DNA of 64,000 nt, taken from the NCBI RefSeq assembly GCF_053078305.1, contig NZ_CP166879.1; one strand, written 5' to 3'. The translations under genes were made by a program, and so were the position numbers. A model generated the notes under the pieces. That model made no database searches, had not been told where the DNA came from, and saw only the letters and a list, made by a program, of their open reading frames with translations. How positions within the stretch are numbered: the stretch's first letter is position 1; every line of letters begins with the position of its first letter. Positions 1 to 64,000 of the stretch are shown one piece after another.

Positions 1-1560
1 CTTGGCGTGGTTAAAATTCAGGTCTGGTTAAACGACTGGAATAATGATTTTTTCAATGCGCTAAGCCAGAAAGAAACCGATAAGCTTTGGCAGCTTGTCC
101 TTTGGTTCCCTGCCCTGCTGGGGATCTTTGTATTAATATCCGTAAACAAAACATGGTTAATTAAACTGCTGACTATTCGCTGGCGCGAATGGTTAACAGA
201 TTACTACCTTAATCGGTGGTTTGCAGATAAAAACTACTACTTCACGCAGATCTACGGCGAGCATAAAAATACAGATAACCCTGACCAGCGTATCGCTGAA
301 GACATTCTCTTACTGATCAGCAAAACGCTCAGTCTTTCATTTGGCTTCATCCAGTCACTTAGCATGCTGATCACCTTTACCGTTATTCTTTGGCAAAGCG
401 CGGGTACGCTCTCATTCACTGTTGGTGGAACAGAATGGAATATCCAGGGGTATATGGTCTATACCGTCGTGCTCATTGTGATCGGTGGAACTTTATTTAC
501 CCATAAGGTAGGTAAACGTATTCGTCCGCTTAATGTGGAAAAACAACGTAGCGAAGCGACATTTCGAACTAATCTTGTGCAGCATAATAAACAGGCAGAA
601 CTGATTGCGCTAAGCAATGCTGAGTCTCTACAACGCCAGGAGTTGAGCGACAATTTTCATACCATTAAAGAGAACTGGCATCGTTTAATGAATCGTCAGC
701 GGTGGCTTGATTACTGGCAGAATATTTATTCGCGTTCGCTTAGCGTTCTTCCGTACTTTCTGTTATTGCCGCAGTTTATTAGCGGACAGATCAATCTGGG
801 CGGACTGATGAAATCGCGCCAGGCCTTTATGCTGGTATCGAACAATTTAAGCTGGTTTATTTATAAATATGACGAACTTGCTGAACTGGCTGCGGTTATC
901 GATCGTTTGTATGAGTTCCATCAACTCACCGAACAGCGCCCTACGAATAAGCCTAAAAATTGCCAACATGCGGTACAAGTGGCTGATGCGAGTATTCGTA
1001 CTCCTGATAATAAGATCATATTAGAGAACCTGAACTTTCATGTTTCGCCAGGCAAATGGCTATTACTGAAAGGTTACTCTGGTGCGGGAAAAACCACACT
1101 GCTTAAAACATTATCCCACTGCTGGCCGTGGTTTATAGGTGATATTTCTTCTCCTGCCGACAGTTGGTATGTGTCACAAACACCGTTAATCAAAATCGGC
1201 TTACTGAAAGAGATTATTTGTAAAGCACTTCCTCTGCCCGTAGACGATAAATCGTTGAGCGAAATACTGCATCAGGTTGGTCTGGGGAAATTGGCTGCGC
1301 GTATTCATGACCACGATCGCTGGGGAGATATTCTTTCCAGCGGCGAAAAACAACGTATCGCCCTGGCACGATTAATTTTACGACGTCCGAAATGGATATT
1401 TCTTGACGAAACTACCTCTCATCTTGAGGAACAAGAGGCTATCCGCTTACTGCGTTTAGTGCGTGAAAAACTACCCACAAGCGGCGTCATTATGGTTACA
1501 CATCAACCCGGTGTCTGGAACCTGGCAGATGATATTTGTGACATTAGCGCGGTTTTATAA
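1..1560 (+). CDS. yddA: ABC transporter, fused permease/ATP-binding protein, 5' end outside window
   Basis: Open frame runs from base 1; Walker A GYSGAGKTT, ABC signature LSSGEKQR, Walker B IFLDETTS; the N-terminal half is hydrophobic. Confidence 0.9.
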   Translation, partial: LGVVKIQVWLNDWNNDFFNALSQKETDKLWQLVLWFPALLGIFVLISVNKTWLIKLLTIRWREWLTDYYLNRWFADKNYYFTQIYGEHKNTDNPDQRIAEDILLLISKTLSLSFGFIQSLSMLITFTVILWQSAGTLSFTVGGTEWNIQGYMVYTVVLIVIGGTLFTHKVGKRIRPLNVEKQRSEATFRTNLVQHNKQAELIALSNAESLQRQELSDNFHTIKENWHRLMNRQRWLDYWQNIYSRSLSVLPYFLLLPQFISGQINLGGLMKSRQAFMLVSNNLSWFIYKYDELAELAAVIDRLYEFHQLTEQRPTNKPKNCQHAVQVADASIRTPDNKIILENLNFHVSPGKWLLLKGYSGAGKTTLLKTLSHCWPWFIGDISSPADSWYVSQTPLIKIGLLKEIICKALPLPVDDKSLSEILHQVGLGKLAARIHDHDRWGDILSSGEKQRIALARLILRRPKWIFLDETTSHLEEQEAIRLLRLVREKLPTSGVIMVTHQPGVWNLADDICDISAVL

Positions 1561-1597
1561 AAACAATAAAAGCCCTGCTGTACGGAGATATAAATAA

Positions 1598-3970
1598 ATG
1601 AAGCGAGTTCTTATTCCTGGCGTCATTTTATGTGGCGCTGATGTGGCGCAGGCCGTCGATGACAAAAACATGTACATGCATTTTTTTGAAGAGATGACGG
1701 TCTATGCTCCTGTCCCTGTACCCGTAAACGGCAACACGCATTACACCAGTGAAAGCATCGAGCGTTTACCGACCGGGAATGGCAATATCAGCGATCTGCT
1801 GAGAACCAACCCTGCGGTACGCATGGATTCAACGCAAAGTACCTCGTTGAACCAGGGAGATATTCGCCCGGAGAAAATCTCTATTCACGGTGCGTCGCCC
1901 TACCAGAATGCCTATTTGATTGATGGTATTAGTGCCACTAATAACCTGAACCCAGCGAATGAGTCCGATGCCAGTAGTGCAACCAATATTAGCGGGATGT
2001 CACAGGGGTATTATCTTGATGTCAGCTTACTGGACAATGTGACGCTTTATGACAGTTTTGTGCCGGTTGAATTCGGTCGCTTCAATGGCGGGGTAATTGA
2101 TGCAAAGATCAAACGCTTCAACGCTGATGATAGCAGCGTGAAACTGGGTTATCGCACTACGCGTTCGGACTGGTTAACATCGCATATCGATGAGAATAAC
2201 AAGAGCGCATTTAATCAAGGTTCTTCAGGAAGTACTTATTACTCTCCAGATTTTAAAAAGAACTTTTATACCTTGTCGTTTAATCAGGAACTCGCTGATA
2301 ACTTTGGCGTTACCGCCGGTTTATCGCGCCGCCAGTCTGATATCACCCGCGCGGATTATGTTTCGAATGACGGCATTGTCGCCGGTCGGGCACAGTATAA
2401 AAACGTTATCGATACTGCATTGAGCAAATTTACCTGGTTTGCCAGCGACCGCTTTACCCACGATTTAACCTTAAAATATACCGGCTCCAGCCGTGATTAT
2501 AATACCAGCACCTTCCCGCAGTCTGATCGCGAAATGGGTAATAAATCCTATGGTCTGGCATGGGATATGGATACGCAGCTCGCATGGGCCAAACTACGTA
2601 CCACCGTTGGTTGGGATCATATTAGTGATTATACCCGTCACGATCATGACATCTGGTACACCGAACTTTCATGTACATATGGTGATATTACAGGGCGTTG
2701 CACCCGTGGCGGATTAGGACACATTTCCCAGGCTGTAGATAATTACACCTTCAAAACACGCCTGGACTGGCAAAAATTCGCCGTGGGTAATGTTTCGCAT
2801 CAACCCTACTTCGGTGCGGAATACATCTATTCCGATGCGTGGACTGAACGCCATAACCAGTCTGAATCCTATGTGATTAATGCTGCCGGAAAGAAAACTA
2901 ACCATACCATTTACCATAAAGGTAAAGGCAGCCTGGGAATTGACAACTACACACTGTATATGGCGGATCGCATTAGCTGGCGTAATGTGTCATTAATGCC
3001 CGGCGTGCGGTATGACTATGACAACTATCTGTCAAACCACAATATCTCCCCGCGCTTTATGACGGAATGGGATATTTTTGCTGATCAAACCTCAATGATT
3101 ACCGCAGGTTATAACCGTTACTATGGTGGGAATATTCTTGATATGGGATTACGTGATATCCGCAATAGCTGGACGGAATCGGTATCAGGCAATAAAACCC
3201 TGACGCGTTATCAGGATTTGAAAACGCCTTATAACGATGAACTGGCAATGGGATTGCAGCAGAAAATCGGTAAGAACGTTATTGCGCGTGCAAACTATGT
3301 TTACCGTGAAGCGCATGATCAAATCAGCAAAAGCAGTCGCACCGACAGCGCGACTAAAACCACCATTACTGAATATAACAACGATGGCAAAACCAAAACG
3401 CATTCGTTCAACCTCAGTTTTGAGCTGGCCGAACCCCTGCATATCCGCCAGGTAGATATTAACCCACAAATTGTCTTTAGCTATATCAAGAGCAAGGGCA
3501 ACTTGTCGTTAAACAATGGTTATGAGGAGAGCAATACCGGTGATAACCAGGTGGTTTATAACGGTAATCTTGTCTCTTACGATAGCGTTCCAGTGGCAGA
3601 TTTTAATAACCCATTAAAGATCTCCTTAAACATGGATTTCACGCATCAACCGAGCGGGTTAGTGTGGGCGAATACGCTGGCCTGGCAAGAAGCGCGTAAA
3701 GCTCGCATTATCCTGGGTAAGGCGAATGCGCAATACATCAGCGAATATTCAGATTACAAGCAGTATGTTGACGAAAAACTGGATAGCAGCCTGACCTGGG
3801 ACACCCGCTTGTCCTGGACGCCACAATTTCTGAAACAACAAAACCTGACGATCAGTGCCGATATTCTCAATGTACTGGATAGCAAAACCGCGGTTGATAC
3901 AACGAATACCGGTGTGGCGACCTACGCCAGTGGCCGTACTTTCTGGCTTGATGTCAGCATGAAATTTTAA
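1598..3970 (+). CDS. yddB: TonB-dependent receptor-like outer membrane protein
   Basis: 790 aa with N-terminal signal peptide and C-terminal aromatic residue; conserved position between yddA and pqqL. Confidence 0.85.
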   Translation: MKRVLIPGVILCGADVAQAVDDKNMYMHFFEEMTVYAPVPVPVNGNTHYTSESIERLPTGNGNISDLLRTNPAVRMDSTQSTSLNQGDIRPEKISIHGASPYQNAYLIDGISATNNLNPANESDASSATNISGMSQGYYLDVSLLDNVTLYDSFVPVEFGRFNGGVIDAKIKRFNADDSSVKLGYRTTRSDWLTSHIDENNKSAFNQGSSGSTYYSPDFKKNFYTLSFNQELADNFGVTAGLSRRQSDITRADYVSNDGIVAGRAQYKNVIDTALSKFTWFASDRFTHDLTLKYTGSSRDYNTSTFPQSDREMGNKSYGLAWDMDTQLAWAKLRTTVGWDHISDYTRHDHDIWYTELSCTYGDITGRCTRGGLGHISQAVDNYTFKTRLDWQKFAVGNVSHQPYFGAEYIYSDAWTERHNQSESYVINAAGKKTNHTIYHKGKGSLGIDNYTLYMADRISWRNVSLMPGVRYDYDNYLSNHNISPRFMTEWDIFADQTSMITAGYNRYYGGNILDMGLRDIRNSWTESVSGNKTLTRYQDLKTPYNDELAMGLQQKIGKNVIARANYVYREAHDQISKSSRTDSATKTTITEYNNDGKTKTHSFNLSFELAEPLHIRQVDINPQIVFSYIKSKGNLSLNNGYEESNTGDNQVVYNGNLVSYDSVPVADFNNPLKISLNMDFTHQPSGLVWANTLAWQEARKARIILGKANAQYISEYSDYKQYVDEKLDSSLTWDTRLSWTPQFLKQQNLTISADILNVLDSKTAVDTTNTGVATYASGRTFWLDVSMKF

Positions 3971-4014
3971 TAGTTCGGATTTTACTTAACCGGGTAAATT
4001 CGCCCGGTTTTCGC

Positions 4015-6810
4015 ATGGAGATAATTATGAGAAACCTCTGTTTCTTACTGACGTTAGTGGCAACTCTGTTGTTCCCCGGGCGGCTGATTGCCGCCGCCTT
4101 ACCGCAGGATGAAAAGTTAATTACCGGGCAACTGGACAATGGCTTGCGATATATGATTTATCCGCATGCTCATCCAAAGGATCAGGTAAATTTATGGCTG
4201 CAAATTCATACCGGTTCATTGCAGGAAGAAGACAATGAGCGCGGCGTGGCTCATTTTGTAGAACATATGATGTTTAACGGCACAAAAACATGGCCGGGTA
4301 ATAAAGTCATCGAAACATTTGAGTTAATGGGCCTGCGTTTTGGTCGCGATGTTAATGCCTATACCAGCTATGACGAAACGGTGTATCAGGTGAGTTTGCC
4401 AACTACGCAGAAACAAAATCTGCAACAAGTGATGGCAATCTTCAGTGAATGGAGTAATGCCGCAACCTTTGAAAAACTCGAAGTAGACGCTGAACGCGGC
4501 GTAATTACTGAGGAATGGCGTGCCCATCAGGATGCGAAATGGCGCACCTCTCAGGCGCGCCGCCCTTTCCTGCTGGCTAATACCCGTAATTTAGACCGTG
4601 AACCTATCGGCCTGATGGATACTGTCGCCACGGTCACACCGGCACAATTGCGCCAATTTTATCAACGCTGGTATCAACCAAATAATATGACCTTTATCGT
4701 GGTTGGCGATATCGACAGTAAAGAAGCGCTGGCGCTGATAAAGGATAATTTAAGTAAGCTTCCGGCTAACAAAGCAGCTGAAAATCGCGTCTGGCCGACA
4801 AAAGCCGAAAACCACCTGCGCTTTAATATCATTAATGATAAAGAAAACCGGGTGAACGGCATCGCACTCTATTATCGCCTGCCAATGGTACAAGTGAACG
4901 ATGAGCAAAGCTTTATCGAACAAGCTGAATGGAGCATGTTAGTTCAGCTGTTCAATCAACGTCTGCAGGAACGTATACAGTCGGGCGAGTTGAAGACTAT
5001 TTCTGGCGGCACTGCGCGCAGCGTTAGAATTGCACCCGATTATCAGTCGCTGTTTTTCCGTGTAAATGCACGAGACGATAATATGCAGGATGCTGCGAAT
5101 GCATTAATGGCAGAGTTGGCAACCATTGATCAGCATGGTTTTTCTGCTGAAGAACTCGATGATGTCAAATCTACCCGCCTCACCTGGCTGAAAAATGCGG
5201 TTGATCAGCAAGCTGAACGTGATTTACGTATGCTGACCAGTCGCCTGGCATCCAGCTCATTAAATAATACGCCGTTCTTGTCGCCGGAAGAGACATATCA
5301 ACTTTCGAAACGTCTGTGGCAGCAAATTACCGTGCAAAGTCTGGCGGAAAAATGGCAGCAGTTAAGAAAGAACCAGGACGCATTTTGGGAGCAAATGGTA
5401 AACAATGAGCTTGCCGCAAAAAAAGCATTGTCTCCTGCGGCTATCCTGGCGCTGGAAAAAGAGTACGCCAACAAAAAGCTGGCGGCTTACATCTTCCCAG
5501 GCAGAAATTTATCGTTAACAGTAGACGCTGACCCACAGGCGGAAATTAGCAGCAAAGAAACGCTGGCTGAGAATCTGACATCATTAACACTTTCCAATGG
5601 TGCCAGGGTTATTCTGGCAAAATCCGCGGGTGAAGAGCAAAAACTACAAATTATTGCCGTATCGAATAAAGGCGATTTAAGTTTCCCTGCGCAGCAAAAA
5701 TCACTTATCGCGCTGGCAAATAAAGCAGTTAGCGGAAGCGGCGTTGGCGAACTCTCCTCTTCCAGCCTGAAACGCTGGAGTGCGGAAAACTCGGTAACCA
5801 TGAGCAGTAAAGTCAGTGGCATGAATACGTTGCTCTCCGTTAGCGCGCGGACTAATAACCCTGAACCTGGTTTTCAGTTGATTAACCAGCGAATCACCCA
5901 CAGCACGATTAACGACAATATTTGGGCATCGCTACAAAATGCTCAAATTCAGGCGTTGAAAACGCTCGACCAGCGTCCAGCGGAGAAATTCGCCCAGCAG
6001 ATGTATGAGACGCGCTATGCTGATGACCGCACGAAATTACTGCAAGAAAATCAGATTGCACAGTTTACTGCCGCAGATGCGCTGGCTGCCGATCGCCAGT
6101 TGTTTTCATCTCCAGCGGATATCACGTTTGTCATTGTCGGTAATGTCGCAGAAGACAAACTCGTGGCGTTAATTACGCGTTACTTAGGATCAATCAAACA
6201 CTCTGATTCGCCATTAGCCGCAGGTAAACCATTAACTCGCGCGACGGACAACGCATCGGTTACTGTAAAGGAACAAAATGAACCTGTGGCACAGGTTTCA
6301 CAGTGGAAGCGTTATGATTCCCGGACACCTGTTAATCTGGCGACGCGTATGGCGCTCGATGCTTTTAACGTCGCACTGGCAAAAGATCTACGCGTTAATA
6401 TTCGTGAACAGGCATCTGGGGCATACAGCGTTTCTTCTCGCCTCTCGGTTGATCCTCAGGCCAAAGATATCAGTCATTTGCTGGCTTTTACTTGTCAACC
6501 AGAACGACATGATGAACTGTTAACGTTAGCGAATGAAGTGATGGTTAAGCGTCTGGCTAAAGGGATCAGTGAGCAAGAACTGAATGAATACCAGCAAAAC
6601 GTTCAGCGCAGCCTCGATATCCAACAGCGTAGCGTTCAACAATTAGCGAACACTATTGTAAATAGTCTTATTCAATATGACGATCCTGCAGCATGGACTG
6701 AGCAGGAGCAATTGTTGAAACAAATGACGGTAGAGAATGTTAACACTGCCGTTAAACAATATCTTTCTCATCCGGTAAATACTTATACTGGAGTATTATT
6801 GCCAAAATAA
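4015..6810 (+). CDS. pqqL: Periplasmic M16-family zinc metallopeptidase
   Basis: 931 aa, signal peptide, inverted zinc-binding motif HFVEHMMFNG; start could be the downstream Met (MRNLCF). Confidence 0.88.
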   Translation: MEIIMRNLCFLLTLVATLLFPGRLIAAALPQDEKLITGQLDNGLRYMIYPHAHPKDQVNLWLQIHTGSLQEEDNERGVAHFVEHMMFNGTKTWPGNKVIETFELMGLRFGRDVNAYTSYDETVYQVSLPTTQKQNLQQVMAIFSEWSNAATFEKLEVDAERGVITEEWRAHQDAKWRTSQARRPFLLANTRNLDREPIGLMDTVATVTPAQLRQFYQRWYQPNNMTFIVVGDIDSKEALALIKDNLSKLPANKAAENRVWPTKAENHLRFNIINDKENRVNGIALYYRLPMVQVNDEQSFIEQAEWSMLVQLFNQRLQERIQSGELKTISGGTARSVRIAPDYQSLFFRVNARDDNMQDAANALMAELATIDQHGFSAEELDDVKSTRLTWLKNAVDQQAERDLRMLTSRLASSSLNNTPFLSPEETYQLSKRLWQQITVQSLAEKWQQLRKNQDAFWEQMVNNELAAKKALSPAAILALEKEYANKKLAAYIFPGRNLSLTVDADPQAEISSKETLAENLTSLTLSNGARVILAKSAGEEQKLQIIAVSNKGDLSFPAQQKSLIALANKAVSGSGVGELSSSSLKRWSAENSVTMSSKVSGMNTLLSVSARTNNPEPGFQLINQRITHSTINDNIWASLQNAQIQALKTLDQRPAEKFAQQMYETRYADDRTKLLQENQIAQFTAADALAADRQLFSSPADITFVIVGNVAEDKLVALITRYLGSIKHSDSPLAAGKPLTRATDNASVTVKEQNEPVAQVSQWKRYDSRTPVNLATRMALDAFNVALAKDLRVNIREQASGAYSVSSRLSVDPQAKDISHLLAFTCQPERHDELLTLANEVMVKRLAKGISEQELNEYQQNVQRSLDIQQRSVQQLANTIVNSLIQYDDPAAWTEQEQLLKQMTVENVNTAVKQYLSHPVNTYTGVLLPK

Positions 6811-6816
6811 TAACAG

Positions 6817-6847
6817 CCCCGTCAACACATCGTTGGCGGGGATTTTA
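6817..6847 (+). terminator. Rho-independent terminator after pqqL
   Basis: Hairpin ccccgtcaac/gttggcgggg (one G-U pair) followed by a T-rich tail. Confidence 0.6.
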
Positions 6848-7072
6848 GCAATATTCGCTATTTTTATGTAATAATTTTATAAATGCGTTCAAAATAATAA
6901 CCAAGTACTAATAGTGATATTTTAAGGTCTGATTTTTACGTGATAATTCAGGAGGCACAGAAAGCGCATAAAAATAACAACATAAAACACCTTACCACCA
7001 CCCAAGAATTCTCTATTGCATTGTTTTTTAATGAAAAAATATTATTTCAACAATATCTCACGATAAATAACA

Positions 7073-7092
7073 TTAGGATTTTGTTATTTAAA
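7073..7092 (+). promoter_or_regulatory. GAD box (GadE/GadX-type activator site) in the gadB promoter
   Basis: Exact 20-mer TTAGGATTTTGTTATTTAAA about 80 bp upstream of the gadB ATG, inside an AT-rich leader. Confidence 0.75.
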
Positions 7093-7171
7093 CACGAGTC
7101 CTTTGCACTTGCTTACTTTATCGATAAATCCTACTTTTTTAATGCGATCCAATCATTTTAAGGAGTTTAAA

Positions 7172-8572
7172 ATGGATAAGAAGCAAGTAACGGATTTAAG
7201 GTCGGAACTACTCGATTCACGTTTTGGTGCGAAGTCTATTTCCACTATCGCAGAATCAAAACGTTTTCCGCTGCACGAAATGCGCGACGATGTCGCATTT
7301 CAGATTATCAATGACGAATTATATCTTGATGGCAACGCTCGTCAGAACCTGGCCACTTTCTGCCAGACCTGGGACGACGAAAATGTCCACAAGTTGATGG
7401 ATTTATCCATTAACAAAAACTGGATCGACAAAGAAGAATATCCGCAATCCGCAGCCATCGACCTGCGTTGCGTAAATATGGTTGCCGATCTGTGGCATGC
7501 GCCTGCGCCGAAAAATGGTCAGGCCGTTGGCACCAACACCATTGGTTCTTCCGAGGCCTGTATGCTCGGCGGGATGGCGATGAAATGGCGTTGGCGCAAG
7601 CGTATGGAAGCTGCAGGCAAACCAACGGATAAACCAAACCTGGTGTGCGGCCCGGTGCAAATCTGCTGGCATAAATTCGCCCGCTACTGGGATGTGGAGC
7701 TGCGTGAGATCCCTATGCGCCCCGGTCAGTTGTTTATGGATCCGAAACGCATGATTGAAGCCTGCGACGAAAATACCATCGGCGTGGTGCCGACTTTCGG
7801 CGTGACCTACACCGGTAACTATGAGTTCCCGCAACCGCTGCACGATGCGCTGGATAAATTCCAGGCCGACACCGGTATCGACATCGACATGCACATCGAC
7901 GCCGCCAGTGGTGGCTTCCTGGCACCGTTCGTCGCCCCGGATATCGTCTGGGACTTCCGCCTGCCACGTGTGAAATCGATCAGTGCTTCAGGCCATAAAT
8001 TCGGTCTGGCTCCGCTGGGCTGCGGCTGGGTTATCTGGCGTGACGAAGAAGCGCTGCCGCAGGAACTGGTGTTCAACGTTGACTACCTGGGGGGTCAGAT
8101 TGGTACTTTCGCCATCAACTTCTCCCGCCCGGCGGGTCAGGTAATTGCACAGTACTATGAATTCCTGCGCCTCGGTCGTGAAGGCTACACCAAAGTACAG
8201 AACGCCTCTTACCAGGTTGCCGCTTATCTGGCGGATGAAATCGCCAAACTGGGGCCGTATGAGTTCATCTGTACCGGTCGCCCGGACGAAGGCATTCCGG
8301 CGGTTTGCTTCAAACTCAAAGATGGTGAAGATCCGGGATACACCCTGTACGACCTCTCTGAACGTCTGCGTCTGCGCGGCTGGCAGGTTCCGGCCTTCAC
8401 TCTCGGCGGTGAAGCCACCGACATCGTGGTGATGCGCATTATGTGTCGTCGCGGCTTCGAAATGGACTTTGCTGAACTGTTGCTGGAAGACTACAAAGCC
8501 TCCCTGAAATATCTCAGCGATCACCCGAAACTGCAGGGTATTGCCCAACAGAACAGCTTTAAACATACCTGA
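7172..8572 (+). CDS. gadB: Glutamate decarboxylase beta (PLP-dependent)
   Basis: 466 aa starting [22 protein letters not shown]-lysine context [10 protein letters not shown]; the ORF-track start at 7103 is an upstream in-frame extension. Confidence 0.95.
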
Positions 8573-8592
8573 TAACGTTTAACGGTAACGGT

Positions 8593-8618
8593 GTCCCGAA
8601 ACGAACCCGTTTCGGGAC
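8593..8618 (+). other. Perfect 11-bp inverted repeat (stem-loop) in the gadB-gadC intergenic region
   Basis: gtcccgaaacg aacc cgtttcgggac read directly from the sequence; no T-tract follows. Confidence 0.6.
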
Positions 8619-8727
8619 AATTTCCAAAGTCTGTTCACTGGCATTAGCAACGGAAAATATTGTTCTGAATACGCTTCAGAACAAAACAGGTGCGGTTCCG
8701 ACAGGAATACCGTTTTAGGGGGATAAT

Positions 8728-10263
8728 ATGGCTACATCAGTACAGACAGGTAAAGCTAAGCAGCTCACATTACTCGGCTTTTTTGCCATAACGGCATCGA
8801 TGGTAATGGCTGTTTATGAATACCCTACCTTCGCAACATCGGGCTTTTCATTAGTCTTCTTCCTGCTATTAGGCGGGATTTTATGGTTTATTCCCGTGGG
8901 ACTTTGTGCTGCGGAAATGGCCACCGTCGACGGCTGGGAAGAAGGTGGTGTCTTCGCCTGGGTATCAAATACTCTGGGGCCGAGATGGGGATTTGCAGCG
9001 ATCTCATTTGGCTATCTGCAAATCGCCATTGGTTTTATTCCGATGCTCTATTTCGTGTTAGGGGCACTCTCCTACATCCTGAAATGGCCAGCGCTGAATG
9101 AAGACCCCATTACCAAAACTATTGCAGCACTCATCATTCTTTGGGCGCTGGCATTAACGCAGTTTGGTGGCACGAAATACACGGCGCGAATTGCTAAAGT
9201 TGGCTTCTTCGCCGGCATCCTGTTACCTGCATTTATTTTGATTGCATTAGCGGCTATTTATCTGCACTCCGGTGCCCCCGTTGCTATCGAAATGGATTCG
9301 AAGACCTTCTTCCCTGACTTCTCTAAAGTGGGCACCCTGGTAGTATTTGTTGCCTTCATTTTGAGTTATATGGGCGTAGAAGCATCCGCAACCCACGTCA
9401 ATGAAATGAGCAACCCAGGGCGCGACTATCCACTGGCTATGTTACTGCTGATGGTGGCGGCAATCTGCTTAAGCTCTGTTGGTGGTTTGTCTATTGCGAT
9501 GGTCATTCCGGGTAATGAAATCAACCTCTCCGCAGGGGTAATGCAAACCTTTACCGTTCTGATGTCTCATGTGGCACCGGAAATTGAGTGGACGGTTCGC
9601 GTGATCTCCGCACTGCTGTTGCTGGGTGTTCTGGCGGAAATCGCCTCCTGGATTGTTGGTCCTTCTCGCGGGATGTATGTCACAGCGCAGAAAAACCTGC
9701 TGCCAGCGGCATTCGCTAAAATGAACAAAAATGGCGTACCGGTAACGCTGGTCATTTCGCAGCTGGTGATTACTTCTATCGCGTTGATCATCCTCACCAA
9801 TACCGGTGGCGGTAACAACATGTCCTTCCTGATCGCACTGGCGCTGACGGTGGTGATTTATCTGTGTGCTTATTTCATGCTGTTTATTGGCTACATTGTG
9901 TTGGTTCTTAAACATCCTGACTTAAAACGCACATTTAATATCCCTGGTGGTAAAGGGGTGAAACTGGTCGTGGCAATTGTCGGTCTGCTGACTTCAATTA
10001 TGGCGTTTATTGTTTCCTTCCTGCCGCCGGATAACATCCAGGGTGACTCTACCGATATGTATGTTGAATTACTGGTCGTTAGTTTCCTGGTGGTACTTGC
10101 CCTGCCCTTTATTCTCTATGCTGTTCATGATCGTAAAGGCAAAGCGAATACCGGCGTCACTCTGGAGCCAATCAACAGTCAGAACGCACCAAAAGGTCAC
10201 TTCTTCCTGCACCCGCGTGCACGTTCACCACACTATATTGTGATGAATGACAAGAAACACTAA
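8728..10263 (+). CDS. gadC: Glutamate:GABA antiporter (APC family)
   Basis: 511 aa polytopic membrane protein immediately downstream of gadB. Confidence 0.95.
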
Positions 10264-10286
10264 CCATGTCTGAATGGTTATAAGAT

Positions 10287-10316
10287 AAGGGAGCGATAAT
10301 TCATCGCTCCCTTTTT
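10287..10316 (+). terminator. Rho-independent terminator after gadC
   Basis: 11-bp perfect stem aagggagcgat/atcgctccctt with 5-nt loop, followed by TTT. Confidence 0.75.
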
Positions 10317-10393
10317 CGTGCTTGCTGTCGTATTGACTTAACCGGGATAAGTACGAGAATGAGCGCACATCTGTTTACCGGAAACCAGCACAT

Positions 10394-11713
10394 ATGGATA
10401 TCTGCTCCCGAAACGAGAAATTAGCGATTAGAAGACCAGCGATACTGGTTGCACTGGCACTTTTACTGTGTAGTTGTAAAAGCACGCCTCCAGAGTCCAT
10501 GGTGACACCACCAGCAGGTTCAAATCCACCAGCCACGACGCAACAATCGTCACAACCGATGCGTGGCATCTGGCTGGCCACGGTGTCTCGCCTCGACTGG
10601 CCACCGGTTTCCTCGGTTAACATTAGTAACCCCACCAGCCGGGCCCGTGTACAACAACAGGCGATGATCGACAAACTGGATCATCTGCAACGTCTCGGTA
10701 TAAACACGGTCTTTTTCCAGGTCAAGCCGGACGGTACCGCCCTGTGGCCTTCAAAAATTTTGCCGTGGTCCGATCTTATGACCGGTAAGATTGGTGAAAA
10801 TCCGGGTTACGATCCGCTGCAATTTATGCTCGACGAAGCCCACAAGCGTGGGATGAAAGTACACGCCTGGTTTAACCCCTATCGCGTATCGGTTAATACG
10901 AAGCCCGGTACTATCAGGGAACTGAATAGCACCCTGTCTCAACAACCGGCGAGCGTCTATGTGCAACACCGCGACTGGATCAGAACGTCCGGCGATCGCT
11001 TTGTCCTCGACCCGGGCATCCCTGAGGTTCAGGACTGGATCACATCAATAGTCGCAGAAGTGGTTTCCCGCTATCCGGTAGATGGCGTGCAGTTTGACGA
11101 CTATTTCTATACTGAGTCACCGGGTTCACGGCTAAATGATAACGAAACGTACCGCAAATACGGAGGCGCATTTGCGTCAAAAGCAGACTGGCGGCGCAAC
11201 AATACTCAGCAGTTAATTGCAAAGGTATCGCACACCATTAAAAGCATTAAGCCGGGAGTCGAATTTGGTGTTAGCCCGGCAGGCGTGTGGCGTAACCGAT
11301 CACACGATCCGCTCGGTTCCGATACCCGAGGCGCGGCAGCCTATGACGAATCCTACGCTGACACCCGTCGATGGGTGGAACAAGGATTGCTGGATTACAT
11401 TGCTCCCCAAATTTACTGGCCGTTCTCACGGAGTGCCGCGCGTTATGACGTGTTGGCAAAATGGTGGGCGGATGTCGTTAAACCGACCAGGACCCGCCTG
11501 TATATCGGTATCGCCTTCTATAAAGTGGGTGAACCTTCAAAGATAGAGCCAGACTGGATGATTAACGGCGGCGTACCGGAACTGAAAAAGCAGCTCGATC
11601 TTAACGATGCGGTACCCGAAATTAGCGGCACCATCTTGTTCCGTGAGGACTATCTGAATAAACCGCAGACTCAACAAGCGGTCAGCTATCTGCAAAGTCG
11701 TTGGGGCAGTTAA
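10394..11713 (+). CDS. yddW: Lipoprotein, glycosyl hydrolase-like (GH10-like) family
   Basis: 439 aa with signal/lipobox-like N-terminus (LLLCSC); conserved position between gadC and dosC. Confidence 0.85.
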   Translation: MDICSRNEKLAIRRPAILVALALLLCSCKSTPPESMVTPPAGSNPPATTQQSSQPMRGIWLATVSRLDWPPVSSVNISNPTSRARVQQQAMIDKLDHLQRLGINTVFFQVKPDGTALWPSKILPWSDLMTGKIGENPGYDPLQFMLDEAHKRGMKVHAWFNPYRVSVNTKPGTIRELNSTLSQQPASVYVQHRDWIRTSGDRFVLDPGIPEVQDWITSIVAEVVSRYPVDGVQFDDYFYTESPGSRLNDNETYRKYGGAFASKADWRRNNTQQLIAKVSHTIKSIKPGVEFGVSPAGVWRNRSHDPLGSDTRGAAAYDESYADTRRWVEQGLLDYIAPQIYWPFSRSAARYDVLAKWWADVVKPTRTRLYIGIAFYKVGEPSKIEPDWMINGGVPELKKQLDLNDAVPEISGTILFREDYLNKPQTQQAVSYLQSRWGS

Positions 11714-12089
11714 ACTCCCATTTTTACTTTGTAACAAGCCGGTGCTTTACCCACTGGCTTGTTACCCTCTTGAACTATCCCACTAGCAATCATGCTTACT
11801 AAAGTCAAATTAACCACGCAATTAACCACGCTTAGTTAAACAGCCATAATCCCCCTAATAAAAATGTATGAATATGAAAAACCATACGATATTCGCAGTC
11901 ACCGAAAAATAATTACGATGGGCTATACTCTTCTGAAGAACAGTAGCGTAGATTGAAACTGTCCTAAGTCGCTTATTTCTTTTCAGTATATCTTCATATT
12001 TCAGGAGAATATGGTGCAGTTAGTCGATCTCGCACGTTGCGTTTCGTTTTGATTCCGTCTGATTTCCCAGCCTTATAAGGGTGTGAATT

Positions 12090-13472
12090 ATGGAGATGTA
12101 TTTTAAAAGAATGAAAGATGAGTGGACCGGACTTGTCGAACAGGCAGATCCGCCCATTCGAGCTAAAGCCGCGGAAATTGCCGTTGCGCATGCTCATTAT
12201 CTGAGTATTGAGTTTTATCGAATTGTCCGCATCGACCCGCATGCCGAAGAATTCTTGAGTAATGAACAAGTTGAGCGGCAGTTGAAAAGTGCGATGGAAC
12301 GCTGGATTATTAACGTGCTTTCTGCCCAGGTTGACGATGTCGAAAGGCTAATACAAATCCAGCATACCGTCGCGGAAGTGCATGCCCGCATAGGAATTCC
12401 GGTAGAAATTGTCGAGATGGGGTTTCGGGTGCTGAAAAAGATCCTCTATCCGGTAATCTTCTCTTCGGATTATTCTGCCGCAGAAAAACTTCAGGTCTAC
12501 CATTTCTCGATTAACAGTATTGATATCGCTATGGAAGTGATGACCCGCGCGTTTACCTTTAGTGACAGTAGTGCCTCAAAAGAAGATGAAAACTATCGTA
12601 TCTTCTCGTTACTGGAAAACGCCGAAGAAGAAAAAGAACGGCAAATAGCCTCAATACTTTCATGGGAAATAGATATCATCTATAAAATCCTGCTGGATTC
12701 TGATTTAGGCAGTAGTTTGCCTTTAAGCCAGGCTGATTTTGGCCTGTGGTTTAACCATAAAGGTCGACATTATTTCAGCGGCATTGCTGAAGTGGGCCAT
12801 ATCTCTCGTCTGATTCAGGATTTCGACGGTATTTTCAATCAAACCATGCGTAACACCAGGAATTTGAATAACAGAAGTCTGCGGGTGAAATTTTTATTAC
12901 AGATAAGAAATACCGTATCGCAAATTATTACCTTGCTGCGTGAATTGTTTGAAGAAGTATCGCGCCACGAAGTCGGTATGGATGTACTGACGAAATTACT
13001 TAACCGCCGTTTCCTGCCGACTATCTTCAAACGCGAAATTGCCCATGCCAACCGGACCGGTACACCGCTGTCAGTGCTGATTATTGACGTTGATAAATTC
13101 AAAGAGATCAACGATACGTGGGGCCATAACACTGGTGATGAAATTCTGCGTAAAGTCTCTCAGGCCTTTTATGACAACGTCCGCAGTAGTGATTATGTTT
13201 TCCGCTACGGGGGCGATGAATTTATCATTGTTTTGACTGAAGCTTCTGAAAACGAAACGTTACGTACCGCAGAACGTATTCGCAGTCGAGTGGAGAAAAC
13301 CAAACTGAAAGCCGCAAACGGCGAAGATATTGCCCTCTCACTTTCCATCGGTGCCGCCATGTTTAATGGTCATCCTGACTATGAGCGCCTCATTCAAATA
13401 GCCGATGAAGCTCTGTATATCGCCAAAAGACGAGGTAGAAACCGTGTTGAACTCTGGAAAGCCAGTCTTTAG
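12090..13472 (+). CDS. dosC: Diguanylate cyclase with globin-coupled oxygen sensor
   Basis: 460 aa; GGDEF motif RYGGDEF in the C-terminal half. Confidence 0.92.
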   Translation: MEMYFKRMKDEWTGLVEQADPPIRAKAAEIAVAHAHYLSIEFYRIVRIDPHAEEFLSNEQVERQLKSAMERWIINVLSAQVDDVERLIQIQHTVAEVHARIGIPVEIVEMGFRVLKKILYPVIFSSDYSAAEKLQVYHFSINSIDIAMEVMTRAFTFSDSSASKEDENYRIFSLLENAEEEKERQIASILSWEIDIIYKILLDSDLGSSLPLSQADFGLWFNHKGRHYFSGIAEVGHISRLIQDFDGIFNQTMRNTRNLNNRSLRVKFLLQIRNTVSQIITLLRELFEEVSRHEVGMDVLTKLLNRRFLPTIFKREIAHANRTGTPLSVLIIDVDKFKEINDTWGHNTGDEILRKVSQAFYDNVRSSDYVFRYGGDEFIIVLTEASENETLRTAERIRSRVEKTKLKAANGEDIALSLSIGAAMFNGHPDYERLIQIADEALYIAKRRGRNRVELWKASL

Positions 13473-13496
13473 ATGCGCCAGGATGCAGAGGTAATC

Positions 13497-15896
13497 ATGA
13501 AGCTAACCGATGCGGATAATGCCGCCGATGGCATTTTTTTCCCCGCCCTTGAGCAAAATATGATGGGTGCGGTGTTAATTAACGAAAATGATGAAGTGAT
13601 GTTTTTCAACCCCGCCGCAGAGAAGCTCTGGGGGTACAAACGTGAAGAAGTCATTGGCAATAACATTGATATGCTAATTCCGCGGGATTTGCGTCCTGCG
13701 CATCCTGAATACATTCGTCACAACCGTGAAGGCGGTAAAGCGCGCGTCGAGGGGATGAGTCGGGAGCTGCAGCTGGAGAAAAAAGACGGCAGTAAAATCT
13801 GGACCCGTTTTGCGCTATCGAAAGTGAGCGCCGAGGGGAAAGTTTATTACCTGGCGCTGGTACGGGATGCCAGCGTAGAAATGGCGCAAAAAGAACAGAC
13901 CCGACAATTGATTATTGCCGTTGACCATCTCGACCGACCGGTGATTGTCCTCGATCCGGAACGCCATATTGTGCAGTGCAATCGCGCATTTACCGAAATG
14001 TTTGGTTACTGCATTAGCGAAGCCAGCGGTATGCAGCCCGATACACTCCTGAACATTCCTGAATTCCCTGCCGATAACCGCATTCGTTTACAACAGTTGC
14101 TATGGAAAACCGCCCGCGATCAGGACGAATTTCTGCTGTTGACGCGCACCGGTGAAAAAATCTGGATTAAAGCTTCTATCAGCCCGGTTTATGACGTGCT
14201 CGCGCATCTGCAGAACCTGGTAATGACCTTCTCGGATATCACCGAAGAACGGCAAATCCGCCAGCTTGAAGGCAATATTCTCGCCGCCATGTGCAGCAGC
14301 CCGCCATTTCATGAAATGGGGGAAATCATTTGTCGTAATATCGAATCTGTTCTCAACGAATCGCATGTTTCGCTGTTCGCACTGCGCAACGGGATGCCGA
14401 TACACTGGGCGTCATCTTCGCACGGTGCAGAAGTTCAAAATGCGCAAAGCTGGTCAGCGACCATTCGTCAGCGTGATGGCGCGCCTGCGGGGATCCTGCA
14501 AATTAAAACCTCGTCAGGAGCAGAAACCAGCGCCTTTATCGAACGCGTGGCAGATATCAGCCAGCATATGGCCGCGCTGGCGCTGGAACAGGAAAAAAGC
14601 CGTCAGCATATTGAACAACTCATCCAATTTGATCCGATGACCGGTCTGCCAAATCGCAATAACCTGCACAATTACCTCGATGACCTGGTCGACAAAGCCG
14701 TCTCTCCGGTGGTGTATCTCATCGGTGTTGACCATATTCAGGATGTGATTGATAGCCTTGGCTATGCGTGGGCCGATCAGGCATTGCTGGAAGTGGTCAA
14801 TCGCTTTCGTGAAAAACTCAAACCGGATCAGTATCTCTGTCGTATCGAAGGTACGCAGTTTGTCCTCGTGAGCCTGGAAAACGACGTCAGTAACATTACC
14901 CAAATCGCCGATGAGCTACGGAATGTGGTCAGCAAGCCGATAATGATTGACGATAAACCCTTCCCGCTTACCTTGAGTATTGGCATCAGCTACGACGTGG
15001 GTAAAAACCGCGATTACCTGCTCTCCACTGCTCACAATGCAATGGATTATATTCGCAAGAATGGCGGTAACGGCTGGCAGTTCTTCAGCCCGGCGATGAA
15101 CGAAATGGTAAAAGAGCGTTTGGTTTTAGGCGCAGCGCTGAAAGAAGCGATTAGCAATAACCAACTGAAACTGGTTTACCAGCCGCAAATCTTCGCAGAA
15201 ACGGGTGAACTCTACGGCATCGAAGCCCTTGCTCGCTGGCACGATCCCCAGCATGGTCATGTGCCCCCTTCACGGTTTATTCCTCTCGCAGAAGAGATTG
15301 GTGAAATCGAAAATATTGGGCGCTGGGTCATCGCGGAAGCTTGCCGTCAGTTAGCAGAATGGCGTAGCCAGAATATTCATATCCCGGCGTTATCCGTGAA
15401 CTTGTCGGCGCTGCACTTTCGCAGTAATCAACTGCCTAATCAGGTGTCTGATGCAATGCAAGCCTGGGGTATTGACGGCCACCAGCTGACGGTAGAAATC
15501 ACGGAAAGCATGATGATGGAACACGATACCGAAATCTTTAAGCGCATTCAGATCCTGCGTGATATGGGCGTGGGTTTATCGGTAGATGATTTTGGCACGG
15601 GCTTTTCAGGATTATCCCGCTTAGTCAGTCTTCCGGTAACGGAAATCAAAATTGACAAAAGTTTTGTCGATCATTGTCTGACGGAAAAACGCATCCTTGC
15701 CTTACTTGAAGCCATTACCAGCATTGGGCAAAGCCTCAATTTAACCGTCGTGGCGGAAGGCGTCGAAACCAAAGAGCAATTTGAGATGCTACGCAAGATC
15801 CACTGTCGCGTTATTCAGGGATATTTCTTTTCCCGCCCCCTACCCGCCGAAGAAATTCCAGGCTGGATGAGCAGCGTGTTACCGCTGAAAATCTGA
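13497..15896 (+). CDS. dosP: Heme-regulated c-di-GMP phosphodiesterase (PAS-PAS-GGDEF-EAL)
   Basis: Starts MKLTDADNAADGIFF with ATG at 13497 just after the dosC stop; EAL motif GIEALARW. Confidence 0.92.
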   Translation: MKLTDADNAADGIFFPALEQNMMGAVLINENDEVMFFNPAAEKLWGYKREEVIGNNIDMLIPRDLRPAHPEYIRHNREGGKARVEGMSRELQLEKKDGSKIWTRFALSKVSAEGKVYYLALVRDASVEMAQKEQTRQLIIAVDHLDRPVIVLDPERHIVQCNRAFTEMFGYCISEASGMQPDTLLNIPEFPADNRIRLQQLLWKTARDQDEFLLLTRTGEKIWIKASISPVYDVLAHLQNLVMTFSDITEERQIRQLEGNILAAMCSSPPFHEMGEIICRNIESVLNESHVSLFALRNGMPIHWASSSHGAEVQNAQSWSATIRQRDGAPAGILQIKTSSGAETSAFIERVADISQHMAALALEQEKSRQHIEQLIQFDPMTGLPNRNNLHNYLDDLVDKAVSPVVYLIGVDHIQDVIDSLGYAWADQALLEVVNRFREKLKPDQYLCRIEGTQFVLVSLENDVSNITQIADELRNVVSKPIMIDDKPFPLTLSIGISYDVGKNRDYLLSTAHNAMDYIRKNGGNGWQFFSPAMNEMVKERLVLGAALKEAISNNQLKLVYQPQIFAETGELYGIEALARWHDPQHGHVPPSRFIPLAEEIGEIENIGRWVIAEACRQLAEWRSQNIHIPALSVNLSALHFRSNQLPNQVSDAMQAWGIDGHQLTVEITESMMMEHDTEIFKRIQILRDMGVGLSVDDFGTGFSGLSRLVSLPVTEIKIDKSFVDHCLTEKRILALLEAITSIGQSLNLTVVAEGVETKEQFEMLRKIHCRVIQGYFFSRPLPAEEIPGWMSSVLPLKI

Positions 15897-15909
15897 CAAA
15901 TTCCTCTCG

Positions 15910-15927
15910 CCCGCACTCGCGGGTTTT
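15910..15927 (+). terminator. Rho-independent terminator after dosP
   Basis: cccgc actc gcggg followed by TTTT. Confidence 0.55.
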
Positions 15928-16093
15928 CATTTAACGTGACACTGTCACTTAAATACTGTGATTTCAGCTACGATTCCGGGAGATTCCTTCCTTAACTTCC
16001 CCTCTTGCACCAAAACTGCACTACGCTGCACAAATGTTGATCAAAAGTTAAAAAATATAACTTTAAGCCAGCATTCTGGCGCTTATCCCGGCA

Positions 16094-16110
16094 TGGCATG
16101 AGATCTGCAT
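16094..16110 (+). promoter_or_regulatory. Candidate sigma54 (-24/-12) promoter for the ddp operon
   Basis: TGGCAT-N5-CTGCAT with GG and GC elements 10 nt apart, about 45 bp upstream of ddpX; the ddp operon is known to be nitrogen-regulated. Confidence 0.45.
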
Positions 16111-16153
16111 AAGCGGAAAGCGCAGCAATTTTTGTCTTATACAGGAACCATTT

Positions 16154-16735
16154 ATGTCGGATACCACCGAACTGGTTGATTTAGCCGTAATCTTCCCTGA
16201 TCTGGAGATCGAATTGAAATACGCCTGCGCTGATAACATCACAGGTAAAGCTATTTACCAGCAAGCGCGTTGTCTGTTACACAAGGATGCGATTACCGCG
16301 CTGGCGAAAAGTATCAGTATCGCCCAGCTATCAGGCTTACAACTGGTGATTTACGATGCGTATCGCCCACAACAAGCACAGGCGATGTTGTGGCAAGCCT
16401 GCCCAGACCCGCAATATGTTGTTGATGTGACGGTCGGTTCTAATCACAGCCGTGGCACGGCGATCGACCTGACGCTTCGTGATGAGCACGGGAACATCCT
16501 GGATATGGGCGCAGGGTTCGATGAAATGCACGAACGTTCCCATGCTTACCATCCTTCCGTCCCGCCCGCCGCTCAGCGCAATCGGCTGTTGCTGAATGCG
16601 ATTATGACTGGTGGCGGTTTTGTCGGTATCTCCAGCGAATGGTGGCACTTCGAATTACCCCAGGCAGCGAGTTACCCTCTGCTCGCTGATCAATTCACCT
16701 GTTTTATATCCCCTGGCACACAGCACGTCAGTTAA
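16154..16735 (+). CDS. ddpX: D-alanyl-D-alanine dipeptidase (VanX homologue)
   Basis: 193 aa; first gene of the ddpXABCDF cluster. Confidence 0.92.
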   Translation: MSDTTELVDLAVIFPDLEIELKYACADNITGKAIYQQARCLLHKDAITALAKSISIAQLSGLQLVIYDAYRPQQAQAMLWQACPDPQYVVDVTVGSNHSRGTAIDLTLRDEHGNILDMGAGFDEMHERSHAYHPSVPPAAQRNRLLLNAIMTGGGFVGISSEWWHFELPQAASYPLLADQFTCFISPGTQHVS

Positions 16736-16748
16736 TCAGGAAACTGTC

Positions 16749-18299
16749 ATGAAGAGATCGATATCGTTTCGTCCCACATTGCTCGCGCTCGTCCTTGCCA
16801 CAACTTTCCCGGTTGCGCACGCCGCCGTACCGAAAGATATGCTGGTGATTGGTAAGGCCGCCGATCCACAAACCCTCGACCCGGCGGTAACAATAGATAA
16901 TAACGACTGGACGGTGACCTACCCGTCTTATCAGCGACTGGTTCAGTACATAACGGACGGTGATAAAGGCTCAACCGACGTTGAAGGCGATCTGGCAAGT
17001 AGCTGGAAAGCGTCTGACGATCAAAAAGAGTGGACGTTCACCCTGAAGGACAATGCTAAATTTGCCGATGGCACACCTGTCACTGCCGAAGCAGTCAAAC
17101 TCTCTTTTGAGCGGTTACTAAAAATCGGCCAGGGGCCAGCAGAAGCATTTCCCAAAGATTTAAAGATTGATGCTCCCGACGAACATACGGTGAAGTTTAC
17201 CCTTAGCCAACCATTCGCACCGTTCCTCTACACGCTGGCGAATGACGGTGCATCCATTATCAATCCGGCGGTCTTAAAGGAACATGCAGCGGATGATGCT
17301 CGCGGCTTCCTCGCGCAAAATACCGCCGGTTCCGGACCGTTTATGCTGAAAAGCTGGCAAAAAGGTCAGCAATTAGTTCTGGTGCCAAATCCGCATTACC
17401 CCGGCAATAAACCGAACTTTAAGCGAGTATCGGTAAAAATTATCGGTGAAAGTGCCTCCCGTCGCCTGCAGCTCTCCCGTGGCGACATTGACATTGCCGA
17501 TGCGCTGCCGGTGGATCAACTCAACGCCCTGAAGCAGGAAAATAAAGTCAATGTGGCAGAGTATCCGTCACTGCGCGTCACCTATCTGTATCTGAATAAC
17601 AGCAAAGCGCCACTTAATCAGGCGGAGCTGCGGCGGGCCATTTCCTGGTCTACCGATTATCAGGGCATGGTTAACGGCATTCTGAGTGGTAACGGAAAAC
17701 AAATGCGCGGCCCGATTCCGGAAGGCATGTGGGGCTACGATGCGACGGCAATGCAATACAACCATGACGAAACGAAAGCCAAAGCCGAATGGGATAAAGT
17801 GACGAGCAAACCCACCAGCCTGACGTTTCTCTACTCCGATAACGATCCGAACTGGGAGCCTATTGCTCTGGCGACACAATCCAGTCTCAACAAGCTGGGC
17901 ATCAATGTGAAGCTGGAAAAGCTGGCGAACGCCACCATGCGCGACAGAGTGGGTAAAGGTGATTACGACATTGCGATTGGCAACTGGAGTCCGGATTTTG
18001 CCGACCCGTATATGTTTATGAATTACTGGTTTGAGTCAGACAAAAAAGGTCTGCCGGGTAACCGCTCGTTCTATGAAAACAGTGAGGTCGATAAGTTACT
18101 GCGCAATGCGCTCGCGACCACCGACCAGACGCAGCGTACCCGGAACTACCAGCAGGCACAGAAAATCGTCATTGATGACGCTGCTTATGTGTACCTGTTC
18201 CAGAAAAACTACCAACTGGCGATGAACAAAGAGGTGAAAGGCTTTGTGTTCAATCCCATGCTGGAACAGGTCTTCAATATCAATACCATGAGTAAATAA
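16749..18299 (+). CDS. ddpA: Dipeptide ABC transporter periplasmic substrate-binding protein
   Basis: Signal peptide MKRSISFRPTLLALVLATTFPVAHAA; the ORF-track start at 16611 is an upstream GTG extension overlapping ddpX; start coordinate uncertain by 1 nt. Confidence 0.9.
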   Translation: MKRSISFRPTLLALVLATTFPVAHAAVPKDMLVIGKAADPQTLDPAVTIDNNDWTVTYPSYQRLVQYITDGDKGSTDVEGDLASSWKASDDQKEWTFTLKDNAKFADGTPVTAEAVKLSFERLLKIGQGPAEAFPKDLKIDAPDEHTVKFTLSQPFAPFLYTLANDGASIINPAVLKEHAADDARGFLAQNTAGSGPFMLKSWQKGQQLVLVPNPHYPGNKPNFKRVSVKIIGESASRRLQLSRGDIDIADALPVDQLNALKQENKVNVAEYPSLRVTYLYLNNSKAPLNQAELRRAISWSTDYQGMVNGILSGNGKQMRGPIPEGMWGYDATAMQYNHDETKAKAEWDKVTSKPTSLTFLYSDNDPNWEPIALATQSSLNKLGINVKLEKLANATMRDRVGKGDYDIAIGNWSPDFADPYMFMNYWFESDKKGLPGNRSFYENSEVDKLLRNALATTDQTQRTRNYQQAQKIVIDDAAYVYLFQKNYQLAMNKEVKGFVFNPMLEQVFNINTMSK

Positions 18300-18300
18300 C

Positions 18301-19323
18301 GTGACCTTCTGGAGTATTTTACGCCAACGCTGCTGGGGGCTGGTGCTCGTGGTGGCGGGCGTCTGCGTGATTACGTTTATTATCTCGCATCTGATCCCCG
18401 GCGATCCGGCGCGGTTACTGGCGGGTGACCGCGCCAGCGATGCTATCGTGGAAAATATTCGCCAGCAACTGGGACTGGACCAGCCACTGTATGTACAGTT
18501 TTACCGCTACGTCAGCGACCTGTTTCATGGTGACCTGGGAACATCCATTCGTACCGGGCGTCCGGTGCTGGAAGAGTTGCGTATATTTTTCCCGGCGACG
18601 CTGGAGCTGGCTTTTTGTGCCCTGCTGCTGGCACTCTTGATTGGCATCCCGCTGGGCATACTCTCTGCAGTCTGGCGAAATCGCTGGCTGGATCATCTGG
18701 TGCGAATAATGGCCATTACCGGAATCTCCACACCTGCGTTCTGGCTTGGACTGGGCGTCATTGTGCTGTTTTATGGTCATCTGCAAATTCTTCCCGGCGG
18801 CGGAAGGCTTGATGACTGGCTGGATCCACCAACGCACGTTACCGGCTTTTATCTGCTCGATGCGCTGCTTGAAGGCAACGGTGAAGTCTTCTTCAATGCG
18901 TTGCAACATCTCATCTTACCGGCATTAACGCTGGCGTTCGTTCACCTGGGAATTGTCGCTCGCCAGATCCGCTCAGCGATGCTGGAACAATTGAGTGAAG
19001 ACTACATTCGTACCGCCCGGGCCAGCGGCTTGCCCGGCTGGTATATCGTTTTATGTTATGCGCTACCCAATGCGTTGATCCCATCGATTACCGTATTGGG
19101 TCTGGCGCTGGGCGATTTGTTGTATGGCGCAGTGCTCACCGAAACCGTTTTTGCCTGGCCCGGAATGGGGGCATGGGTAGTGACATCGATACAGGCGCTC
19201 GACTTCCCTGCGGTGATGGGATTTGCCGTCGTGGTTTCGTTTGCTTATGTGCTGGTGAACCTGGTAGTGGATTTGCTCTATTTGTGGATTGATCCGCGTA
19301 TCGGACGTGGAGGTGATGAATGA
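18301..19323 (+). CDS. ddpB: Dipeptide ABC transporter permease
   Basis: 340 aa polytopic permease; GTG start directly after the ddpA stop. Confidence 0.9.
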   Translation: MTFWSILRQRCWGLVLVVAGVCVITFIISHLIPGDPARLLAGDRASDAIVENIRQQLGLDQPLYVQFYRYVSDLFHGDLGTSIRTGRPVLEELRIFFPATLELAFCALLLALLIGIPLGILSAVWRNRWLDHLVRIMAITGISTPAFWLGLGVIVLFYGHLQILPGGGRLDDWLDPPTHVTGFYLLDALLEGNGEVFFNALQHLILPALTLAFVHLGIVARQIRSAMLEQLSEDYIRTARASGLPGWYIVLCYALPNALIPSITVLGLALGDLLYGAVLTETVFAWPGMGAWVVTSIQALDFPAVMGFAVVVSFAYVLVNLVVDLLYLWIDPRIGRGGDE

Positions 19324-20216
19324 TGCTAAGCGAGGAAACGTCCGCCGTACGCCCAGCAAAACAAACGCGATTTAACGGTGCAAAACTGGTATGGATGCTG
19401 AAAGGCAGTCCGCTCACCGTGACCGGCGCAGTCATCATTGTATTAATGCTATTGATGATGATTTTTTCACCGTGGCTGGCGACGCATGATCCCAACGCCA
19501 TTGATTTAACCGCCCGCCTTTTGCCGCCTTCTGCGGCGCACTGGTTTGGCACCGATGAAGTGGGACGCGATCTGTTCAGCCGCGTACTGGTCGGCAGTCA
19601 GCAATCAATTCTCGCCGGATTAGTCGTGGTTGCCATTGCGGGTATGATTGGTTCGCTACTCGGATGTCTATCCGGTGTGCTTGGCGGACGCGCAGACGCC
19701 ATCATCATGCGCATCATGGACATTATGCTGTCGATTCCTTCGTTGGTACTGACAATGGCACTGGCTGCCGCTCTCGGGCCGAGTTTATTTAACGCCATGC
19801 TGGCGATTGCTATTGTGCGAATTCCCTTTTATGTGCGCCTGGCGCGGGGGCAAGCATTAGTTGTACGCCAGTATACCTATGTTCAGGCGGCGAAAACCTT
19901 TGGTGCGTCGCGTTGGCATCTGATCAGCTGGCATATTTTACGTAACTCCCTGCCGCCGCTGATCGTGCAGGCATCGCTGGATATCGGTAGCGCGATTTTA
20001 ATGGCCGCCACGTTGGGATTTATTGGCCTGGGTGCTCAACAACCGAGTGCTGAATGGGGCGCGATGGTAGCGAATGGTCGCAACTATGTACTCGATCAGT
20101 GGTGGTATTGCGCATTTCCGGGGGTAGCGATTTTGCTTACCTCCGTCGGTTTTAATCTCTTTGGTGATGGTATTCGCGATCTGCTTGACCCGAAAGCAGG
20201 AGGAAAGCAGTCATGA
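19320..20216 (+). CDS. ddpC: Dipeptide ABC transporter permease
   Basis: 298 aa permease; 4-bp overlap with ddpB. Confidence 0.9.
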   Translation: MMLSEETSAVRPAKQTRFNGAKLVWMLKGSPLTVTGAVIIVLMLLMMIFSPWLATHDPNAIDLTARLLPPSAAHWFGTDEVGRDLFSRVLVGSQQSILAGLVVVAIAGMIGSLLGCLSGVLGGRADAIIMRIMDIMLSIPSLVLTMALAAALGPSLFNAMLAIAIVRIPFYVRLARGQALVVRQYTYVQAAKTFGASRWHLISWHILRNSLPPLIVQASLDIGSAILMAATLGFIGLGAQQPSAEWGAMVANGRNYVLDQWWYCAFPGVAILLTSVGFNLFGDGIRDLLDPKAGGKQS

Positions 20217-21199
20217 CCCAACCCGTTCTGGACATTCAACAGCTGCATTTGAGTTTCCCCGGTTTTAACGGTGATGTTCACGCGCTCAACAATGTGTCCT
20301 TGCAGATTAACCGCGGTGAAATTGTCGGTCTGGTGGGAGAATCCGGCTCAGGTAAATCAGTCACCGCAATGCTGATTATGCGTCTGCTACCGACGGGCAG
20401 TTATTGCGTACATCGGGGGCAGATTTCCCTGCTGGGAGAAGATGTTCTTAACGCGCGGGAAAAACAGCTTCGTCAGTGGCGCGGCGCACGAGTGGCGATG
20501 ATCTTTCAGGAACCGATGACCGCCCTCAATCCGACACGTCGAATAGGTCTTCAGATGATGGACGTGATCCGCCATCATCAACCAATAAGTCGTCGGGAAG
20601 CCAGAGCTAAAGCGATTGCCCTGCTGGAAGAGATGCAAATCCCGGATGCCGTGGAAGTTATGTCGCGCTATCCGTTTGAGCTTTCAGGTGGTATGCGCCA
20701 GCGGGTAATGATTGCGCTGGCATTCTCCTGCGAGCCGCAATTGATTATTGCCGACGAACCGACTACGGCGCTGGACGTCACGGTACAGTTGCAGGTACTG
20801 CGTTTGCTTAAACATAAAGCCCGCGCCAGTGGAACTGCGGTACTGTTCATCAGCCATGATATGGCCGTGGTGTCGCAACTGTGCGATAGCGTTTACGTGA
20901 TGTATGCCGGAAGCGTAATTGAAAGCGGCGTGACGGCAGACGTTATCCATCATCCCCGGCATCCGTATACCATTGGTTTGCTGCAATGCGCACCAGAACA
21001 TGGAATACCGCGCCAGCCATTACCCGCCATTCCAGGGACGGTACCAAACCTCACCCATTTGCCTGACGGCTGCGCTTTTCGCGATCGTTGCTATGCGGCA
21101 GGTGCACAGTGTGAAAACGTCCCGGCGCTGACAGCGTGTGGTGACAACAACCAGCGCTGCGCCTGTTGGTATCCGCAGCAGGAGGTCATAAGTGTCTGA
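20213..21199 (+). CDS. ddpD: Dipeptide ABC transporter ATP-binding protein
   Basis: Walker A GESGSGKS, signature LSGGMRQR; 4-bp overlap with ddpC. Confidence 0.92.
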   Translation: MTQPVLDIQQLHLSFPGFNGDVHALNNVSLQINRGEIVGLVGESGSGKSVTAMLIMRLLPTGSYCVHRGQISLLGEDVLNAREKQLRQWRGARVAMIFQEPMTALNPTRRIGLQMMDVIRHHQPISRREARAKAIALLEEMQIPDAVEVMSRYPFELSGGMRQRVMIALAFSCEPQLIIADEPTTALDVTVQLQVLRLLKHKARASGTAVLFISHDMAVVSQLCDSVYVMYAGSVIESGVTADVIHHPRHPYTIGLLQCAPEHGIPRQPLPAIPGTVPNLTHLPDGCAFRDRCYAAGAQCENVPALTACGDNNQRCACWYPQQEVISV

Positions 21200-22118
21200 C
21201 ACGTTATTAACGTTACGCGACGTCCATATCAATTTCCCGGCCCGTAAAAACTGGCTTGGTAAAACTACGGAACATGTTCATGCCATTAATGGTATTGATT
21301 TACAGATCCGCCGTGGTGAAACCTTAGGGATCGTCGGCGAGTCAGGCTGCGGCAAAAGCACCCTCGCACAGCTTTTAATGGGTATGCTGCAACCGAGCCA
21401 CGGGCAGTACATCCGTTCTGGCTCACAACGCATTATGCAGATGGTGTTTCAGGACCCGCTCTCTTCGCTTAATCCGCGCTTACCGGTGTGGCGCATCATC
21501 ACAGAACCGCTCTGGATAGCTAAGCATAGTAGTGAACAACAGCGGCGAGCGTTGGCAGAGGAGCTGGCTGTGCAGGTGGGTATTCGTCCGGAGTATCTCG
21601 ACCGCCTGCCTCATGCGTTCTCCGGCGGGCAGCGGCAACGCATCGCCATTGCCAGAGCACTCTCTTCGCAGCCTGACGTGATTGTGCTTGATGAGCCAAC
21701 CTCTGCGCTGGATATCTCCGTGCAGGCGCAGATCCTCAATTTACTGGTAACGCTACAGGAAAATCACGGGCTGACTTATGTGCTGATTTCACACAATGTC
21801 TCGGTGATTCGTCATATGAGCGATCGGGTAGCGGTGATGTATCTCGGGCAGATTGTGGAATTAGGGGAAGCGCAACAGGTGCTAACGGCTCCGGCACATC
21901 CATACACCCGATTATTGCTGGATTCCCTCCCCGCCATTGATAAACCGCTGGAGGAAGAATGGGCATTACGAAAAACGGAACTGCCAGGAAACCGCACGTT
22001 GCCACAGGGCTGTTTTTTCCGCGAACGTTGCCCCCTTGCAACCAGCGGATGCGAAGTCCGGCAATCATTAACGACGCGGGCTGACGGACGTGAGATCCGT
22101 TGCTGGCGGGCGCTGTAG
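21192..22118 (+). CDS. ddpF: Dipeptide ABC transporter ATP-binding protein
   Basis: Walker A GESGCGKST, signature FSGGQRQR; 8-bp overlap with ddpD. Confidence 0.92.
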   Translation: MSDTLLTLRDVHINFPARKNWLGKTTEHVHAINGIDLQIRRGETLGIVGESGCGKSTLAQLLMGMLQPSHGQYIRSGSQRIMQMVFQDPLSSLNPRLPVWRIITEPLWIAKHSSEQQRRALAEELAVQVGIRPEYLDRLPHAFSGGQRQRIAIARALSSQPDVIVLDEPTSALDISVQAQILNLLVTLQENHGLTYVLISHNVSVIRHMSDRVAVMYLGQIVELGEAQQVLTAPAHPYTRLLLDSLPAIDKPLEEEWALRKTELPGNRTLPQGCFFRERCPLATSGCEVRQSLTTRADGREIRCWRAL

Positions 22119-22173
22119 AGATGCTAACAACGCATCAGGCATTCATGCGCCTGACGCGTCATCCGGCAATGCT

Positions 22174-22605
22174 TTACGATTTCAACTGGTAATCCAGCGT
22201 AATTTCCGCTTTCAGTACCTGAGAGACCGGGCATCCTGCTTTTGCTTTCTGGATGATGCCGTCAAAGGTAGAGGCATCAATACCCGGCACCGCAACTTCA
22301 CTCTTCAGTGCGATTTTCGTAATCGCAAAACCGGCATCCACTTTATCCAGCGACACATCGGCGGTGGTATCAATCGATGTTGGCGTGAATCCCGCTTCCC
22401 CCAGCATTAATGAAAGCGCCATTGAGAAACATGCGGCATGCGCTGCGCCAATCAGTTCTTCAGGGTTGGTTCCTTTTTCGCCTTCAAAACGCGTGTTAAA
22501 TCCATACGGCTGTTGGTTCAGCACGCCACTCTCGGTGGATACTGTTCCCTTCCCGCGTTTGATATCGCCTTCCCAGTGTGCCTGACCTTTCTTATGGATT
22601 GTCAT
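22174..22605 (-). CDS. osmC: Osmotically inducible peroxiredoxin
   Basis: 143 aa starting MTIHKKGQAHWEGDIKRGKG; OsmC/Ohr fold signature. Confidence 0.95.
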   Translation of the reverse strand: MTIHKKGQAHWEGDIKRGKGTVSTESGVLNQQPYGFNTRFEGEKGTNPEELIGAAHAACFSMALSLMLGEAGFTPTSIDTTADVSLDKVDAGFAITKIALKSEVAVPGIDASTFDGIIQKAKAGCPVSQVLKAEITLDYQLKS

Positions 22606-22665
22606 TGTTGCTCTCCTGTGGGCTTAAAAAGGAAATTATAGACTACGTGAGAAACAGCACGAGGA

Positions 22666-22684
22666 TAAGCAGGATATTCCGAAT
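22666..22684 (+). promoter_or_regulatory. Possible RcsB-type box in the divergent osmC/bdm promoter region
   Basis: TAAGCAGGATATTCCGAATA resembles an RcsB half-palindrome (TAAGnnnnnTCCnA) about 60 bp upstream of the osmC start; weak call. Confidence 0.3.
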
Positions 22685-22950
22685 AAAATCCGGCAGAAAA
22701 TATTACTTCTGCACTTAAATTAAATTCCCACAATAGATTACCGGGAATATATATCTCAAGAGAGATTGCATCAATATCATTCAACTCACCACAATAATAA
22801 TATCTATCAATATCATGGGGTTAAAATATAAAAATAATCAACCAGGACTAATCTTAACAACGAAGCGGCAAATATTTGCCATGCTGAATGTGCTTTATAA
22901 ATCTGCGATCCGTAGCAGACACCATAAATACACAGACACGGAGAATCACT

Positions 22951-23166
22951 ATGTTTACTTATTATCAGGCAGAAAATTCAACAGCAGAACCCGCTCTGGT
23001 TAATGCCATTGAGCAAGGCCTTCGGGCAGAGCACGGTGTTGTCACTGAAGATGACATTCTCATGGAGCTGACCAAATGGGTGGAAGCTTCTGATAACGAC
23101 ATCCTCAGTGATATCTACCAGCAAACGATCAATTATGTGGTCAGTGGCCAGCACCCTACGCTTTAA
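22951..23166 (+). CDS. bdm: Biofilm-dependent modulation protein
   Basis: 71 aa starting MFTYYQAENSTAEPALVNAIEQG, preceded by a GGAGAA Shine-Dalgarno; the ORF track extends it upstream. Confidence 0.88.
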   Translation: MFTYYQAENSTAEPALVNAIEQGLRAEHGVVTEDDILMELTKWVEASDNDILSDIYQQTINYVVSGQHPTL

Positions 23167-23267
23167 GGTGCTATGCTTGATCGGCAACCTAATTTAGGGG
23201 TTTAGCACGTGTTTCTTCGCTACGGCGATGTTGTCCTTAAAACTAGCAACAGGATTGAGGAGTTAAA

Positions 23268-23405
23268 ATGAAATCGAACCGTCAGGCACGTCATATTCTT
23301 GGACTGGACCATAAAATATCTAACCAGCGCAAAATAGTTACCGAAGGTGACAAATCCAGCGTGGTAAATAACCCAACCGGCAGAAAACGCCCCGCTGAAA
23401 AGTAA
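23268..23405 (+). CDS. sra: Stationary-phase-induced ribosome-associated protein (45 aa)
   Basis: Absent from the ORF track (under 60 aa); translation [45 protein letters not shown] with GAGG Shine-Dalgarno upstream and a terminator downstream. Confidence 0.85.
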
Positions 23406-23436
23406 TTCATAACCATCAGTCCTCAATGACGATTAA

Positions 23437-23470
23437 ACACCATTGCCTGCGCAATGGTGTTTTTGTTTTT
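23437..23470 (+). terminator. Rho-independent terminator after sra
   Basis: 10-bp perfect stem acaccattgc/gcaatggtgt, 4-nt loop, followed by TTTTGTTTTT. Confidence 0.85.
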
Positions 23471-23561
23471 ATCTGCTTTATACTTGGGGCCGACGCCCTG
23501 GCGGTAAAGCAAAGACGATAAAAGCCCCCCAGGGATGGATATTCAAAAAAGAGTGAGTGAC

Positions 23562-25259
23562 ATGGAACCAAAAACAAAAAAACAGCGTTCGCTTTATATC
23601 CCTTACGCTGGCCCTGTACTGCTGGAATTTCCGTTGTTGAATAAAGGCAGTGCCTTCAGCATGGAAGAACGCCGTAACTTCAACCTGCTGGGGTTACTGC
23701 CGGAAGTGGTCGAAACCATCGAAGAACAAGCGGAACGAGCATGGATCCAGTATCAGGGATTCAAAACCGAAATCGACAAACACATCTACCTGCGTAACAT
23801 CCAGGACACCAACGAAACCCTCTTCTACCGTCTGGTAAACAATCATCTTGATGAGATGATGCCTGTTATTTATACCCCAACCGTCGGCGCAGCCTGTGAG
23901 CGTTTTTCTGAGATCTACCGCCGTTCACGCGGCGTGTTTATCTCTTACCAGAACCGCCACAATATGGACGATATTCTGCAAAACGTACCAAACCATAATA
24001 TCAAAGTGATTGTGGTGACTGACGGTGAACGTATTCTGGGGCTTGGTGACCAGGGCATCGGCGGGATGGGCATTCCGATCGGTAAACTGTCGCTCTATAC
24101 CGCCTGTGGCGGCATCAGCCCGGCGTATACCCTTCCAGTGGTGCTGGATGTCGGCACCAACAACCAACAGCTGCTTAACGATCCGCTGTATATGGGCTGG
24201 CGTAATCCGCGTATCACTGACGACGAATACTATGAATTCGTTGATGAATTTATCCAGGCTGTGAAACAACGCTGGCCGGACGTGCTGTTGCAGTTTGAAG
24301 ACTTCGCACAAAAAAATGCGATGCCGTTACTTAACCGCTATCGCAATGAAATTTGTTCCTTTAACGATGACATTCAGGGCACTGCGGCGGTAACAGTCGG
24401 CACACTGATCGCAGCAAGCCGCGCGGCAGGTGGTCAGTTAAGCGAGAAAAAAATCGTCTTCCTTGGCGCAGGTTCAGCGGGATGCGGCATTGCCGAAATG
24501 ATCATCGCCCAGACCCAGCGTGAAGGATTAAGCGAGGAAGCAGCACGGCAGAAAGTCTTTATGGTCGATCGCTTTGGCCTGCTGACCGACAAGATGCCGA
24601 ACCTGCTGCCTTTCCAGACCAAACTGGTGCAGAAGCGCGAAAACCTCAGTGACTGGGATACCGACAGCGATGTGCTGTCACTGCTGGATGTGGTGCGCAA
24701 TGTAAAACCAGATATTCTGATTGGCGTCTCAGGACAGACCGGGCTGTTTACGGAAGAGATCATCCGTGAGATGCATAAACACTGTCCGCGTCCGATCGTG
24801 ATGCCGCTGTCTAATCCGACGTCACGCGTGGAAGCCACACCGCAGGACATTATCGCCTGGACTGAAGGTAACGCGCTGGTCGCCACTGGCAGCCCGTTTA
24901 ATCCAGTGGTATGGAAAGATAAAATCTACCCTATCGCCCAGTGTAACAACGCCTTTATTTTCCCGGGCATCGGCCTGGGGGTTATTGCTTCCGGCGCGTC
25001 ACGTATCACCGATGAGATGCTGATGTCGGCAAGTGAAACGCTGGCGCAGTATTCACCATTGGTGCTGAACGGCGAAGGTATGGTACTGCCGGAACTGAAA
25101 GATATTCAGAAAGTCTCCCGCGCAATTGCGTTTGCGGTTGGCAAAATGGCGCAGCAGCAAGGCGTGGCGGTGAAAACCTCTGCCGAAGCCCTGCAACAGG
25201 CCATTGACGATAATTTCTGGCAAGCCGAATACCGCGACTACCGCCGTACCTCCATCTAA
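23562..25259 (+). CDS. maeA: NAD-dependent malic enzyme
   Basis: 565 aa from [18 protein letters not shown]; Rossmann motif GAGSAG. Confidence 0.95.
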
Positions 25260-25392
25260 GCCTGCGCCCGGTAGTGAAGGCTACCGGGCAATTTCCCTCT
25301 CCCTTTTTCAGATCTCATCCATACTGGGTAGTGGCGAATAAATCTCATTTGCCTCACCTGCTATGCAGAACATCATCCGAAAAGGAGGAACT

Positions 25393-26403
25393 ATGAAGGC
25401 TGCAGTTGTTACGAAGGATCATCATGTTGACGTTACGGATAAAACACTGCGCTCACTGAAACATGGCGAAGCCCTGCTGAAAATGGAGTGTTGTGGTGTA
25501 TGTCATACCGATCTTCATGTTAAGAATGGCGATTTTGGTGACAAAACCGGCGTAATTCTGGGCCATGAAGGGATTGGTGTGGTGGCAGAAGTGGGTCCAG
25601 GTGTCACCTCATTAAAACCAGGCGATCGTGCCAGCGTGGCGTGGTTCTACGAAGGATGCGGTCATTGCGAATACTGTAACAGTGGTAACGAAACGCTCTG
25701 CCGTTCAGTTAAAAATGCCGGATACAGCGTTGATGGCGGGATGGCGGAAGAGTGCATCGTGGTCGCCGATTACGCGGTAAAAGTGCCAGATGGTCTGGAC
25801 TCGGCGGCGGCCAGCAGCATTACCTGTGCGGGGGTCACCACCTACAAAGCCGTTAAGCTGTCAAAAATTCGTCCCGGGCAGTGGATTGCTATCTACGGTC
25901 TTGGCGGTCTGGGTAACCTCGCCCTGCAATACGCGAAGAATGTCTTTAACGCGAAAGTGATCGCCATTGATGTCAATGATGAGCAGTTAAAACTGGCAAC
26001 CGAAATGGGTGCAGATTTAGCGATTAACTCACGCACCGAAGACGCCGCCAAAATTGTGCAGGAGAAAACCGGTGGCGCTCACGCTGCGGTGGTAACAGCA
26101 GTAGCTAAAGCTGCGTTTAACTCGGCAGTTGATGCAGTCCGTGCAGGTGGTCGTGTTGTGGCTGTCGGTCTGCCGCCGGAGTCTATGAGCCTGGATATCC
26201 CACGTCTTGTGCTGGATGGCATTGAAGTGGTCGGTTCGCTGGTCGGCACGCGCCAGGATCTAACTGAAGCCTTCCAGTTTGCGGCCGAAGGCAAAGTGGT
26301 GCCGAAAGTCGCCCTGCGTCCGTTAGCGGACATCAACACCATCTTTACCGAGATGGAAGAAGGCAAAATCCGTGGCCGTATGGTGATTGATTTCCGCCGC
26401 TAA
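25393..26403 (+). CDS. adhP: Zinc-dependent alcohol dehydrogenase, propanol-preferring
   Basis: 336 aa from [11 protein letters not shown]; zinc-ligand motif GVCHTDLH and Rossmann GLGGLG. Confidence 0.95.
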
Positions 26404-26493
26404 GAGGCCTTTGCTGCGACTGCCAGTCCTGGTGTCGCAGCATCGCACACTCTCCAACATGAAATGGCTAAATGGATTATTGTTGCGTAGGAA

Positions 26494-26528
26494 GGAACAA
26501 TAATGATAGTGTTCCCAGTGAAGGAACA
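26494..26528 (+). promoter_or_regulatory. Candidate operator: GGAACA-N10-TGTTCC palindrome plus a third GGAACA half-site upstream of yddM
   Basis: Hexamers at 26494-26499 and 26523-26528 with inverted partner at 26510-26515, 20-55 bp upstream of the HTH-regulator start. Confidence 0.35.
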
Positions 26529-26549
26529 CTACTGAGAGTAAAGACACTA

Positions 26550-26834
26550 ATGAAAATGGCCAATCATCCCCGCCCGGGGGACATTATTCAGGAATCACTG
26601 GACGAACTTAATGTCAGCCTGCGCGAGTTTGCCAGAGCAATGGAAATTGCGCCCTCAACGGCAAGCCGATTGCTGACCGGAAAAGCAGCTTTGACGCCTG
26701 AAATGGCAATTAAACTTTCCGTGGTGATCGGCAGTTCGCCGCAAATGTGGCTGAATCTGCAAAACGCCTGGAGTCTGGCAGAGGCTGAAAAAACGGTGGA
26801 TGTGTCGCGATTACGCCGTCTGGTTACGCAATAA
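26550..26834 (+). CDS. yddM: HigA-like HTH (XRE family) DNA-binding protein
   Basis: 94 aa from [45 protein letters not shown], a helix-turn-helix pattern. Confidence 0.85.
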
Positions 26835-26835
26835 A

Positions 26836-27040
26836 AAATGGCACCTTATAAAGCGCCATTTGAAACTGATGACAAATGCAACATTGCCTGATGCGCTACG
26901 CTTATCAGGCCTACACGTTCACTGCAATCTATTGTATTTGAAGGGTTTTCATGCCGGATAAGGCATTCACGACGCATCCGGGATGAACAAAGCCCACGTT
27001 GTCTACAATATGAAAATGGCGCCTTTTACAGCGCCATTTT
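26836..27040. repeat. REP/BIME cluster flanked by two near-identical hairpins (bidirectional terminator region)
   Basis: REP-like units GCCTGATGCGCTACGCTTATCAGGCCTAC and TGCCGGATAAGGCATTCACGACGCATCCGG; hairpins around aaatggc(g)c...gcgccattt at both ends. Confidence 0.75.
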
Positions 27041-27061
27041 CAGCTTAAAGTTCAATAGAGA

Positions 27062-27715
27062 TTATATCCCTTCTTCACTCTCTTTTTTCGCTTCTGCCTT
27101 CTCGATTTCACGATACCAGCGCGGATGGTGTTTCTTCGCCCAGCGACGGCTCACCTTCCCTTCGATCATCCCTTTAATCGATCCTTTCACCCAGAATGCC
27201 ATATACATATGGATCAGGATGGCGTGGATCAGGATGATACCCGCAGCCGCGTGGATCAGCAGGCTGTAGCGAACAACCTGCATCGGGAAGTACTGCGCAA
27301 AGTACGGACGCCAGATAATCACCCCGGTCACCAGCAGCACGAAAATCATGCTCATGATCGACCAGAACATCATCTTTTGCCCGGCGTTGTACTTACCGAC
27401 ATCCGCCACTTTGTGCTCATTGCCTTTTAATACTTCGACAATGTTCAACAGCCACGGAATATCTTTCTTATCCGGGATGTTGTGATGCACAAAACGCACA
27501 AACATAAACATCAGTGCGACGAAAATCGCAATGCCGAAGAACGGGTGCAAAATGCGTCCCATCTGCGGCGTACCGAAGGTTTGCGTCAGCCATTGCAGCG
27601 TCGGGAAGAAGAACGAAATCCCGGACAGCGCCACCAGGAAGAAGCAAATCACCACGGTCCAGTGACAGGCGCGATCAATAAATTTGGTGCGCACAATCAT
27701 TTTCGACTTACTCAT
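27062..27715 (-). CDS. fdnI: Formate dehydrogenase-N gamma subunit (cytochrome b556)
   Basis: 217 aa from [19 protein letters not shown]; membrane b-type cytochrome. Confidence 0.93.
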
Positions 27716-28592
27716 GATGATCCTCCTCGTCATCGTCCACTTCCTTATTCGGGCCAATACCGATGTAATGGAAAATCAACCCTGCAAAAGTGGCAATAAA
27801 GCCAGCCGCTGCCAGCGGTTTCAACGCGCCTTTCCACAGGCTTACCGAGGTGTCGATCTTCGGATCTTTCGGCAGACCGTGATACAGCTCCGGCTGATCG
27901 GCGTGATGCAGCACGTACATAACGTGCGTACCACCGACCCCTTCCGGGTTGTAGACGCCAGCATGTTCGTAACCACGCGCTTTCAGTTTCGCCACGCGCT
28001 GTTCCGCCAGCTCCAGCATCTCCTTCTTGGTGCCGAAGTGGATAGCCCCGGTCGGACAGGTTTTCACACAAGCCGGTTCCTGGCCGACGCTGACGCGATC
28101 GACGCAGAGCGTGCATTTATATACCCGGTTATCCTCTTTGTTGAGGCGCGGAATATTAAACGGACACCCGGCAATGCAGTAACCACAGCCGATGCAGTTT
28201 TCCGACTGGAAATCGACAATCCCGTTAGCGTACTGAATGATTGCACCAGCAGACGGGCACGCCTTCAGGCAGCCGGGATCTTCACAGTGCATACAGCCGT
28301 CTTTACGGATCAGCCACTCCAGCTTGCCGTTCTGTTCGGTTTCGCTAAAGCGCATCACCGTCCAGGACTTGGCGCTCAGATCGGCGGGGTTATCATAAAC
28401 CCCGACGCAGTGCCCCACTTCATCACGGATGTCGTTCCACTCCGAACACGCCACCTGACAGGCTTTACAGCCGATACAGGTGGAAACGTCGATAAGTTTC
28501 GCGACTTCTGCTTTGTAATCACGCACCTGAGAAGGCGGCGTGATGGAGTTAGTTGCGGACCTTTTGATAATGTCCTGCGTTTCCATAGCCAT
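27708..28592 (-). CDS. fdnH: Formate dehydrogenase-N beta subunit (iron-sulfur)
   Basis: 294 aa with four CxxCxxCxxxCP ferredoxin-type clusters. Confidence 0.95.
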
Positions 28593-28604
28593 CTGTTCGC
28601 CCCC

Positions 28605-31600
28605 TTACGCCTTCTCGATGTTGACTAAGAACGCTTTATATTCCGGCGTTTGCGAGTTTGCATCACCGACATTCGGCGTCAGAGTGTTAGCGATATAACC
28701 TTTACGCGCGACACCCTCAAAGCCCCAGTGGATTGGAATACCCACCGTTTCAACCTGCTGACCGTTTACATTCAGCGGTTTCAGACGGCGCGTTACCACA
28801 GCCACCGCGCGGATAAAGCCACGCTTGCTTGAGACAGTGACACGATCGCCATTATTAATGCCTTTCGCCGCCGCCAGCGTTTCGCTGATTTCCACAAACT
28901 GTTCCGGCTGAGCAATTGCGTTGAGCAATGCGTGCTTGGTCCAGGTGTGGAAGTGCTCGGTCAGACGATAGGTCGTACCCACATACGGGAACTGCTCTTT
29001 TTTACCCATCCGCAGCGCGTCTTGTTCATACAGACGAACGACCGGGTTAGACACCACGTTCGGATGCAGCGGATTAGTGCCCAGCGGCGTTTCAATCGGC
29101 TCGTAGTGTTCCGGGAACGGACCTTCCGCCATTTTGTTGATGGCAAACAGGCGTCCCATCCCTTCCGGCTGCATAATAAACGGCCCGGTTGGCGTACCCG
29201 GTGCGGCATTGCCGAAGTCCGGAATATCGTTACCCGTCCACTTGCTGCCGTTCCACTGGATCAGCATCCGTTTCGGATCCCACGGTTTACCGTTGATATC
29301 CGCCGAAGCACGGTTGTACAGCACGCGACGGTTGAGCGGCCACGCCCAGGCCCATCCCAGCGTATTCCCCAGACCGGACGGGTCGGAGTTATCGCGGTTA
29401 GCCATCTGGTTGCCCTGCTCTGTCCAGCTACCGGTGTAGATCCAGCAAGAGGATGCGGTTGTACCGTCATCACGCAGATGCGCAAAGCTACTCAGCAACT
29501 GACCTTTCTTCGCAATCAGCACGCCATTTGCGTCATAGAGATCTTCCAGCGCATAGCCGTTGTTCTCTTTTGCCACTTCGTCAGATTGCGGTTCGTGCGG
29601 CTGCTTGTAGTTCCAGCTCATCTTCATCAGCGGTTCTACGCCTTTACCACCTTCGGCCTGGTACAGCTCGCGCAGATGATGGTAGATACCCGCCAGAATT
29701 TCGCCGTCGTTACGCGCTTCGCCCGGCGCGTCCTGACCTTTCCAGTGCCACTGCAACCAGCGACCGGAGTTAGCGATAGAACCATCTTCTTCGGCAAAGC
29801 AGGTCGAAGGCAGACGGAATACTTCAGTCTGAATAGACGCCGGATCGACATCGTTCGACTCGCCGTGGTTCTGCCAGAAGGTTGAGGTTTCAGTCACCAG
29901 CGGATCGATAACCACCATGTACTTCAGTTTGCTCAGGCAGCTCACCACTTTGTTTTTGTCCGGGAAGGACGCAACCGGGTTAAAGCCCTGGCAGAAATAA
30001 CCGGTGACTTTGCCTTCATCCATCATGTTGAAATACTTGATGACGTCGTAGGTCTGGTCCCACTTCGGCAGCCAGTCATAGCCCCAGTTGTTCTCTTTCT
30101 GCGCGGCATCGCCATAGAAAGATTTCATCAGGCTAACGAAGAACTTCGGATAGTTGCTCCAGTAGTTCACCTGATCAGCCAGCGTCGCTTTCGGCGTGTT
30201 CGCTTCCAGATACGACTGCAAATCAACCTGTTTTTCTGACGGCAGCGTCAGATAACCTGGCAGGCTGGTAGAGAGCAGACCTAAGTCAGTCAGACCCTGA
30301 ATGTTGGAGTGACCACGCAATGCATTCACGCCGCCACCGGCCATACCCATGTTACCGAGCAGCAACTGGATCATCGCCATAGTACGGATGTTCTGCGCAC
30401 CCACGGTGTGCTGCGTCCAGCCCAGCGCGTACAGGAAGGTGGTTGTGCGATCCGGTGCGCTGGTGGAGGCCAGCACTTCACACACTTTCAGGAAGTCGGC
30501 TTTTGGCGTACCACAGATGTTTTCAACAACGTCCGGCGTGTAGCGGGAAACGTGCGCTTTCAGCAGGTTCCACACACAGCGCGGATGAGTCAGTGTTTCA
30601 TCGCGTTTTGCATAGCCGTTTTCATCGAACTGATAGTTCCAGGACGACTTATCGTACTGGCGTTTTTCAGCGTCGTAGCCGCTGAACAGACCGTCTTCGA
30701 AAGCAAAATCATCACGCACCAGCAGGCTGGCGTTGGTGTAATGCTTAACGTATTCAGCGTTGATTTTGTCGTTTTCGATCAGGTAGCGCAAAACGCCAGA
30801 CAGGAACGTAATGTCCGTACCGGAACGAATAGGTGCGTAAATATCCGCTACAGAAGCGGTACGCGTAAAACGGGGATCGACAACGATCAAGGTTGCATCG
30901 TTGTTGTTTTTCGCTTCCATCGCCCAGCGGAAACCGACGGGATGCGCTTCAGCAGCGTTACCGCCCATTACCATTACGACGTTAGCGTTTTTGATATCCA
31001 CCCAGTGGTTGGTCATCGCACCGCGACCAAATGTTGGAGCAAGACTTGCTACCGTTGGTCCGTGTCAGACGCGCGCCTGGTTGTCTACCGCCAGCATCCC
31101 GAGGGAGCGGGCAAATTTCTGGGTCAGCATCCCGGTTTCGTTGCTGGCACCGGAGGCACACAGCATACCGGTAGAAAGCCAACGGTTTACCGTTACACCC
31201 TGCTCGTTCTTTTCAATAAAGTTAGCGTCACGGTCAGCTTTCATCAGCTTAGCAATACGGGAGAATGCTTCTTCCCAGCTAATGCGCTGCCATTTGTCAG
31301 AACCTGGCGCACGATATTCCGGGTAGCGCAGACGGTTTTCGCTGTTGACGTAATCCAGCAAACCGGCCCCTTTCGGGCACAGCGCACCACGGCTTACCGG
31401 ATGATCCGGGTCACCTTCAATGTGATAAATCGCTTCTCTGGCGTTTTTTGCGCCATCACCCAGGCTATACATCAATAGCCCGCAACCTACGGAACAGTAT
31501 GTGCAGGTGTTACGGATCTCTTTAGCGCGTAATAATTTGTAGTTTCGCGCCTGAGCCAGTGCTTGCTTCGGGGCAAAGCCCAATGCCGCTACTGTTGTTC

Positions 31601-31652
31601 CAGCCATACCGCCCGCGCAGATTTTAAAAAATTGTCTGCGACTGACGTCCAT
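28605..31652 (-). CDS. fdnG: Formate dehydrogenase-N alpha subunit, selenocysteine-containing, Tat-exported
   Basis: ORF-track fragments 31065..31652 and 28605..31016 are one reading frame joined through an in-frame TGA (plus-strand 31065-31067), context NQARV-U-HGPTVASLAPTFGRG; twin-arginine signal SRRQFFK. Confidence 0.93.
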
Positions 31653-31716
31653 TGCTTTCCTCTTTTTTCAGGGGTATTACTGCGCGAGGAAACTAACAGT
31701 AAAATTCTGAATCTTT

Positions 31717-31731
31717 TTGCGCGAAATCAAA
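31717..31731 (-). promoter_or_regulatory. Candidate FNR box for the fdnG promoter
   Basis: Minus-strand TTGATTTCGCGCAAA (TTGAT-N4-xxCAA type) about 65 bp upstream of the fdnG start; fdnGHI is known to be anaerobically induced. Confidence 0.5.
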
Positions 31732-31883
31732 AAGAACACGTGTTTGCCACAAAATAATCCGCCTGCGCAAATTGACCTACCTCAATAGCGGTAGAAAAAC
31801 GCACCACTGCCTGACAGGCCAGTTAAAAAAATGCTATAAAATTCAGCTTAATTTTTAACGGCAAGAGAGACAAAACAGCGAGC

Positions 31884-32765
31884 ATGACACGACAAAAAGC
31901 AACGCTCATAGGGCTAATAGCGATCGTCCTGTGGAGCACGATGGTAGGATTGATTCGCGGTGTCAGCGAGGGGCTCGGCCCGGTCAGCGGCGCAGCTGCT
32001 ATCTATTCATTAAGCGGGCTGCTGTTAATCTTCACGGTTGGATTTCCGCGTATTCGGCAAATCCCGAAAGGCTATTTACTCGCCGGGAGTCTGTTATTCG
32101 TCAGCTATGAAATCTGTCTGGCGCTTTCCTTAGGGTATGCGGCGACCCGTCATCAGGCGATTGAAGTGGGTATGGTGAACTATCTGTGGCCCAGCCTGAC
32201 AATTCTCTTTGCCATTCTGTTTAATGGTCAGAAAACCAACTGGCTGATTGTACCAGGATTATTATTAGCCCTCGTCGGCGTCTGCTGGGTGTTAGGCGGT
32301 GACAATGGGTTACATTATGATGAAATCATCAATAATATCACCACCAGCCCATTGAGTTATTTCCTGGCGTTCATTGGTGCGTTTATCTGGGCAGCCTACT
32401 GCACAGTAACGAATAAATACGCACGCGGATTTAATGGAATTACCGTTTTTGTCCTGCTAACGGGAGCAAGTCTGTGGGTTTACTATTTTCTCACGCCACA
32501 ACCAGAAATGGTATTTAGCACGCCAGTCATGATTAAACTCATCTCTGCGGCATTTACCTTAGGATTTGCTTATGCTGCATGGAATGTCGGTATACTGCAT
32601 GGCAACGTCACCATAATGGCGGTAGGTTCGTATTTTACGCCCGTACTTTCCTCAGCGCTAGCAGCCGTGCTGCTCAGCGCCCCGCTGTCGTTCTCGTTCT
32701 GGCAAGGCGCGCTGATGGTCTGCGGCGGTTCCCTGCTCTGCTGGCTGGCGACACGTCGTGGCTAA
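31884..32765 (+). CDS. yddG: Aromatic amino acid exporter (DMT superfamily)
   Basis: 293 aa, ten predicted transmembrane segments; divergent from fdnG. Confidence 0.92.
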   Translation: MTRQKATLIGLIAIVLWSTMVGLIRGVSEGLGPVSGAAAIYSLSGLLLIFTVGFPRIRQIPKGYLLAGSLLFVSYEICLALSLGYAATRHQAIEVGMVNYLWPSLTILFAILFNGQKTNWLIVPGLLLALVGVCWVLGGDNGLHYDEIINNITTSPLSYFLAFIGAFIWAAYCTVTNKYARGFNGITVFVLLTGASLWVYYFLTPQPEMVFSTPVMIKLISAAFTLGFAYAAWNVGILHGNVTIMAVGSYFTPVLSSALAAVLLSAPLSFSFWQGALMVCGGSLLCWLATRRG

Positions 32766-32768
32766 AAT

Positions 32769-32795
32769 AATTGCCGGGTCTACGGCCCGGCAATT
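32769..32795 (+). terminator. Hairpin after yddG
   Basis: aattgccgggtc / ggcccggcaatt 12-bp stem with one wobble pair; weak T-tract. Confidence 0.5.
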
Positions 32796-33023
32796 AATCA
32801 GATAAACTCCGACAATATTAAAAAATAAATTTCAAATACCAGTAATTCACCTTATATCTCATTTCGACTTCGATCACATATCGATAAATAATATTATTTC
32901 ATCTATTTTTCTCATTGTTTTTAATCACCATTCTAATTTAAAAACAGTATGTCATTTATAAATGACGCCGTTTAAAATTCGTTTAGAAAATACGTTTAAC
33001 GATAATTAAAAGGATTCTGTTAA

Positions 33024-44650: not shown

Positions 44651-45327
44651 TTCAGTATCTGAACGTCTTTTTTTACGATATCTACCCGTACATTTGTGCG
44701 ACGGTGTTTTTCCTCGGCAGCTGGCTGCGCTACGACTATGGCCAGTACACCTGGCGCGCCTCCTCAAGTCAAATGCTCGATAAACGCGGGATGGTGATAT
44801 GGTCGAATCTGTTCCATATCGGCATTTTGGGGATCTTCTTCGGGCACCTGTTCGGCATGTTAACGCCGCACTGGATGTACGCGTGGTTTTTGCCAGTGGC
44901 AGCGAAACAACTAATGGCGATGGTGCTCGGCGGTATTTGCGGTGTGTTGACGTTGATTGGCGGCGCAGGACTGCTGTGGCGCAGGCTGACAAATCAGCGC
45001 GTGCGTGCCACTTCCACTACGCCGGATATCATCATCATGAGCATTTTGCTGGTCCAGTGTCTGTTGGGGCTAAGCACCATACCGTTTTCAGCACAGTATC
45101 CTGATGGTAGCGAAATGTTGAAGCTGGTGGGTTGGGCGCAAAGCATTGTCACTTTCCGTGGTGGATCGTCAGAGATGCTTAACGGTGTAGCGTTCGTCTT
45201 CCGCCTGCATCTGGTGTTGGGAATGACCATCTTCCTGCTCTTCCCGTTCACTAGACTGGTGCATGTGTGGAGCGCCCCGTTTGAGTACTTTACTCGTCGG
45301 TATCAGATTGTGCGCTCGCGGCGATAA
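44647..45327 (+). CDS. narV: Respiratory nitrate reductase 2 gamma subunit (cytochrome b)
   Basis: 226 aa membrane protein; 4-bp overlap with narW. Confidence 0.93.
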
Positions 45328-45344
45328 TTCTGCTTTTCAAAACC

Positions 45345-45382
45345 GCCTGTTTTTCTTGTCATGTGTTGTCAGAAAAACAGGC
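45345..45382. terminator. Bidirectional hairpin between narV and the convergent 403-aa gene
   Basis: gcctgttttt ... aaaaacaggc 10-bp stem, followed by TTTTC on the plus strand. Confidence 0.6.
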
Positions 45383-45391
45383 TTTTCAACC

Positions 45392-46603
45392 TTAATGATT
45401 ATCTTCAAACTCTTCCAAAACATATTGAGCATGAAATTGAATACAGGGCCAGGATGAAACTAAACCAGCGCGAGCAGTGGGTACTTCATTGGCGGTGATG
45501 GTGCAAAACCCTCTTCCTGGTGCCATTTCTTTTGCTATGGCTTCAACCAGCTCTGGATGATGACTAAGGACAAACTCTAACGGGGTGTAATCTAAGGGTA
45601 AATGACGTCCGTGGTCCCGAAATGCCAGATATGGAGCTGTTACTCCACGAAGCAAAATTTCTACAGGGAGCTGGGAAATGCGTTCTACCAATAAATTCAT
45701 ATGCCCAAGCCGCGCTATAGCCGCTGCAGCCCAACAGCGGTTACTCCCATCGGCTGTTTGATCGTCCAGCAGGCTTGTCAAAACAGCAATCACATCCTCA
45801 TTAGATTCATTAATTTCTGCAATCAATTTACAGGCATTCCATGCTTTGTCTGCATTTTTAACTTCTTGCAGCAAAGCAGGTAACGCCAGTTGACCTAGTT
45901 GTTTGAGTAATACTTCGTAATCGTCTAAAAGTAGACCCGGCGTTTTTCTGCCAAATATTTGCGCGATTAATTCTGCTATCCGTGCTTGTGAAGGCAAACT
46001 TTTCAGATATTGCCTCTCCTGTTCAGCCTGAGAATATTGAGGAAAATATTGCAATATTTGTTTTTTTGTCAGACTTAACGGGATCAACTCACCAACCTCA
46101 TCAGAGGCTATGGCGATAAAGTTTTTCTCCACTACCCCTTCACGTAAGAGTTGTAGTCGTGCTTTTTTGGCTGCTTTCGGAAAAACACGCAGGAATTGCG
46201 CGTACACCTCATACCAGGCATCAAATGTTCCATTAATAGCAGCGAACTCATGGCATTCATTAGCCCATTGTTCGCATTCTTCGTTAGGTTCATCATTGTA
46301 CTTATGGTCCGCAGGCGACCAGCGTAAGTCCTGTGTGAGTTTTTCTACGTTTTGTGTAAATCCATTTTTCTGATAAGCAGTAACAATAGAGGCCAGGCTT
46401 TCCTCAGTGCCAACTGCCAGACAAGGCCAGTCAATGATGTCCCCATCCCCATAAAAACAATGAAACATGGCACCATAGATATGTTGGCATGGGTGTTCCT
46501 GATGTATATGTTTAACGGAAGCTACCATGTAATTAATGGCAGCCGTTTCCATCCCTTTCCAGTCAAATTGTACTTGCTTCATAAAGCGGTCCGTGTAAGG
46601 CAA
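45392..46603 (-). CDS. Hypothetical protein; C-terminal region resembles HEAT/armadillo-type helical repeats
   Basis: Uninterrupted 403-aa frame convergent with narV; no recognisable catalytic motif. Confidence 0.6.
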   Translation of the reverse strand: MPYTDRFMKQVQFDWKGMETAAINYMVASVKHIHQEHPCQHIYGAMFHCFYGDGDIIDWPCLAVGTEESLASIVTAYQKNGFTQNVEKLTQDLRWSPADHKYNDEPNEECEQWANECHEFAAINGTFDAWYEVYAQFLRVFPKAAKKARLQLLREGVVEKNFIAIASDEVGELIPLSLTKKQILQYFPQYSQAEQERQYLKSLPSQARIAELIAQIFGRKTPGLLLDDYEVLLKQLGQLALPALLQEVKNADKAWNACKLIAEINESNEDVIAVLTSLLDDQTADGSNRCWAAAAIARLGHMNLLVERISQLPVEILLRGVTAPYLAFRDHGRHLPLDYTPLEFVLSHHPELVEAIAKEMAPGRGFCTITANEVPTARAGLVSSWPCIQFHAQYVLEEFEDNH

Positions 46604-46718
46604 TATAGAGAGTTAACCATTTTATCCTGATAGTTATTTCAACATGACTTGCCAAGGATTAATTCAGAAAAGTGCCCTAAACAGGCTATGATAGTTCTCC
46701 AGTCACAGGAGAACGTTA

Positions 46719-47612
46719 ATGAAACCGCAGGTTTACCACGTCGATGCTTTTACCTCTCAACCATTTCGCGGCAATTCTGCCGGTGTTGTTTTCCCCGCCG
46801 ATAATCTTAGCGAAGCGCAAATGCAGCTTATCGCCCGCGAATTAGGTCATTCGGAAACTGCTTTTCTGCTGCACAGCGACGACAGCGATGTGCGCATCCG
46901 CTACTTTACGCCAACGGTTGAAGTTCCGATTTGTGGTCACGCGACAGTAGCTGCGCACTATGTACGTGCGAAGGTGTTAGGTTTAGGAAATTGCACGGTC
47001 TGGCAAACATCGCTGGCAGGAAAACATCGCGTGACTATCGAAAAGCACCACGATGATTATCGTATTTCGCTGGAACAAGGTACGCCGGGCTTTGAGCCAC
47101 CGCTGGAAGATGAAACACGTGCGGCGATTATCAACGCGCTTCATCTCACTGAGGACGATATTCTGCCAGGCTTGCCAATTCAGGTGGCAACAACAGGACA
47201 CTCAAAAGTGATGATCCCGTTGAAACCAGAAGTGGATATCGACGCCCTTTCGCCTGATCTTGCTGCGCTGAGCGCTATCAGCAAACAGATTGGCTGCAAT
47301 GGTTTCTTCCCGTTCCAGATCCGCCCAGGCAAAAACGAAACCGATGGTCGCATGTTCTCGCCTGCGATTGGTATTGTGGAAGATCCGGTGACTGGCAATG
47401 CCAATGGCCCGATGGGTGCATGGTTGGTACATCACAACGTATTGCCCCACGATGGCAAGGTGCTGCGTGTTAAAGGCCATCAGGGGCGCGCATTGGGGCG
47501 TGACGGCGTGATTGAAGTGACGGTGACAATTCGTGATAACCAACCGGAAAAAGTCACCATTTCTGGCGCGGCGGTGATTTTGTTTCATGCCGAATGGGCA
47601 ATTAAACTCTGA
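46719..47612 (+). CDS. yddE: PhzF-family isomerase-like protein
   Basis: 297 aa from MKPQVYHVDAFTSQPFRGNSAGVVF. Confidence 0.92.
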   Translation: MKPQVYHVDAFTSQPFRGNSAGVVFPADNLSEAQMQLIARELGHSETAFLLHSDDSDVRIRYFTPTVEVPICGHATVAAHYVRAKVLGLGNCTVWQTSLAGKHRVTIEKHHDDYRISLEQGTPGFEPPLEDETRAAIINALHLTEDDILPGLPIQVATTGHSKVMIPLKPEVDIDALSPDLAALSAISKQIGCNGFFPFQIRPGKNETDGRMFSPAIGIVEDPVTGNANGPMGAWLVHHNVLPHDGKVLRVKGHQGRALGRDGVIEVTVTIRDNQPEKVTISGAAVILFHAEWAIKL

Positions 47613-47617
47613 AACCG

Positions 47618-47700
47618 TTGCCTGATGCGCTTCGCTTATCAGGTCTACAACCGAGCTAATGTATGCCGGATAAGGCGTTTACGCCGCATCCGGCAACCTG
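47618..47700. repeat. REP/BIME element pair between yddE and nhoA
   Basis: GCCTGATGCGCTTCGCTTATCAGGTCTAC and ATGCCGGATAAGGCGTTTACGCCGCATCCGGCA palindromic units. Confidence 0.8.
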
Positions 47701-47707
47701 ACATAAA

Positions 47708-48553
47708 TTATTTTCCCGCCTCCGGGTGCGTATCAAACGCCGCCATCACCAGCGCTAACTCATCCACAGTAAAGCCATGTTTCGCATCATCCACGCCCAG
47801 ACCAAACTGTTCTTGCATCACAGCATATAACGACGCCACATCCGGTAGATTTCGCTGCTCCACCGCGTGCTCATTTTCATAATGGGTAAAATGAAAATTG
47901 GTCAGTGTCAGCTTGCCGCCGTCCGGTAAATGGCGGCACATCAGCAAATGATGGCGAAAATGCGACTGCGGCCAGTGCGCCGACCAGAAATTGCCCATCA
48001 CATAATCGCTTTGTTGCTGCTCGCAGAGATCAAAACGGTACATCGACTGCCAGTGCTGATGATGATTAAACTGCAACACCCAATCATCACCCTCCTGTAA
48101 CAACCGATACTCTCCGTGTGGCGTGATCTGCACGAGATCGGGAACTAAACGAATCGGCGCGGTTAGCGTCTGTCCACCGAAACCGACATCAGCAATCCAT
48201 TTTTCCCCTTCCAGTTCCACCAACAACAAACGATGGGTGCGCGGCGGTAATGCTGGCGGATTTGATAACACTACGCGCCCTAACAAGCTGCGAACGTTAA
48301 ACCCCAGCTCGCGTAACACCCGCTCAAACACGCCATTCTGCTCAAAACAGTAACCACCACGACGGGCTGTCACCAGTTTCTCTTCCAGCGATTGATCATC
48401 AAGCTGTATTTCCCTCGGCAGCAAAACGTCGAGGTTTTCAAACGGAATGGTGCAATTGTGTTTCAGGTGCAATGCACGAAGCGTATCAATATTGACCGCA
48501 GCAGCTCCCGACCAGTTAATACGGGCAAAATAGTGATTCAGAATGGGCGTCAT
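47708..48553 (-). CDS. nhoA: Arylamine N-acetyltransferase / N-hydroxyarylamine O-acetyltransferase
   Basis: 281 aa from MTPILNHYFARINWSG; catalytic cysteine context RRGGYCFEQN. Confidence 0.93.
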   Translation of the reverse strand: MTPILNHYFARINWSGAAAVNIDTLRALHLKHNCTIPFENLDVLLPREIQLDDQSLEEKLVTARRGGYCFEQNGVFERVLRELGFNVRSLLGRVVLSNPPALPPRTHRLLLVELEGEKWIADVGFGGQTLTAPIRLVPDLVQITPHGEYRLLQEGDDWVLQFNHHQHWQSMYRFDLCEQQQSDYVMGNFWSAHWPQSHFRHHLLMCRHLPDGGKLTLTNFHFTHYENEHAVEQRNLPDVASLYAVMQEQFGLGVDDAKHGFTVDELALVMAAFDTHPEAGK

Positions 48554-48725
48554 CAGGCGTTTCCCTTAGTGGTTTTCTCAACTTATAACCTGGAATAGAC
48601 GCCGCACCGGCTATTTTGTGCGATCGCGGACATGCATCACGTTCGCAAATCGCCAATCCCGTTAATTTCGTTACTTATTGCGTTACGGACTACGCTTAAA
48701 AAAACCTTCTTCGCGAGGCGATACC

Positions 48726-49295
48726 ATGAGCCGATTCATCCCCATAGAATTACACCATGCCAGCCGTCTGTTAAATCATGGCCCAACTGTCTTGATCACC
48801 AGTTTCGATGAGCAATCCCAGCGGCGTAACATTATGGCTGCAGCCTGGTCAATGCCGGTGGAGTTTGAACCTCCACGCGTGGCGATTGTGGTAGATAAAT
48901 CGACATGGACCAGGGAGTTGATTGAACATAACGGTAAATTTGGCATCGTTATCCCGGGCGTTGCAGCAACTAACTGGACGTGGGCAGTGGGAAGTGTGTC
49001 GGGGCGTGAAGAAGATAAATTTAATTGCTATGGCATTCCGGTTGTGAGAGGCCCGGTATTTGGTTTGCCTCTGGTCGAGGAAAAATGTCTGGCGTGGATG
49101 GAGTGTCGCCTGCTACCTGCGACTTCTGCGCAAGAACAATACGACACACTGTTTGGCGAGGTAGTATCAGCAGCGGCAGACGCACGGGTATTTGTCGAAG
49201 GCCGCTGGCAGTTTGATGATGATAAGCTCAATACGTTGCATCATTTAGGTGCTGGCACGTTTGTTACTAGCGGCAAGCGTGTTACGGCGGGTTAA
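48726..49295 (+). CDS. yddH: Flavin reductase-like domain protein
   Basis: 189 aa from MSRFIPIELHHASRLLNHGPTVLITS. Confidence 0.88.
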   Translation: MSRFIPIELHHASRLLNHGPTVLITSFDEQSQRRNIMAAAWSMPVEFEPPRVAIVVDKSTWTRELIEHNGKFGIVIPGVAATNWTWAVGSVSGREEDKFNCYGIPVVRGPVFGLPLVEEKCLAWMECRLLPATSAQEQYDTLFGEVVSAAADARVFVEGRWQFDDDKLNTLHHLGAGTFVTSGKRVTAG

Positions 49296-49298
49296 GCA

Positions 49299-49526
49299 TT
49301 ACATGCTGTAACCAGGTTTCTTTATCAAAGCCTCCATTTGGGGCGCGATTTCGGCATCCCAGATAGCTTGCCATGATTCTGGTTGAATCTGCTGTAGAGA
49401 AATGCTTATCGAGCTATCTTTACTGTTCAGATGGCGAATAATAACGTCGGTAATATCTGCAGCAAGTGCTGCTTTTTGTTGTTCGTCCAGTTCACGCGGA
49501 AAACATTTAATGTCGATGTGCGGCAT
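49299..49526 (-). CDS. pptA: Tautomerase (4-oxalocrotonate tautomerase family)
   Basis: 75 aa from [28 protein letters not shown] with catalytic Pro at position 2; the ORF track extends it upstream. Confidence 0.9.
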
Positions 49527-49613
49527 GATTGTGCTCCTTTTGAAAGATGTCAGTAAAATTAACACACATTGTGAATGTCGTATGTCCGGTGATGCGTTTT
49601 TACGACAATAATG

Positions 49614-50594
49614 CCAGGGCAAGATTACGAAAGCCTTCTCCCCGCAAGGACTGACGCCAGGTAGTTTCTGTCCATGGCTGCTTTTCGCATCTTACGTCTT
49701 AACCCTGCCTTGAATACCTTATCATTCGTCAAAATATTAATAGCAATGTGCCGTATCCCTGAAAATAATTCTGCTGCATTTCCTCTTCTTATTTTGCAGT
49801 CGTCTTCATTCATTACCACGTCCAGACGCCAGTGCAGCTTATTCTCCACGTGCCAGTGGTTTCGGATTGCTGTGGCGAACTTCTCTGCGGTTAAATCAGC
49901 AGAACTGATATAATATCTGACCGTCATTTCTGGCTCTTTCTTTTGTTCTGCTATTATTGAGCGAAATGAGACTGCCATGCATAATTTCTTCAGCCCTTTC
50001 CATTCAAACGTGAAATCAATAAGTTCATCAGGGATATCGCAGACAATATGGAGACGGATTTTAATGACATGAATCGCTCCCCTGCGGCGACTCTTGTCAT
50101 AAGAGTGCCGGAGCGTTTTTCCATCAATTGCAATGACGTCTTTATCATCTGAAGAATGGCAGTCACGCATCCAGTTAATAAAGCACTCGTGAAATTTTGC
50201 AGGACTGATACAGGATACAACTCTGGCAATGGTATCGTGAACAGGAATACCATTTTCAAAATCACCATATTGCTTCAAAAAATCGAGATGTGTTTCCCCA
50301 AAATCCTCTATATCTTCCCAACCTTCTGCACCAGAAACAACGGCACAAATAATCAACAGTAGAATATCCGATAATTTATGTTCCACTTTCCAGGCTTGTC
50401 TGTAATCGGGGATAATAGAAATATGTTCCATCAATTTTTTAAGTTCCATTTTGTTTCCTTAATTATGTAAGGAGTATTTGATCATGTATAAGCAATAAAA
50501 AACAGCTTTAGGTAATGAGGAACATATCAATTTTTAAACATAAAATGCGAATTATTTAGTACAAAAAGTGTACTTCCGATGATCTTTCCCTGCC
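49614..50594 (-). mobile_element. ydcC: H-repeat (ISAs1-family) element copy 1, transposase with internal deletion
   Basis: 274-aa frame (49625..50449) aligns to both ends of the roughly 378-aa H-repeat transposase but lacks about 100 central residues (junction [17 protein letters not shown]). Confidence 0.75.
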
Positions 50595-50862
50595 ATTAAA
50601 TAATGTCTTATTTGACCTTGCCAACATACAACAAAATAATTGAAATATATTCAAAATTAATTTAAACATTCATCAGGCGTCCTTTTCTAAAAAACCTAAT
50701 CATTTAATGGTTAAATTACAATCAAACAAACAAAGTAAACTGGAATTATAGTTGTGGTGCACTTCACGATTTTAGCATTCTTGCTCCTACATTTATACTC
50801 TCTGCCGCGGAAATTTGTTCTCGAAACTTAACTAAACCCAATCAATCATCCTTGCCTTATCG

Positions 50863-51366
50863 TTACTTGAATTTATCAAGACATTTATCATTGCTGACAC
50901 TTTCAATATTTATATGATATACAGTTCCTGTGTTTGAGATATATACTTCCTTAAGCTTATCAGTTTTACTCTCATTATTATAAAAGTAGCCCCCGATAAT
51001 TTTATTCTTCTTTGATATATAAGTGACAGTGTCAGTATGAACTCCACCATTTATTGTCATAATGAATGAGGCATCCAAGTTCATCGTACTTTCCCCCTTA
51101 AAATATATTTTACCATTAGAAATCACTTTGGTCTCAGAAACACCGTTAGGCTCGTCATTACTAATTAATATAAGTAAATCTACCATTTCGGATTTTTTAT
51201 CTCTTTCTTTATAACCACCAATATCATCCAGGATATTATTTGACACTTTTCCACAAAGCATCACTGAGTAATTATTCAAATTTTTGAGTTGAGAGCACTT
51301 TGCCACAAAAGAGAATGAAATAAATATCAAACCTACCGAAATGATTATTGTTTTTTTAAAATTCAT
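50863..51366 (-). CDS. Exported small protein, candidate immunity protein for the upstream effector
   Basis: 167 aa with N-terminal signal peptide MNFKKTIIISVGLIFISFSFVAKCS; 4 bp downstream of the effector stop; about 27% GC. Confidence 0.55.
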   Translation of the reverse strand: MNFKKTIIISVGLIFISFSFVAKCSQLKNLNNYSVMLCGKVSNNILDDIGGYKERDKKSEMVDLLILISNDEPNGVSETKVISNGKIYFKGESTMNLDASFIMTINGGVHTDTVTYISKKNKIIGGYFYNNESKTDKLKEVYISNTGTVYHINIESVSNDKCLDKFK

Positions 51367-51370
51367 TGTT

Positions 51371-53449
51371 TTAAAGAATCCTTATGTAATTAAGTGGAGG
51401 TGTTATTTCATCATTCAATACATACCAAGAATGCTCAAATGCTGGCCAACGCACTAAATCGAAGCCATCTGCTGCTGGGTTTATTCGCCGTGTAACTTCT
51501 CTGGCATCTGACAAACTACATCCTTTATCCGCCCAATAATTAACGCCTAAACTACCACTAGGTGTCAATCGATGGCTTACCATTATGTATTTTTGCTTAC
51601 TTGCCCAAAAGTATCCCCCGGCATCGCAAGAAAAATAGGCATTTTCAACTGGGAGTTGGTTATTGGGTTCTGTAGTAAAAAAATCATCATCTGACGGATT
51701 TCTATACTTTCCATAATTTCTATAATTCTCACGACCAGTTAGATGTATGGTACCTCTGCCTTTAAATCTTGCACCATCACCAACAACATTATTTCCAAGC
51801 TTAAGTCCCTGTTCTGTTCCTGGCTCATACATATCAAAATAACTCGAATCACCATTCTCTATAAAAGACGCAAATCTGCCTGTTTCTCTCGCCATCTGAC
51901 CGAAATAATGCGCAATCCGCAATGGGGTTGTAATTAAGTACTTCCTTAGTGACTTTGACAGTTCATTTTTCAACCCTGCAGGTCTTATCACCTCACCACT
52001 GCTATTTTGTCCTTGGCTAGTAATCCGCTCAATTAGAGTGTCTTTACTTAATGGTCTTGTAAGTTCTGATGTCATGGGATAAGCATTTTGATAACGTCTT
52101 ACCACACTTATAATATCATTTTCTCCTAACCACCCACATTTCCTGAAATGTGCAATAAACTGCCTGGGATCAAAATGCCATACACGCCTGGCAGGTAACG
52201 GATTATCTACCAAACAAAGCGCCTTACAGTGTTCTATCAGCAAATCCAGGTCAGGCTCTGTCATCGGCTTACTCAATACGTCATTGGGTGATTTCAGCCA
52301 CTCAAACCGTGATTCCACGGTGGCGCTGTCCCATTCTAGCGGAAAATGACAAATCATCCGACTTAGGTCATTGCGGGTTGTACACAGGATTGTTGGTGAA
52401 TTGCACTGGCTGTTGGTGTCCGCATCATCGTTCACCAGTTTCCACCCTGTCCAGTGTGGAAAATCACCGTCGCTGTAAACCCTGATATCTCTCGCCCCTA
52501 AGTTAACAACGCCTTTACCCTGTGGCGTATTGATTGTTCGCCACAGCGGCGCATCCGCCGGGACTAATTCTTCATATTCTGTATTAACAACCCGACCAAA
52601 ACGCAGCATCTCATAACCGGCACTTGGGCTTTTCGGATAGAGTTGCAGCGCGTAGGAATAGAGATTGTATTCATAATCCTTACCATCAGCATTAATCAAG
52701 GGAGAACCTACTTCAGTATAGGTATCACTCAGCACTTCATGCTGCTGACGCGTCACCATCGTACAATTGCCTTTATCAAAACTCATTGTGACATACAATG
52801 GCACGCTGGTTCTTTGTACCGGACTGTTGTTCGCAAGCGAGTTTTCTTCCGGCATGTCCCCATAAATCGGTGTTCCGGCAGGGAGATAAAAATGACTATC
52901 ACCGTAAACCACATCAGTTCGTCCATCTTTATTCAGGTCTGTTTCCGGTGATATTCTTCCTGTGATTTTCTGAATGTTTTCATCATCACAAAAAATCTGA
53001 AAATGAAAGGCGTTCTGTCCGTCCACCATCCCTGCTGCACCAACCGGTTCTTTCCGGTATAGCGTGTTTCCCGGCTGCACATTACTGTCAATGCTTCTCA
53101 GGTGCATATATAATGAGTAATAGACGATTTTACCCTCTTCTCCACTACCGATTTCTGTTTCATGTTTTATCAGAACATAGCCTTTATCCGTAACTCCGTT
53201 ATAATTTAACGGAGGAACTGTATTTTCCGCTGGTTCTGGCTGGCGTATTGAAATAACCTTCCCATCGGCAATACACCTAACAGTCTCTGACAGATTGCCG
53301 TTCAAATGAACTCCACCATGCCAAGAACGACCGCTATTCATTGGGAAATTTCTTTCTGGATCAACAGACATCATTCTGTTTACCCAGTCAGAGTCTTTTT
53401 CAGTGTCTATATGCGCATGCAATATTGGAGGGCTGATTATCATTATCAA
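51371..53449 (-). CDS. Candidate T6SS peptidoglycan-hydrolase effector: M23-like domain plus GH19/lysozyme-like C-terminal domain
   Basis: M23-like block HGGVHL…ADGKVIS…YYSLYMHLRS…GAAGMVDGQNAFHFQIF; GH19-like block YFGQMARETG…GDGARFKGRGTIHLTGRENYRNYG; first gene downstream of vgrG. Confidence 0.6.
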   Translation of the reverse strand: MIMIISPPILHAHIDTEKDSDWVNRMMSVDPERNFPMNSGRSWHGGVHLNGNLSETVRCIADGKVISIRQPEPAENTVPPLNYNGVTDKGYVLIKHETEIGSGEEGKIVYYSLYMHLRSIDSNVQPGNTLYRKEPVGAAGMVDGQNAFHFQIFCDDENIQKITGRISPETDLNKDGRTDVVYGDSHFYLPAGTPIYGDMPEENSLANNSPVQRTSVPLYVTMSFDKGNCTMVTRQQHEVLSDTYTEVGSPLINADGKDYEYNLYSYALQLYPKSPSAGYEMLRFGRVVNTEYEELVPADAPLWRTINTPQGKGVVNLGARDIRVYSDGDFPHWTGWKLVNDDADTNSQCNSPTILCTTRNDLSRMICHFPLEWDSATVESRFEWLKSPNDVLSKPMTEPDLDLLIEHCKALCLVDNPLPARRVWHFDPRQFIAHFRKCGWLGENDIISVVRRYQNAYPMTSELTRPLSKDTLIERITSQGQNSSGEVIRPAGLKNELSKSLRKYLITTPLRIAHYFGQMARETGRFASFIENGDSSYFDMYEPGTEQGLKLGNNVVGDGARFKGRGTIHLTGRENYRNYGKYRNPSDDDFFTTEPNNQLPVENAYFSCDAGGYFWASKQKYIMVSHRLTPSGSLGVNYWADKGCSLSDAREVTRRINPAADGFDLVRWPAFEHSWYVLNDEITPPLNYIRIL

Positions 53450-53590
53450 TAGTCCTTATTAAGCTTATAAAACATGTAACGAGTATGAATTATTCATTCA
53501 CAGAGCATCTCTGCTTAGAAAGCAGAAAATCACAGTATTATTGTATTATTACTACCGTCATCCGTTATCTTTATCTGAATGATTATCCCA

Positions 53591-55737
53591 CTACGAGAAC
53601 ATGAACTTCACTCTGGTCTCATCATTACCGATATCATCATCAGTATTACTATCCGTATCATTAGTGACTAAAGTGTTCAGGACAGTGGGTTGCAGTGTCG
53701 GTACCGGTGTCCCCGGACTCCCCCCACCATTAAGATTTATCTTCGGCCCCACTATATCCACGCCGCCCGGCTGAATAACGATAAACGAGCCACCCACCTT
53801 CAGGCTTATCCGGCTGCTGCTCTCCAGCACGATATCCCCGTCCACCTTTATCCCCAGCGCGCCACTCACCTTCCTCGCCAGGTCCCCCTTCACCACCAGG
53901 CTGTGTTTCCCCTCCACCAGACTGATATGGTTCCCCGTCGTCTTATGCTCCTGCTTCCCTTCCACCGTCACTTTACGGTCGTTTCTGACGTACAGACCGT
54001 CATCGTGACTCACGCTCACCGTCCGGTCATTCGTCACCTTCAGAGTCTGGTCATTACGTACTGTGATACGCCGGTCGTTCGCCACCGTGATACTCTGGTC
54101 GTGGCCCCCTCTTTTTTTGTACCGACCTGAACCGTCTGGCCCTTCACCACCGTTATCTTCTGGTCGTTACCAATGGTTTCCGTGTGGTCATGCTTCACGT
54201 CCGTCGTCCGGTCGTTGAGCACTTCCGTATCCATGTTCTTCTGCGCATGGATATACACCTGCTCATTACTGGTGGCGTCTTCAAACCGCAGCTCGTTAAA
54301 TCCGCTTCCTTTATAGGTTTTTGACCGGATGGTCATCTGCGTCTTCGTTCCCGGCAGGTCGCCCGGCGAACGGTTGTCCTCATGGTACGTCCGCCCCATG
54401 ATTATCGGCTGGTCCGGGTCGCCGTTCAGGAAGTCCACTATCACCTCCTGACCCACCCGCGGTATCGCCAGATTACCGAACCCCGGCCCCGCCCACGCCT
54501 GCGATACACGCACCCAGCATGAACTCGCCTCCGTCATCCCGTGATAACGGTCCCAGTGGAACTTCACCCGTACCCGGCCATGTTCATCGCAGAAGATTTC
54601 CTCTCCCGCAGGCCCGGTGACAATGGTGCTCTGTGGCCCGTCCACCTTCGGTTTGCTTTGCAGCCGTGGACGCCACGTCCGGTCTGCCGGTATCACCTCT
54701 AACTGATTTCCCAGTGTGGTTCCTCTCCCCTGGCTGCCGTGCAACGCCTGCGGCTGGCTTCCTGACAGTATGCTCTGTACCACCTGCCATTCACGGTTCA
54801 GCATCTTCTGCGGATGCCCCGTCAGCGTAAACCGCGTTCCCGGCCACAGCTTCGGTGAATTACTCTGCCCTGTGGCCTTTTCCGCATCACTGCGCAGGCT
54901 GTCCATCTGATACAGCGTGAAATCCTTGCCGTGCTGCTCATCCTTGAACCTTCCCGGATAATCAAATATCTCGTACTGCGCGTGCTGTCCGTTCAGCCTC
55001 TCACCCTGCTGTTCGTATATCCCCGGCCAGTCCGGCACCTTAAACGTGTAATCCTGACTCTGCACCGACGACGGGCGGACATGCGCCTCATAACGGAACA
55101 TACTGAGACACTCCGTCTCCGCTCCTGCCGATGTGTCCGGGTTAAACGGAAGCTCTCCCGCCTGTGACAGCCCCGCCACATCGTCGCACAGCGTCAGCTT
55201 CTGCTCCGGGCTGTCCGCCGCAAACCGCTCAAAGAAGAAAATCCCCTCCTCCGCCCACAGCCGGGACAGAAACGCCAGGTCGCTCTCTCCGTACTGGACA
55301 CAGAACTCCCGCGCCGGATGGTCCTCATAAAACAGCGGCGTCCACTCCGTGACGCCGTTCTCGTTCAGTAACGTGGCCGATATCGTCCGGATATCCTGCT
55401 GCTGAAAAATACGAAAGTTCTGCCGCAGCCCGCACCGCCATAACGGCGGCTCAATACGCAGGTGATAACGCATCTGCCAGCCGTTGTTCTCCTGCATGCC
55501 AAAGCCCGCCACCACGCCAGTGACATAACGCAGCGGAATGACGCCCTGCCAGATGGTCAGCGTTGCGTTCTTCTCCAGCAGCATCTCCGCCGTCTGCATA
55601 AAAGAGTCGCTGGCAACATCCACACTCATCACAAACGGATAAGACTGGTTCTGGATTAACCTGAAATTCACCACTGCAAAGGTGTCCGGCTCCTGGCCGT
55701 CAACCTCCAGCGTAAAGCGAAGACCTTTTAAGGACAT
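53591..55737 (-). pseudogene. vgrG: vgrG (T6SS spike) copy 1, frameshifted
   Basis: ORFs 54040..55737 and 53591..54085 are consecutive VgrG segments in different frames; shift maps to the C5 run at 54105-54109 (N-frame KKEGATT, C-frame GGHDQSITVANDRR; copy 2 reads KKEGGHDQ). Confidence 0.75.
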
Positions 55738-55755
55738 AAATACCTCTCTGGTATA

Positions 55756-56040
55756 TCAGCCTATATTTACCGTGCCGCCACCAATAACCACGCCGCCGCA
55801 GTCAATGGCATCACCGGTTCTGGCGGCGGGCAGGCCGTCAATAAAGACGGTTGAAGAGCCTCTGGCGATTTTTCGGGGATGAGGTGGATGCTTCGGTTTA
55901 GCATGCGGCGTCGGCGGATCTCCCTGACGGGCTGCGGGGAGACCATCGATAAAAACGGTGGATGACCCGGCGGTGATGACGGTCTCGTAATAACCGTCGT
56001 GCTGAGTGCCTTTGTCGGTGAGTTTGGCTGCTAAAGGCAT
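55756..56040 (-). CDS. PAAR-domain protein (T6SS spike tip), copy 1
   Basis: 94 aa with two GLPAAR(Q/T)GD motifs; 18 bp upstream of vgrG copy 1. Confidence 0.85.
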   Translation of the reverse strand: MPLAAKLTDKGTQHDGYYETVITAGSSTVFIDGLPAARQGDPPTPHAKPKHPPHPRKIARGSSTVFIDGLPAARTGDAIDCGGVVIGGGTVNIG

Positions 56041-56395
56041 AATTCCTCCTGTTCAGAATTTCTACAGCAGCAGGTTTCAAAAATCCGGAGAAATATTCAA
56101 CGAAACATTAATCACTTCACCGGATATTCTGACACGTACCTTCACTAGTCTATTTAAGTAATACAAATTGTTGGCGTGTAATACCCCATTCTCCTTTCAT
56201 TATCTTTGCCTTTAAAACAGAAAGTTCTTGAAATATATATTTAAGGAAAAAACCACGATAAACACCACAAGGATAATATAAATCACCAAGTTATCGAAAA
56301 TTTAAAAAATCACGCGTCAGATCTGATAAAAAATAGGCTATCACATGTAACTCCTGGGCGATCTCGCAAAAATTAAATTATAAAAATACATGACG

Positions 56396-57376
56396 CAGGG
56401 CAAGATTACGAAAACCCGCTCCCCGCAAGGACTGACGTCAGGTAGTTTCTGTCCATGGCTGCTTTTCGCATCTTACGTCTTAACCCTGCCCTGGATACCT
56501 TATCATTCATCAAAATATTAATAGCAATGTGCCGTATCCCTGAAAATAATTCTGCTGCGTTTCCTCTTCTTATTTTGCAGTCGTCTTCATTCATTACCAC
56601 GCCCAGACGCCAGTGCAGCTTATTCTCCACGTACCAGTGGTTTCGGATTGCTGTGGCGAACTTCTCTGCGGTTAAATCAGCAGAACTGATATAATATCTG
56701 ACCGTCATTTTGGGATTTTTCTTTTGTTCTGCTATTATTGAGCGAAATGAGACTGCCATGCATAATTTCTTCAGCCCTTTCCATTCAAACGTGAAATCAA
56801 TAAGTTCATCAGGGATATCGCAGACAATATGGAGACGGATTTTAATGACATGAATCACTCCCCTGCGGCGACTCTTGTCATAAGAGTGCCGGAGCGTTTT
56901 TCCATCAATTGCAATGACGTCTTTATCATCTGAAGAATGGCAGTCACGCATCCAGTTAATAAAGCACTCGTGAAATTTTGCAGGACTGATACAGGATACA
57001 ACACTGGCAATGATATCGTGAACAGGAATACCATTTTCAAAATCACCATATCACTTCAAAACATCGGGATGTGTTTCCCCAAAATCCTCTATATCTCCCA
57101 GTCTTATGCACCAGAAATAACGGCGCAAATAGTTAACAGATAGAATATCTGGCAATTTATGTTCCACTTTCCAGGCTTGCCTGTAATCGGGGATAACAGA
57201 AATATGTTCCATCAATTTTTTAAGTTCCATTTTGTTCTCCTTAATTATGTAAGGGGTATTTGATCATGTGTAAGCAATAAAAAACAGCTTCAGGCAATAA
57301 GGAATATCTCAATTTTCAAACATAAAATGTGAATTATTTAGTACAAAAAGTGTACTTCTGATGATCTTTCCCTGCC
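56396..57376 (-). mobile_element. H-repeat (ISAs1-family) element copy 2, degraded
   Basis: About 93-95% identical to copy 1 over about 980 bp with the same internal deletion junction ([17 protein letters not shown]), plus extra frameshifts splitting the frame (ORFs 56406..56951 and 56855..57049). Confidence 0.75.
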
Positions 57377-57453
57377 CTTGTTTATTAGGTATATACCATA
57401 AATACTGAGTATTTTATTGTGCTATTTGTTTATTAAAAATTTGCGAGCAATAA

Positions 57454-57933
57454 TTAAAGATTGCCATCTTCATTGCCGACGAAATAAATATCAAATGAAC
57501 ACTCCAATCCAAGATTAGCCATTATTTTCATCTGCTCAGGCCATAAAGTTGGCCCACCGTGCCAATTCAATGATCTCCAGGTACAGTCAATACCCATTGA
57601 AATATTTTCTAATGCTTGCAATTTTGCAATATTTGATGATTTAGGTCCAAGTTTGTGAAGTAGCCAATCCAGATGTTCTCGAATATCTTTCGAGTTCACT
57701 AGATTTTCTGACGAGAGCATCCAATATGAATTTTTTGCATATCTTTTCTTTCCCGATAGAGTAATAATTTCATCTCCTTTTATATTAATTGATGTTGGCT
57801 CAAGTTCTAAGTGAATACTTATTTCATTAGGGTGAGTATTACCTGTGTAAATCAAGAGGCTAGCATAGCACTCATCACAACTTGGATATTCATGAGATAT
57901 CGGGGTAAGCCTTGATTGTATATTCTTAATCAT
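57454..57933 (-). CDS. Candidate immunity protein for the PAAR-like toxin
   Basis: 159 aa, no signal peptide; start overlaps the toxin stop by 4 bp (ATGA). Confidence 0.5.
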   Translation of the reverse strand: MIKNIQSRLTPISHEYPSCDECYASLLIYTGNTHPNEISIHLELEPTSINIKGDEIITLSGKKRYAKNSYWMLSSENLVNSKDIREHLDWLLHKLGPKSSNIAKLQALENISMGIDCTWRSLNWHGGPTLWPEQMKIMANLGLECSFDIYFVGNEDGNL

Positions 57934-59063
57934 AAATAATCCTCTATGTTTCCTAAAATATTTCCTGAGTCATCAATATAATCACCATTATCAAGTATTC
58001 GACCATGGTGATCACCTCGTAAGCGTAAATCTTTTTTCAACTTTTCTAAAGCTTTCCCCCATTCTCTCCTGTTAATATTTTTACCAAAAAATTCATTTAA
58101 CTCCCTGGCAGTTCTTGCCTCAAGAGTATTACCTCCAGTTTGTAATACTCTCGGAACTCTTCCCGCAGCGCCAACGCTTGGAGGAACAGGAATAGGCAAT
58201 CCATTTGCATCCAGCACAATTTTAGCACCGCTCCTCCCCATTCTGCCAACCGATTTTATTGCAAACTTCGCTGAAAACTTGACCAAACCTTTCACCAGTG
58301 CTCCAACCCCGGTCATAAGTTCCAGCCATGGCTCAACCTCCATCGCCATTGCTTGGGTTTCATTGGCAGGTTTCAACAATGGCTCTCTAGGATCAATAGT
58401 TTCCATTACCTCCCTGTTGGTCTCATTCGCCCGCTCCATAATTTGGGTATCCATCCCCAACCCTCTCGCCAGAGCAATATTACTTTCCATTTGGGCAATG
58501 TCATTTTGCATCTGACCTTTGGCAATCAATGCACCCAACATATACCAGCCATTAATAAATGCCTTGCCTAATCCTATCATTGCATCTGCTTCTTGCTTTT
58601 TGGACTCAAGCTCAAACTCTTGCTGTTGTCTTTGCAGTTCCAGATACCTGGCCCAAAGCGATGATTCTTTAACAGGTATTATCTGATTTGGCAGGTTTGT
58701 CTGGGTATACAGTTTTCCAACAGTATTATCATTATTCATGGCAACCAGCGAAAGATTCCTGGCTACCGGCTTTCCCTTGCACTTTATATGATCCACGCCT
58801 GTCAGTATCCGGCAGTCACCGCTGCCCAGACTGGTGCCAGAACTGACACCTTTCCCGGCATTACTTCGTGTACCTGCAATAATACAGTCCACGGTCAGTA
58901 CTGGATTGCCCCGTGCCCTGACATTGCTGATATAAATTTTCTCATGTGTCAGGTCCTGAAAGCTGTCAAACGGCACTATCGCATCACCAACCTTGCAGAC
59001 ATCAGGCGCAATACATATCGCAACGTACTTCGATTCACGACAACCAATATGATTTTCAGCCAT
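57930..59063 (-). CDS. Candidate T6SS effector: N-terminal PAAR-like (DUF4150-type) domain with C-terminal toxin domain of unassigned family
   Basis: N-terminus CRESKYVAICIAPDVCKVGDAIVPFDSF fits the PDVC…P.P(F/Y) PAAR-like pattern; C-terminal 100 aa basic with a DHHG…N…N segment. Confidence 0.55.
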   Translation of the reverse strand: MAENHIGCRESKYVAICIAPDVCKVGDAIVPFDSFQDLTHEKIYISNVRARGNPVLTVDCIIAGTRSNAGKGVSSGTSLGSGDCRILTGVDHIKCKGKPVARNLSLVAMNNDNTVGKLYTQTNLPNQIIPVKESSLWARYLELQRQQQEFELESKKQEADAMIGLGKAFINGWYMLGALIAKGQMQNDIAQMESNIALARGLGMDTQIMERANETNREVMETIDPREPLLKPANETQAMAMEVEPWLELMTGVGALVKGLVKFSAKFAIKSVGRMGRSGAKIVLDANGLPIPVPPSVGAAGRVPRVLQTGGNTLEARTARELNEFFGKNINRREWGKALEKLKKDLRLRGDHHGRILDNGDYIDDSGNILGNIEDYL

Positions 59064-59997
59064 GAGGTCCCCTCTGCTCCGTCGTCAAAACAATACGTTG
59101 TGGAAGAGAATCCACGGGGAGCGTTAAGCGCCAGAGTAGTGTTAGTTGCTCATCGTCTGTGTGGATGGTCAGTGTGTCAGCCAACAATGGGCGCAGTTCT
59201 ACGTTTTTATCAGAGCGGTAAAACAAATACGCCAATAGTCTAATATCTGGAAGGAAACAAATTTGTTCCATTTTAGAAGGTAATAGGCCGTTCAATATAA
59301 TTTTTTCATTGCCAATTAAATAACCATCGTATTGTTGTTCTGGTGGAGAATAATTCATGAATGCAAAATCGAATTCATCTGGATAAAAAGGTTGAACAGT
59401 CTTTTGCCACTGTTCTGTAAAACCTCTGGCATAGCGCAATCGTGAAGGCCAGCTACGGCAAATAGCTCCTGGTGAGGCAGATAACTGTGGAGCTGGACAG
59501 GGCGATTTATCGCCAAGCGTTATCAGGGAGGGAATAACAATGCCTACAGGATTAAATTCACTGGCTGACGCCAGTTCATGGCGTAACAGTACCCGATCAG
59601 TTAATTCAGGTTCGCTAAGTTGCCAGCGGTTAGATATATATTGCCATTGGCAAGGGCCACATATATCAAATTGGCGCTGAAGATTACCAACCTGTAAACT
59701 GGCCTGCCATCGAGTGGTTTCCCCGGTGGCATGCCATGCGTGTCCATTTAATAAAACATCTGCCCTGACTTTTCTGCAAACCAAATCGGTTGCTGTTTTA
59801 AGACTGCTGCTTTCCGGTTCGCCGTACCAGGAGTCGGTCATCAGTGGCAGTCGCTGCTCATCCGCAATCAGACAGAGACCGCCGCTATATGAAAAATCAA
59901 ATGTCTGATTAACTACCACTACTGTGAATAACTCACCATAATATCCCACTTTTTCGAACTGAAAGTGAGGTAAACCAGTTTCATTTTCAATATTCAT
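59056..59997 (-). CDS. Candidate DUF2169-type adaptor protein
   Basis: 313 aa between vgrG and a PAAR-like effector, overlapping the effector start by 8 bp; family assignment is by context and size. Confidence 0.5.
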   Translation of the reverse strand: MNIENETGLPHFQFEKVGYYGELFTVVVVNQTFDFSYSGGLCLIADEQRLPLMTDSWYGEPESSSLKTATDLVCRKVRADVLLNGHAWHATGETTRWQASLQVGNLQRQFDICGPCQWQYISNRWQLSEPELTDRVLLRHELASASEFNPVGIVIPSLITLGDKSPCPAPQLSASPGAICRSWPSRLRYARGFTEQWQKTVQPFYPDEFDFAFMNYSPPEQQYDGYLIGNEKIILNGLLPSKMEQICFLPDIRLLAYLFYRSDKNVELRPLLADTLTIHTDDEQLTLLWRLTLPVDSLPQRIVLTTEQRGPHG

Positions 59998-60012
59998 GTT
60001 AATTTCTCCAGA

Positions 60013-61977
60013 TTAATCCAGATCAATATCTGCGCCGAAAATATTGATTTTATCTTTTCCTTCAATCTGGATACTTTTACCATTGAGAATGATAGTACCG
60101 TCCTTATTCATTTTCAGTAAGCATTCACCGACTTTAATGGTGAGGCTGTTGGTAACTGTCAGGCTGTAATCTTCTCCAACTTTAATATCCTGGGATTTCA
60201 CGACTTCTTCGGTATCTTTTCCTATTATCTTACTGATTTGATCGTTCCCTACATCCTTGTGACGATCGTGGGTAACATCCAGCCGCTGATCGTTTTGTAC
60301 CGTAATGGTCTGGTCATTCGCCACTGTCACTTTCTGGTCATGACCACCTTCCTTTTTGCTCCCCACATTCACCGTCTGGCCCTTCACCACCGTTATCTTC
60401 TGGTCGTTACCAATGGTTTCCGTGTGGTCATGCTTCACGTCCGTCGTCCGGTCATTCAGCACTTCCGTATCCATGTTCTTCTGCGCGTGAATATAGACCT
60501 GTTCCTTATCTGTGGCGTCCTCAAAGCGCAGCTCGTTAAATCCGCTTCCTTTATAGGTCTTCGACCGGATGGTCATTTGTGTCTTCGTTCCCGGCAGGTC
60601 GCCCGGCGAACGGTTGTCTTCATGGTATGTGCGTCCCGTCACAATGGGCTGGTCCGGGTCGCCGTTCAGAAAGTCCACTATCACCTCCTGACCCACACGC
60701 GGTATCGCCAGATTACCGAACCCCGGCCCCGCCCACGCCTGCGATACACGCACCCAGCATGAACTCGCCTCCGTCATCCCGTGATAACGGTCCCAGTGGA
60801 ACTTCACCCGTACCCGGCCATGTTCATCGCAGAAGATTTCCTCTCCCGCAGGCCCGGTGACAATGGCGCTCTGTGGCCCGTCCACCTTCGGTTTGCTTTG
60901 CAGCCGTGGACGCCACGTCCGGTCTGCCGGTATCACCTCTAACTGATTTCCCAGCGTGGTTCCTCTCCCCTGGCTGCCGTGCAGCGCCTGCGGCTGGCTT
61001 CCTGACAGTATGCTCTGTACCACCTGCCATTCACGGTTCAGCATCTTCTGCGGATGCCCCGTCAGCGTAAACCGCGTTCCCGGCCACAGCTTCGGTGAAT
61101 TACTCTGCCCTGTGGCCTTTTCCGCATCACTGCGCAGGCTCTCCATCTGGTACAGCGTGAAATCCTTGCCGTGCTGCTCGTCCTTGAACCTTCCCGGATA
61201 ATCAAATATCTCGTACTGCTCCAGCTGTCCGTTCAGGTTCTCACCCTGCTGCTCATACATCCCCGGCCAGTCCGGCACCTTAAACGTGTAATCCTGGCTC
61301 TGCACCGACGACGGGCGGACATGCGCCTCATAACGGAACATACTGACACACTCCGTCTCCGCTCCTGCCGATGTATCCGGGTTAAACGGAAGCTCCCCCG
61401 CCTGTGACAGCCCCGCCACATCGTCGCACAGCGTCAGCTTCTGCTCCGGGCTGTCCGCCGCAAACCGCTCAAAGAAGAAAATTCCCTCCTCCGCCCACAG
61501 CCGCGCCAGAAACGCCAGGTCCGACTCCCCGTACTGCACACAGAACTCCCGCGCCGGATGGTCCTCATAATACAGCGGCGTCCACTCCGTGACGCCGTTC
61601 TCGTTCAGTAACGTGGCCGATATCGTCCGGATATCCTGCTGCTGGAAGATACGGAAGTTCTGCCGCAGCCCGCACCGCCATAACGGCGGCTCAATACGCA
61701 GGTGATAACGCATCTGCCAGCCGTTATTCTCCTGCATGCCAAAGCCCGCCACCACGCCGGTGACATAACGCAGCGGGATGACGCCCTGCCAGATGGTCAG
61801 CGTCGCCTTCTTCTCCAGCAGCATCTCCGCCGTCTGCATAAAAGAGTCGCTGGCAACATCCACACTCATCACAAACGGATATGACTGGTTCTGGATTAAC
61901 CTGAAATTCACCACTGCAAAGGTGTCCGGCTCCTGGCCGTCAACCTCCAGCGTAAAGCGCAGACCTTTTAAGGACAT
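60013..61977 (-). CDS. vgrG: VgrG (T6SS spike protein), copy 2, intact
   Basis: 654 aa; N-terminal about 545 aa near-identical to copy 1, followed by gp5-like repeats (VTVANDQTITVQNDQRLDVTHD…). Confidence 0.88.
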   Translation of the reverse strand: MSLKGLRFTLEVDGQEPDTFAVVNFRLIQNQSYPFVMSVDVASDSFMQTAEMLLEKKATLTIWQGVIPLRYVTGVVAGFGMQENNGWQMRYHLRIEPPLWRCGLRQNFRIFQQQDIRTISATLLNENGVTEWTPLYYEDHPAREFCVQYGESDLAFLARLWAEEGIFFFERFAADSPEQKLTLCDDVAGLSQAGELPFNPDTSAGAETECVSMFRYEAHVRPSSVQSQDYTFKVPDWPGMYEQQGENLNGQLEQYEIFDYPGRFKDEQHGKDFTLYQMESLRSDAEKATGQSNSPKLWPGTRFTLTGHPQKMLNREWQVVQSILSGSQPQALHGSQGRGTTLGNQLEVIPADRTWRPRLQSKPKVDGPQSAIVTGPAGEEIFCDEHGRVRVKFHWDRYHGMTEASSCWVRVSQAWAGPGFGNLAIPRVGQEVIVDFLNGDPDQPIVTGRTYHEDNRSPGDLPGTKTQMTIRSKTYKGSGFNELRFEDATDKEQVYIHAQKNMDTEVLNDRTTDVKHDHTETIGNDQKITVVKGQTVNVGSKKEGGHDQKVTVANDQTITVQNDQRLDVTHDRHKDVGNDQISKIIGKDTEEVVKSQDIKVGEDYSLTVTNSLTIKVGECLLKMNKDGTIILNGKSIQIEGKDKINIFGADIDLD

Positions 61978-61995
61978 AAATACCTCTCAGACATA

Positions 61996-62280
61996 TCAGC
62001 CTATATTTACCGTACCGCCACCAATGACCACACCACCACAGTCGATGGCATCACCGGTTCTGGCGGCGGGCAGGCCGTCAATAAAGACGGTTGACGAGCC
62101 TCTGGCGATTTTACGGGGATGAGGGGGATGCTTCGGTTTAGCATGCGGCGTCAGCGGATCTCCCTGGCGGGCTGCGGGGAGACCATCGATAAAAACGGTG
62201 GATGACCCGGCGGTGATGACGGTCTCGTAATAACCGTCGTGCTGGGTGCCTTTGTCGGTGAGTTTGGCTGCTAAAGGCAT
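61996..62280 (-). CDS. PAAR-domain protein, copy 2
   Basis: 94 aa, differs from copy 1 by a single residue; 18 bp upstream of vgrG copy 2. Confidence 0.85.
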   Translation of the reverse strand: MPLAAKLTDKGTQHDGYYETVITAGSSTVFIDGLPAARQGDPLTPHAKPKHPPHPRKIARGSSTVFIDGLPAARTGDAIDCGGVVIGGGTVNIG

Positions 62281-62420
62281 AATTCCTCCTGTTAAGAATT
62301 TCTACAGCAGCAGGTTTCAAAAATCCGGAGAAATATTCAACGAAATATTAATCACTTCACCGGATATTCTGATACGTACCTTCACTGGTCTATTTAAGTA
62401 ATACAAATTGTTGGCGTGTA

Positions 62421-62584
62421 TTAAGTTCCATTTTGTTCTCCTTAATTATGTAAGGAGTATTTGATCATGTATAAGCAATAAAAACAGCTTCAGGAAATAA
62501 GGAATATCGCAATTTTTAAACATAAAATGCGAATCGTTCAATACAAAAAAGCAGCGTTGCGTAATCTTTCCCTGATTAAATACG
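62421..62584 (-). repeat. Orphan 5'-end remnant of an H-repeat element
   Basis: About 160 bp matching the 5' terminus and transposase start region of copies 1 and 2 (ttaagttccattttgtt…ctttccctg); no downstream body. Confidence 0.65.
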
Positions 62585-62819
62585 CTACCGCCCTACTCTG
62601 ATGACATGATCTGCACTGCACTATCATATCGACATGTTTCTCTACATGCGAAGAGATGTTTTATTTTCGGATTATATTAAATTGATATTTCATATAAAAA
62701 ACGAAATTACATCAATCATATAAATAATTGTATCAACTTTAATTACTATTCATAGCAAACAAATGGATATCCAGTTAACTACGCCAGTGATTCATTAACA
62801 TTAACCTCCGGCATTATTG

Positions 62820-63437
62820 TTAAATAATGACATTCCTTTTTAATACTTCTTGTAATTTCGGTAACTGACATACAGCATCAGCAATCGCACTGATATTTGT
62901 GGCATTATCCTGAAACCATTCATGCCCAGGCCCCCATGTGCGCATAGTGCAAAGATAACAGTCCACCAGCGTTAGTTGCTCACCAAACGCATAAGGTTCA
63001 GCGGTCAATTGTGAATTCAGCCAGATATAAAGCGATTTACGATATTCAATAACATTCTTCTTTAACTGTTCGGGTGCGTCAGGAGCCCAACGCTCAGGGT
63101 AATCGGCGAAAGTGAATGTTGGATAGACATTAGCAACCAGCCAGACCAATAGCCGTTGAAACTGCTGACGTTCGGCGCGCCCAACCGGTGGCGCAAGGTC
63201 CGGGCGACGATCGAGAACCATCAATGCAATCGCCGCTGTCTCCGTCATAATCTCGTCATTTTCCAGCGCCAGTGTCGGAATCTGACACAACGGGTTCAGG
63301 GTTTTCAATAACTCGCGTGAAGTTCCCTCGTGGTCAAAACCACTGACATCAACGAACTGATAAGGAATATCAGCCAGTGTTAGCATCAGCTCACTGATTG
63401 TAGAGCCCCATCCGGGTACGCCATACACCTTAATCAT
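62820..63437 (-). CDS. yncG: Glutathione S-transferase homologue
   Basis: 205 aa from MIKVYGVPGWGSTISELMLTLADIPYQFVDV. Confidence 0.85.
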   Translation of the reverse strand: MIKVYGVPGWGSTISELMLTLADIPYQFVDVSGFDHEGTSRELLKTLNPLCQIPTLALENDEIMTETAAIALMVLDRRPDLAPPVGRAERQQFQRLLVWLVANVYPTFTFADYPERWAPDAPEQLKKNVIEYRKSLYIWLNSQLTAEPYAFGEQLTLVDCYLCTMRTWGPGHEWFQDNATNISAIADAVCQLPKLQEVLKRNVII

Positions 63438-63703
63438 ATGCCCCTCACAATCTTTTAAAGATTAAGTGTAGGACAGTACACAGGTTAACCAGCAAAAGGA
63501 TTTGTCATTTTTTCGTCAGTTGTATTAATCCCCTTCAGGATTGTAAGGGGATGTTTTGCATCGTTTATCGATAACGGGTAGGATGCTGCGCCGATAGTTT
63601 TATACCCATAAAGAATAATGGTGATAACTATCATCGCCAGGATGAATAAACATTGTTCATGGCAACTTATATGACTTTTTCATTAAAGCAATCAGGGAGA
63701 GCA

Positions 63704-64000
63704 ATGAGTAAACACGACACCGACACTTCAGATCAACACGCCGCGAAACGCCGCTGGCTTAATGCCCACGAAGAGGGGTATCACAAAGCGATGGGCAATC
63801 GCCAGGTACAGATGATCGCCATTGGCGGCGCGATTGGCACCGGCTTGTTTTTAGGTGCAGGAGCCCGACTGCAAATGGCGGGTCCAGCACTGGCACTGGT
63901 TTATTTAATTTGTGGCTTGTTTTCGTTTTTTATTCTGCGTGCATTGGGTGAGCTGGTGCTACACCGCCCTTCCAGTGGCAGTTTTGTCTCTTATGCCCGT
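63704..64000 (+). CDS. ansP: L-asparagine permease, 3' end outside window
   Basis: Reads [53 protein letters not shown]… and runs open to the window end; APC-family N-terminal motif. Confidence 0.88.

Follow-up and report, generated by a model that had tools for sequence, protein, structure and literature searches.

The locus considered here raises a simple question: when a 20-bp sequence known from glutamate decarboxylase promoters is found upstream of gadB, which regulators does it speak for? The stretch of DNA analysed (64,000 nucleotides of contig NZ_CP166879.1, RefSeq assembly GCF_053078305.1; hereafter the window) is E. coli chromosome, and the 20-mer TTAGGATTTTGTTATTTAAA occurs in it exactly at 7073–7092 on the plus strand. 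A sequence-only reading had called this a canonical GAD box in the gadB promoter and had taken it to imply that the strain retains the GadE, GadX, and GadW input of acid resistance, with the regulators themselves lying outside the window. We argue that 7073–7092 is almost certainly the GAD box of the E. coli gadBC promoter, i.e., the cis-acting activator site of GadE-RcsB. The box, its place, and its operon are textbook and already known; our account departs from the earlier one in the regulators that act through it.

The genes around the box identify the operon. Their order in the window is yddA, yddB (1598–3970), pqqL (4015–6810), gadB, gadC, digH (10394–11713), dosC, and dosP, which is the K-12 order at 1.57 Mb. 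On the plus strand, gadB (7172–8572) encodes an intact glutamate decarboxylase B of 466 aa and gadC (8728–10263) an intact glutamate:GABA antiporter of 511 aa, each with 100% protein identity to its K-12 counterpart. Because the decarboxylase shares 100% of its residues with K-12 GadB but 98.9% with GadA, the gene is gadB, and gadA was ruled out as the downstream gene. With pqqL before it and gadC after it, the box thus lies in the gadB promoter, as the sequence-only reading had it. The pqqL-gadB intergenic regulatory region (6811–7171, plus strand) is AT-rich, with a GC content of 22–34%, and polymorphic among E. coli strains. It is matched, as a 371-bp region, in 5404 of 5426 complete E. coli genomes, and the annotation of relatives places it between pqqL and gadB. 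Among complete E. coli genomes none equals the window; the pig isolates 1504D004 and 1604D011 come nearest, matching its first 25 kb at 99.7% identity. When the window was scanned against Rfam, the SECIS element of fdnG was the only hit, with none in the gadB leader or the intergenic region. That element (SECIS_3, 84 bits) lies inside fdnG at 31012–31070 on the minus strand and is expected for formate dehydrogenase-N.

Several properties of the 20-mer itself support its assignment as a GAD box. The match at 7073–7092 is the only one on either strand of the window, even when up to three mismatches are allowed, and at that tolerance dinucleotide-preserving shuffles give a chance expectation of 0.01 matches. 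It lies 80–99 bp 5′ of the gadB ATG (7172), upstream of a glutamate decarboxylase gene and inside the AT-rich intergenic region. The GAD box is said to have been first defined as a 20-bp cis-acting element by Castanie-Cornet and Foster in 2001. The window copy is letter for letter the sequence given as a characterised GadE site in PMC4918353, and it includes the conserved G of TTAGGA, the position altered in the M1 mutant. The same 20-mer stands in the same place in K-12 PgadB and PgadA, so the description of the box as canonical holds.

The layout of the promoter from box to start codon can be read against K-12. All 99 bases from the GAD box through to the ATG align without a difference to K-12 PgadB. 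In PMC2887963 the gadA primers gadAup and gadAdown start at −101 and end at +24, respectively, which puts the gadA box at −72 to −53 and the gadA ATG at +28. Because the box-to-ATG segment equals that of K-12 PgadB, with equal spacing, we infer that the window box spans −72 to −53, with its centre at −62.5, relative to a gadBC transcription start at 7145 (plus strand). This start has the spacing of gadA in PMC2887963, is carried over from K-12 by identity, and lies 27 nt 5′ of the ATG. A −35-like TTGCTT, read from the sequence, occupies 7109–7114 on the plus strand, 16 bp past the end of the box. This agrees with PMC2887963, which places the GAD box 16 bp upstream of the −35 element and describes it as a 20-bp consensus whose centre lies 63 bp before the transcription starts of gadA and gadBC. 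A spacer of 17 bp leads to a −10-like TACTTT (7132–7137, plus strand), a putative assignment made from its spacing to the −35 element and the start, and a C at −14 is directly 5′ of it. An RcsB-box-like element, CGATAAATCCTACT, lies at about 7122–7135 on the plus strand, with approximate boundaries, and is identical to that of K-12 PgadB. The RcsB box was described for gadA as a low-affinity RcsB repressor site, conserved in gadB except for a C replacing G at its left end (PMC2887963). A Shine-Dalgarno sequence, AAGGAG, can be read at 7160–7165.

A consensus scan of the plus strand upstream of gadB found no sigma-70-like promoter. We read this result as the mark of a weak core promoter that probably needs an activator or sigma-S; the alternative that no promoter exists 5′ of gadB was considered and set aside, since the scan result fits a weak activator-dependent promoter.

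Comparison with named promoters gives the same picture. K-12 PgadB shares with the window the 20-mer, the 99 box-to-ATG bases, the 27-nt leader, the pqqL neighbour, and GadB and GadC, and differs from it only in the upstream part of the intergenic region. The gadA promoter of the acid fitness island likewise carries the 20-mer, equally far from its transcription start. It also shares the RcsB-box/−10 block GATAAATCCTACTTTTTTA and the Shine-Dalgarno region with the window gadB promoter, whereas the flanks directly beside the box differ and are paralogue-specific.

To place the box in a wider context, the exact 20-mer was scanned for in one genome per species (100,044 species, 298 Gb). A random 20-mer would be expected to match ∼0.5 times in a sample of this size, and more often in AT-rich genomes. 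The scan returned 11 loci, eight of them in Escherichia: two copies in each of two GTDB E. coli representatives, two in Escherichia sp. E1V33, and one each in E. whittamii and E. albertii. At all eight, the box lies 79–80 bp 5′ of a gadA- or gadB-like ATG, and upstream of a gad gene the exact 20-mer was found in Escherichia only. The remaining three loci are in MAGs of Lentisphaeria and Bacteroidales (L017, 143–162; L018, 6379–6398; L020, 4178–4197). Since these contigs have no gad gene near the match and unrelated flanks, we regard them as chance matches; a transferred gad promoter was ruled out for all three.

We aligned the eight Escherichia promoters with that of the window and with K-12 PgadA and PgadB. 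In this 11-promoter alignment, which covers four Escherichia species, the GAD box forms exactly 20 invariant columns and is the longest invariant block, while the adjoining 10–15 bases on each side are paralogue- and species-specific. Further downstream, the CTTGC core of the −35-like hexamer is invariant and the GAT(A/T)AATCCTAC of the RcsB-box-like element is nearly so. Three divergent E. coli PgadB alleles are changed at 7093–7099 and upstream of 7062 but not within the box. Conservation extends across the complete E. coli genomes, 5385 of 5426 of which match the 40-mer 7063–7102 in megablast. Such a match requires an exact 28-mer, and any 28-mer of this segment spans 7075–7090; the central 16 bases of the box are therefore exact in at least 5385 genomes. 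Genomes without an exact 28-mer over the box number between 19 and 41 of the 5426, and all 40 bases are kept in 3650 records. The box is thus conserved in orthologous and paralogous promoters alike, in the manner of purifying selection, and at the level of sequence comparison these data show that precisely these 20 bases are under strong evolutionary constraint. A by-product is a clean phylogenetic footprint, in which the 20 published bases are invariant and the bases adjoining them vary freely.

Which protein the constraint serves is indicated by work in K-12. The GAD box is bound by the GadE-RcsB heterodimer, and GadE alone fails to bind it (PMC2887963). At K-12 gadA, this binding was characterised by EMSA, DNase I footprinting, and lacZ fusions, and a G-to-C change in the left half of the box (M1, TTAGGA) abolishes both binding and GadE-dependent activation (PMC2887963). 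ChIP-exo at K-12 gadBC places the centre of the GadE peak at −62.5 and GadX peaks at +66, −184, and −225, with no GadW peak recorded there (PMC4918353 supplementary tables). The GadE peak (P3, 1570144–1570175 in older K-12 coordinates) would correspond to 7066–7097 on the plus strand of the window, which covers the GAD box. For this conversion we took the K-12 genome versions to be offset by 1976 bp, a value that reproduces all four reported distances from the transcription start within 1 bp. The same offset would put the two upstream GadX peaks (−184 and −225) at 6899–6980. Deletion of gadE lowers gadB from 2532 to 29 FPKM, a more than 50-fold change (PMC4918353 supplements). A second deletion-mutant table (supplementary file 4 of PMC4918353) records a fall from 2532 to 1670 FPKM; we take this table to describe the gadX deletion because the paper states that activation by GadX is less than 2-fold.

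Sites for GadX and GadW, two AraC-family regulators, share this regulatory region and help to activate gadBC, but they have another sequence, another place, and another protein family than the GAD box. Our positions for them are those given by the ChIP-exo tables and the motif of PMC4918353. According to Tramonti et al. (2006, 2008), as cited in PMC4918353, such sites follow the motif AtGtcTGATtTttatattat. A GadX/GadW-type motif, AGGTCTGATTTTTACGTGAT, is present at 6925–6944 on the plus strand (about −220 to −201), with one mismatch to AKGKCTGWTWTTWWYMYVAK and in a form identical to K-12, and it falls inside 6899–6980, the predicted equivalent of the GadX peaks. A second match in the window, at 51315–51334, was dismissed as chance level. 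The GAD box itself contains no match to AKGKCTGWTWTTWWYMYVAK with up to two mismatches. The short GadE motif from ChIP-exo, TTARGAWWWWAAATA, has no match in the window, the GAD box included, with up to one mismatch, and thus describes the canonical box poorly.

By analogy with K-12, the GadE-RcsB heterodimer, composed of two LuxR/FixJ-type helix-turn-helix proteins, would bind the GAD box and recruit or stabilise RNA polymerase on the weak core (TTGCTT, 17 bp, TACTTT). In acid and in stationary phase, GadB and the glutamate/GABA antiporter GadC would then be switched on. The same GadE-RcsB activation probably operates in the window strain as in K-12.

The sequence-only reading invites a different view, namely that the box is a shared operator through which GadE, GadX, and GadW all act on the same 20 bases. 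In the work that PMC4918353 and PMC2887963 cite, both GadX and GadW do control the gad system and bind in the regulatory regions of gadA and gadBC, and at gadA the GadX sites come near the box (about −106 and −127, with the box at about −64; PMC4918353). At gadBC, however, the GadX sites are further from the box than at gadA, with all three peaks well away from the GadE peak and GadW without one, and the GadX/GadW motif matches 6925–6944 and not the box. Moreover, PMC2887963 depicts the GadXW box in its model as an element distinct from the GAD box, and the loss of gadX alters gadB less than 2-fold where the loss of gadE alters it more than 50-fold. We consider a shared operator very improbable, and largely refuted already by these published data. 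GadX and GadW exert their effect at sites elsewhere and for the most part via gadE. The GadE part of the claimed input therefore stands and the GadX/GadW part does not; the claimed list of regulators also lacked RcsB, the partner of GadE at the box and obligatory there (PMC2887963).

Two further explanations would deny the box a present role. One holds that the 20 bases persist only through gene conversion between gadA and gadB, or match by chance in AT-rich DNA, with no selection on a binding site. GadA and GadB are indeed about 99% identical, the region is AT-rich, and three unrelated MAG contigs share the 20-mer by chance. Yet the flanks are paralogue- and species-specific where the 20 bases themselves vary neither between the paralogues nor among the four species, and a conversion tract would not end exactly at the edges of the box in every lineage. 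In addition, only 0.01 matches would be expected in the window by chance even with three mismatches, and mutation of the box abolishes GadE-dependent activation at gadA (PMC2887963), so that we find this account next to impossible to maintain. The other explanation is that the site is intact but without effect, a relic in a strain in which gadE, rcsB, or rpoS has been lost or mutated. The window holds nothing that bears on these trans factors, and 17 of the 5426 complete genomes lack gadE, as 17 lack gadXW. Against this, both gadE and gadW-gadX are present at ≥80% coverage in 5409 of the 5426 genomes (99.7%), the nearest complete relative (99.7% identity over 25 kb) has a full acid fitness island, and the amino-acid sequences of GadB and GadC are those of K-12. 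Together with the unchanged core promoter, the last point argues for continuing selection, and we judge a relic extremely improbable. The GadE-RcsB activator site thus remains our reading of 7073–7092, and nothing found here speaks directly against it.

The regulators themselves are encoded elsewhere, as had been stated: tblastn with K-12 GadE, GadX, and GadW as queries (E ≤ 1e−3) finds none of them in the window. The step from the box to retained regulators survives in altered form, since a cis site does not prove that its trans factors are kept; their presence in the window strain is nonetheless likely on population grounds, because gadE and gadXW occur in 99.7% of complete E. coli genomes. 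We used strain 1504D004 as a proxy for the gadA promoter and the regulators of the window strain. It carries the full island gadA-gadX-gadW-mdtFE-gadE-hdeDAB, in which gadA is preceded by an identical GAD box. In its acid fitness island (38523–47475 of the locus examined, L004), a chu/shu haem-uptake cluster is inserted between yhiD and dctR. This cluster suggests that the window lineage may be chuA-positive and so not K-12-like in phylogroup.

The intergenic region is strikingly polymorphic among E. coli, especially at 7000–7047 and 7093–7099, while GadB and GadC are 100% identical to K-12. Across its 371 bp, 20 records are at least 99% identical to the window and 1396 are at 90–95%. This variation ends at the edges of the GAD box and the core promoter. 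Relative to K-12, the window has a polymorphic patch at 7000–7047 (about −145 to −98), flanked by the GadX sites on one side and the GAD box on the other, and four SNPs at 6901, 6955, 6963, and 6980; all of the differences fall outside the GAD box and the GadX/GadW motif. It is conceivable, though we think it improbable, that the patch and the SNPs under the GadX footprint alter silencing by H-NS or GadX-dependent anti-silencing. If so, gadBC expression in this lineage would be set apart from that of K-12 despite an identical core promoter.

Other parts of the window hold features of separate interest. Between pptA and yncG (49625–62500) are two tandem orphan T6SS cargo modules with interspersed ISAs1 copies. 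The one contains PAAR, vgrG, M23 peptidase, and a small ORF; the other contains PAAR, vgrG/tssI, DUF2169, a PAAR-like gene, and DUF4279. Two ORFs, at 53591–54085 and 54040–55737, make up the first vgrG, which is thus split as in the frameshifted annotation of strain A16. The modules are rare, with 50001–64000 covered to at least 80% in only 4 of 5426 complete E. coli genomes. In addition, LRR effector-like ORFs occupy 34288–36871, between an ompC-like porin gene (33024–34124) and narU. They include an espR1-like gene (35594–36871), and the shorter ones are annotated as partial in a relative.

For the gad system, the finding has little significance beyond annotation, and its main use is a corrected site assignment, in which the box reports input from GadE-RcsB and not from GadX or GadW. 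Like about 99% of E. coli, the strain has a gadBC acid-resistance operon that is intact and canonically wired.

Follow-up and report, generated by a model that had tools for sequence, protein, structure and literature searches.

The spacer between gadB and gadC in E. coli O157:H7 contains a perfect 12-bp RNA hairpin just behind the gadB stop codon, and RNA 3' ends have been mapped in vivo immediately downstream of it. Both the compensatory changes in its stem and the recurrence of unrelated hairpins at the same site in other genera point to a function at the level of the RNA. We propose that the hairpin is an element of the sense gadBC transcript, and that it serves as a barrier to 3' exonucleases which defines and stabilises the end of a gadB-only mRNA inside the operon; we give this reading about an even chance. 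The element itself is real, under selection and functionally plausible.

The gadB-gadC junction and its hairpin

All positions given without further qualification refer to the window, i.e., the whole stretch of 64,000 nt that was analysed. Its gadB and gadC region is that of E. coli O157:H7, with a match of 100% to strain TR01. The features of the junction are as follows.

7172..8572, + strand: gadB coding sequence (466 aa); the translation gives the N-terminus and the length, and the gene is gadB in the RefSeq annotation of identical genomes.
8592..8603, + strand: 5' arm of the hairpin, UGUCCCGAAACG; 100% complementary to 8608-8619, and paired in both the MFE and the centroid folds.
8604..8607, + strand: hairpin loop, AACC; the main polymorphic spot in E. 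coli (AAGC, CACC), as seen in an alignment of 12 Escherichia sequences and in two additional variant sequences.
8608..8619, + strand: 3' arm of the hairpin, CGUUUCGGGACA; paired with the 5' arm, with double-sided changes at three pairs in E. albertii.
8717..8730, + strand: gadC Shine-Dalgarno sequence AGGGGGA (8717-8723) and start codon ATG (8728-8730), read off the sequence.
8728..10263, + strand: gadC coding sequence (511 aa), downstream partner of gadB in the operon, from the list of open reading frames and the RefSeq annotation of identical genomes.

The gadB stop codon TGA (8570-8572) is followed by an in-frame TAA (8573-8575), and the spacer between the two genes is 155 nt long. The counterparts in K-12 MG1655 are gadB at 1570645-1572045(-) and gadC at 1568954-1570489(-); with these gene coordinates as anchors, a K-12 position equals 1579217 minus the window position. 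Homology with the gadA paralog stops near 8576, about 4 nt past the gadB stop codon (the match covers query positions 1-77), and the hairpin is therefore specific to the gadB locus. In the spacer, a search for a gadC promoter found just a weak 9/12 match that overlaps the Shine-Dalgarno sequence and occurs at chance frequency.

An earlier, sequence-only reading of this DNA had described a perfect 11-bp palindrome around the loop AACC at 8593-8618, and the sequence is present exactly as described. Pairing gains one further U-A pair, so that the perfect stem has 12 bp (8592-8603 with 8608-8619) and the loop 4 nt. The same reading had placed the hairpin 20 nt after the gadB stop codon and had stated that no U-tract follows; the stem indeed starts at 8592, 20 nt past the TGA, and the tail AUUUCCAAAG has only 3 U in its first 8 nt. 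The predicted energy is -19.9 kcal/mol, with 7 G-C pairs among the 12. With a first-order Markov model as the null, the expected number of perfect hairpins with 12 bp or more and a loop of 3-8 nt is 0.04 per 64 kb; there are three in the window, the other two of which resemble ordinary terminators, and a 12-bp stem is far beyond chance. The whole spacer, moreover, folds better than 200 of 200 shuffles (z = -4.05). An additional helix in the single-sequence MFE fold, in which AUUUCC (8620-8625) would act as an anti-Shine-Dalgarno sequence by pairing with the gadC Shine-Dalgarno region (8718-8724), was rejected, as it is gone in the consensus fold of the alignment and shows no covariation.

An Rfam scan of 6800-10600, with E-values up to 10, gave nothing overlapping 8573-8727. 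The hairpin is single-copy, at one locus per genome: the number of places per genome has a median of 1 for a 68-nt query, and the 2 hits of a 34-nt query are most likely the palindrome matching both strands at one locus. Because the element is single-copy in each genome it is not REP-like, and a REP/BIME or other dispersed palindromic repeat was rejected on this ground, together with a half-site count in the window that is at chance level.

RNA 3' ends mapped next to the hairpin

Transcript end mapping had been named as the check on the hairpin, with the absence of 3' ends at this position as the outcome that would speak against it. Two independent published K-12 data sets, Adams 2021 and TRS 2023, have 3' ends here, 4-6 nt after the stem. 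The end zone, and the terminator at the end of the operon which served as an internal positive control, are the following.

8619..8629, + strand: zone of mapped RNA 3' ends, with the tail AUUUCCAAAG; the Adams end is U8623, and the TRS cluster covers 8619-8629 with its peak at C8625.
10289..10317, + strand: canonical intrinsic terminator of the operon behind gadC, a perfect hairpin GGGAGCGAU-AAUUC-AUCGCUCCC followed by UUUUU; discriminant score +19.0, with mapped 3' ends.

The Term-seq data of Adams 2021 (PMC7815308, Supplementary file 1, sheet M63 0.4; M63 glucose) include a 3' end at 1570594(-); its count averages 33,816.8, and the printed context is TAACG...CGTTTCGGGACAATT[T]CCAAAGTCTG. This position corresponds to U8623 of the window, 4 nt past the last paired base. 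On the same sheet, the count at the gadC terminator end, 1568900(-), is 70,553.1 (PMC7815308), so that the count after the gadB hairpin is about half of that at the terminator. The end at 1570594(-) is classed as 'orphan' by Adams 2021 (PMC7815308) because it lies 51 nt past the gadB stop codon and the limit for 'primary' is 50. In TRS 2023 (PMC10687069, Supplementary Data 2), which is based on re-analysed data sets, a cluster at 1570588-1570598 has its peak at 1570592, i.e., window position 8625, and is labelled 'Alternative primary in TU' of gadB. The gadC terminator is likewise represented in both sources, by the Term-seq end 1568900(-) (PMC7815308), which is window position 10317, and by 'Primary gadC' at 1568896 in TRS (PMC10687069). 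The gadB 3' end is thus already in two genome-wide catalogues.

In Adams 2021, 1570594(-) appears in the M63 sheet only and is absent from both LB sheets (PMC7815308). The Rho data of that study come from LB exponential phase only (PMC7815308), and they are uninformative for this locus because gadBC is off in that phase. The SMRT-Cappable-seq supplements had no gadB entry. In the literature searched on stem-loops of gadB and gadC, their intergenic region, terminators and 3'-end mapping, no dedicated study of the hairpin was found. Smith 1992, De Biase 1999, Tramonti 2002/2006 and Waterman and Small 2003 reportedly describe a gadA/gadB band of about 1.4-1.6 kb and a gadBC band of about 3 kb.

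Conservation within Escherichia

Of 5,406 E. coli genomes, 3,600 carry the 34-nt element unchanged; 1,395 show one difference from it, and 411 show two or three. In all eight variant genomes that were fetched (8/8), every change falls in the loop, in the loop-closing pair, or at base 8591, which is not part of the stem. The types of variant are AACC to AAGC or CACC in the loop, G to A in the loop-closing pair, and a change at 8591.

Twelve sequences were used for the Escherichia alignment. The helix is kept in E. albertii with three pairs changed on both sides, one from U-A to C-G and two from A-U to G-C, along with one G-U wobble and one mismatch in the stem. A single G-U wobble and a different loop are found in 'E. 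coli' E69, a separate species representative in the genome collection, while the Escherichia genome MOD1-EC7003 carries two stem-weakening substitutions. The G-U wobbles of E69 and E. albertii keep pairing on the sense-strand RNA only. Over the alignment, 3 of the 12 pairs have double-sided changes, all of them in E. albertii, and pairing holds in 93.8% of cells. Of 500 shuffles, 5 reached the covariation score; the covariation is real, but it is modest evidence, as it comes from a single lineage.

By manual count from the alignment, about one-third of the hairpin positions differ between E. coli and E. albertii, as against about 9% in the remaining spacer. The hairpin sequence thus turns over fast, faster than its flanks, while the pairing persists. 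The run of U after the stem also varies within Escherichia (AAUUUCC, AAAUUCC, AAACUCC, AAUUCC), with the stem kept, i.e., the U-tract is not conserved. These patterns indicate that the stem is under structural selection.

The spacer is missing from about 21 of 5,426 E. coli genomes. Matches on plasmid-typed records are also found, at 5 places with the 68-nt and 301-nt queries and at 9 with the 34-nt query.

Hairpins at gadB-gadC junctions of other genera

A scan anchored on the GadC protein gave 80 loci; gadB was located upstream of gadC in most of them, and the spacers were extracted. The set of 58 spacers of at least 60 nt consists of 57 of these loci and the window itself. A single strong hairpin (-12 kcal/mol or better) is present in 56 of the 58. 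The spacer hairpins average -19.5 kcal/mol and those of dinucleotide-shuffled controls -10.6 kcal/mol; in 51 of 58 spacers, the native sequence is better than each of its six shuffles (6/6), figures in which the controls are slightly understated since the shuffles were scanned at a coarser length step. The hairpin starts at a median of 17.5 nt past the gadB stop codon, and in 80% of cases it is found in the first half of the spacer; the offset of about 17.5 nt would place it just beyond the footprint of the terminating ribosome.

From one genus to another the hairpins are unrelated in sequence. Their recurrence at one position in nearly all junctions argues for selection and, together with the compensatory changes in Escherichia, for a function at the RNA level. 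Most of these orthologous hairpins have no U-tract. At least 5 T in the 8 nt after the hairpin are found in only 8 of 56, and the terminator discriminant is passed by only 4 of 55, which is a lower bound as some of the windows held weak outer pairs. Cases with a clear U-tract behind the equivalent hairpin include Yersinia rohdei (L009), Serratia (L013), Citrobacter sp. (L039), the locus L056, and Comamonas (L058).

The two proteins of the pair differ in their degree of divergence. At loci L008-L073, from other Proteobacteria, GadC shares 70-81% identity with the Escherichia protein, and the neighbouring GadB shares only 51-64% with its Escherichia counterpart (tblastn). Such unequal divergence could reflect a different origin, or a replacement, of the Escherichia decarboxylase gene.

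Other hairpins

The spacer contains one more perfect hairpin.

8660..8684, + strand: second, AU-rich perfect hairpin in the gadC 5' leader, UUGUUCUGAA-UACGC-UUCAGAACAA; 10 bp, -10.2 kcal/mol.

It is less well kept than the hairpin behind gadB, with two mismatches in E. albertii and zero double-sided changes. On the minus strand, with UAUUUUCC behind it, it has the appearance of a terminator; no antisense 3' end near 8660-8684 is listed in Adams et al. (PMC7815308).

The gadA gene of K-12 (L088, 3665700-3666300, minus strand) has a hairpin of its own about 20 nt past the stop codon and before gadX, unrelated to that of gadB. It is a perfect 13-bp stem, CCGAAUGCCCAGC...GCUGGGCAUUCGG, with an A-rich loop of 13 nt and the tail UUGCUUAUU; the tables of Adams et al. 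have no 3' end near it (PMC7815308). Both decarboxylase genes thus have a strong hairpin after the stop codon and before the next co-oriented gene, gadX or gadC.

Elsewhere in the window, a perfect 11-bp hairpin without a U-tract, UAAUUGCCGGG-UCUACGG-CCCGGCAAUUA (32768-32796), begins 3 nt past the stop of the open reading frame 31884-32765 and precedes a co-oriented open reading frame at 33024. It may be the same kind of end-forming structure within an operon. Of two further perfect 12-bp hairpins, the one at 23435-23462, with UUGUUUUU behind it, resembles an intrinsic terminator, and the one at 27011-27042, flanked by A-rich and U-rich sequence, resembles a bidirectional terminator.

Barrier, terminator, by-product or protein-binding site

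The hairpin has one of the two hallmarks of an intrinsic terminator, a stable G+C-rich stem-loop (12 bp perfect, 7 G-C, -19.9 kcal/mol), and does not have the other, a U-rich tract of about 7-8 nt right after the stem (3 U in 8 nt). It was not called in a simple terminator scan. A discriminant of the d'Aubenton-Carafa type, for which the energies were taken from ViennaRNA, gave -21 for the gadB hairpin and +19.0 for the gadC terminator. With regard to Rho, the 108 nt behind the stem contain 20 C and 25 G and are not C-rich and G-poor; in view of this lack of C-over-G bias, a Rho loading site directly behind the hairpin is not evident. The hallmark of a protective stem-loop, a steady-state 3' end just past a stable stem-loop without a U-tract, is present, with the ends at window positions 8623 and 8625.

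Several observations would nevertheless suit a leaky, non-canonical intrinsic terminator or attenuator, at which polymerase stops at AUUU in some rounds of transcription, possibly aided by NusA or NusG, so that the gadB:gadC ratio is set transcriptionally. The stem is strong and its base is G+C-rich, three U lie within 5 nt of it, and the 3' ends fall 5-7 nt after C8618, similar to the 6-10 nt of the gadC terminator. True U-tracts in several genera would mean that termination at this junction is tolerated or used, and such elements can switch type through the gain or loss of U (Dar and Sorek 2018, PMC6061677). Against this stand the failed terminator scan and the discriminant of -21, a U run that varies within Escherichia while the stem is kept, and terminator-like tails in only 4-8 of about 55 orthologous hairpins. 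We therefore treat a leaky terminator as the main rival to the barrier, possible but less likely. The exonuclease barrier is preferred to it because the tail scores far below that of a terminator (-21 vs +19), because conservation extends to the stem but not to the U run, and because most orthologous hairpins are without U-tracts.

It might also be argued that the hairpin is a by-product of no regulatory consequence, such as the relic terminator of a once monocistronic gadB, and that the ends are decay intermediates piling up at a stable structure. What maps of 3' ends record is steady-state ends and not function. Of three Adams conditions, only one gave a call for this end, and the unrelated 13-bp hairpin after the gadA stop codon has no 3' end in the Adams tables. 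Against a by-product stand the preservation of the stem in all sampled E. coli variants, the compensatory nature of its changes in E. albertii, and the recurrence of unrelated hairpins at the equivalent position in nearly all junctions, which argues for selection; we consider a by-product unlikely. The sequence-only reading had also raised the possibility of a protein-binding site, and many operators are indeed built like this perfect 12-4-12 inverted repeat. If the palindrome were the DNA target of a dimeric protein, be it an operator or a site for a nucleoid protein, its half-site would be expected to be kept, but here it is the pairing that is conserved and the half-site sequence that is not: three pairs are changed on both sides in E. 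albertii, and other genera have wholly different sequences. The G-U wobbles of E69 and E. albertii maintain pairing in the sense RNA and not the symmetry of the DNA, the location is past a stop codon within an operon and not at a promoter, and the rest of the window holds no significant excess of the half-site. This alternative is disfavoured, and we regard it as highly improbable.

Proposed role of the hairpin

The other suggestion of the sequence-only reading, a 3' structure or attenuator that makes a gadB-only RNA end, gains support from the two 3'-end maps, the compensatory changes and the hairpins of other genera. For the preferred exonuclease barrier, we suggest the following sequence of events. 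RNA polymerase would mostly continue from gadB into gadC, and some of the transcripts would be cut or terminated downstream, within gadC or its AU-rich leader. Two 3'-to-5' exonucleases, PNPase and RNase II, would then trim these molecules back until they stall at the base of the 12-bp stem, leaving a protected gadB message that ends at about U8623-C8625. The upstream event could be an endonuclease cut that stands in for Rho termination. As downstream gadC sequence would be unprotected on those molecules, gadB mRNA would accumulate over gadC mRNA, and this would suit a need for much soluble decarboxylase and little membrane antiporter. The hairpin thus probably yields more gadB than gadC message and, by extension, may raise GadB relative to GadC.

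Several points argue against a barrier. The distance from stem to end is like that of a terminator, the downstream sequence has no C-over-G bias, the end was called in M63 only, the covariation comes from a single lineage, and the stem is weakened in MOD1-EC7003.

On a broader and more speculative view, which we think improbable, the post-gadB stem-loop would be a conserved design feature of gadB-gadC across the Proteobacteria, a tunable valve between enzyme and antiporter in which 3'-end formation responds to conditions (called in minimal glucose medium, uncalled in LB), and the stable gadB 3' fragment or the cleaved gadC leader might have an additional regulatory role.

Significance

GadB and GadC form the main mechanism of extreme-acid resistance in E. 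coli O157:H7 and related gut bacteria, and they are a source of bacterial GABA. A 3' end after gadB inside the operon means that the levels of gadB and gadC need not track each other despite one shared promoter. Such decoupling matters when transcriptomes are interpreted, reporters designed, or GABA production engineered. The hairpin is an ordinary member of a well-understood class and implies no new principle; given this, and given that its 3' end is already catalogued, the practical gain is one of annotation for the locus. A second gain is that an equivalent hairpin is present at nearly all of the gadB-gadC junctions examined.

Comparison with known systems

Hairpins that act as intercistronic stabilisers and bring about differential expression within an operon include the REP elements of E. 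coli malE-malF and the stem-loops of Rhodobacter capsulatus pufBA-pufLMX. The gadB hairpin resembles these in being a stable structure that separates a strongly expressed upstream gene from a more weakly expressed downstream gene for a membrane protein, and in that the upstream segment ends at the structure. Unlike the malE-malF REP elements, it is single-copy and of unrelated sequence.

In a genome-wide study of E. coli, stable stem-loops without a U-tract were found to define steady-state 3' ends and to shield transcripts from PNPase and RNase II (Dar and Sorek 2018, NAR, PMC6061677). The gadB hairpin shares with this class an energy like that of a terminator hairpin, the absence of a U-rich tract, and a precise 3' end immediately downstream. 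The class was, however, defined at the ends of Rho-dependent transcription units, whereas the gadB hairpin lies within an operon, 109 nt before the next start codon. The mild enrichment of C over G downstream that is seen in the class is also absent from the gadB hairpin.

With a canonical intrinsic terminator, here represented by that of gadC (10289-10317), the gadB hairpin has in common a G+C-rich stem-loop and a mapped 3' end a few nucleotides after it. It differs in being without the U-tract of 7-8 nt and in its score (-21 vs +19), and in that the gene downstream of it, gadC, must be, and is, co-transcribed.

Follow-up and report, generated by a model that had tools for sequence, protein, structure and literature searches.

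A sigma-54 promoter ahead of ddpX in Escherichia coli and its probable activation by NtrC under nitrogen limitation

What drives transcription of the ddpXABCDF operon, and which nutritional signal switches it on? The question is raised by an E. coli chromosomal locus with the gene order dosP-ddpXABCDF-osmC, osmC lying on the opposite strand. The locus is part of a 64-kb stretch of DNA analysed here as a whole (the window, to which all positions refer). A 1.2-kb query around the site of interest was matched in 5398 of 5426 complete E. coli genomes, with the annotation dosP - ddpX - ddpA, and the nearest complete genome was that of strain A16 (99.9% over 1.2 kb). An earlier note, made from the sequence alone, had read a -24/-12 element upstream of ddpX as a sigma-54 promoter under NtrC and nitrogen-limitation control.

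The gene content gives a first indication. ddpX (16154-16735, plus strand, ATG at 16154-16156) encodes a VanX-type zinc D-Ala-D-Ala dipeptidase. The protein matches Pfam Peptidase_M15 (E = 4e-79) and NCBIfam PRK10178 (334.7 bits, above the cutoff), and the RefSeq annotation agrees. It is followed on the same strand by the genes of a D,D-dipeptide ABC importer, ddpA (16749-18299), ddpB (18301-19323), ddpC (19320-20216), ddpD (20213-21199) and ddpF (21192-22118). Pfam and NCBIfam identify DdpA as a family-5 solute-binding protein and the upstream neighbour DosP as a PAS-GGDEF-EAL protein. The junctions from ddpX to ddpF are tight or overlapping, which fits a single operon. Nitrogen-scavenging products are expected of the Ntr regulon, and the operon provides them as a D-Ala-D-Ala dipeptidase combined with an ABC importer of the family-5 solute-binding-protein type. 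D-alanine catabolism would link these products to nitrogen supply within the Ntr scavenging response.

Just past the dosP stop codon (15896), a terminator-like hairpin with a T-run is found on the plus strand (GCCCGCACTCGCGGGT followed by TTTCATTT, 15906-15924), and its stem is kept within Escherichia. This hairpin should insulate ddpX from dosCP read-through. With dosP apparently closed off in this way, ddpX would need its own promoter.

The intergenic region also contains two palindromes. The first, GTGACA-C-TGTCAC (15936-15948), is perfect and has been retained, between variable flanks, by divergent Escherichia lineages. Although CRP half-site-like, it has a 5-nt spacer; a TGTGA half-site comes next, at 15959-15963. 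The second, GCCAG-CATT-CTGGC (16067-16080), lies directly upstream of the -24 element described below and is confined to Escherichia, with one natural G-to-A variant at 16079.

The candidate promoter is located at 16093-16110 on the plus strand (aTGGCATGAGATCTGCAT), as delimited by the motif, a weight matrix and the literature; its sequence context is cccggcaTGGCATgagatCTGCATaagcgg. The motif proper, TGGCATGAGATCTGCAT (16094-16110), comprises a -24 element TGGCAT (16094-16099, GG at 16095-96) and a -12 element CTGCAT (16105-16110, GC at 16107-08), separated by the N5 spacer gagat. Exactly 10 nt lie between the GG and GC doublets, the spacing typical of sigma-54 elements of the TGGCAC-N5-TTGCW kind. 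There are 43 nt between the motif and the ddpX ATG, or 44 bp from T16110 to A16154. On re-reading, the coordinates of the earlier note and its description as TGGCAT-N5-CTGCAT with GG-N10-GC spacing were right, and its distance of about 45 bp to the ddpX start corresponds to these 44 bp.

How surprising is such a motif? The exact 17-mer occurs once in the window (0 expected). For the degenerate form TGGCAY-N5-YTGCW, the single match compares with 0.37 expected per 64 kb, and 32% of shuffles contain at least one. A weight matrix was built from the 41 other intergenic sigma-54 motifs of a ChIP-seq study (Bonocora 2015), leaving out ddpX. The ddpX site scored 15.98 bits, which is both the maximum of the window and the median of the 41 training sites. 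Sites of this score are expected 0.53 times per 64 kb on both strands. By itself, the motif is thus only marginally above chance, with about 0.4-0.5 sites of equal quality expected per 64 kb, and this is what a functionless chance match has in its favour. Nonetheless, we estimate that only about 0.03 such matches are expected on the coding strand in the last 100 bp or so ahead of an operon's first gene, given the approximately 60 genes of the window. The motif becomes convincing through its top matrix score, its position and orientation, the TGCAC cluster upstream and its conservation in other genera. Position and strand suit a ddpX promoter, a unique cluster of half-sites lies alongside, and a chance match has already been refuted by sigma-54 ChIP-seq, by gel shift and by the conservation of the site in 68 of 78 other-genus loci. 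The probability of this explanation is negligible.

Other sigma-54-like sequences were observed in the window. The second-best matrix match, CTGGCGCTACCGTTGCA (43422-43438, plus strand, 14.5 bits), differs by one substitution from CTGGCACTACCGTTGCA, the intragenic narY site IS19 of the ChIP-seq study (Bonocora 2015). A further match, TTGGCACGGGCTTTTCA (15592-15608, plus strand, 13.1 bits), is located in the 3' end of dosP, on the same strand as the ddpX promoter and about 500 bp upstream of it; it is absent from the high-stringency ChIP-seq list. The yncD sigma-54 site of the same study was not found in the 64-kb window (Bonocora 2015).

The feature is already published as ddpXp, a sigma-54/NtrC-dependent promoter, and is an ordinary known promoter. 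In K-12, a sigma-54 ChIP-seq site was reported upstream of ddpX (OS16, ATGGCATGAGATCTGCA) with a fold-above-threshold score of 10 (Bonocora 2015). Its predicted transcription start lies 34 nt before the gene, and its EcoCyc status is 'predicted' (Bonocora 2015). Earlier, the promoter ggcaTGGCATGAGATCTGCATAagcg had been predicted at -60 to -43 of ddpX (Zhao 2010). The window strain is not K-12, but the sequences agree: the 17-mer ATGGCATGAGATCTGCA corresponds to 16093-16109 and the 26-mer ggcaTGGCATGAGATCTGCATAagcg to 16090-16115. Likewise, dosP lies upstream and ddpA downstream in both, the ATG is equally far from the promoter, and no substantive difference from the K-12 promoter was found.

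Evidence for the activator comes from two studies. In nitrogen-starved cells, an NtrC ChIP-seq peak was detected at ddpXABCDF (1561101-1561181, equivalent to 16073-16153 of the window; Brown 2014). This 80-bp bin covers the core promoter and not the TGCAC block described below, an offset that is within ChIP resolution. A gSELEX peak was also reported, and on a ddpX probe, NtrC binary, RpoN-holoenzyme binary and ternary complexes were seen in gel shifts (Shimada 2021). The primers of this probe map to 15822-16230. Upon nitrogen depletion, RT-qPCR showed a 104.5-fold increase in ddpX mRNA and a 2.2-fold increase in that of ddpF (Shimada 2021). The authors conclude that ddpX expression is dependent on RpoN and NtrC (Shimada 2021). 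An internal RpoD 'constitutive promoter' has been listed between ddpA and ddpB, at about position 18300 (Shimada 2014). Such a promoter might account for the 2.2-fold change of ddpF compared to the 104-fold change of ddpX.

Taken together, we put the probability that ddpXABCDF is transcribed from a sigma-54 (RpoN) promoter at 16093-16110, activated by NtrC under nitrogen limitation, at roughly 93%. The proposal of the earlier note is supported by the published ChIP-seq, gel-shift and ddpX induction results. It is further backed here by a typical matrix score, the half-site cluster, the lack of a sigma-70 promoter in the intergenic scans, the terminator-like hairpin after dosP and the conservation across genera.

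Other inputs to the operon have been described. In stationary-phase LB cultures of strain EDL933, ddpXA are among the 100 most RpoS-dependent genes, with wild-type/rpoS ratios of 39 and 31, and one paper found lower ddpX expression in a cya mutant. Nitrogen control is therefore probably not the sole input, and a second one, direct or indirect, is likely. These observations could also mean that the sigma-54 site is non-productive or occlusive and that the operon is driven from elsewhere in the intergenic region by a sigma-S or sigma-70 promoter. Indeed, many sigma-54 sites may never yield transcription (Bonocora 2015), and repressive RpoN sites have been described (Shimada 2021). Nevertheless, no -35/-10 pair in the intergenic region passed a promoter scan for sigma-70 or sigma-S, and a lenient scan returned weak candidates only (e.g., AATACT at 15952), none of them convincing. 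The 104.5-fold rise of ddpX is specific to nitrogen depletion and was attributed by the authors to RpoN and NtrC (Shimada 2021). The -24/-12 bases and the upstream activator block are conserved across genera, as for an activatable promoter. Moreover, RpoS may act indirectly: the same RpoS-dependent list includes astCADBE, which is annotated there with RpoS, RpoN, ArgR and NtrC as regulators. A separate promoter is thus considered quite improbable as the main driver.

Under the sigma-54 reading, an activator sequence is expected about 70-150 bp from the promoter, and the block at 16006-16043, which is alignable across genera, provides it. Three TGCAC pentamers on the same strand start within 30 bp, at 16006, 16017 and 16027 (spacings of 11 and 10 bp). 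This triple cluster is the sole one in the 64-kb window (0.035 expected), and the core promoter lies 67-89 bp downstream of it. The consensus NtrC palindrome is TGCACCAnnnTGGTGCA, with TGCAC(C/T/A)A as the half-site. Two putative activator sites can be delimited on the plus strand. Site A (TGCACCAAAACTGCACT, 16006-16022) has its centre near -106 relative to the predicted start; its left half, TGCACCA, is a perfect NtrC half-site, and the second TGCAC begins at 16017. It is kept in Escherichia, Citrobacter, Enterobacter and Mixta. Site B (TGCACAAATGTTGATCA, 16027-16043), centred at about -85, departs from TGCACCAnnnTGGTGCA at 4 positions, a degenerate NtrC site that lies 21 bp, or two helical turns, from site A. 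Within it, GCTGCACA..TGTTGA is invariant across 9 aligned sequences, and the equivalent zone in Serratia reads TGCCCAA(A/T)TGTTGTGCA, with 3 mismatches to the NtrC palindrome. The site A region also contains CTTGCACCAAAACTGCA (16004-16020, plus strand), to which the sigma-54 matrix gives 12.7 bits, a possible reason for the two or three RpoN-holoenzyme bands seen on the ddpX probe (Shimada 2021).

It may be asked whether NtrC is the protein that binds this block. The canonical 17-bp palindrome TGCACCAnnnTGGTGCA is absent upstream of ddpX at up to 3 mismatches, and its match count over the window equals chance. The best NtrC 17-mer upstream of E. coli ddpX, with 4 mismatches, is no better than those of random 257-bp pieces of the window. 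This lack of a full palindrome would suit a working sigma-54 promoter whose block at 16006-16043 is bound by another enhancer-binding protein, or on which NtrC acts indirectly. The same explanation could draw on the offset of the NtrC ChIP bin from the block, and on the sequence GCTGCACAAATGTTGAT..GTTAA, whose conservation seems stricter than is necessary for a degenerate NtrC site. On the other hand, cells starved of nitrogen show an NtrC ChIP-seq peak at the locus, and the purified protein both shifts the probe and enters a ternary complex with the RpoN holoenzyme. TGCACCA, TGCACTA and TGCACAA are good NtrC half-sites, and the orthologous zones of Raoultella, Pantoea and Serratia match the NtrC palindrome with 2-3 mismatches. 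An activator other than NtrC, or an indirect role of NtrC, is accordingly held to be highly improbable.

The NtrC-activated sigma-54 promoter would work as follows. Sigma-54 polymerase would bind the -24 GG and -12 GC as a closed complex that is unable to start alone. Under nitrogen limitation, phosphorylated NtrC would occupy 16006-16043 at the two degenerate sites at about -106 and -85, on the same helix face, by presumed base contacts within the block. NtrC oligomers would then contact the polymerase by looping over the AT-rich spacer (16044-16066), and ATP hydrolysis by NtrC would open the promoter. The spacer contains an invariant GTTAA (16047-16051) and is a candidate bend or IHF region. 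No match to the IHF consensus WATCAANNNNTTR with at most 1 mismatch was found in the intergenic region, so any involvement of IHF is a guess. Transcription is predicted to begin near G16120 on the plus strand, 12 nt past the C of the GC element. Applying the rule of Bonocora 2015 (motif centre + 19) puts this position 34 nt ahead of ddpX, in agreement with their Table 1. Among the papers accessible to us, none reported an experimentally mapped ddpX transcription start. The predicted 34-nt leader (16120-16153) carries a Shine-Dalgarno sequence AGGA (16143-16146, plus strand), 7 nt before the ddpX ATG. It has no family match: an Rfam scan of 15800-16300 (E up to 1) detected no riboswitch or sRNA. 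The products, a D-Ala-D-Ala importer and DdpX, would let the cell scavenge nitrogen (and carbon) from cell-wall dipeptide by freeing its D-alanine.

The ddpX promoter resembles other NtrC-activated sigma-54 promoters. Those of astC (CTGGCACGAACCCTGCA) and argT (ATGGCATAAGACCTGCA) also have a C at -15, and they share the CTGCA form of the -12 element with ddpX. Together with glnAp2, they have in common with ddpX the -24/-12 architecture, downstream genes for nitrogen scavenging, and activator sites about 80-110 bp upstream on one helical face. glnAp2 possesses two strong palindromic NtrC sites. In contrast, ddpX has matches of half-site quality only, in the form of three direct TGCAC repeats. 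With weak NtrC sites and a C at -15, high levels of phosphorylated NtrC are predicted to be necessary for its activation.

Within Escherichia, the promoter is well conserved wherever it occurs. The 60-bp promoter core is present in 4270 of 5426 E. coli genomes, identical in 3205 of them, and missing from 1156. The core promoter is also identical in 6/6 other Escherichia sequences (four E. coli strains and the loci L005 and L006). The SNPs of three variant strains and of two divergent Escherichia lineages spare TGGCAT-N5-CTGCAT and the TGCAC repeats throughout; one Escherichia substitution affects the non-conserved base immediately 5' of TGG. The distal intergenic part is far more variable within Escherichia.

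Where the promoter is missing, the whole unit is missing. The enhancer, promoter and ddpXABCDF (15976-22128, plus strand) are present or absent as one 6.15-kb block. Strain Z135-6, for instance, has about 75 bp between dosP and osmC in place of 15976-22128. Because the region is absent as a whole in about 1150 genomes, the six genes appear to have been gained or lost together with their promoter and upstream block, as one module. The unit is absent from about 21% of complete E. coli genomes, which have about 75 bp of unrelated sequence instead (locus L004, 3376-3450). The left edge of the module lies 30 bp upstream of the first TGCAC.

Is the promoter a peculiarity of Escherichia? When only the 300 bp before ddpX were scanned in other genera, sites were found almost solely in Escherichia. 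The sites were missed owing to the gene order: in most other genera, a gene of about 285 aa stands directly before ddpX. An Escherichia-specific promoter is ruled out by a homologous control region about 1 kb upstream of ddpX, ahead of this gene, which belongs to the RpiR family. The full scan covered one genome per species, that is, 80 loci with a ddpX homologue (78 non-Escherichia), over 1.5 kb upstream of the homologue, with a threshold of 12.5 bits for plus-strand sites and the opposite strand as control. A sigma-54 site of at least 12.5 bits precedes the ddpX unit in 68 of the 78 non-Escherichia loci, compared to 10 of 78 on the opposite strand, although the loci are phylogenetically non-independent. 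The best plus-strand scores at the non-Escherichia loci have a median of 16.1 bits, and the next long ORF begins a median of 58 bp downstream of the site. Among 34 distinct site sequences, TGGCA and TGC are essentially invariant (one G-to-T change, at the first G) and the spacer is free.

An alignment of nine genera revealed two conserved islands, TGCACCAAAA.TG.ACTACGCTGCACAAATGTTGAT....GTTAA in the upstream block and TGGCA.......TGC in the promoter, joined by a stretch that is conserved neither in sequence nor in length. The motif CTGCACA-N4-TTGAT, taken from the E. coli upstream block, is found about 1 kb upstream of ddpX in 29 loci. The distances separating CTGCACA from the -24 GG fall into classes of 68-70, 78-81 and 88-93 bp (loci L005-L043). 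Steps of about one helical turn between these classes suggest a helical-phase constraint, albeit from few independent events. The matches in the Pantoea/Erwinia loci L047, L050 and L054 appear to be different elements. Instead of the E. coli type of block, the upstream zones of Raoultella, Pantoea and Serratia contain near-consensus NtrC palindromes, e.g., TGCACCTTCTTTGTGCA (2 mismatches). Overall, a match to the NtrC palindrome with at most 3 mismatches is present in 22 of 68 upstream zones and in 3 of 68 control segments, counts to which the same phylogenetic non-independence applies. Judged from the alignments, this pattern is that of a functional activator-dependent promoter, and the comparison shows apparent purifying selection on the promoter and upstream block across Enterobacterales.

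The arrangement in the other genera sheds light on the origin of the E. coli locus. In Citrobacter, Enterobacter, Serratia, Pantoea, Raoultella and others, the gene of about 285 aa lies between the sigma-54 promoter and ddpX. Its product belongs to the RpiR family and is SapR-like, with an NCBIfam score below the cutoff. The upstream block and the -24/-12 elements of this pair of an RpiR-family gene and a ddpX homologue are homologous to those of E. coli, and in both cases a VanX-type dipeptidase is driven. However, in the other genera, ddpABCDF do not follow ddpX, whereas E. coli has the ABC importer and lacks the regulator gene. The distance from block to promoter also differs, with 68 bp in E. 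coli and about 80 bp in Citrobacter and Enterobacter. Furthermore, TTGTTA-N6-TAACA palindromes directly follow the -12 element and recur upstream of the RpiR-family gene (L008, 563-620; L032, 578-634). They are present at equivalent positions in most non-Escherichia loci and probably serve as the operator of the RpiR-family regulator. Both the palindromes and the gene are absent from E. coli.

These differences lend themselves to an evolutionary reading, to which, with all its parts taken jointly, we would give even odds. The E. coli ddpX promoter would be the retained control region of an older unit made of a sigma-54 promoter, an RpiR-family gene and ddpX. The Escherichia lineage would have lost the regulator gene together with the presumed TTGTTA-N6-TAACA operators, and the distance between block and promoter would have shrunk by about one helical turn (from about 80 to 68 bp). 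The ABC importer would have joined downstream, giving rise to the strain-variable 6.15-kb module at 15976-22128. Nitrogen control would thereby have survived the loss of a second, probably substrate-specific, layer of regulation.

For E. coli specialists, nothing is added regarding the promoter itself, and the call made in the earlier note shows that a true sigma-54 promoter can be recognised from sequence alone. The new parts are comparative. Sigma-54 control of a VanX-type dipeptidase appears to be widely conserved in Enterobacterales. An RpiR-family gene intervenes in other genera and is absent in E. coli, one control region seems to have been re-used with differing downstream genes, and the whole ddp module of E. 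coli varies between strains as a block. These findings may be of interest for studies on the rewiring of the Ntr regulon and on the recycling of cell-wall D-Ala-D-Ala.

Follow-up and report, generated by a model that had tools for sequence, protein, structure and literature searches.

Sra of Escherichia coli is among the few abundant ribosome-bound proteins of this organism without a structure or a defined mechanism. It is tabulated as a protein of 45 amino acids with a pI of 11.04 (PMC6904343) and binds the 30S subunit tightly (PMC10502375). The alias RpsV, or 'ribosomal protein S22', is historical; Sra is now seen as a ribosome-associated, hibernation-type factor, and one suggestion is that it supports RMF (PMC10502375). 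Its expression is tied to RpoS and (p)ppGpp and goes up in stationary phase and in persister cells, with a synthesis estimate of 15,792 copies per cell from ribosome profiling and mass spectrometric counts of 1,835 in exponential and 5,851 in stationary cells (reviewed in PMC10502375). [quoted passage not shown]

Translation of sra has been followed by several routes. Ribosome-protected fragments have been recorded and a translational lacZ fusion is expressed; in the same study sra was repressed by CsrA during growth, and Sra left the distribution of ribosome states unaltered (PMC10746276). Another translational lacZ fusion peaked in stationary phase and was stimulated by cadaverine (PMC10917681). 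Quantitative mass spectrometry of ribosomes over 14 days revealed that Sra is lost together with RMF after some days of stationary phase (PMC9959377), and native mass spectrometry of E. coli B found SRA on the most abundant 30S species (PMC13220301). No mention of Sra was found in a Salmonella RpoS proteome paper.

Here we analysed a window of 64,000 nucleotides, by which we mean the whole stretch of DNA at its full length, and describe one small locus within it. The locus illustrates that a real 45-codon gene can be recognised from sequence alone through its Shine-Dalgarno sequence, reading frame and terminator.

A 45-codon frame matching E. coli sra

The original prediction had described an ATG at 23268 preceded by a Shine-Dalgarno sequence and opening a 45-aa frame, followed by a textbook terminator, and had named the gene sra. 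Each of these elements was recovered (Table 1): GAGGAG lies 5 nt upstream of the ATG, the frame translates exactly as had been given and ends in TAA, and a 12-bp hairpin with a T-run follows. The locus is a complete small transcription and translation unit, comprising Shine-Dalgarno sequence, ATG, 45 codons and terminator.

Table 1 Features of the sra locus, in window coordinates
Feature	Position	Strand	Details
bdm	22951..23166	+	71-aa frame; Pfam PF10684 175 bits, NCBIfam NF008515 175.1 bits; annotated
bdm-sra intergenic region and sra leader	23167..23256	+	Site of sra's own promoter according to the literature
Leader stem-loop	23217..23228	+	UCGC-UACG-GCGA; about 40-50 nt 5' of the sra ATG
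Antisense TTG ORF, 68 aa	23220..23426	-	Codon-register mirror of sra
Possible SD-occluding helix	23235..23260	+	CCUUAA (23235-23240) with UU-GAGG (23255-23260); loop has ACAGGAU (23249-23255)
Shine-Dalgarno GAGGAG	23257..23262	+	5-nt spacer TTAAA before the sra ATG
sra coding sequence	23268..23405	+	ATG, 45 sense codons, TAA at 23403-23405
Intrinsic terminator of sra and bdm-sra read-through transcripts	23435..23472	+	12-bp stem, 4-nt loop, then TTGTTTTTAT

The terminator begins 29 nt 3' of the sra stop codon. Its arms, AAACACCATTGC and GCAATGGTGTTT, form 12 pairs around the 4-nt loop (23435-23462), and the T-run TTGTTTTTAT comes next. The RNA folds at -19.3 kcal/mol (z = -4.0), and none of 200 shuffles was as stable. 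A permissive Rfam scan of 22500-23700 returned no known RNA family; the terminator hairpin drew sub-threshold chance matches to Streptococcus sRNA 34 and to microRNA models, far below the gathering scores.

The predicted product has 45 residues, a mass of 5.1 kDa and a pI of 11.04, the tabulated value, with 11 lysines and arginines against 4 aspartates and glutamates. An open frame of 45 codons is expected with a probability of (61/64)^45 = 0.115 per start. Length alone is thus within chance, and the significance of the frame derives from homology and conservation.

The translation equals WP_000841554.1 and passes the curated cut-offs of both family models, Pfam PF08136 'Ribosome hibernation factor SRA' (SRA_like; 108.2 bits against a cut-off of 25, E = 2.6e-31, with residues 1-44 aligned to profile positions 1-46 of 46) and the NCBIfam equivalog NF007473 (74.5 bits, cut-off 35). 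The exact 45-residue sequence is found under the Sra name on at least 1000 contigs. At the nucleotide level, the 391 bases from 23150 to 23540 are 100% identical to complete E. coli chromosomes, for example those of strains 88-3493 and F9792, and these identical loci annotate the frame as sra, with product WP_000841554.1, between bdm and maeA. The bdm-sra region was matched in 5412 of 5426 complete E. coli genomes.

Some details of this collection were noted on the side: 14 of the 5426 genomes gave no match to the bdm-sra region, and 4 of the 5420 matches were on records typed as plasmids.

We regard it as virtually certain that the 45-codon frame is E. coli sra (rpsV, 'ribosomal protein S22', protein D). 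Nothing was found against this identity: the SRA family models were passed and the frame is undisrupted in close relatives, both of which were tested. The gene is an already known and ordinarily annotated one, described since 2001 and with its own Pfam and NCBIfam models. As checks, the original prediction had named alignment with Sra (RpsV) and ribosome profiling. The amino-acid sequence proved identical to that of annotated Sra, and ribosome occupancy is documented in the literature (a profiling estimate in PMC10502375, ribosome-protected fragments in PMC10746276). Translation of the frame is accordingly documented for the identical protein, through published profiling estimates, mass spectrometry and lacZ fusions.

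Distribution and evolution of Sra

To compare the locus across species, we assembled orthologues by a pattern scan with one genome per species, which yielded 80 loci, 79 of them complete and one cut by a contig end. All 80 are in Enterobacteriaceae-type genomes (Escherichia, Citrobacter, Salmonella, Intestinirhabdus, Enterobacter, Lelliottia, Leclercia, Pluralibacter, Trabulsiella, Phytobacter, Kosakonia and others), a range established by searches seeded with words or patterns, which very distant relatives of Sra may escape. Within it the protein diverges considerably: E. coli Sra is 57-69% identical to that of Enterobacter and Kosakonia, and a preprint counts 44% substitutions between E. coli and Klebsiella pasteurii, describes the protein as fast evolving and dates its origin within the Enterobacteriaceae, as recent and probably de novo (10.1101/2025.11.04.686544).

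Three public records stood out by their labels. A contig labelled 'Chryseobacterium sp. 18061' (CACSKA010000006.1) has a typical enterobacterial osmC...sra-maeA locus with a MaeA 92% identical to that of E. coli, and is probably a mislabelled or contaminated assembly. A metagenome-assembled genome labelled 'uncultured Raoultella sp.' (CAAEVH010000055.1) encodes a Citrobacter-type Sra, and a contig labelled 'Citrobacter sp. 18056' (CACSJR010000001.1) a Pluralibacter-like one.

The distribution bears on whether Sra is a genuine constitutive 30S ribosomal protein (S22), needed for the structure or function of the ribosome and not a stress or hibernation accessory. The count of about 1,800 Sra copies per exponential cell by mass spectrometry (PMC10502375) and the presence of Sra in the most abundant 30S species in native mass spectrometry (PMC13220301) fit such a protein. 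The same count, however, is well under that of core ribosomal proteins (1,835 Sra against 13,957 uS2 in growing cells; PMC10502375), ribosomes have lost Sra a few days into stationary phase (PMC9959377), and its deletion was reported without a phenotype (PMC10502375). The confinement of Sra to one family in our word- and pattern-seeded searches, its recent and probably de novo origin (10.1101/2025.11.04.686544) and its fast evolution also speak against this role, which we consider unlikely. We are highly confident in the overall reading of the feature as sra, a small expression unit making a basic ribosome-associated peptide.

Selection on the coding frame and its antisense mirror

The sra frame is intact in all 79 complete loci, each with an ATG start, 43-47 codons and AGGAG upstream. 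The AGGAG core is present at all 80 loci and invariant in 50 aligned orthologous leaders, and a hairpin with a T-run lies 3' of sra in 68 of the 79 orthologous loci. Pairwise differences averaged 0.21, 0.16 and 0.45 at the first, second and third codon positions, respectively. The median dN/dS (Nei-Gojobori) was 0.22, and the ratio was below 1 in all 2083 pairs with 0.1 < dS < 1.5. This substitution pattern points to purifying selection on the sra frame. Nearly all orthologues have stops in the other two frames of the same strand and in two of the three antisense frames.

At the protein level, fourteen columns are invariant (M1, K2, N4, R5, A7, R8, H9, G12, S18, N19, K22, G38, R39 and R41), and the window protein has all of them. 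It also has both conserved motifs, an N-terminal stretch ending in ....SN and GR(K/H)R near the C-terminus.

The one antisense frame that is often open deserves separate consideration, as it could be taken for the real gene, with sra as its mirror. With a 60-aa cut-off, this 68-aa frame is the only ORF listed between 23200 and 23480, and sra is absent from the list. The remark in the original prediction that the ORF track had missed sra is fair at that cut-off, which is also the default of the present analysis. The antisense frame exceeds sra in length, and no stop interrupts it in the window or in 55 of 80 orthologous sequences. Its openness is nevertheless accounted for by its exact codon register with sra (offset 0), owing to which the absence of TTA, CTA and TCA codons from sra is enough to leave it open. 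In 25 of the 80 orthologues the antisense frame is interrupted, as against none for sra, which is open in 80 of 80; its start codon is TTG, Pfam gave no match at E <= 1, RefSeq leaves it unannotated, and the substitution pattern fits the + frame. We rejected it as a gene, and the chance that it is the true coding frame is in our estimate very small. The antisense ORF is a by-product of sra and likely to be a false positive in length-filtered ORF tracks. Such a track errs twice at this locus, by omitting the true gene and by listing its spurious antisense mirror.

That the 45 codons are a chance ORF in a non-coding bdm-maeA spacer, with a hairpin that terminates only bdm, has a negligible probability: a frame shorter than ordinary ORF cut-offs and open with a likelihood of about 0.115 per start would allow it, but it is refuted by the conservation pattern (family match at E = 2.6e-31, frame intact with conserved ATG and Shine-Dalgarno sequence in 79/79 complete loci, median dN/dS 0.22 with a third-position excess, sra retained in 46/80 loci without bdm) and by the published detection of Sra by mass spectrometry and on the 30S subunit (PMC9959377, PMC13220301, PMC10502375).

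Neighbouring genes and promoter region

The gene order in the window is osmC(-), bdm, sra, maeA, adhP, as in E. coli 88-3493, where ddpF and osmC (opposite strand) are followed by bdm, sra (WP_000841554.1), maeA and adhP. In E. coli, bdm and sra are co-transcribed, and sra transcripts have two sources, a promoter of its own in the bdm-sra spacer and read-through from bdm (PMC10746276). Across the 80 orthologous loci, maeA lies downstream of sra in 76, and bdm lies upstream in 34; the remaining 46 keep sra without any bdm. The linkage of sra to maeA is thus more constant than that to its reported operon partner, and gene order across the family indicates that the 'bdm-sra operon' is a lineage-specific arrangement. 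Because bdm is absent from many genomes, sra must use its own promoter there. Examples of genomes without bdm are the Citrobacter freundii group, in which a divergent osmC directly precedes sra, Kosakonia and Phytobacter.

A sigma-70 consensus scan of the bdm-sra spacer found no promoter on the + strand. Just 5' of the leader hairpin, most genera conserve a -10-like box, GGTTACAT / GGTTGTAT. The Escherichia lineage has GGGTTTAGCACGTG in its place, with a 4-5 nt insertion, at 23198-23216 (+). We do not assert this box as the -10 element of sra, since the insertion interrupts it in the Escherichia lineage.

Two further frames adjoin the gene. An upstream ORF with a GTG start and 20 codons (23209-23271, +) overlaps the sra start in ATGA. 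As a conserved coupling element it was rejected; upstream frames that reach 15 codons or more and end in such an overlap occur in only 19 of 80 loci. On the downstream side, the longest maeA ORF on the + strand opens at ATG 23535 (574 aa), and the RefSeq start in the identical region corresponds to window position 23562 (565 aa).

Conserved features of the sra leader

In the aligned orthologous leaders, conservation reaches well past the Shine-Dalgarno sequence. Two features account for the description that follows, a short stem-loop and a near-invariant block next to the ribosome-binding site (Table 1).

In the orthologues, the stem-loop lies some 35-50 nt 5' of the sra ATG. Of 50 aligned leaders, 5 have lost the segment through a clean deletion, and among the 45 that retain it the stem-loop was seen in 44. 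Stem sequences vary by genus (UCGC/GCGA, GUUUGC/GCAAAC, GUCCGGC/GCCGGGC, ACCGGC/GCCGGU and CCCGUGU/GCACGGG), and the median minimum free energy is -8.3 kcal/mol, against -3.3 kcal/mol for shuffles. In a swap test, perfect 6/6 pairing was found in 59% of leaders with their own arms, compared with 8.4% when a different arm from other leaders was substituted. The 3' arm was anchored by its conserved CCTT flank. The sequences are related, which makes the test supportive, short of conclusive. These data support the view that the pairing has been kept by compensatory changes in Escherichia, Citrobacter, Salmonella, Enterobacter, Lelliottia and Kosakonia.

The near-invariant block CCUUAAAACUAGCAACAGGAUUGAGGAG (23235-23262, +) would allow CCUUAA to pair with UUGAGG, covering the 5' half of the Shine-Dalgarno sequence. 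This helix is both the RNAalifold consensus and the single-sequence minimum free energy structure, and an RNAfold model in the literature agrees with it (PMC10917681). Across the alignment, 98% of cells are paired and the columns are almost invariant; covariation is within the shuffle controls (33/500) because these columns hardly vary. We put forward the SD-occluding helix as a hypothesis from modelling. The ACAGGAU in its loop resembles a CsrA site, and published leader fusions gave no CsrA effect (PMC10746276).

The stem-loop may be a functional and undescribed element, a suggestion that we make tentatively. It is likewise conceivable, though we would not expect it, that the stem-loop and the near-invariant CCUUrA...ACAGGAUUrAGGAG block together form an undescribed post-transcriptional control element of the sra mRNA. 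If so, the leader would combine a 5'-terminal stabilising hairpin with a translation gate, which could explain why cadaverine has been reported to stimulate sra translation in stationary phase. The literature searched, outside of which lay the promoter-mapping paper of Izutsu et al. 2001, gave no description of the stem-loop, and we regard it as the one mildly new observation at sra.

Structure prediction and proposed role

The PDB was searched with the Sra sequence, at thresholds of E <= 0.01 and of E <= 10, as well as with a profile of 46 sequences. There was no real match; the only hits were two alpha-kinase chains at E of about 0.3. AlphaFold2, run on the orthologue alignment, produced a model of moderate confidence (pLDDT 74, pTM 0.33) with helices at residues 4-10 and 14-17, a beta-hairpin at 22-33 and a disordered basic tail. 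A Foldseek comparison of this model with the PDB returned no match at E <= 0.001. The model is uninformative on mechanism.

The basic Sra peptide may bind 16S rRNA electrostatically through its N- and C-terminal basic motifs. In this reading it would be an accessory factor in hibernation or protection of the small subunit, perhaps in support of RMF. We lean slightly towards this hibernation-accessory mechanism. The class label 'hibernation factor', as used by Pfam and by reviews, is based on association and on the pattern of expression, and the abundance of Sra in growing cells makes it a poor fit to a pure 'off switch'. Concrete handles for studies of Sra are offered by its invariant residues, by the leader stem-loop and by its linkage to maeA rather than bdm.

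Comparison with RMF, bS22 and core ribosomal proteins

The name S22 is shared between Sra and bS22 of mycobacteria and Bacteroidetes, which is also a small basic protein of the 30S subunit. To our knowledge, bS22 is a different protein and unrelated to Sra. Neither the Sra sequence nor its profile matched any PDB chain, ribosome entries included, at E <= 0.1. Consistent with this result, the old label 'S22' should not be taken to place Sra within bS22.

RMF, a protein of gammaproteobacteria for which structures have been solved, resembles Sra in being small, basic, induced in stationary phase under (p)ppGpp and associated with the 30S subunit. The two have no sequence relationship, and a Pfam scan of Sra at E <= 0.01 gave PF08136 only. 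Sra and RMF disappear from ribosomes, and from the proteome, with matching kinetics (PMC9959377). The mechanism of RMF is defined, namely the formation of 100S dimers, whereas Sra leaves the ribosome states as they are (PMC10746276).

Core 30S ribosomal proteins are recognised by broad bacterial conservation and by stoichiometric, constitutive presence, and Sra, confined to Enterobacteriaceae-type genomes in our word- and pattern-seeded searches, shows neither. On account of its narrow range, its lower abundance and its loss in prolonged stationary phase, Sra is not to be filed among them. The closest known system is Sra of E. coli K-12, which has the same amino-acid sequence, the same genomic position (osmC / bdm - sra - maeA - adhP), the same Shine-Dalgarno sequence and the same terminator, with no difference from the gene in the window.

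Follow-up and report, generated by a model that had tools for sequence, protein, structure and literature searches.

The yddM locus of Escherichia coli: an orphan HigA-family antitoxin gene behind a conserved pair of candidate operators

The closest described system is the HigB-HigA module of Rts1 (Proteus vulgaris), a toxin-first operon, as are the orthologous loci of yddM. Its operators O1 and O2 overlap the -35 and -10 elements, repression is exerted by HigA alone (PMC12266136), and Arg40 of HigA makes the base-specific contact with the C6 and G14 pairs (bioRxiv 10.1101/2021.03.04.434028). In GraT-GraA of Pseudomonas putida, a HigBA-family module, the antitoxin alone represses as well; the helix-turn-helix (HTH) motifs of GraA have a spacing similar to the ~35 Å that separates the two HTH motifs of E. 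coli HigA (PMC6393540). As its operator, GraA uses a single 33-bp site, built around the contiguous palindrome TAACGTTA, to which two dimers bind cooperatively on opposite faces, whereas the locus described here has two separate palindromes, each with a 7-bp spacer (N7). Among the orphan antitoxins of Klebsiella, Bartonella and Mycobacterium, which are relics of degraded canonical modules, the toxin was lost first and the antitoxin persists (review PMC7354431), as at yddM. Unlike those catalogued cases, the yddM locus offers the ancestral and derived states within one species, at known frequencies and with the operator pair kept.

E. coli K-12 has a HigB-HigA pair at ygjN-ygjM (RelE-fold toxin, different subfamily, 138-aa HigA), which shares the family name with yddM but is a different locus. 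A sequence search of the PDB with YddM at E <= 1e-3 did not return the ygjM HigA.

YddM is a HigA-family antitoxin

In the window, i.e., the whole 64-kb stretch of DNA that was analysed, two genes flank the gap discussed below:

25393-26403, plus strand: adhP, alcohol dehydrogenase (ORF list; a 1011-nt RefSeq CDS in matching E. coli records)
26550-26834, plus strand: yddM, 94-aa HigA-family antitoxin, Xre-type HTH repressor (TIGR02607, PF01381)

YddM is a HigA-family antitoxin, in agreement with the preliminary description of an antitoxin-like HTH protein. It scores 93.7 bits against the HigA equivalog TIGR02607 (cut-off 47.7) and 39 bits against HTH_3, PF01381 (cut-off 23), and is 100% identical over all 94 residues to chain A of PDB entries 2ICP and 2ICT (E. 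coli HigA). The structure of the protein is already solved, and its antitoxin identity fits a known family. The same accession, WP_000781370.1, is found in every E. coli record inspected, whatever its allele. The 2ICP/2ICT deposit is labelled antitoxin, whereas the identical YddM here is without a partner toxin. The deposited protein presumably came from E. coli CFT073, a lineage that we would expect to have the higB toxin. YddM is presumed to neutralise its cognate HigB.

The P. vulgaris HigA entries 4MCX and 6CHV match YddM at E = 1e-18. YddM is shorter than Rts1 HigA (94 against 104 residues), and the alignment runs without gaps over residues 7-87, with Ser23, Thr37, Ser39, Arg40, and Lys45 of the P. 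vulgaris protein kept. An in-frame ATG at 26472, which would open a 120-aa ORF, was rejected as the yddM start: the operators and the -10 element described below would fall inside the extension, and the orthologous proteins open with MKMANH.

The partner toxin and the gap upstream of yddM

In orthologous loci, a HigB toxin gene (PF05015) lies directly 5' of yddM. Its product has the same length as Rts1 HigB, matches it at E = 1e-31 and is ~56.5% identical to it (tblastn). The 92-aa HigB gene is present between adhP and yddM in 1,331 of 5,426 complete E. coli genomes, with Nissle 1917 and ATCC 25922 among the strains with an intact toxin, and HigB occupies the same site in E. albertii, other Escherichia, 13 Citrobacter species, Cedecea, Buttiauxella, Pluralibacter, Chimaeribacter, and Erwinia. 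From Escherichia to Enterobacter and Pluralibacter the higB-yddM pair is syntenic with fdnI, and the toxin ORF ends in an ATGA that overlaps the yddM start (loci L001, L002, L006-L008, and L010-L028 among others). The window is likewise chromosomal and syntenic with fdnI, unlike plasmid-borne Rts1, and, again unlike Rts1, it has no toxin.

The toxin-less state is the common one in E. coli, found in ~4,075 of the 5,426 genomes (~75%), and a further 10% have a frameshifted toxin. Decay of the toxin with survival of the antitoxin has occurred repeatedly: higB is frameshifted in 545 ST131-type genomes, and other decayed copies carry an internal deletion (L009), frameshifts (L015, L029) or 5' truncations (L030, L032). 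What is widely listed as an "uncharacterised transcription factor" of K-12 is the antitoxin left over from a HigBA module, which about a quarter of E. coli genomes still have in complete form.

In the window, the adhP stop codon ends at 26403 and the yddM ATG is at 26550, leaving a 146-bp gap (26404-26549). As first described, the gap holds no toxin-sized ORF in the ORF list of the window. The 10-codon frame mentioned in the same description is present at 26503-26535, where it spans the predicted -10 and operator O2, and is very unlikely to be a gene. A tblastn search for HigB-like remnants, which had been proposed as a check, was run with four HigB toxins at permissive settings against 26380-26570 and returned nothing meaningful (best E = 0.26, in a tiny database). 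Nor is a toxin annotated next to yddM in strain A16, the nearest RefSeq relative, or in K-12. With no toxin adjoining yddM by ORF, tblastn signal or annotation in the nearest relatives, the locus is an orphan antitoxin and not a complete type II toxin-antitoxin system.

What occupies the former place of higB is a short leader:

26529-26549, plus strand: 21-nt leader between operator O2 and yddM

The leader may be the decayed ribosome-binding site and codons 1-7 of higB joined to the last higB codon (CAC) and the stop. Positions 26529-26547 align with the 5' end of higB at a shuffle p = 0.016, other local alignments of the leader with higB being non-significant, and a CAC(His7)/CAC(His92) junction predicts AGACAC|TGATGAAAATGG, exactly the sequence of the type-2 allele (see below). 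A simple deletion junction of the form ATGAA/ATGAA, suggested by the MAFFT alignment, is indistinguishable from the CAC/CAC junction.

Two palindromic candidate operators and a putative promoter

The gap contains two palindromes, with which the candidate promoter elements overlap:

26481-26499, palindromic: operator O1, TGTTGC-GTAGGAA-GGAACA, imperfect 19-bp palindrome (one-mismatch match)
26510-26528, palindromic: operator O2, TGTTCC-CAGTGAA-GGAACA, perfect 19-bp palindrome (zero-mismatch match)
26483-26488, plus strand: probable -35, TTGCGT, inside the left half of O1, placed by the Rts1 register
26505-26512, plus strand: probable -10, GATAGT (26505-26510) or extended TGnTAGTGT (26504-26512), placed by position

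The preliminary description had reported a three-half-site palindromic motif, and all three half-sites are real (GGAACA at 26494-26499, TGTTCC at 26510-26515, and GGAACA at 26523-26528). Their arrangement is different, and a fourth, degenerate half-site, TGTTGC at 26481-26486, had been missed. As read from the sequence, the true units are two 19-bp N7 palindromes, comprising four half-sites with the consensus TGTTSC-N7-GSAACA, and GGAACA-N10-TGTTCC is merely the junction between operators that stand 10 bp apart. TGTTCC-N7-GGAACA at 0-1 mismatch occurs in the 64-kb window only at 26510 and 26481, side by side. The composite GGAACA-N10-TGTTCC-N7-GGAACA occurs once in the 64 kb and in 0 of 100 shuffles, so the motif is not a product of chance.

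Among 28 loci, the half-sites are conserved at 1.86 (O1) and 1.88 (O2) bits per position, against 0.58 and 0.89 bits for the N7 spacers and 0.28 bits for flanking control DNA. Within O2, C6 and G14 are invariant, and C5/G15 are found in 28 of 28. The left half of O1 is a perfect TGTTCC in Chimaeribacter, and O1 has the symmetric form TGTTGC/GCAACA in three loci (L024, L026, and L028). The operators are preserved in a background that is only ~58% identical between alleles. A motif of the O1/O2 type lies at the homologous position upstream of higB in every intact operon, which upholds the earlier suggestion of a plausible autoregulatory operator and makes the TGTTSC-N7-GSAACA pair a concrete operator candidate for experiment.

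It is hardly credible that the motif is instead a chance word, an RNA hairpin or a terminator. A terminator scan does flag 26532-26506 on the minus strand, where an 11-pair stem is followed by a T-rich tail. However, the half-sites are conserved as sequence (C5/G15 again) rather than as pairing, with no covariation; the ORF list has no minus-strand gene ending here; Rfam at relaxed threshold gives no match in 26404-26549; and the motif always stands upstream of higB or yddM.

The arrangement is that of Rts1. Rts1 reads TATTGCACATCGTGTAATA-11-TATTACACACCATGTAATA and the window reads TGTTGCGTAGGAAGGAACA-10-TGTTCCCAGTGAAGGAACA, i.e., both have two palindromic sites (19 bp each, within a ~19-21 bp range) upstream of the first gene of the operon, in the frame T-R-T-T-x-C-N7-G-x-A-A-Y-A and 10 or 11 bp apart. 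Both keep C6 and G14 in register, together with the contacting Arg40, and in both the last base of a -10-like xATAGT is the first T of O2, with a -35 (in the window, a candidate) in the left half of O1. The half-sites themselves differ, TGTTCC in the window and TATTAC in Rts1, matching the differences Thr34Ala, Ala36Ser, and Val38Ala in the recognition region of the antitoxin. The ~35 Å spacing of the HTH motifs in HigA fits the 11-bp distance between the TTCC and GGAA centres.

A different pairing of the same half-sites, in which the central palindrome GGAACA-N10-TGTTCC is the operator and the third half-site is auxiliary, or in which two dimers sit on opposite faces as in GraA, appears decidedly improbable. 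The central palindrome is perfectly symmetric and near-invariant between alleles, and GraA, a HigA relative, combines a central palindrome with non-specific distal sites (PMC6393540). Conservation is nevertheless equal at all four half-sites, and each base of the N7 units has its counterpart in Rts1 O1/O2, for which the HigA-DNA crystal structures have one dimer per palindrome. Counted in the N7 frame, the distance between the inner C/G contacts is 8 bp, the same as in Rts1; counted in the N10 frame, it is 13 bp. The N7 spacer never varies, whereas 4 of the 28 loci have an inter-operator spacer of N9, and an inversion of O1 found in some alleles turns the central-left half-site into GCAACA. 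With four conserved half-sites and a central pair split by N10 or N9, the locus does not have the single cooperative operator of the GraA type.

The putative promoter is placed by homology with Rts1, since a sigma-70 consensus scan of the region reported no promoter at its threshold. The Rts1 hig promoter has TTGCAC in the left half of O1 and TATAGT at the -10 position; the positional homologues in the window are TTGCGT and GATAGT, both weak hexamers (TTGCGT matches the -35 consensus at 3 of 6 positions). The G that breaks the O1 palindrome makes the TTG of the candidate -35, and the candidate -10 overlaps the left edge of O2. The inter-operator spacer has the consensus nTaaTgaTAg, with T at 1.8 and A at 1.5 bits. 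RNA polymerase holoenzyme binding has been reported upstream of yddM (PMC3946193).

We consider it probable that an ancient chromosomal HigB-HigA operon of the Rts1 type has here lost its higB reading frame and kept its promoter, its operators and its antitoxin gene, and that YddM represses itself. In such an operon, O1 and O2 would cover the likely -35 (TTGCGT) and -10 (GATAGT), each palindrome would take one YddM dimer, and Arg40 of each HTH would read the inner C:G pairs at positions 6 and 14, which are separated by about one turn of the helix. YddM bound to O1/O2 would shut off yddM transcription from the ancestral toxin-antitoxin promoter. Since there is no toxin that could sequester or modulate YddM, the circuit would come down to simple negative autoregulation, with YddM at a low, steady level.

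Allele variants and the retention of yddM

The promoter region of the toxin-less allele has diverged and contains the following features:

26413-26441, no strand: inverted repeat GCTGCGAC...GTCGCAGC, common to toxin-bearing and toxin-less alleles, at the left edge of the diverged segment
26442-26480, plus strand: promoter-distal DNA specific to the toxin-less allele, ~58% identical to its counterpart in toxin-bearing E. coli
26477-26503, no strand: extended palindrome TTATTGTT-[11 nt]-AACAATAA, the central 11 nt of which are inverted in the type-2 allele of E. coli
26491-26499 and 26520-26528, plus strand: direct repeat GAAGGAACA, copies 1 and 2, from the alignment

In the type-2 allele (strain H15), O1 is the exact reverse complement of O1 in the window. 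This inversion is carried by ~1,050 genomes (1,056 records in the 80-90% identity band) and retains the palindrome. In a second variant, a deletion between the two GAAGGAACA copies gives an allele that is 29 bp shorter and fuses O1 and O2 into one hybrid N7 operator, without the -10 (~180 genomes; loci L049, L051, and L052). Apart from the short allele, every toxin-less allele seen has intact O2 half-sites. The circuit occurs in four natural states within one species: intact, with a frameshifted toxin, with a deleted toxin, and with a deleted toxin and a flipped or fused operator. Although the -35 has lost its TTG in the type-2 allele and the -10 is missing from the short one, both keep an intact yddM, so that either expression from this promoter is dispensable in some lineages, or other promoters or read-through from adhP contribute.

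The yddM locus is a fairly ordinary case of toxin-antitoxin decay and does not reveal a new kind of system, and it is a handy natural series for the rewiring of toxin-antitoxin autoregulation after toxin loss. We note that the ~110-bp promoter region of the toxin-less allele differs from the toxin-bearing E. coli allele as much as that of Citrobacter does, whereas the first 101 nt of yddM are identical between the two. By this comparison, the promoter region seems too diverged for a simple recent deletion in the resident toxin-bearing allele, and the combination would imply an ancient balanced allele or an import. Distant blastn searches of plasmids for a donor returned E. coli records only: the same intergenic region (some in chromosome-sized records), a 92-bp copy carried by two 65-kb plasmids, and the part of the toxin-bearing allele that holds the operators. 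Phages gave no match, and short-word blastn among the window and the fetched loci gave chance words only, one of them a 10-11-nt resemblance to the yddM start. It is a speculative and rather doubtful proposal that the toxin-less allele is ancient and has been kept beside the toxin-bearing one as a long-term balanced polymorphism, or was imported from a donor, its promoter being retuned later through the palindromes under selection on the expression of an orphan antitoxin with an acquired host function. If this were true, the O1 flip, which removes the -35 TTG, and the O1/O2 fusion would represent promoter retuning under selection.

The antitoxin gene is retained almost universally, with a full-length yddM in 5,408 of 5,426 E. 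coli genomes (99.7%). Compared with seven toxin-bearing or frameshifted Escherichia alleles that encode the identical protein, the window differs at 1-11 synonymous and 0 nonsynonymous sites; for two more divergent Escherichia alleles, the synonymous differences number 6 and 19, with 1 nonsynonymous difference in each. The toxin-less alleles sampled segregate at 8 sites, every one of them synonymous. Only 3 of these 8 are private to toxin-less alleles, which leaves little direct evidence of purifying selection since the toxin was lost (p ~0.01); the signal could be inflated by recombination with toxin-bearing alleles.

The recurrence of toxin-first decay at these loci, the 545 ST131-type frameshifts included, and the free segregation of alleles expected to weaken the promoter (the O1 inversion and the 29-bp deletion) are what would be expected if antitoxin and operators were a functionless remnant drifting to decay. 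We regard such a fate as unlikely, given that yddM remains full-length nearly everywhere despite widespread toxin loss, that the sampled toxin-less alleles hold no nonsynonymous change, and that the O2 half-sites persist in all but the short allele.

A domesticated transcription factor, kept for the control of other genes in trans, is a possibility that falls somewhat short of an even chance; it would extend self-repression and is compatible with it. In K-12, YddM binds DNA in vivo with a derivable motif, according to a ChIP-exo report (PMC6237786), and a CRISPRi single-cell screen describes new regulatory connections of yddM that agree with earlier binding sites (bioRxiv 10.64898/2025.12.20.695731). 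The genetic-interaction profiles of yddM connect it with stress regulators (PMC9283627). The gene belongs to the core genome, and its protein is invariant. A role in trans is not needed to explain this conservation, since the identical protein serves strains with an intact toxin, and the 64-kb window holds no second operator-like site, all other matches having 2 mismatches and being no more frequent than expected by chance. Of the earlier proposal of a toxin-antitoxin remnant retained as a regulator, the remnant and its retention hold, while regulation beyond yddM itself would draw on the K-12 literature.

An orphan antitoxin could also serve as an anti-addiction or immunity module that neutralises HigB arriving by plasmid or recombination and perhaps represses the incoming promoters, a role widely proposed for such proteins (review PMC7354431). 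HigB homologues do occur on 99 Escherichia plasmid records. For YddM we find this role quite unlikely: chromosomal-type HigB is absent from genuine plasmids, the three near-identical matches (252-kb, 386-kb, and 4.9-Mb records) being apparently chromosomal, and every other plasmid HigB is <60% identical to the chromosomal partner toxin. The half-sites of the Rts1 type are also different, as noted above, and P. vulgaris HigB-HigA does not bind E. coli hig operators (PMC12266136), although that statement may refer to the other E. coli hig locus.

Downstream of yddM, the window has two copies of a terminator hairpin:

26835-26861, no strand: hairpin terminator copy 1, directly 3' of yddM, a duplicated 27-nt hairpin
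27013-27039, no strand: hairpin terminator copy 2, 89% identical to copy 1, adjoining the end of fdnI

REP-like DNA lies between the two copies, and the gap between yddM and fdnI is just 49-50 bp in strains S2 and H15.

The HigA protein and the adhP–yddM gap

The window has the E. coli gene order maeA, adhP, yddM and then the convergent fdnI. YddM scores 93.7 bits against the NCBIfam HigA equivalog TIGR02607 (cut-off 47.7), also matches Pfam HTH_3, and is identical at every residue to PDB 2ICP/2ICT ("antitoxin HigA"), which bears out the preliminary description of an antitoxin-like HTH protein. Its alignment with HigA of the Proteus vulgaris plasmid Rts1 is gap-free (1e-18); Ser23, Thr37, Ser39, Arg40 and Lys45 are common to both proteins, and positions 34, 36 and 38 differ. 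The gene is already known and the structure of its protein solved; the class to which it belongs, orphan antitoxins with autoregulatory operators, is well understood. What the analysis adds is an explicit, homology-based placement of the operators against those of Rts1, counts of each toxin state across the population, the rearranged operator alleles, and the observation that the toxin-less promoter has diverged.

The 146-bp gap that separates adhP from yddM contains a 10-codon frame and, in the window's ORF list, no toxin-sized ORF, just as first described; the search for HigB remnants proposed at that stage (tblastn of four HigB toxins against the gap) found none. The features are:

stop at 26403: adhP, upstream neighbour of yddM
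26481-26499: O1, one-mismatch copy of TGTTCC-N7-GGAACA, left half TGTTGC (pattern search)
26503-26535: 10-codon frame
26505-26510: predicted −10, GATAGT, or TGnTAGTGT in an extended −10 reading
26510-26528: O2, perfect copy of TGTTCC-N7-GGAACA (pattern search)
26550-26834: yddM

Read from an in-frame ATG at 26472, the yddM ORF would be 120 aa long; the added stretch (26472-26549) is unlikely to be translated, because both operators and the predicted −10 fall inside it.

A proposed operator pair and the Rts1 promoter

GGAACA (26494), TGTTCC (26510) and GGAACA (26523) stand where the preliminary description placed them, and their composite occurs once in 64 kb and in none of 100 shuffles. The proposed three-half-site layout, however, missed a fourth half-site, TGTTGC, and the motif is instead two N7 palindromes, O1 and O2. 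The common layout of 28 loci is TGTTGC-N7-GGAACA, N10 (N9 in 4 of the 28), TGTTCC-N7-GGAACA, located upstream of the toxin gene higB, or of yddM where higB has been lost. Information content over these loci is 1.86 bits in the O1 half-sites and 1.88 bits in those of O2, 0.58 and 0.89 bits in the respective N7 spacers, and 0.28 bits in a control of 19 nt farther upstream. The inner positions of the 19-mer, C6 and G14, are invariant. Two Chimaeribacter species have a perfect TGTTCC as the first half-site, not the degenerate form, and three loci carry a symmetric O1, TGTTGC...GCAACA, so that either G or C is accepted at position 5/15. In K-12, the last half-site is GGAACG.

The hig promoter of Rts1 reads TATTGCAC-ATC-GTGTAATA, 11 bp ending in TATAG, and TATTACAC-ACC-ATGTAATA. 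There, O1 and O2 overlap the −35 and −10, each palindrome is occupied by a single HigA dimer, repression by HigA alone is strong, and the sole base-specific contact is that of Arg40 to the G of TGTA (PMC12266136; bioRxiv 10.1101/2021.03.04.434028). Placed on the Rts1 sequence, the Arg40 contacts fall at 19-mer positions 6 and 14. Aligned with each other, the Rts1 and yddM operators follow one 19-bp frame, T-R-T-T-x-C-N7-G-x-A-A-Y-A, with 10 or 11 bp between O1 and O2; in each promoter, the final T of a −10-like xATAGT is base 1 of O2. In both systems, the left half of O1 departs from the palindrome by a G at position 5, and this base completes the TTG in the presumed −35 hexamer (TTGCAC for Rts1, TTGCGT at 26483-26488 in the window). 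The changes at residues 34, 36 and 38 could plausibly explain the difference between YddM and Rts1 HigA in the outer half-site bases. In addition, a distance of ~35 Å separates the paired HTH motifs in the dimer of E. coli HigA (PMC6393540), which matches TTCC/GGAA centres 11 bp apart.

The functional unit might alternatively be the central pair, GGAACA-N10-TGTTCC, i.e., the right half of O1 beside the left half of O2. Four observations speak against this candidate: the register with Rts1 fits the N7 palindromes, N7 is invariant while the inter-operator spacer is N9 or N10, the four half-sites are equally conserved, and natural variants do not behave as it would require.

The yddM −35 and −10 are putative positions derived from homology; a consensus promoter scan of the window reported no promoter here, and genomic SELEX lists a binding site for RNA polymerase holoenzyme 5' of yddM (PMC3946193). 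With the N7 palindromes as operators, YddM dimers would most likely sit on both palindromes and block access to the promoter, in classic antitoxin autorepression without a toxin to modulate it, so that the circuit would be plain negative feedback. A ChIP-exo study established in vivo DNA binding by YddM in K-12 (PMC6237786).

Toxin loss and promoter divergence

A 92-aa RelE/ParE-family toxin is annotated in RefSeq between adhP and yddM in ATCC 25922, STN0717-11, RMDEC465 and many other strains, its stop joined to the yddM start by an ATGA overlap. This protein is a PF05015 HigB, matches Rts1 HigB at E = 1e-31, and keeps His54 and the C-terminal D-Y-H. Given the HigA identity of YddM and the presence of higB at the same spot in relatives, the original reading of a toxin-antitoxin remnant was essentially right. 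Among 5,426 complete E. coli genomes, 1,331 carry the toxin gene, 4,075 have a toxin-less spacer of the window's kind, and 5,408 retain full-length yddM. The ST131-type frameshift, a 1-nt deletion of one G near codon 33 (L003:1086-1087, strain S2), affects 545 of the 1,331 toxin-bearing genomes (~41%).

Beyond E. coli, surveyed with a single genome per species, the toxin lies 5' of the yddM homologue in E. albertii and two further Escherichia lineages, 13 Citrobacter species, Cedecea, Buttiauxella, Pluralibacter, Enterobacter spp., Chimaeribacter and Erwinia, and the pair adjoins fdnI from Escherichia through to Pluralibacter and Enterobacter. On this distribution, the operon is an old chromosomal resident and the toxin-less state is derived. 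The toxin has also decayed independently, with survival of the antitoxin, by deletion between GGCG repeats inside the gene in Citrobacter sp. FP75, by frameshift in C. portucalensis and Xenorhabdus lircayensis, and by 5' truncation in X. khoisanae and Chimaeribacter californicus.

From the adhP hairpin to the yddM ATG, operators excluded, toxin-less and toxin-bearing E. coli are ~58% identical, no closer than E. coli to Citrobacter over the same spacer. Fast evolution is not the norm for this spacer, since toxin-bearing promoters show 93-98% identity between E. albertii and E. coli. Nucleotides 1-101 of yddM are identical in the two kinds of E. coli allele, and toxin-bearing STN0717-11 is one base from the window in yddM. 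A blastn search of plasmids, phages, the window and the comparison loci found no donor of the toxin-less promoter. MAFFT draws the deletion junction at two ATGAA motifs; an alternative deletion between CAC (His7) and CAC (His92) predicts AGACAC joined to TGATGAAAATGG, which is the type-2 toxin-less allele exactly. The 19-nt leader aligns with the higB ribosome-binding site and codons 1-7 (shuffle p = 0.016). The junction is compatible with either placement.

We note three further features of this region. TTTGCG-N(6-8)-GCTTTCC, e.g., cctgttttgcgagacgctttccgcaa, lies ~90 nt upstream of O1 in toxin-bearing loci of several genera (L001:832-881 and equivalents in L006-L028) and is absent from the toxin-less allele. 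At 26457-26475, ATGAAATGGCTAAAT resembles the yddM start ATGAAAATGGCCAAT with a chance-level E-value (1-5). The post-adhP hairpin loop at 26413-26441 is GCCAGTCCTGGTG, as in type 2, with O1 as in type 1, and K-12 has GCCATGTTCGGG (compared with L004 and L050); on this comparison, the window spacer has the look of a mosaic assembled by recombination. Over 26200-27060, only 3 records reach ≥99% identity.

Rearranged operators, yddM retention and flanking DNA

In the type-2 allele (L050:537-563 against window 26477-26503), the 19-bp O1 is exactly reverse-complemented, from TGTTGCGTAGGAAGGAACA to TGTTCCTTCCTACGCAACA; within a palindrome with 8-bp arms, TTATTGTT...AACAATAA, the 11-nt centre is inverted, and the −35 TTG is lost. 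The matching identity band holds 1,056 records. The short allele (L049, L051 and L052 against window 26491-26528) has a 29-bp deletion between two GAAGGAAC direct repeats, which leaves a single hybrid operator, built from the left O1 half-site and the right O2 half-site, and eliminates the predicted −10; ~180 records span <80% of the spacer query, the band of this allele.

Every E. coli record examined, whether toxin-bearing, frameshifted or carrying one of the three toxin-less alleles, annotates YddM under one accession, WP_000781370.1. Seven toxin-bearing or frameshifted Escherichia alleles encoding the identical protein differ from the window yddM by 1-11 synonymous and 0 nonsynonymous changes; two more divergent lineages have one nonsynonymous difference each. 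All 8 segregating sites among six toxin-less sequences are synonymous. As the gene offers 68 synonymous and 214 nonsynonymous sites, neutrality would be unlikely to give this pattern; direct evidence for selection is modest, because only three segregating sites are private to toxin-less alleles. The presence of full-length yddM in nearly all genomes is the stronger argument for maintenance. Published ChIP-exo (PMC6237786), CRISPRi (bioRxiv 10.64898/2025.12.20.695731) and genetic-interaction data (PMC9283627) suggest that YddM has targets in trans, for which it may be kept. Retention as an anti-addiction module is weakly supported, as no HigB on a genuine plasmid reaches 60% identity with the partner toxin encoded on the chromosome.

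The yddM/fdnI terminator hairpin occurs twice (26835-26861 and 27013-27039; 27 nt, 89% identical), with ~150 bp of REP-like DNA between the copies. This insert includes a sub-threshold match to the Rfam sRNA ES036 (CssrF) at 26907-26949 (−) (30.7 bits, gathering score 37.6), probably due to REP similarity. The yddM–fdnI gap is 49-50 bp in S2 and H15 and 406 bp in K-12, and contains IS200/IS605 in others; this hairpin looks like a hotspot for insertions. An IS200/IS605 tnpA lies between yddM and fdnI in all three short-allele strains opened.

Two 65-kb (65,126 bp) E. coli plasmids (H129 and H130) carry 92 bp identical to the adhP–yddM spacer, and several PLSDB "plasmid" records of 4.8-4.9 Mb (H127, H128 and H133) are evidently chromosomes. 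A 214-bp contig labelled Clostridium sp. CMCC3677 (L036, NZ_JAMQHS010000132.1; coverage 1.09) matches the promoter and beginning of yddM in toxin-less E. coli at 99% identity over 104 nt; it almost certainly reflects contamination by E. coli. Elsewhere in the window, the 19-mer TGCGCCTCATAACGGAACA is identical at 55082-55100 and 61322-61340, 6,240 bp apart, which suggests a duplicated segment.

Follow-up and report, generated by a model that had tools for sequence, protein, structure and literature searches.

The fdnG gene of Escherichia coli and its SECIS element are already known. Their biology has been on firm ground since 1991; in the crystal structure of Fdh-N, which dates from 2002, selenocysteine (Sec) is a ligand to molybdenum. 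That the UGA of fdnG encodes Sec was reported by Berg et al. (1991), as cited in PMC13188914, and the mechanism of bacterial SECIS elements is covered in that article. The minimal SECIS of E. coli fdhF is a 17-nt upper stem-loop located 11 nt from the UGA, in which a bulged U17 and the loop residues G23 and U24 are the contacts of SelB (PMC8659212). The lower helix, in the published view, is not required and opens up when the ribosome comes near (PMC13188914; PMC8659212).

In this report, we describe the fdn region of a stretch of 64,000 nucleotides (NCBI RefSeq assembly GCF_053078305.1, contig NZ_CP166879.1), referred to as the window. It almost certainly carries a canonical E. coli fdnG, whose UGA codon 196 is read as Sec by way of a downstream SECIS hairpin, and we see no deviation from the known system in the window. 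As in FdnG of E. coli K-12 (PDB 1KQF/1KQG), the product has 1015 residues, a Tat signal, the cysteines 50, 53, 57 and 92 of the [4Fe-4S] cluster motif, Sec196, His197 and Arg446. The fdnGHI order and the neighbours yddG and yddM-adhP are likewise those of the K-12 fdn locus. The window protein differs from the crystallised K-12 protein (1KQF_A) by only a few substitutions, at least four in number. The features discussed in this report are the following, all on the minus strand.

27062..27715 (-): fdnI, cytochrome b gamma subunit (model NF007558 (FdnI), 486.9 bits, cutoff 339)
27708..28592 (-): fdnH, Fe-S beta subunit (TIGR01582, 482 bits, cutoff 334.7; annotated fdnH in the closest genome)
28605..31652 (-): fdnG coding sequence, 1015 residues plus stop, with one in-frame UGA (translation, 1KQF_A, TIGR01553, RefSeq)
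31022..31064 (-): SECIS hairpin, whole predicted stem-loop (Rfam RF01989, with which the minimum-free-energy fold agrees)
31036..31053 (-): apical SECIS minihelix, the probable SelB-binding part (pairing and covariation in 79 listed homologues)
31065..31067 (-): UGA codon 196, Sec, active-site Mo ligand (sequence; aligns with X196 of 1KQF_A)
31554..31652 (-): putative Tat signal peptide, residues 1-33, MDVSRRQFFK...ALA (S-R-R-x-F-F-K motif and A-L-A site)
31655..31662 (-): presumed Shine-Dalgarno-like sequence GAGGAAAG, read from the sequence and ending 2 nt ahead of the ATG
31717..31730 (-): FNR-box-like site TTGATTTCGCGCAA, candidate for anaerobic activation (TTGAT-N4-ATCAA with 2 mismatches)

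In the list of open reading frames (ORFs) made for 27-34 kb, fdnG appears as two minus-strand pieces, one at 31065..31652 (195 aa, ending ...AVDNQARV) and one at 28605..31016 (803 aa, starting MTNHWVDIKN...). An earlier note on this DNA had claimed that the two are a single FdnG joined through the TGA at 31065-31067, and that this UGA is translated as selenocysteine; both claims agree with what follows. The ORFs lie in the same frame, and the TGA (minus strand, 31067..31065) is the sole internal stop. Translated in that single frame, 28605-31652 (-) comprises 1016 codons with stops at codon 196 and at the terminal codon 1016 only, and the text at the junction runs from ...NQARV through the stop symbol into HGPTVASLAPTFGRGAMTNHW... 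From the TGA to the ATG of the 803-aa ORF, positions 31064..31017 hold 16 codons, all of them open, which are missing from the ORF track because the tool begins ORFs at the first ATG, GTG or TTG.

The identity of the protein follows from comparison with solved structures and curated families. In a phmmer search of the PDB, residues 1-1015 of the read-through product align with residues 1-1015 of 1KQF chain A (2396 bits, E = 0), which is described as 'formate dehydrogenase, nitrate-inducible, major subunit' and in which the deposited residue X196 (selenocysteine) stands opposite the UGA. After it, at about 958-963 bits, come Sec-containing periplasmic formate dehydrogenases of solved structure. 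The model for the alpha subunit of formate dehydrogenase-N (TIGR01553) covers residues 2-1014 with 1622 bits, the cutoff being 814.2. The alignment with formate dehydrogenase alpha subunits that had been proposed as a check thus places both ORFs within one match, be it to 1KQF_A or to TIGR01553. The twin-arginine motif SRRQFFK can be read in the translation at residues 4-10; the position at which the signal peptide is cleaved we take from what is established for FdnG.

The neighbouring genes bear on the choice between the two isoenzymes. The fdnI product, 217 aa when counted from an internal ATG, is encoded by a gene that shares 8 nt with the end of fdnH. This gamma subunit scores only 268.4 bits with the FdoI model NF007924, below its cutoff of 341. 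With a score above the cutoff for FdnI but below that for FdoI, it marks the enzyme as the N and not the O isoenzyme, and together with the fdn synteny this upholds the assignment of the gene to fdnG made in the earlier note. The order yddG-fdnGHI-yddM-adhP is the same as in the closest annotated genome, where yddG lies on one side of fdnG and fdnH, fdnI, yddM, adhP and maeA on the other. Compared by megablast with E. coli genomes, the region finds its best match at 99.4% identity and most matches at 95-99%, and of 5426 complete genomes of the species, 5425 contain it. In RefSeq, the genome that is 99.4% identical has one fdnG coding sequence of 3048 nt annotated across the UGA.

A gene for a porin of the OmpC family (33024..34124; 496 bits, cutoff 484) adjoins yddG. 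From about 34.2 to 37 kb the GC content is low (0.35-0.40), and this stretch contains an ORF resembling leucine-rich-repeat effectors (35594..36871), annotated as espR1 in the closest genome. The genes narU-narZYWV follow the low-GC stretch, from 37.1 kb onward. The extra porin gene and the effector-like island upstream in the window are not known from K-12.

The segment that follows the UGA matches the Rfam family SECIS_3 (RF01989) over the full model, positions 1-59, at 31012..31070 (-) with 84.3 bits (gathering score 63, E = 3.3e-20). Given this E value and that of the full-length match to 1KQF_A, chance can be ruled out. Since E. coli fdnG itself, or something almost identical to it, is very probably among the family members, the score is in part the recognition of a known sequence. 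The element of E. coli fdoG belongs to the same Rfam family. In contrast, the model of the fdhF type, SECIS_2 (RF01988), reaches only 28.8 bits on the same element, under its gathering score of 70. The earlier note had placed a SECIS within about 31020-31064; the paired part of the Rfam match, 31064..31022, falls there, pairing begins at the base right after the UGA (31064), and the whole lies within the coding region. Folding of the 45 nt past the UGA had been put forward as a further check. Minimum-free-energy folding recovers the Rfam hairpin both from 56 nt and from 31020-31064 (45 nt), but the energies are not unusual against shuffled sequence, with z = -0.99 and z = -1.70, respectively. 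Because these z values are so modest, thermodynamic folding alone does not discriminate a SECIS.

The geometry of the hairpin is canonical. The apical minihelix starts 11 nt past the UGA and consists of G-G, a bulged U (31051), a stem of 5 bp and the loop G-U-C (31045-31043), so that the bulged U stands at +17 and the loop G-U at +23 and +24. The E. coli fdhF element, whose binding by SelB has been dissected by experiment, likewise starts right after its UGA, has its minihelix at 11 nt and carries U at +17 and G-U at +23/+24. It differs in stem sequence and in the lower helix, the window element fitting SECIS_3 and not SECIS_2. In the window, unlike in fdhF, an additional A-U pair (G·U in some homologues) leaves a predicted loop of 3 nt (GUC).

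Evidence of a different kind comes from homologues. One genome per species (GTDB) was scanned with the back-translated pattern UGA-His-Gly-Pro-x-Val-x6-Phe-Gly-Arg-Gly-Ala-Met-Thr, which fixes the protein motif and leaves free the wobble positions under test. The scan gave at least 120 stretches, and the matches listed contain 79 distinct 59-mers, the window's own sequence included. These listed matches span Enterobacterales, Pasteurellaceae, Pseudomonas, Burkholderiales, Alphaproteobacteria, Acidobacteriota, Actinomycetota, Geobacterales and Desulfovibrio. Alignment column c corresponds to window position 31071 - c.

Across the 79 listed 59-mers, 96.6% of the cells of the apical helix are paired (columns 18-25 with 29-35, that is 31053-31046 with 31042-31036). 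Compensatory changes occur in three of its seven pairs (21-33, 22-32 and 24-30), and two of these are wobble-to-wobble. Pair 21-33, which joins the wobble positions of Val201 and Ala205, is GC in 53 of the 79, AU in 13 and CG in 9. Pair 24-30 joins those of Ala202 and Leu204 and is AU in 37, CG in 37 and GC in 3, and pair 22-32 is GC in 64 and UG in 13. None of 500 shuffles reaches the observed covariation score, and when the 3' partners are slid by 1-3 columns, overall pairing drops from 88% to 28-50%. The unpaired positions are conserved as well. The U of column 20 (31051, +17 from the U of UGA) is present in 79/79 of the listed 59-mers and the loop G of column 26 (31045, +23) in 78/79. The loop U of column 27 (31044, +24), a synonymous third position, is again invariant (79/79), and G18, at another synonymous site, is found in 78/79.

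The lower stem behaves otherwise. In the Rfam register (31064-31055 with 31030-31022), no pair is changed on both sides in the 79 listed 59-mers, and the window sequence itself has several non-standard pairs there, A12-G44 and A8-C48. The minimum-free-energy register yields one weak pair in the same set. Many cells of the lower stem are unpaired. All this is in keeping with the published view of the lower helix cited above. We do not claim a defined lower SECIS helix, as both registers are without covariation support and the register is ambiguous. Evolutionary support is limited to the upper 18 nt of the hairpin of about 45 nt. These apical 18 nt are under RNA-level selection inside a coding region, and the lower stem is not visibly so.

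The hairpin-like conservation after the UGA might be ascribed to constraint on the encoded protein, or to an exchange between fdnG and fdoG by gene conversion, with no functional RNA at all. The conserved peptide HGPTVASLAPTFGRG indeed fixes most columns of the element. Furthermore, fdnG and fdoG share the same 59-mer within genomes, an outcome that gene conversion could bring about as well. In other Enterobacterales, the two genes of one genome show little or no difference over the 59 nt around the UGA; in the flanking coding sequence, they are only about 75-81% identical. The synteny of the window is that of fdn. For fdnG/fdoG pairs from five genomes, third-codon positions were scored in same-residue codons, in bins of 20 codons. 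Within the bin that starts at the UGA, third positions are identical at 18/18 or 19/19 sites between fdnG and fdoG, and in the flanking bins at about 30-85%. Beyond single genomes, one identical 59-mer occurs at no fewer than 23 loci, with Yersinia, Photorhabdus and Klebsiella among the genera, while flanking synonymous sites diverge. The informative sites are synonymous third positions, which either covary in Watson-Crick fashion (21-33, 24-30) or are invariant (U27), and the signal crosses phyla, where gene conversion is not an option for these copies. Its synonymous location and its persistence over such distances lead us to exclude an explanation by coding constraint or gene conversion alone, which seems to us highly improbable.

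A second reading would make of fdnG a pseudogene that a nonsense mutation, the TGA, has inactivated and of which the two ORFs are remnants. A naive ORF call does give two pieces, and the energy of the downstream RNA fold is not significant by itself. However, a TGA stands at the same position in homologues from Proteobacteria, Acidobacteriota, Actinomycetota and Desulfovibrio, and residue 196 is Sec in the crystal structure. The 1015 codons contain no further stop or frameshift, the region is present in all but one of the complete E. coli genomes compared and is annotated as an intact coding sequence, and the SECIS shows RNA-level selection. A pseudogene is excluded since the UGA is conserved across phyla, no other lesion is present and a SECIS is in place, and we regard it as most unlikely. 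Less credible still is a pair of genes whose products, an Fe-S protein with the Tat signal from the N-terminal part and a molybdopterin protein from the C-terminal part, are made independently, with the UGA as a true stop and re-initiation at the ATG at 31016. The 803-aa ORF does have this ATG 16 codons past the TGA, but no Shine-Dalgarno sequence precedes it and the 3' arm of the hairpin sits there. The reading is excluded because no part of the family is more conserved than the 16 intervening codons (HGPTVASLAPTFGRGA), which hold the catalytic His197 and belong to a single solved chain.

For a canonical fdnG with a Sec codon, the course of events can be proposed from established knowledge. 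FdnG is the alpha subunit of nitrate-inducible formate dehydrogenase-N, that is, the catalytic subunit with molybdopterin and a [4Fe-4S] cluster, and would be exported by the Tat pathway. SelB, carrying GTP and Sec-tRNA(Sec), would bind the apical minihelix, and this tether would place the ternary complex at the ribosomal A site as the UGA arrives, so that release factor 2 is outcompeted. Where selenium or the products of the sel genes are missing, translation would halt and leave a fragment of 195 residues. In the full-length protein, the selenol of Sec would ligate the molybdenum of the bis-MGD cofactor. FdnGH, once folded, would be exported by Tat and anchored by FdnI, and electrons would pass from periplasmic formate to menaquinone. 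The steps of SelB binding, Sec delivery, Mo ligation, and Tat export with FdnI anchoring are summarised in PMC13188914; for this strain, SelB binding, Sec insertion and Tat export are expected on the basis of such established knowledge. A scan of the window for tRNA genes (selC) found none, and the window contains no sel genes. The decoding capacity of the strain is therefore assumed.

Upstream of fdnG, the sequence contains candidates for regulatory sites at which nitrate and anaerobiosis would induce expression (NarL/FNR). The FNR-like site listed above is one of 53 matches to the FNR consensus across the window, where 43 are expected; as this count is at chance level, the sequence match is no evidence by itself. 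We assume a candidate FNR box at this place from its position and from the literature. An inverted heptamer pair, TACCGCT-AT-TGAGGTA, is present at 31778-31793, at 62 bp centre to centre from the FNR-like box. This spacing would presumably fit the published positions of FNR (-42.5) and of a NarL 7-2-7 site (-104.5). The pair TACCGCT/TACCTCA deviates from the strict NarL consensus, and the only match upstream of fdnG to the strict heptamer TACYYMT lies at -24 and is irrelevant.

The practical consequence concerns annotation quality only. Any ORF finder for which UGA is a stop breaks fdnG in two, as it does fdoG and fdhF, and ORF tracks should join the pieces. What is added here to a known system is a reproducible demonstration of RNA-level selection on the apical 18 nt. 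One further observation touches on the protein. In 13 of the 79 listed homologues, residue 202 is Ser (UCC) in place of Ala (GCN), and residue 205 is at the same time Gly (GGN) in place of Ala (GCN). These coupled replacements turn the RNA pair 22-32 from G-C into U·G, and the helix is kept. It is conceivable, if rather doubtful, that coupled replacements in the enzyme are imposed by the SECIS hairpin. Such a reading would illustrate a known principle and would not amount to a new system; if it is true, some of the sequence beside the active site of this formate dehydrogenase would owe its shape to RNA structure and not to protein function.

Upstream of fdnG, two minus-strand elements were recognized, the first by its resemblance to the FNR consensus:
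31717-31730, minus strand: FNR-box-like sequence TTGATTTCGCGCAA
31778-31793, minus strand: inverted heptamer pair TACCGCT-AT-TGAGGTA
The centre-to-centre distance between them is 62 bp, and matches to the FNR consensus occur at chance level across the window (53 observed vs 43 expected). This spacing is compatible with the published fdnG control region, with FNR at -42.5 and a NarL 7-2-7 site at -104.5; on that layout, fdnG transcription would start near 31681.

Beyond fdnG, a porin gene adjoins yddG, and the stretch between the porin gene and narU has a GC content of 0.35-0.40 (about 34200-37000), the flanks being at about 0.52. The genes concerned are:
33024-34124, plus strand: general porin, 366 aa
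34884..35552: ORF of 222 aa, inside the low-GC stretch
35594..36871: leucine-rich-repeat ORF of 425 aa with weak similarity to SlrP, inside the low-GC stretch
The porin, annotated as 'ompC' in the closest genome, scores barely above the NCBIfam OmpC subfamily cutoff (496 bits vs 484) and is a second OmpC-like porin. In Salmonella the equivalent position is occupied by ompD, and K-12 is not known to have a gene there. The leucine-rich-repeat ORF is annotated in the closest genome as the type III secretion system effector EspR1. An NCBIfam search with the 222-aa ORF returned no match, and the corresponding place in strain A16 contains only a 288-bp leucine-rich-repeat pseudogene. The low-GC stretch probably represents an effector islet gained by horizontal transfer. 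GC content is also low (0.35-0.37) at about 49600-53500 and 56000-58000. If gene order keeps following that of the closest genome beyond about 20 kb from fdnG, these segments would have an ISAs1-family transposase and an M23 peptidase gene in their vicinity.

Around the selenocysteine codon, fdnG was compared with its paralogue fdoG in five pairs, each within one genome (L046/L047, L033/L034, L039/L040, L050/L051 and L061/L062). In all five, the 59 nt around this codon are the same or almost the same and third positions are 100% identical over 20 codons from the UGA, while the flanking coding DNA is just 75-81% identical.

Among the matches listed, a single homologue departs from the apical-helix pattern of the SECIS hairpin after the UGA, and it contributes most of the cells scored as 'not paired':
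4126-4184 of locus L027 (Candidatus Desulfovibrio gallistercoris): post-UGA sequence HGPTVPALAESFGRG; ...GGTACCGGCTCTGGCAGAG...
Its SECIS presumably lies in a different register.

Replacement of Ala202 by Ser goes together with replacement of Ala205 by Gly in 13 distinct homologues (VSSLGP vs VASLAP) of the alignment A1 of 59-mers, among the matches listed:
A1 columns 22-24 and 31-33: FdnG residues 202 and 205 (examples L010, L012, L021, L030)
In the homologues with Ser202 and Gly205, SECIS pair 22-32 changes from G-C to U·G and the helix stays paired. The coupling of these residues appears, from the aligned sequences, to be an amino-acid covariation mediated by RNA structure.

Follow-up and report, generated by a model that had tools for sequence, protein, structure and literature searches.

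A probable two-unit array of auxiliary T6SS 'vgrG island' cassettes at the yncG–pptA locus of Escherichia coli

In orphan toxin/immunity arrays of the Rhs and CDI systems and in auxiliary clusters of Vibrio cholerae, variable tips are joined to a constant 5' region; modules that have been displaced keep their immunity genes, vgrG genes decay, and sequence is exchanged via homologous recombination. Orphan immunity genes have been reviewed (PMC6730261). DUF2169 genes are found alongside those for VgrG and DUF4150/PIPY proteins, whose spike complex requires them (PMC11883445; PMC13373197), and in Aeromonas the C-terminal tail of VgrG is bound by WHIX (PMC12135965). In E. coli, 'vgrG islands' with VT effector/immunity modules have been described (Ma et al., 2018, BBA Gen Subj 1862:1635). 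As later articles summarize them (PMC6730261, PMC7216683, PMC10711316), these islands resemble the locus studied here: they pair a VgrG with a downstream effector/immunity pair, lie away from the core T6SS cluster, are polymorphic among E. coli strains, and include peptidoglycan-targeting effectors. Our locus is real, yet its kind is already annotated (the NCBI pipeline names most of the genes) and published as vgrG islands. With a probability of about 80%, we regard the region as a two-unit array of such auxiliary cassettes at the yncG–pptA hot spot, the site of the K-12 rhsE remnant, remodelled by homologous recombination.

The window analysed is a stretch of 64,000 nt. Gene order was taken from the ORF listing and from the RefSeq annotation of strain A16 (99.9% identity, window 49000-63500), and both agree. 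The yncG–pptA interval of this E. coli carries two tandem minus-strand T6SS cassettes (spike, toxin and antidote), with a defective H-repeat after each. Read along the minus strand, the order is yncG, H-repeat 5' stub, cassette A, H-repeat copy 2, a 212-bp spacer, cassette B, H-repeat copy 1 and pptA (Table 1). Cassette A consists of PAAR, VgrG, DUF2169, a PAAR-like toxin and DUF4279; cassette B of PAAR, a frameshifted VgrG, a predicted wall-degrading effector of 690 aa and a small candidate immunity gene. An earlier note had proposed two PAAR-vgrG-effector/immunity modules, each with an H-repeat, plus a third orphan H-repeat end, and this was borne out almost to the base by the ORF listing, the A16 annotation and self-BLAST. 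The truncated K-12 rhsE that it placed at the same site is found there, in the order yncG-yncH-rhsE(pseudo)-ydcD-yncI-ydcC-pptA. Both PAAR and both VgrG proteins score far above the curated profile cut-offs (124 bits for NF033420 and 186 bits for TIGR03361), which establishes these gene identities; the RefSeq names of the A16 genes agree with them. G+C content is 56-61% in the front ends vs 30-34% over the immunity genes.

Table 1. Positions of the features of the yncG–pptA interval in the window, in minus-strand order
Feature	Coordinates	Strand	Evidence
yncG	62820-63437	-	ORF listing, A16 RefSeq annotation
H-repeat (ISAs1/ISEc1-type) 5' stub: terminal inverted repeat, 5' leader, first 11 nt of transposase ORF	62421..62582	-	self-BLAST, junction sequence
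Cassette A conserved front end: 143-nt leader, PAAR-A, first ~565 VgrG-A codons; upstream homology arm	60286..62423	-	self-BLAST
PAAR-A, 94 aa, T6SS spike-sharpening cone	61996..62280	-	NF033420, 157.8 bits; RefSeq WP_001127493.1
VgrG-A, 654 aa, intact T6SS spike; last ~90 aa cassette-specific	60013..61977	-	TIGR03361, 601 bits
DUF2169 accessory protein, 313 aa, predicted chaperone for PAAR-like/PIPY spike tips	59056..59997	-	PF09937, E 3.5e-49; role from PMC11883445
Effector A, 377 aa: PAAR-like (DUF4150/PIPY-type) domain at the N-terminus, then a helical linker and a ~85-aa C-terminal predicted toxin domain	57930..59063	-	PF13665 (Tox-PAAR-like), E 2e-10
DUF4279 protein, 159 aa, presumed to protect against effector A	57454..57933	-	PF14106, E 2e-18
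H-repeat copy 2: both ends kept, 312-bp internal deletion, ORF frameshifted with internal stop	56396..57379	-	RefSeq flag 'frameshifted; internal stop'
AT-rich inter-cassette spacer, 212 bp, between H-repeat copy 2 and PAAR-B leader	56184..56395	-	junction comparison
Cassette B conserved front end: leader, PAAR-B, VgrG-B codons 1 to ~565	54047..56183	-	self-BLAST
PAAR-B, 94 aa, one residue off PAAR-A	55756..56040	-	NF033420, 153 bits
VgrG-B pseudogene, 2147 nt	53591..55737	-	TIGR03361, 593 bits (565-aa N-terminal ORF); RefSeq flag 'frameshifted'
Effector B ('M23'), 690 aa: degenerate M23-like domain at the N-terminus with homology to WHIX region 1 (WHGGxH), middle domain, C-terminal GH19-like predicted peptidoglycan glycosidase	51371..53443	-	PF01551, E 3e-4
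167-aa ORF, hydrophobic N-terminus (MNFKKTIIISVGLIFISFSFVA...), presumed to protect against effector B in the periplasm	50863..51366	-	ORF listing
H-repeat copy 1, orthologous to K-12 ydcC; in-frame 312-bp deletion; downstream homology arm	49615..50597	-	RefSeq ISAs1 family transposase WP_000420746.1
pptA	49299-49526	-	ORF listing, A16 RefSeq annotation

Self-BLAST established the repeat structure. Between the two front ends, identity is 94.8% over 2138 bp, and the cargo of A and B is unrelated, in line with the common front end and differing cargo described earlier. H-repeat copies 1 and 2 share 95.2% identity over 985 bp, and both kinds of repeat are too long and too alike to have arisen by chance. 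The third H-repeat end, the stub, is 86-92% identical to the two copies (91.5% to 57220-57349, 86% to 50439-50602) and 93.8% identical to positions 8698-8827 of the K-12 ydcC H-repeat; it is joined directly to the PAAR-A leader, a junction present in 695 genomes. Copy 1 contains a 274-aa ORF (49625-50449), lacks K-12 locus positions 9205-9516, and joins the pptA flank exactly as in K-12. The spacer is limited to tandem arrays and occurs in all five of those fetched, whatever their cargo; a simple unequal crossover of two single-cassette alleles cannot produce it. Among 5426 complete genomes, the cassette A front end was found at a coverage of at least 80% in 681 and the tandem junction, at the same coverage, in 118. 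The A+B pair occurs in four genomes, or six if IS2-disrupted copies are counted.

Cassette A looks complete. All five genes are intact, with operon-like overlaps or close spacing, the start of the DUF4279 gene overlapping the effector A stop by 4 nt, and of the 122 records that match the cargo, 121 do so at an identity of at least 99%. Residues 1-252 of effector A align with the N-terminal part of 8qjc, a T6SS Rhs effector (E 1.4e-15). Its C-terminal domain was found again in five proteins, one of them labelled filamentous hemagglutinin by its source; Pfam and PDB sequence searches and a fold search gave no match for this toxin domain. The cassette encodes a canonical PAAR as well as the PAAR-like effector, and the two would be expected to compete for one VgrG tip.

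In cassette B, effector B and its immunity candidate are both intact. Residues 497-616 of the effector match the PWe2 endolysin 9ms7 (E 7e-10) and other endolysins, and this GH19-like domain holds two invariant glutamates; the invariants of the family are W41, H42, G43, G44, H46, E520 and E529. The protein also matches a V. alginolyticus WHIX effector (BLASTP E 4e-8; hhalign 96%, E 4e-9). WHIX region 2 could not be aligned, and none was detected in effector B. The 167-aa ORF begins 4 nt past the effector B stop and accompanies the effector in all loci fetched. In the profile search that scored PAAR and VgrG, the cargo ORFs, the 167-aa ORF included, gave no family match at E <= 0.01.

The absence of T6SS structural genes from the window, stated earlier, agrees with positions 1-45329 being collinear with, and 98.9% identical to, an annotated PS10-3 stretch that holds housekeeping genes alone. 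Strain A16, near-identical over the locus, has a complete T6SS cluster at aspV, with tssA-tssM, two hcp genes, a vgrG and no pseudogene flags. VgrG-A, VgrG-B and the aspV-cluster VgrG of A16 show 94-100% amino-acid identity over the first ~500 residues and then diverge; for VgrG-A vs the aspV protein, identity falls to 76, 58, 46 and 20% in successive 50-column blocks. The cluster and the shared bases both support the word 'auxiliary' that had been applied to the island. A core T6SS may be expected in the source genome of the window itself, judging from strains whose 99.9% identity covers the locus only, the left flank being the 98.9% match to PS10-3. Since the cassette VgrG bases (~500-565 residues) are nearly the same as that of the core VgrG, the spikes could be mounted on the aspV machine.

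For loading, toxin activities, immunity and expression we infer the following. Each unit would encode a PAAR tip and a VgrG spike that are loaded on the core aspV machine, with the choice of cargo set by the divergent VgrG C-terminus and the neighbouring genes. In cassette A, VgrG-A, the DUF2169 chaperone and the PIPY-type effector would assemble into a non-canonical spike tip bearing a short polymorphic toxin, probably cytoplasmic in action, which the DUF4279 protein may neutralise. In cassette B, the WHIX-like degenerate-M23 module of effector B would clasp the VgrG-B C-terminal tail, the GH19-like domain would cleave the peptidoglycan of the prey in its periplasm, and the exported 167-aa protein would confer immunity.

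Homologous recombination probably built and remodelled the array, by exchange of one 2.1-kb PAAR-VgrG front end with another and, likewise, of one ~1-kb H-repeat with another. At the same locus in other E. coli genomes, cassette order and cargo vary by strain: the M23 cassette precedes an M35 cassette in ECNB21-M121 and 32F4, and in FDAARGOS_1267 it is cassette A that precedes an M35 cassette. The front end of the single cassette in strain 1504D004 is a perfect A/B chimera, with no differences from B in the first 400 alignment columns and, in the other ~1750, 0-1 differences from A in each block of 200 columns, and therefore front ends A and B recombine. In strain A30 all that is left of VgrG-B is an orphan 3' fragment, still accompanied by effector B and the candidate immunity gene, an arrangement that resembles an Rhs orphan tip. 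These derivatives and the varying order and cargo back the idea of an Rhs-element logic built on VgrG, the Rhs/YD core being wholly absent. H-repeat (ISAs1-family) transposition, with cassette plus H-repeat as a present or past mobile unit or composite transposon, is very unlikely to have made the array. Each cassette is indeed followed by an H-repeat that retains its two terminal inverted repeats, there is a third end upstream, the A16 core T6SS cluster likewise ends with an ISAs1 element, and a composite-transposon origin has been proposed for IS-flanked auxiliary clusters in Ralstonia (PMC11481896). However, the transposase of both copies lacks the same 312 bp (104 codons) with identical breakpoints relative to K-12 ydcC, which makes them copies of a single defective element rather than independent insertions; copy 2 is frameshifted as well. 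Moreover, no direct repeats flanking either copy were seen in the junction sequences, copy 1 sits at the ancestral ydcC position, and front-end recombination alone accounts for 1504D004.

The two vgrG genes reported in the earlier note are both VgrG by identity, but VgrG-B is not intact: one G was lost, from G6 to G5, at 54105-54109. The aligned intact allele of ECNB21-M121 encodes 715 aa with the tail ...ETRVKFMFS. Because VgrG-B is broken, cassette B most likely no longer attacks, yet it would still be a source of immunity and a cargo reservoir. It is barely plausible that the tract is a reversible or translationally bypassed switch which leaves cassette B deployed in some cells. The one-base change does lie within an A7-G-A-G5 homopolymer context and both states occur in nature: among nine loci, G5 in the window and four related arrays or deletion derivatives, G6 in four other strains. 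However, confinement of G5 to A+B arrays and their derivatives makes it look inherited once, and a run of 5-6 nt is short for phase variation. That both cassettes are silent relics, in a locus decaying like K-12 rhsE and with no role in competition here, also appears unlikely. Besides the broken VgrG-B and the degenerate H-repeat copy 2, effector B is frameshifted in strain ES5, related arrays were hit by IS2, ISEc40 and IS1, and the promoter and terminator scan of the locus gave signals at chance level; published abstracts report the loss of E. coli T6SS clusters from some lineages and, for EHEC, their repression in vitro. Against this stand the intact, tightly spaced genes and conserved cargo of cassette A, the intact effector B and immunity candidate, and the complete core T6SS of A16.

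Compared with known systems, the locus shares with the EHEC vgrG2-rhsE island and K-12 RhsE the yncG-pptA position and the H-repeat (ydcC) beside pptA. In the EHEC island, as here, a toxin/immunity pair follows vgrG, and K-12 has an rhsE remnant with H-repeats. Unlike RhsE, our array has no Rhs/YD-repeat core and no DNA similarity to K-12 rhsE or ydcD; unlike the EHEC island, it has a canonical PAAR gene ahead of each vgrG, and its front end is only ~77% identical to EHEC-type VgrG genes over ~700 nt. By eye, the GLxQ motif that the summaries of the vgrG islands give for VT5 is missing from effector B. Like WHIX effectors (Fridman et al., 2025, PMC12135965), effector B is encoded directly downstream of a VgrG with a C-terminal tail, has the invariant WHxxxH motif in its region 1-homologous domain, ends in a chitinase/GH19-like domain, the commonest WHIX cargo, and is followed by an ORF with a signal-like N-terminus. 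It differs in the undetected region 2 and in its length (690 aa vs 899 aa for the listed E. coli WHIX effectors), and its accession is not in the tree file of the WHIX authors. Cassette A resembles the VgrG-DUF2169-DUF4150 (PIPY) spike complexes and Tvp class I (PMC11883445, PMC13373197), with vgrG, DUF2169, a PAAR-like effector with C-terminal toxin, and immunity; its PIPY motif reads IVPF, however, and upstream the cassette also carries a canonical PAAR gene. Finally, the array shares with Rhs/CDI arrays, the V. cholerae auxiliary clusters and the Ralstonia aux clusters (PMC11481896) a constant 5' region joined to variable tips, displaced modules with immunity genes, decayed vgrG and homologous exchange, and differs from them in that the repeated unit is the PAAR and VgrG base and the downstream repeat is a defective H-repeat.

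An ORF map, together with a self-comparison covering positions 49000-64000 of the window, resolved the yncG-pptA interval into two tandem PAAR-vgrG-effector cassettes, A and B, with H-repeats, and bore out almost to the base an arrangement that an earlier note had proposed from the sequence alone. The front ends of the cassettes (leader, PAAR gene and about the first 565 codons of vgrG) are 94.8% identical over 2138 bp (54047-56183 vs 60286-62423), and H-repeat copies 1 and 2 are 95.2% identical over 985 bp. Between these repeats the sequences of cassettes A and B are unrelated, as expected from the note's picture of a conserved front end with differing cargo. The front ends have a G+C content of 56-61%, which drops to 30-34% in the immunity genes. 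Strain A16 matches window 49000-63500 at 99.9% identity; its RefSeq annotation uses the same gene names, marks VgrG-B as frameshifted, and reports both a frameshift and an internal stop in H-repeat copy 2.

Features of the yncG-pptA interval, listed in minus-strand order
Feature	Coordinates	Place in order	Basis or position
yncG	62820-63437	start	ORF map
H-repeat 5' stub	62421-62582		ORF map and self-comparison
PAAR-A	61996-62280		ORF map
VgrG-A, 654 aa, intact	60013-61977		ORF map
DUF2169 protein	59056-59997		ORF map
PAAR-like toxin (effector A), 377 aa	57930-59063		ORF map
DUF4279 protein	57454-57933		ORF map
H-repeat copy 2	56396-57379		ORF map and self-comparison
AT-rich spacer, unique, 212 bp	56184-56395		between H-repeat copy 2 and cassette B
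PAAR-B	55756-56040		ORF map
VgrG-B, frameshifted	53591-55737		ORF map
Effector B, 690 aa	51371-53443		ORF map
167-aa ORF	50863-51366		ORF map
H-repeat copy 1	49615-50597		ORF map and self-comparison
pptA	49299-49526	end	ORF map

In profile searches, the PAAR and VgrG calls of the note all scored over the curated cut-offs. Against NF033420, with its cut-off of 124 bits, PAAR-A scored 157.8 and PAAR-B 153 over the full length 1-94; against TIGR03361, with a cut-off of 186, VgrG-A scored 601 and VgrG-B 593. VgrG-A has both the VgrG/TssI profile and an intact frame; as a correction to the note, VgrG-B has the profile only and is a pseudogene in the window. Aligned with the intact 715-aa allele of ECNB21-M121, a strain with another tandem array, VgrG-B has as its sole indel one G missing from a run of six (54105-54109). 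The five-G state (G5) was found in the window, A16, AHM8C160RI, 1504D004 and ES5, and the six-G state (G6) in ECNB21-M121, 32F4, 23CRST031 and A30. Because the G5 carriers are arrays of cassette A then cassette B (A+B arrays) and their derivatives, the lesion looks inherited once and not toggled, and phase variation of the G tract is unlikely on the same grounds. Cassette A holds a canonical PAAR as well as the PAAR-like effector of DUF4150/PIPY type, two proteins expected to cap one and the same VgrG tip; the canonical PAAR may just be a passenger of the conserved front end.

The K-12 locus reads yncG-yncH-rhsE(pseudo)-ydcD-yncI-ydcC-pptA, with the rhsE remnant that the note had placed there. 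DNA similarity of the window to K-12 is limited to the flanks and the ydcC H-repeat, and none to rhsE or ydcD was found in the window. H-repeat copies 1 and 2 are 94-97% identical to the K-12 ydcC element, and both lack the same 312 bp of it (locus positions 9205-9516) with identical breakpoints; copy 1 is joined to pptA exactly as in K-12. The common breakpoints and the K-12-like pptA junction indicate that the copies come from one defective element. The shared breakpoints argue against separate H-repeat insertions, and no flanking direct repeats were seen in the junction sequences that we read. A full-length ISAs1-family element measures ~1291 bp and encodes an intact ~378-aa transposase. 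None of the three H-repeats has this form: copies 1 and 2 lack the 312 bp, copy 2 also has a frameshift and a stop, and the third is a stub of ~160 bp.

The 312-bp deletion is in frame, and a 274-aa ORF is open at 49625-50449 (equivalent to 56406-57230 in copy 2). This ORF is identical (WP_000420746.1) in A16, 1504D004, ES5 and PS10-3, and in ECNB21-M121 the equivalent ORF of the inter-cassette H-repeat is likewise open. Each H-repeat 5' end contains the same sigma-70-like site (TATACA, 16-17 nt, CATAAT; 62445-62473, 57244-57272 and 50462-50490, minus strand). The one in the upstream stub would read into PAAR-A, which is only a lead, the number of sites being at chance level (27 against 26.5 expected, and 12 against 11.9, in the promoter and terminator scan).

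Pfam matches in cassette A comprised DUF2169 (PF09937, E 3.5e-49), DUF4279 (E 2e-18) and, in effector A, Tox-PAAR-like (PF13665, E 2e-10). DUF2169 genes accompany VgrG and DUF4150 ('PIPY') genes and are required for the spike complex (PMC11883445; PMC13373197), and the same gene order, vgrG, DUF2169, PAAR-like, was found here. Residues 1-252 of effector A, PAAR-like domain included, align to the N-terminus of the solved T6SS Rhs effector 8qjc (E 1.4e-15); at the position of the PIPY motif, effector A has IVPF vs PVPY in 8qjc, as read from this pairwise alignment only. The C-terminal ~85 residues make up a domain of their own, for which a search of 5.8 billion proteins returned only 5 homologues, one of them a fragment source-named filamentous hemagglutinin. 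No match to this domain was obtained with a profile against PDB sequences or by fold comparison, and NCBIfam and PADLOC returned nothing for the cargo and immunity ORFs. Since the DUF4279 protein has no signal sequence, a cytoplasmic target is suggested for effector A.

The name of effector B, M23 family metallopeptidase, goes with a weak Peptidase_M23 Pfam match of its N-terminus (E 3e-4). The catalytic zinc motifs of M23 peptidases are HxxxD and HxH, which are not those of effector B, where the family-wide residues in 21 diverse homologues are WHGGxH and HFQ. Because the Asp and the last His are replaced across the family, the M23 label probably describes only the fold. In phmmer searches residues 497-616 matched phage endolysins of GH19-like type: PWe2 (E 7e-10), 9hnv and Endolysin A (both in the range E 5e-6 to 2e-5) and, less strongly, lysins of the SPN1S type. 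This alignment contains the motif KGRGxIxLTGRxNY, and E520 and E529 are invariant in 21 diverse homologues, so that both the similarity and the conserved glutamates of a GH19-like domain are present at the sequence level; Pfam GH19 itself gave no match in effector B.

The motif WHGGVH occupies residues 43-48 of the 692-aa effector B ORF, its W, H and H being invariant in the 21 homologues, and the WHIX secretion domain takes its name from a WHxxxH motif (PMC12135965). We used as reference the first 452 residues of V. alginolyticus WP_005373349.1, from the structure file of that study. Effector B residues 35-117 aligned to reference residues 27-122 (BLASTP, E 4e-8), and hhalign of the family profile against the reference gave 96% probability (E 4e-9), which places WHIX region 1, with its WHxxxH, in effector B. 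Against this single reference (residues 1-452 only), no significant BLASTP or hhalign alignment was obtained for region 2 (reference residues 271-476), and five effector B-related accessions are absent from the WHIX authors' files, the uncut tree file included. The WHIX domain of Aeromonas has no toxicity of its own and attaches to the final 14 residues of the VgrG encoded upstream (PMC12135965); intact VgrG-B ends in a tail, ...ETRVKFMFS. Because of the WHIX alignment, this VgrG-B tail and the GH19-like domain, we interpret effector B as cargo of WHIX-like type, with the GH19-like domain as its putative toxic part. The family comprises more than 869 clusters in Enterobacterales and Chromobacterium, with PF28347 recorded for one homologue. 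Several homologues are source-named 'hydroxyethylthiazole kinase', 'kinase' or 'Pyocin R, lytic enzyme', names that look like annotation errors carried through the family. The 167-aa ORF has a hydrophobic N-terminus (by eye), consistent with a candidate periplasmic immunity protein.

Over 45 kb, the left part of the window and an annotated part of PS10-3 are collinear at 98.9% identity. No T6SS genes occur there, from ydeM through narI, and by this comparison the note was right that the window is without T6SS structural genes. In A16, a complete T6SS cluster adjoins the aspV tRNA gene (NZ_CP028758.1, 998-1034 kb), with tssA, B, C, E, F, G, H, J, K, M, tagH, vasI, a VasL-domain gene, two hcp genes, vgrG and a DotU-type gene annotated icmH, and with 0 genes flagged as pseudogene. 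The yncG-pptA locus thus has vgrG and effector/immunity genes away from tss genes, with a core T6SS in a strain 99.9% identical at the locus, and of the note's two options, an orphan or an auxiliary island, the second was supported. The VgrG of the aspV cluster shares 94-100% protein identity with VgrG-A and the intact VgrG-B allele over the first ~500 residues, and beyond these all three diverge. This is the pattern expected of interchangeable spikes for one machine, the machine in the window's own genome being inferred from A16. Beyond the aspV core lie VgrG, DUF6484, DUF2169, DUF4150 and additional PAAR-like cargo, and the end is a full-length, stop-containing ISAs1 H-repeat; the layout of cargo then H-repeat is therefore common to this cluster and the yncG-pptA cassettes.

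Compared with PS10-3, the window also has an insertion of ~1.35 kb (45330-46681) between narI (narV) and yddE, which carries a 403-aa minus-strand ORF (45392-46603) named DUF4303 domain-containing protein in RefSeq. Of the 5426 complete E. coli genomes only 4 contain it. ET350 and D8 have it at 100% identity, and both lie outside the set of four genomes with the full A+B arrangement (at least 80% coverage). In the PS10-3 annotation (L007, 36196-38183), espR1, a T3SS leucine-rich-repeat effector gene, and an LRR pseudogene adjoin ompC and narU; by collinearity, with window coordinates ~1311 below those of L007, this stretch is predicted at ~34800-36900.

Array composition varied among strains. 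Across 5426 complete E. coli genomes, at a query coverage of at least 80%, the front end was found in 681 and the yncG-side junction with the H-repeat stub in 695. The inter-cassette junction, which marks tandem arrays, occurred in 118 genomes, the cargo of cassette A in 120, that of cassette B in 19, and the full A+B arrangement in 4. AHM8C160RI and its listed twin AHM8C212RI match A+B with IS2 between VgrG-B and effector B, and in FDAARGOS_1267 and many further genomes an M35 cassette comes after cassette A. In ECNB21-M121 and 32F4 the M23 cassette comes first, with VgrG intact, followed by the same H-repeat and spacer and by a second cassette in which a truncated VgrG accompanies C39/Cpi1 and M35 genes. 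The 212-bp spacer was present in all five tandem arrays fetched (5/5), regardless of cargo. Behind the truncated VgrG and upstream of the M35 peptidase gene, the C39 cysteine-peptidase-domain gene and a small neighbour lie at 2957-3557 of L012 (32F4) and 4459-5059 of L008 (ECNB21-M121), so that different cargo modules appear stacked; for the small gene, the annotation of 32F4 gives 'cysteine protease immunity protein Cpi1' and that of ECNB21-M121 'hypothetical protein'.

Strain 1504D004 has cassette B only. Its front end shows 0 differences from the B copy of the window in the first 400 alignment columns, and 0-1 differences per 200-column block from the A copy in the remaining ~1750 columns. 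By this pattern, 1504D004 results from an exact crossover within the tandem array that deleted the cassette A cargo and H-repeat copy 2. In A30, only the 3' part of VgrG-B is left (from window position 54377), preceded by an H-repeat stub and with effector B and the 167-aa ORF kept. This module sits downstream of another PAAR-VgrG-DUF2169 cassette, and its VgrG-B fragment with cargo mirrors an Rhs orphan tip.

The logic of Rhs elements, which the note had seen here, was supported. In both cassettes an H-repeat lies downstream of the toxin/immunity part, and the tip-like A30 module and the 1504D004 recombinant fit the same logic. There is no Rhs/YD-repeat core: no cargo ORF matched any family at E <= 0.01. 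The locus belongs to a known kind. According to reviews and citing papers, Ma et al. (2018) reported E. coli vgrG islands that carry effector/immunity modules; EHEC has vgrG2-rhsE at the same yncG-pptA site; and surveys of other genera list auxiliary vgrG clusters in which vgrG has decayed, with orphan immunity genes, flanking IS elements and recombination (PMC11481896). The system type is established, and the standard NCBI pipeline already gives names to most of the genes. In the partly accessible literature we found no description of the tandem layout with H-repeat and spacer as a fixed linker, of the exact recombinant derivative of the 1504D004 type, or of the WHIX-like nature of the 'M23' effector; given this partial access, none of the three is claimed as new.

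Taken jointly, these observations allow a tentative reading, to which we give a probability of about 0.25: the PAAR-VgrG base and the defective H-repeat would be the two homology arms of a cassette-exchange platform across E. coli loci. Such a platform may be common to the yncG-pptA array, classical Rhs elements and the aspV core cluster, where an H-repeat again marks the end, and VgrG cargo modules and Rhs tips may then belong to a single recombining pool. Cassettes displaced downstream, cassette B among them, may be kept as immunity stores, and the deleted H-repeat ORF, open and in frame, could even be retained for some role in exchange.

In summary, one 13-kb stretch and its relatives show how E. 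coli varies its contact-dependent weapons: a near-invariant spike base is joined to swappable cargo, and tandem copies recombine, with the exact recombinant present in another strain. Two uncharacterised E. coli effector/immunity pairs are offered for study. The first has a WHIX-like, GH19-like putative wall hydrolase, for which the database name M23 metallopeptidase is probably chemically wrong; in the second, a toxin domain is borne on a PIPY protein, and no relatives of known fold could be detected for it. The G5 and G6 alleles of VgrG-B form a natural pair that bears on whether a cassette with a dead spike is retained for immunity. The current picture of T6SS auxiliary modules is unchanged by the locus, and under the homology-arm reading the array may be a VgrG-based counterpart of Rhs/CDI orphan arrays.
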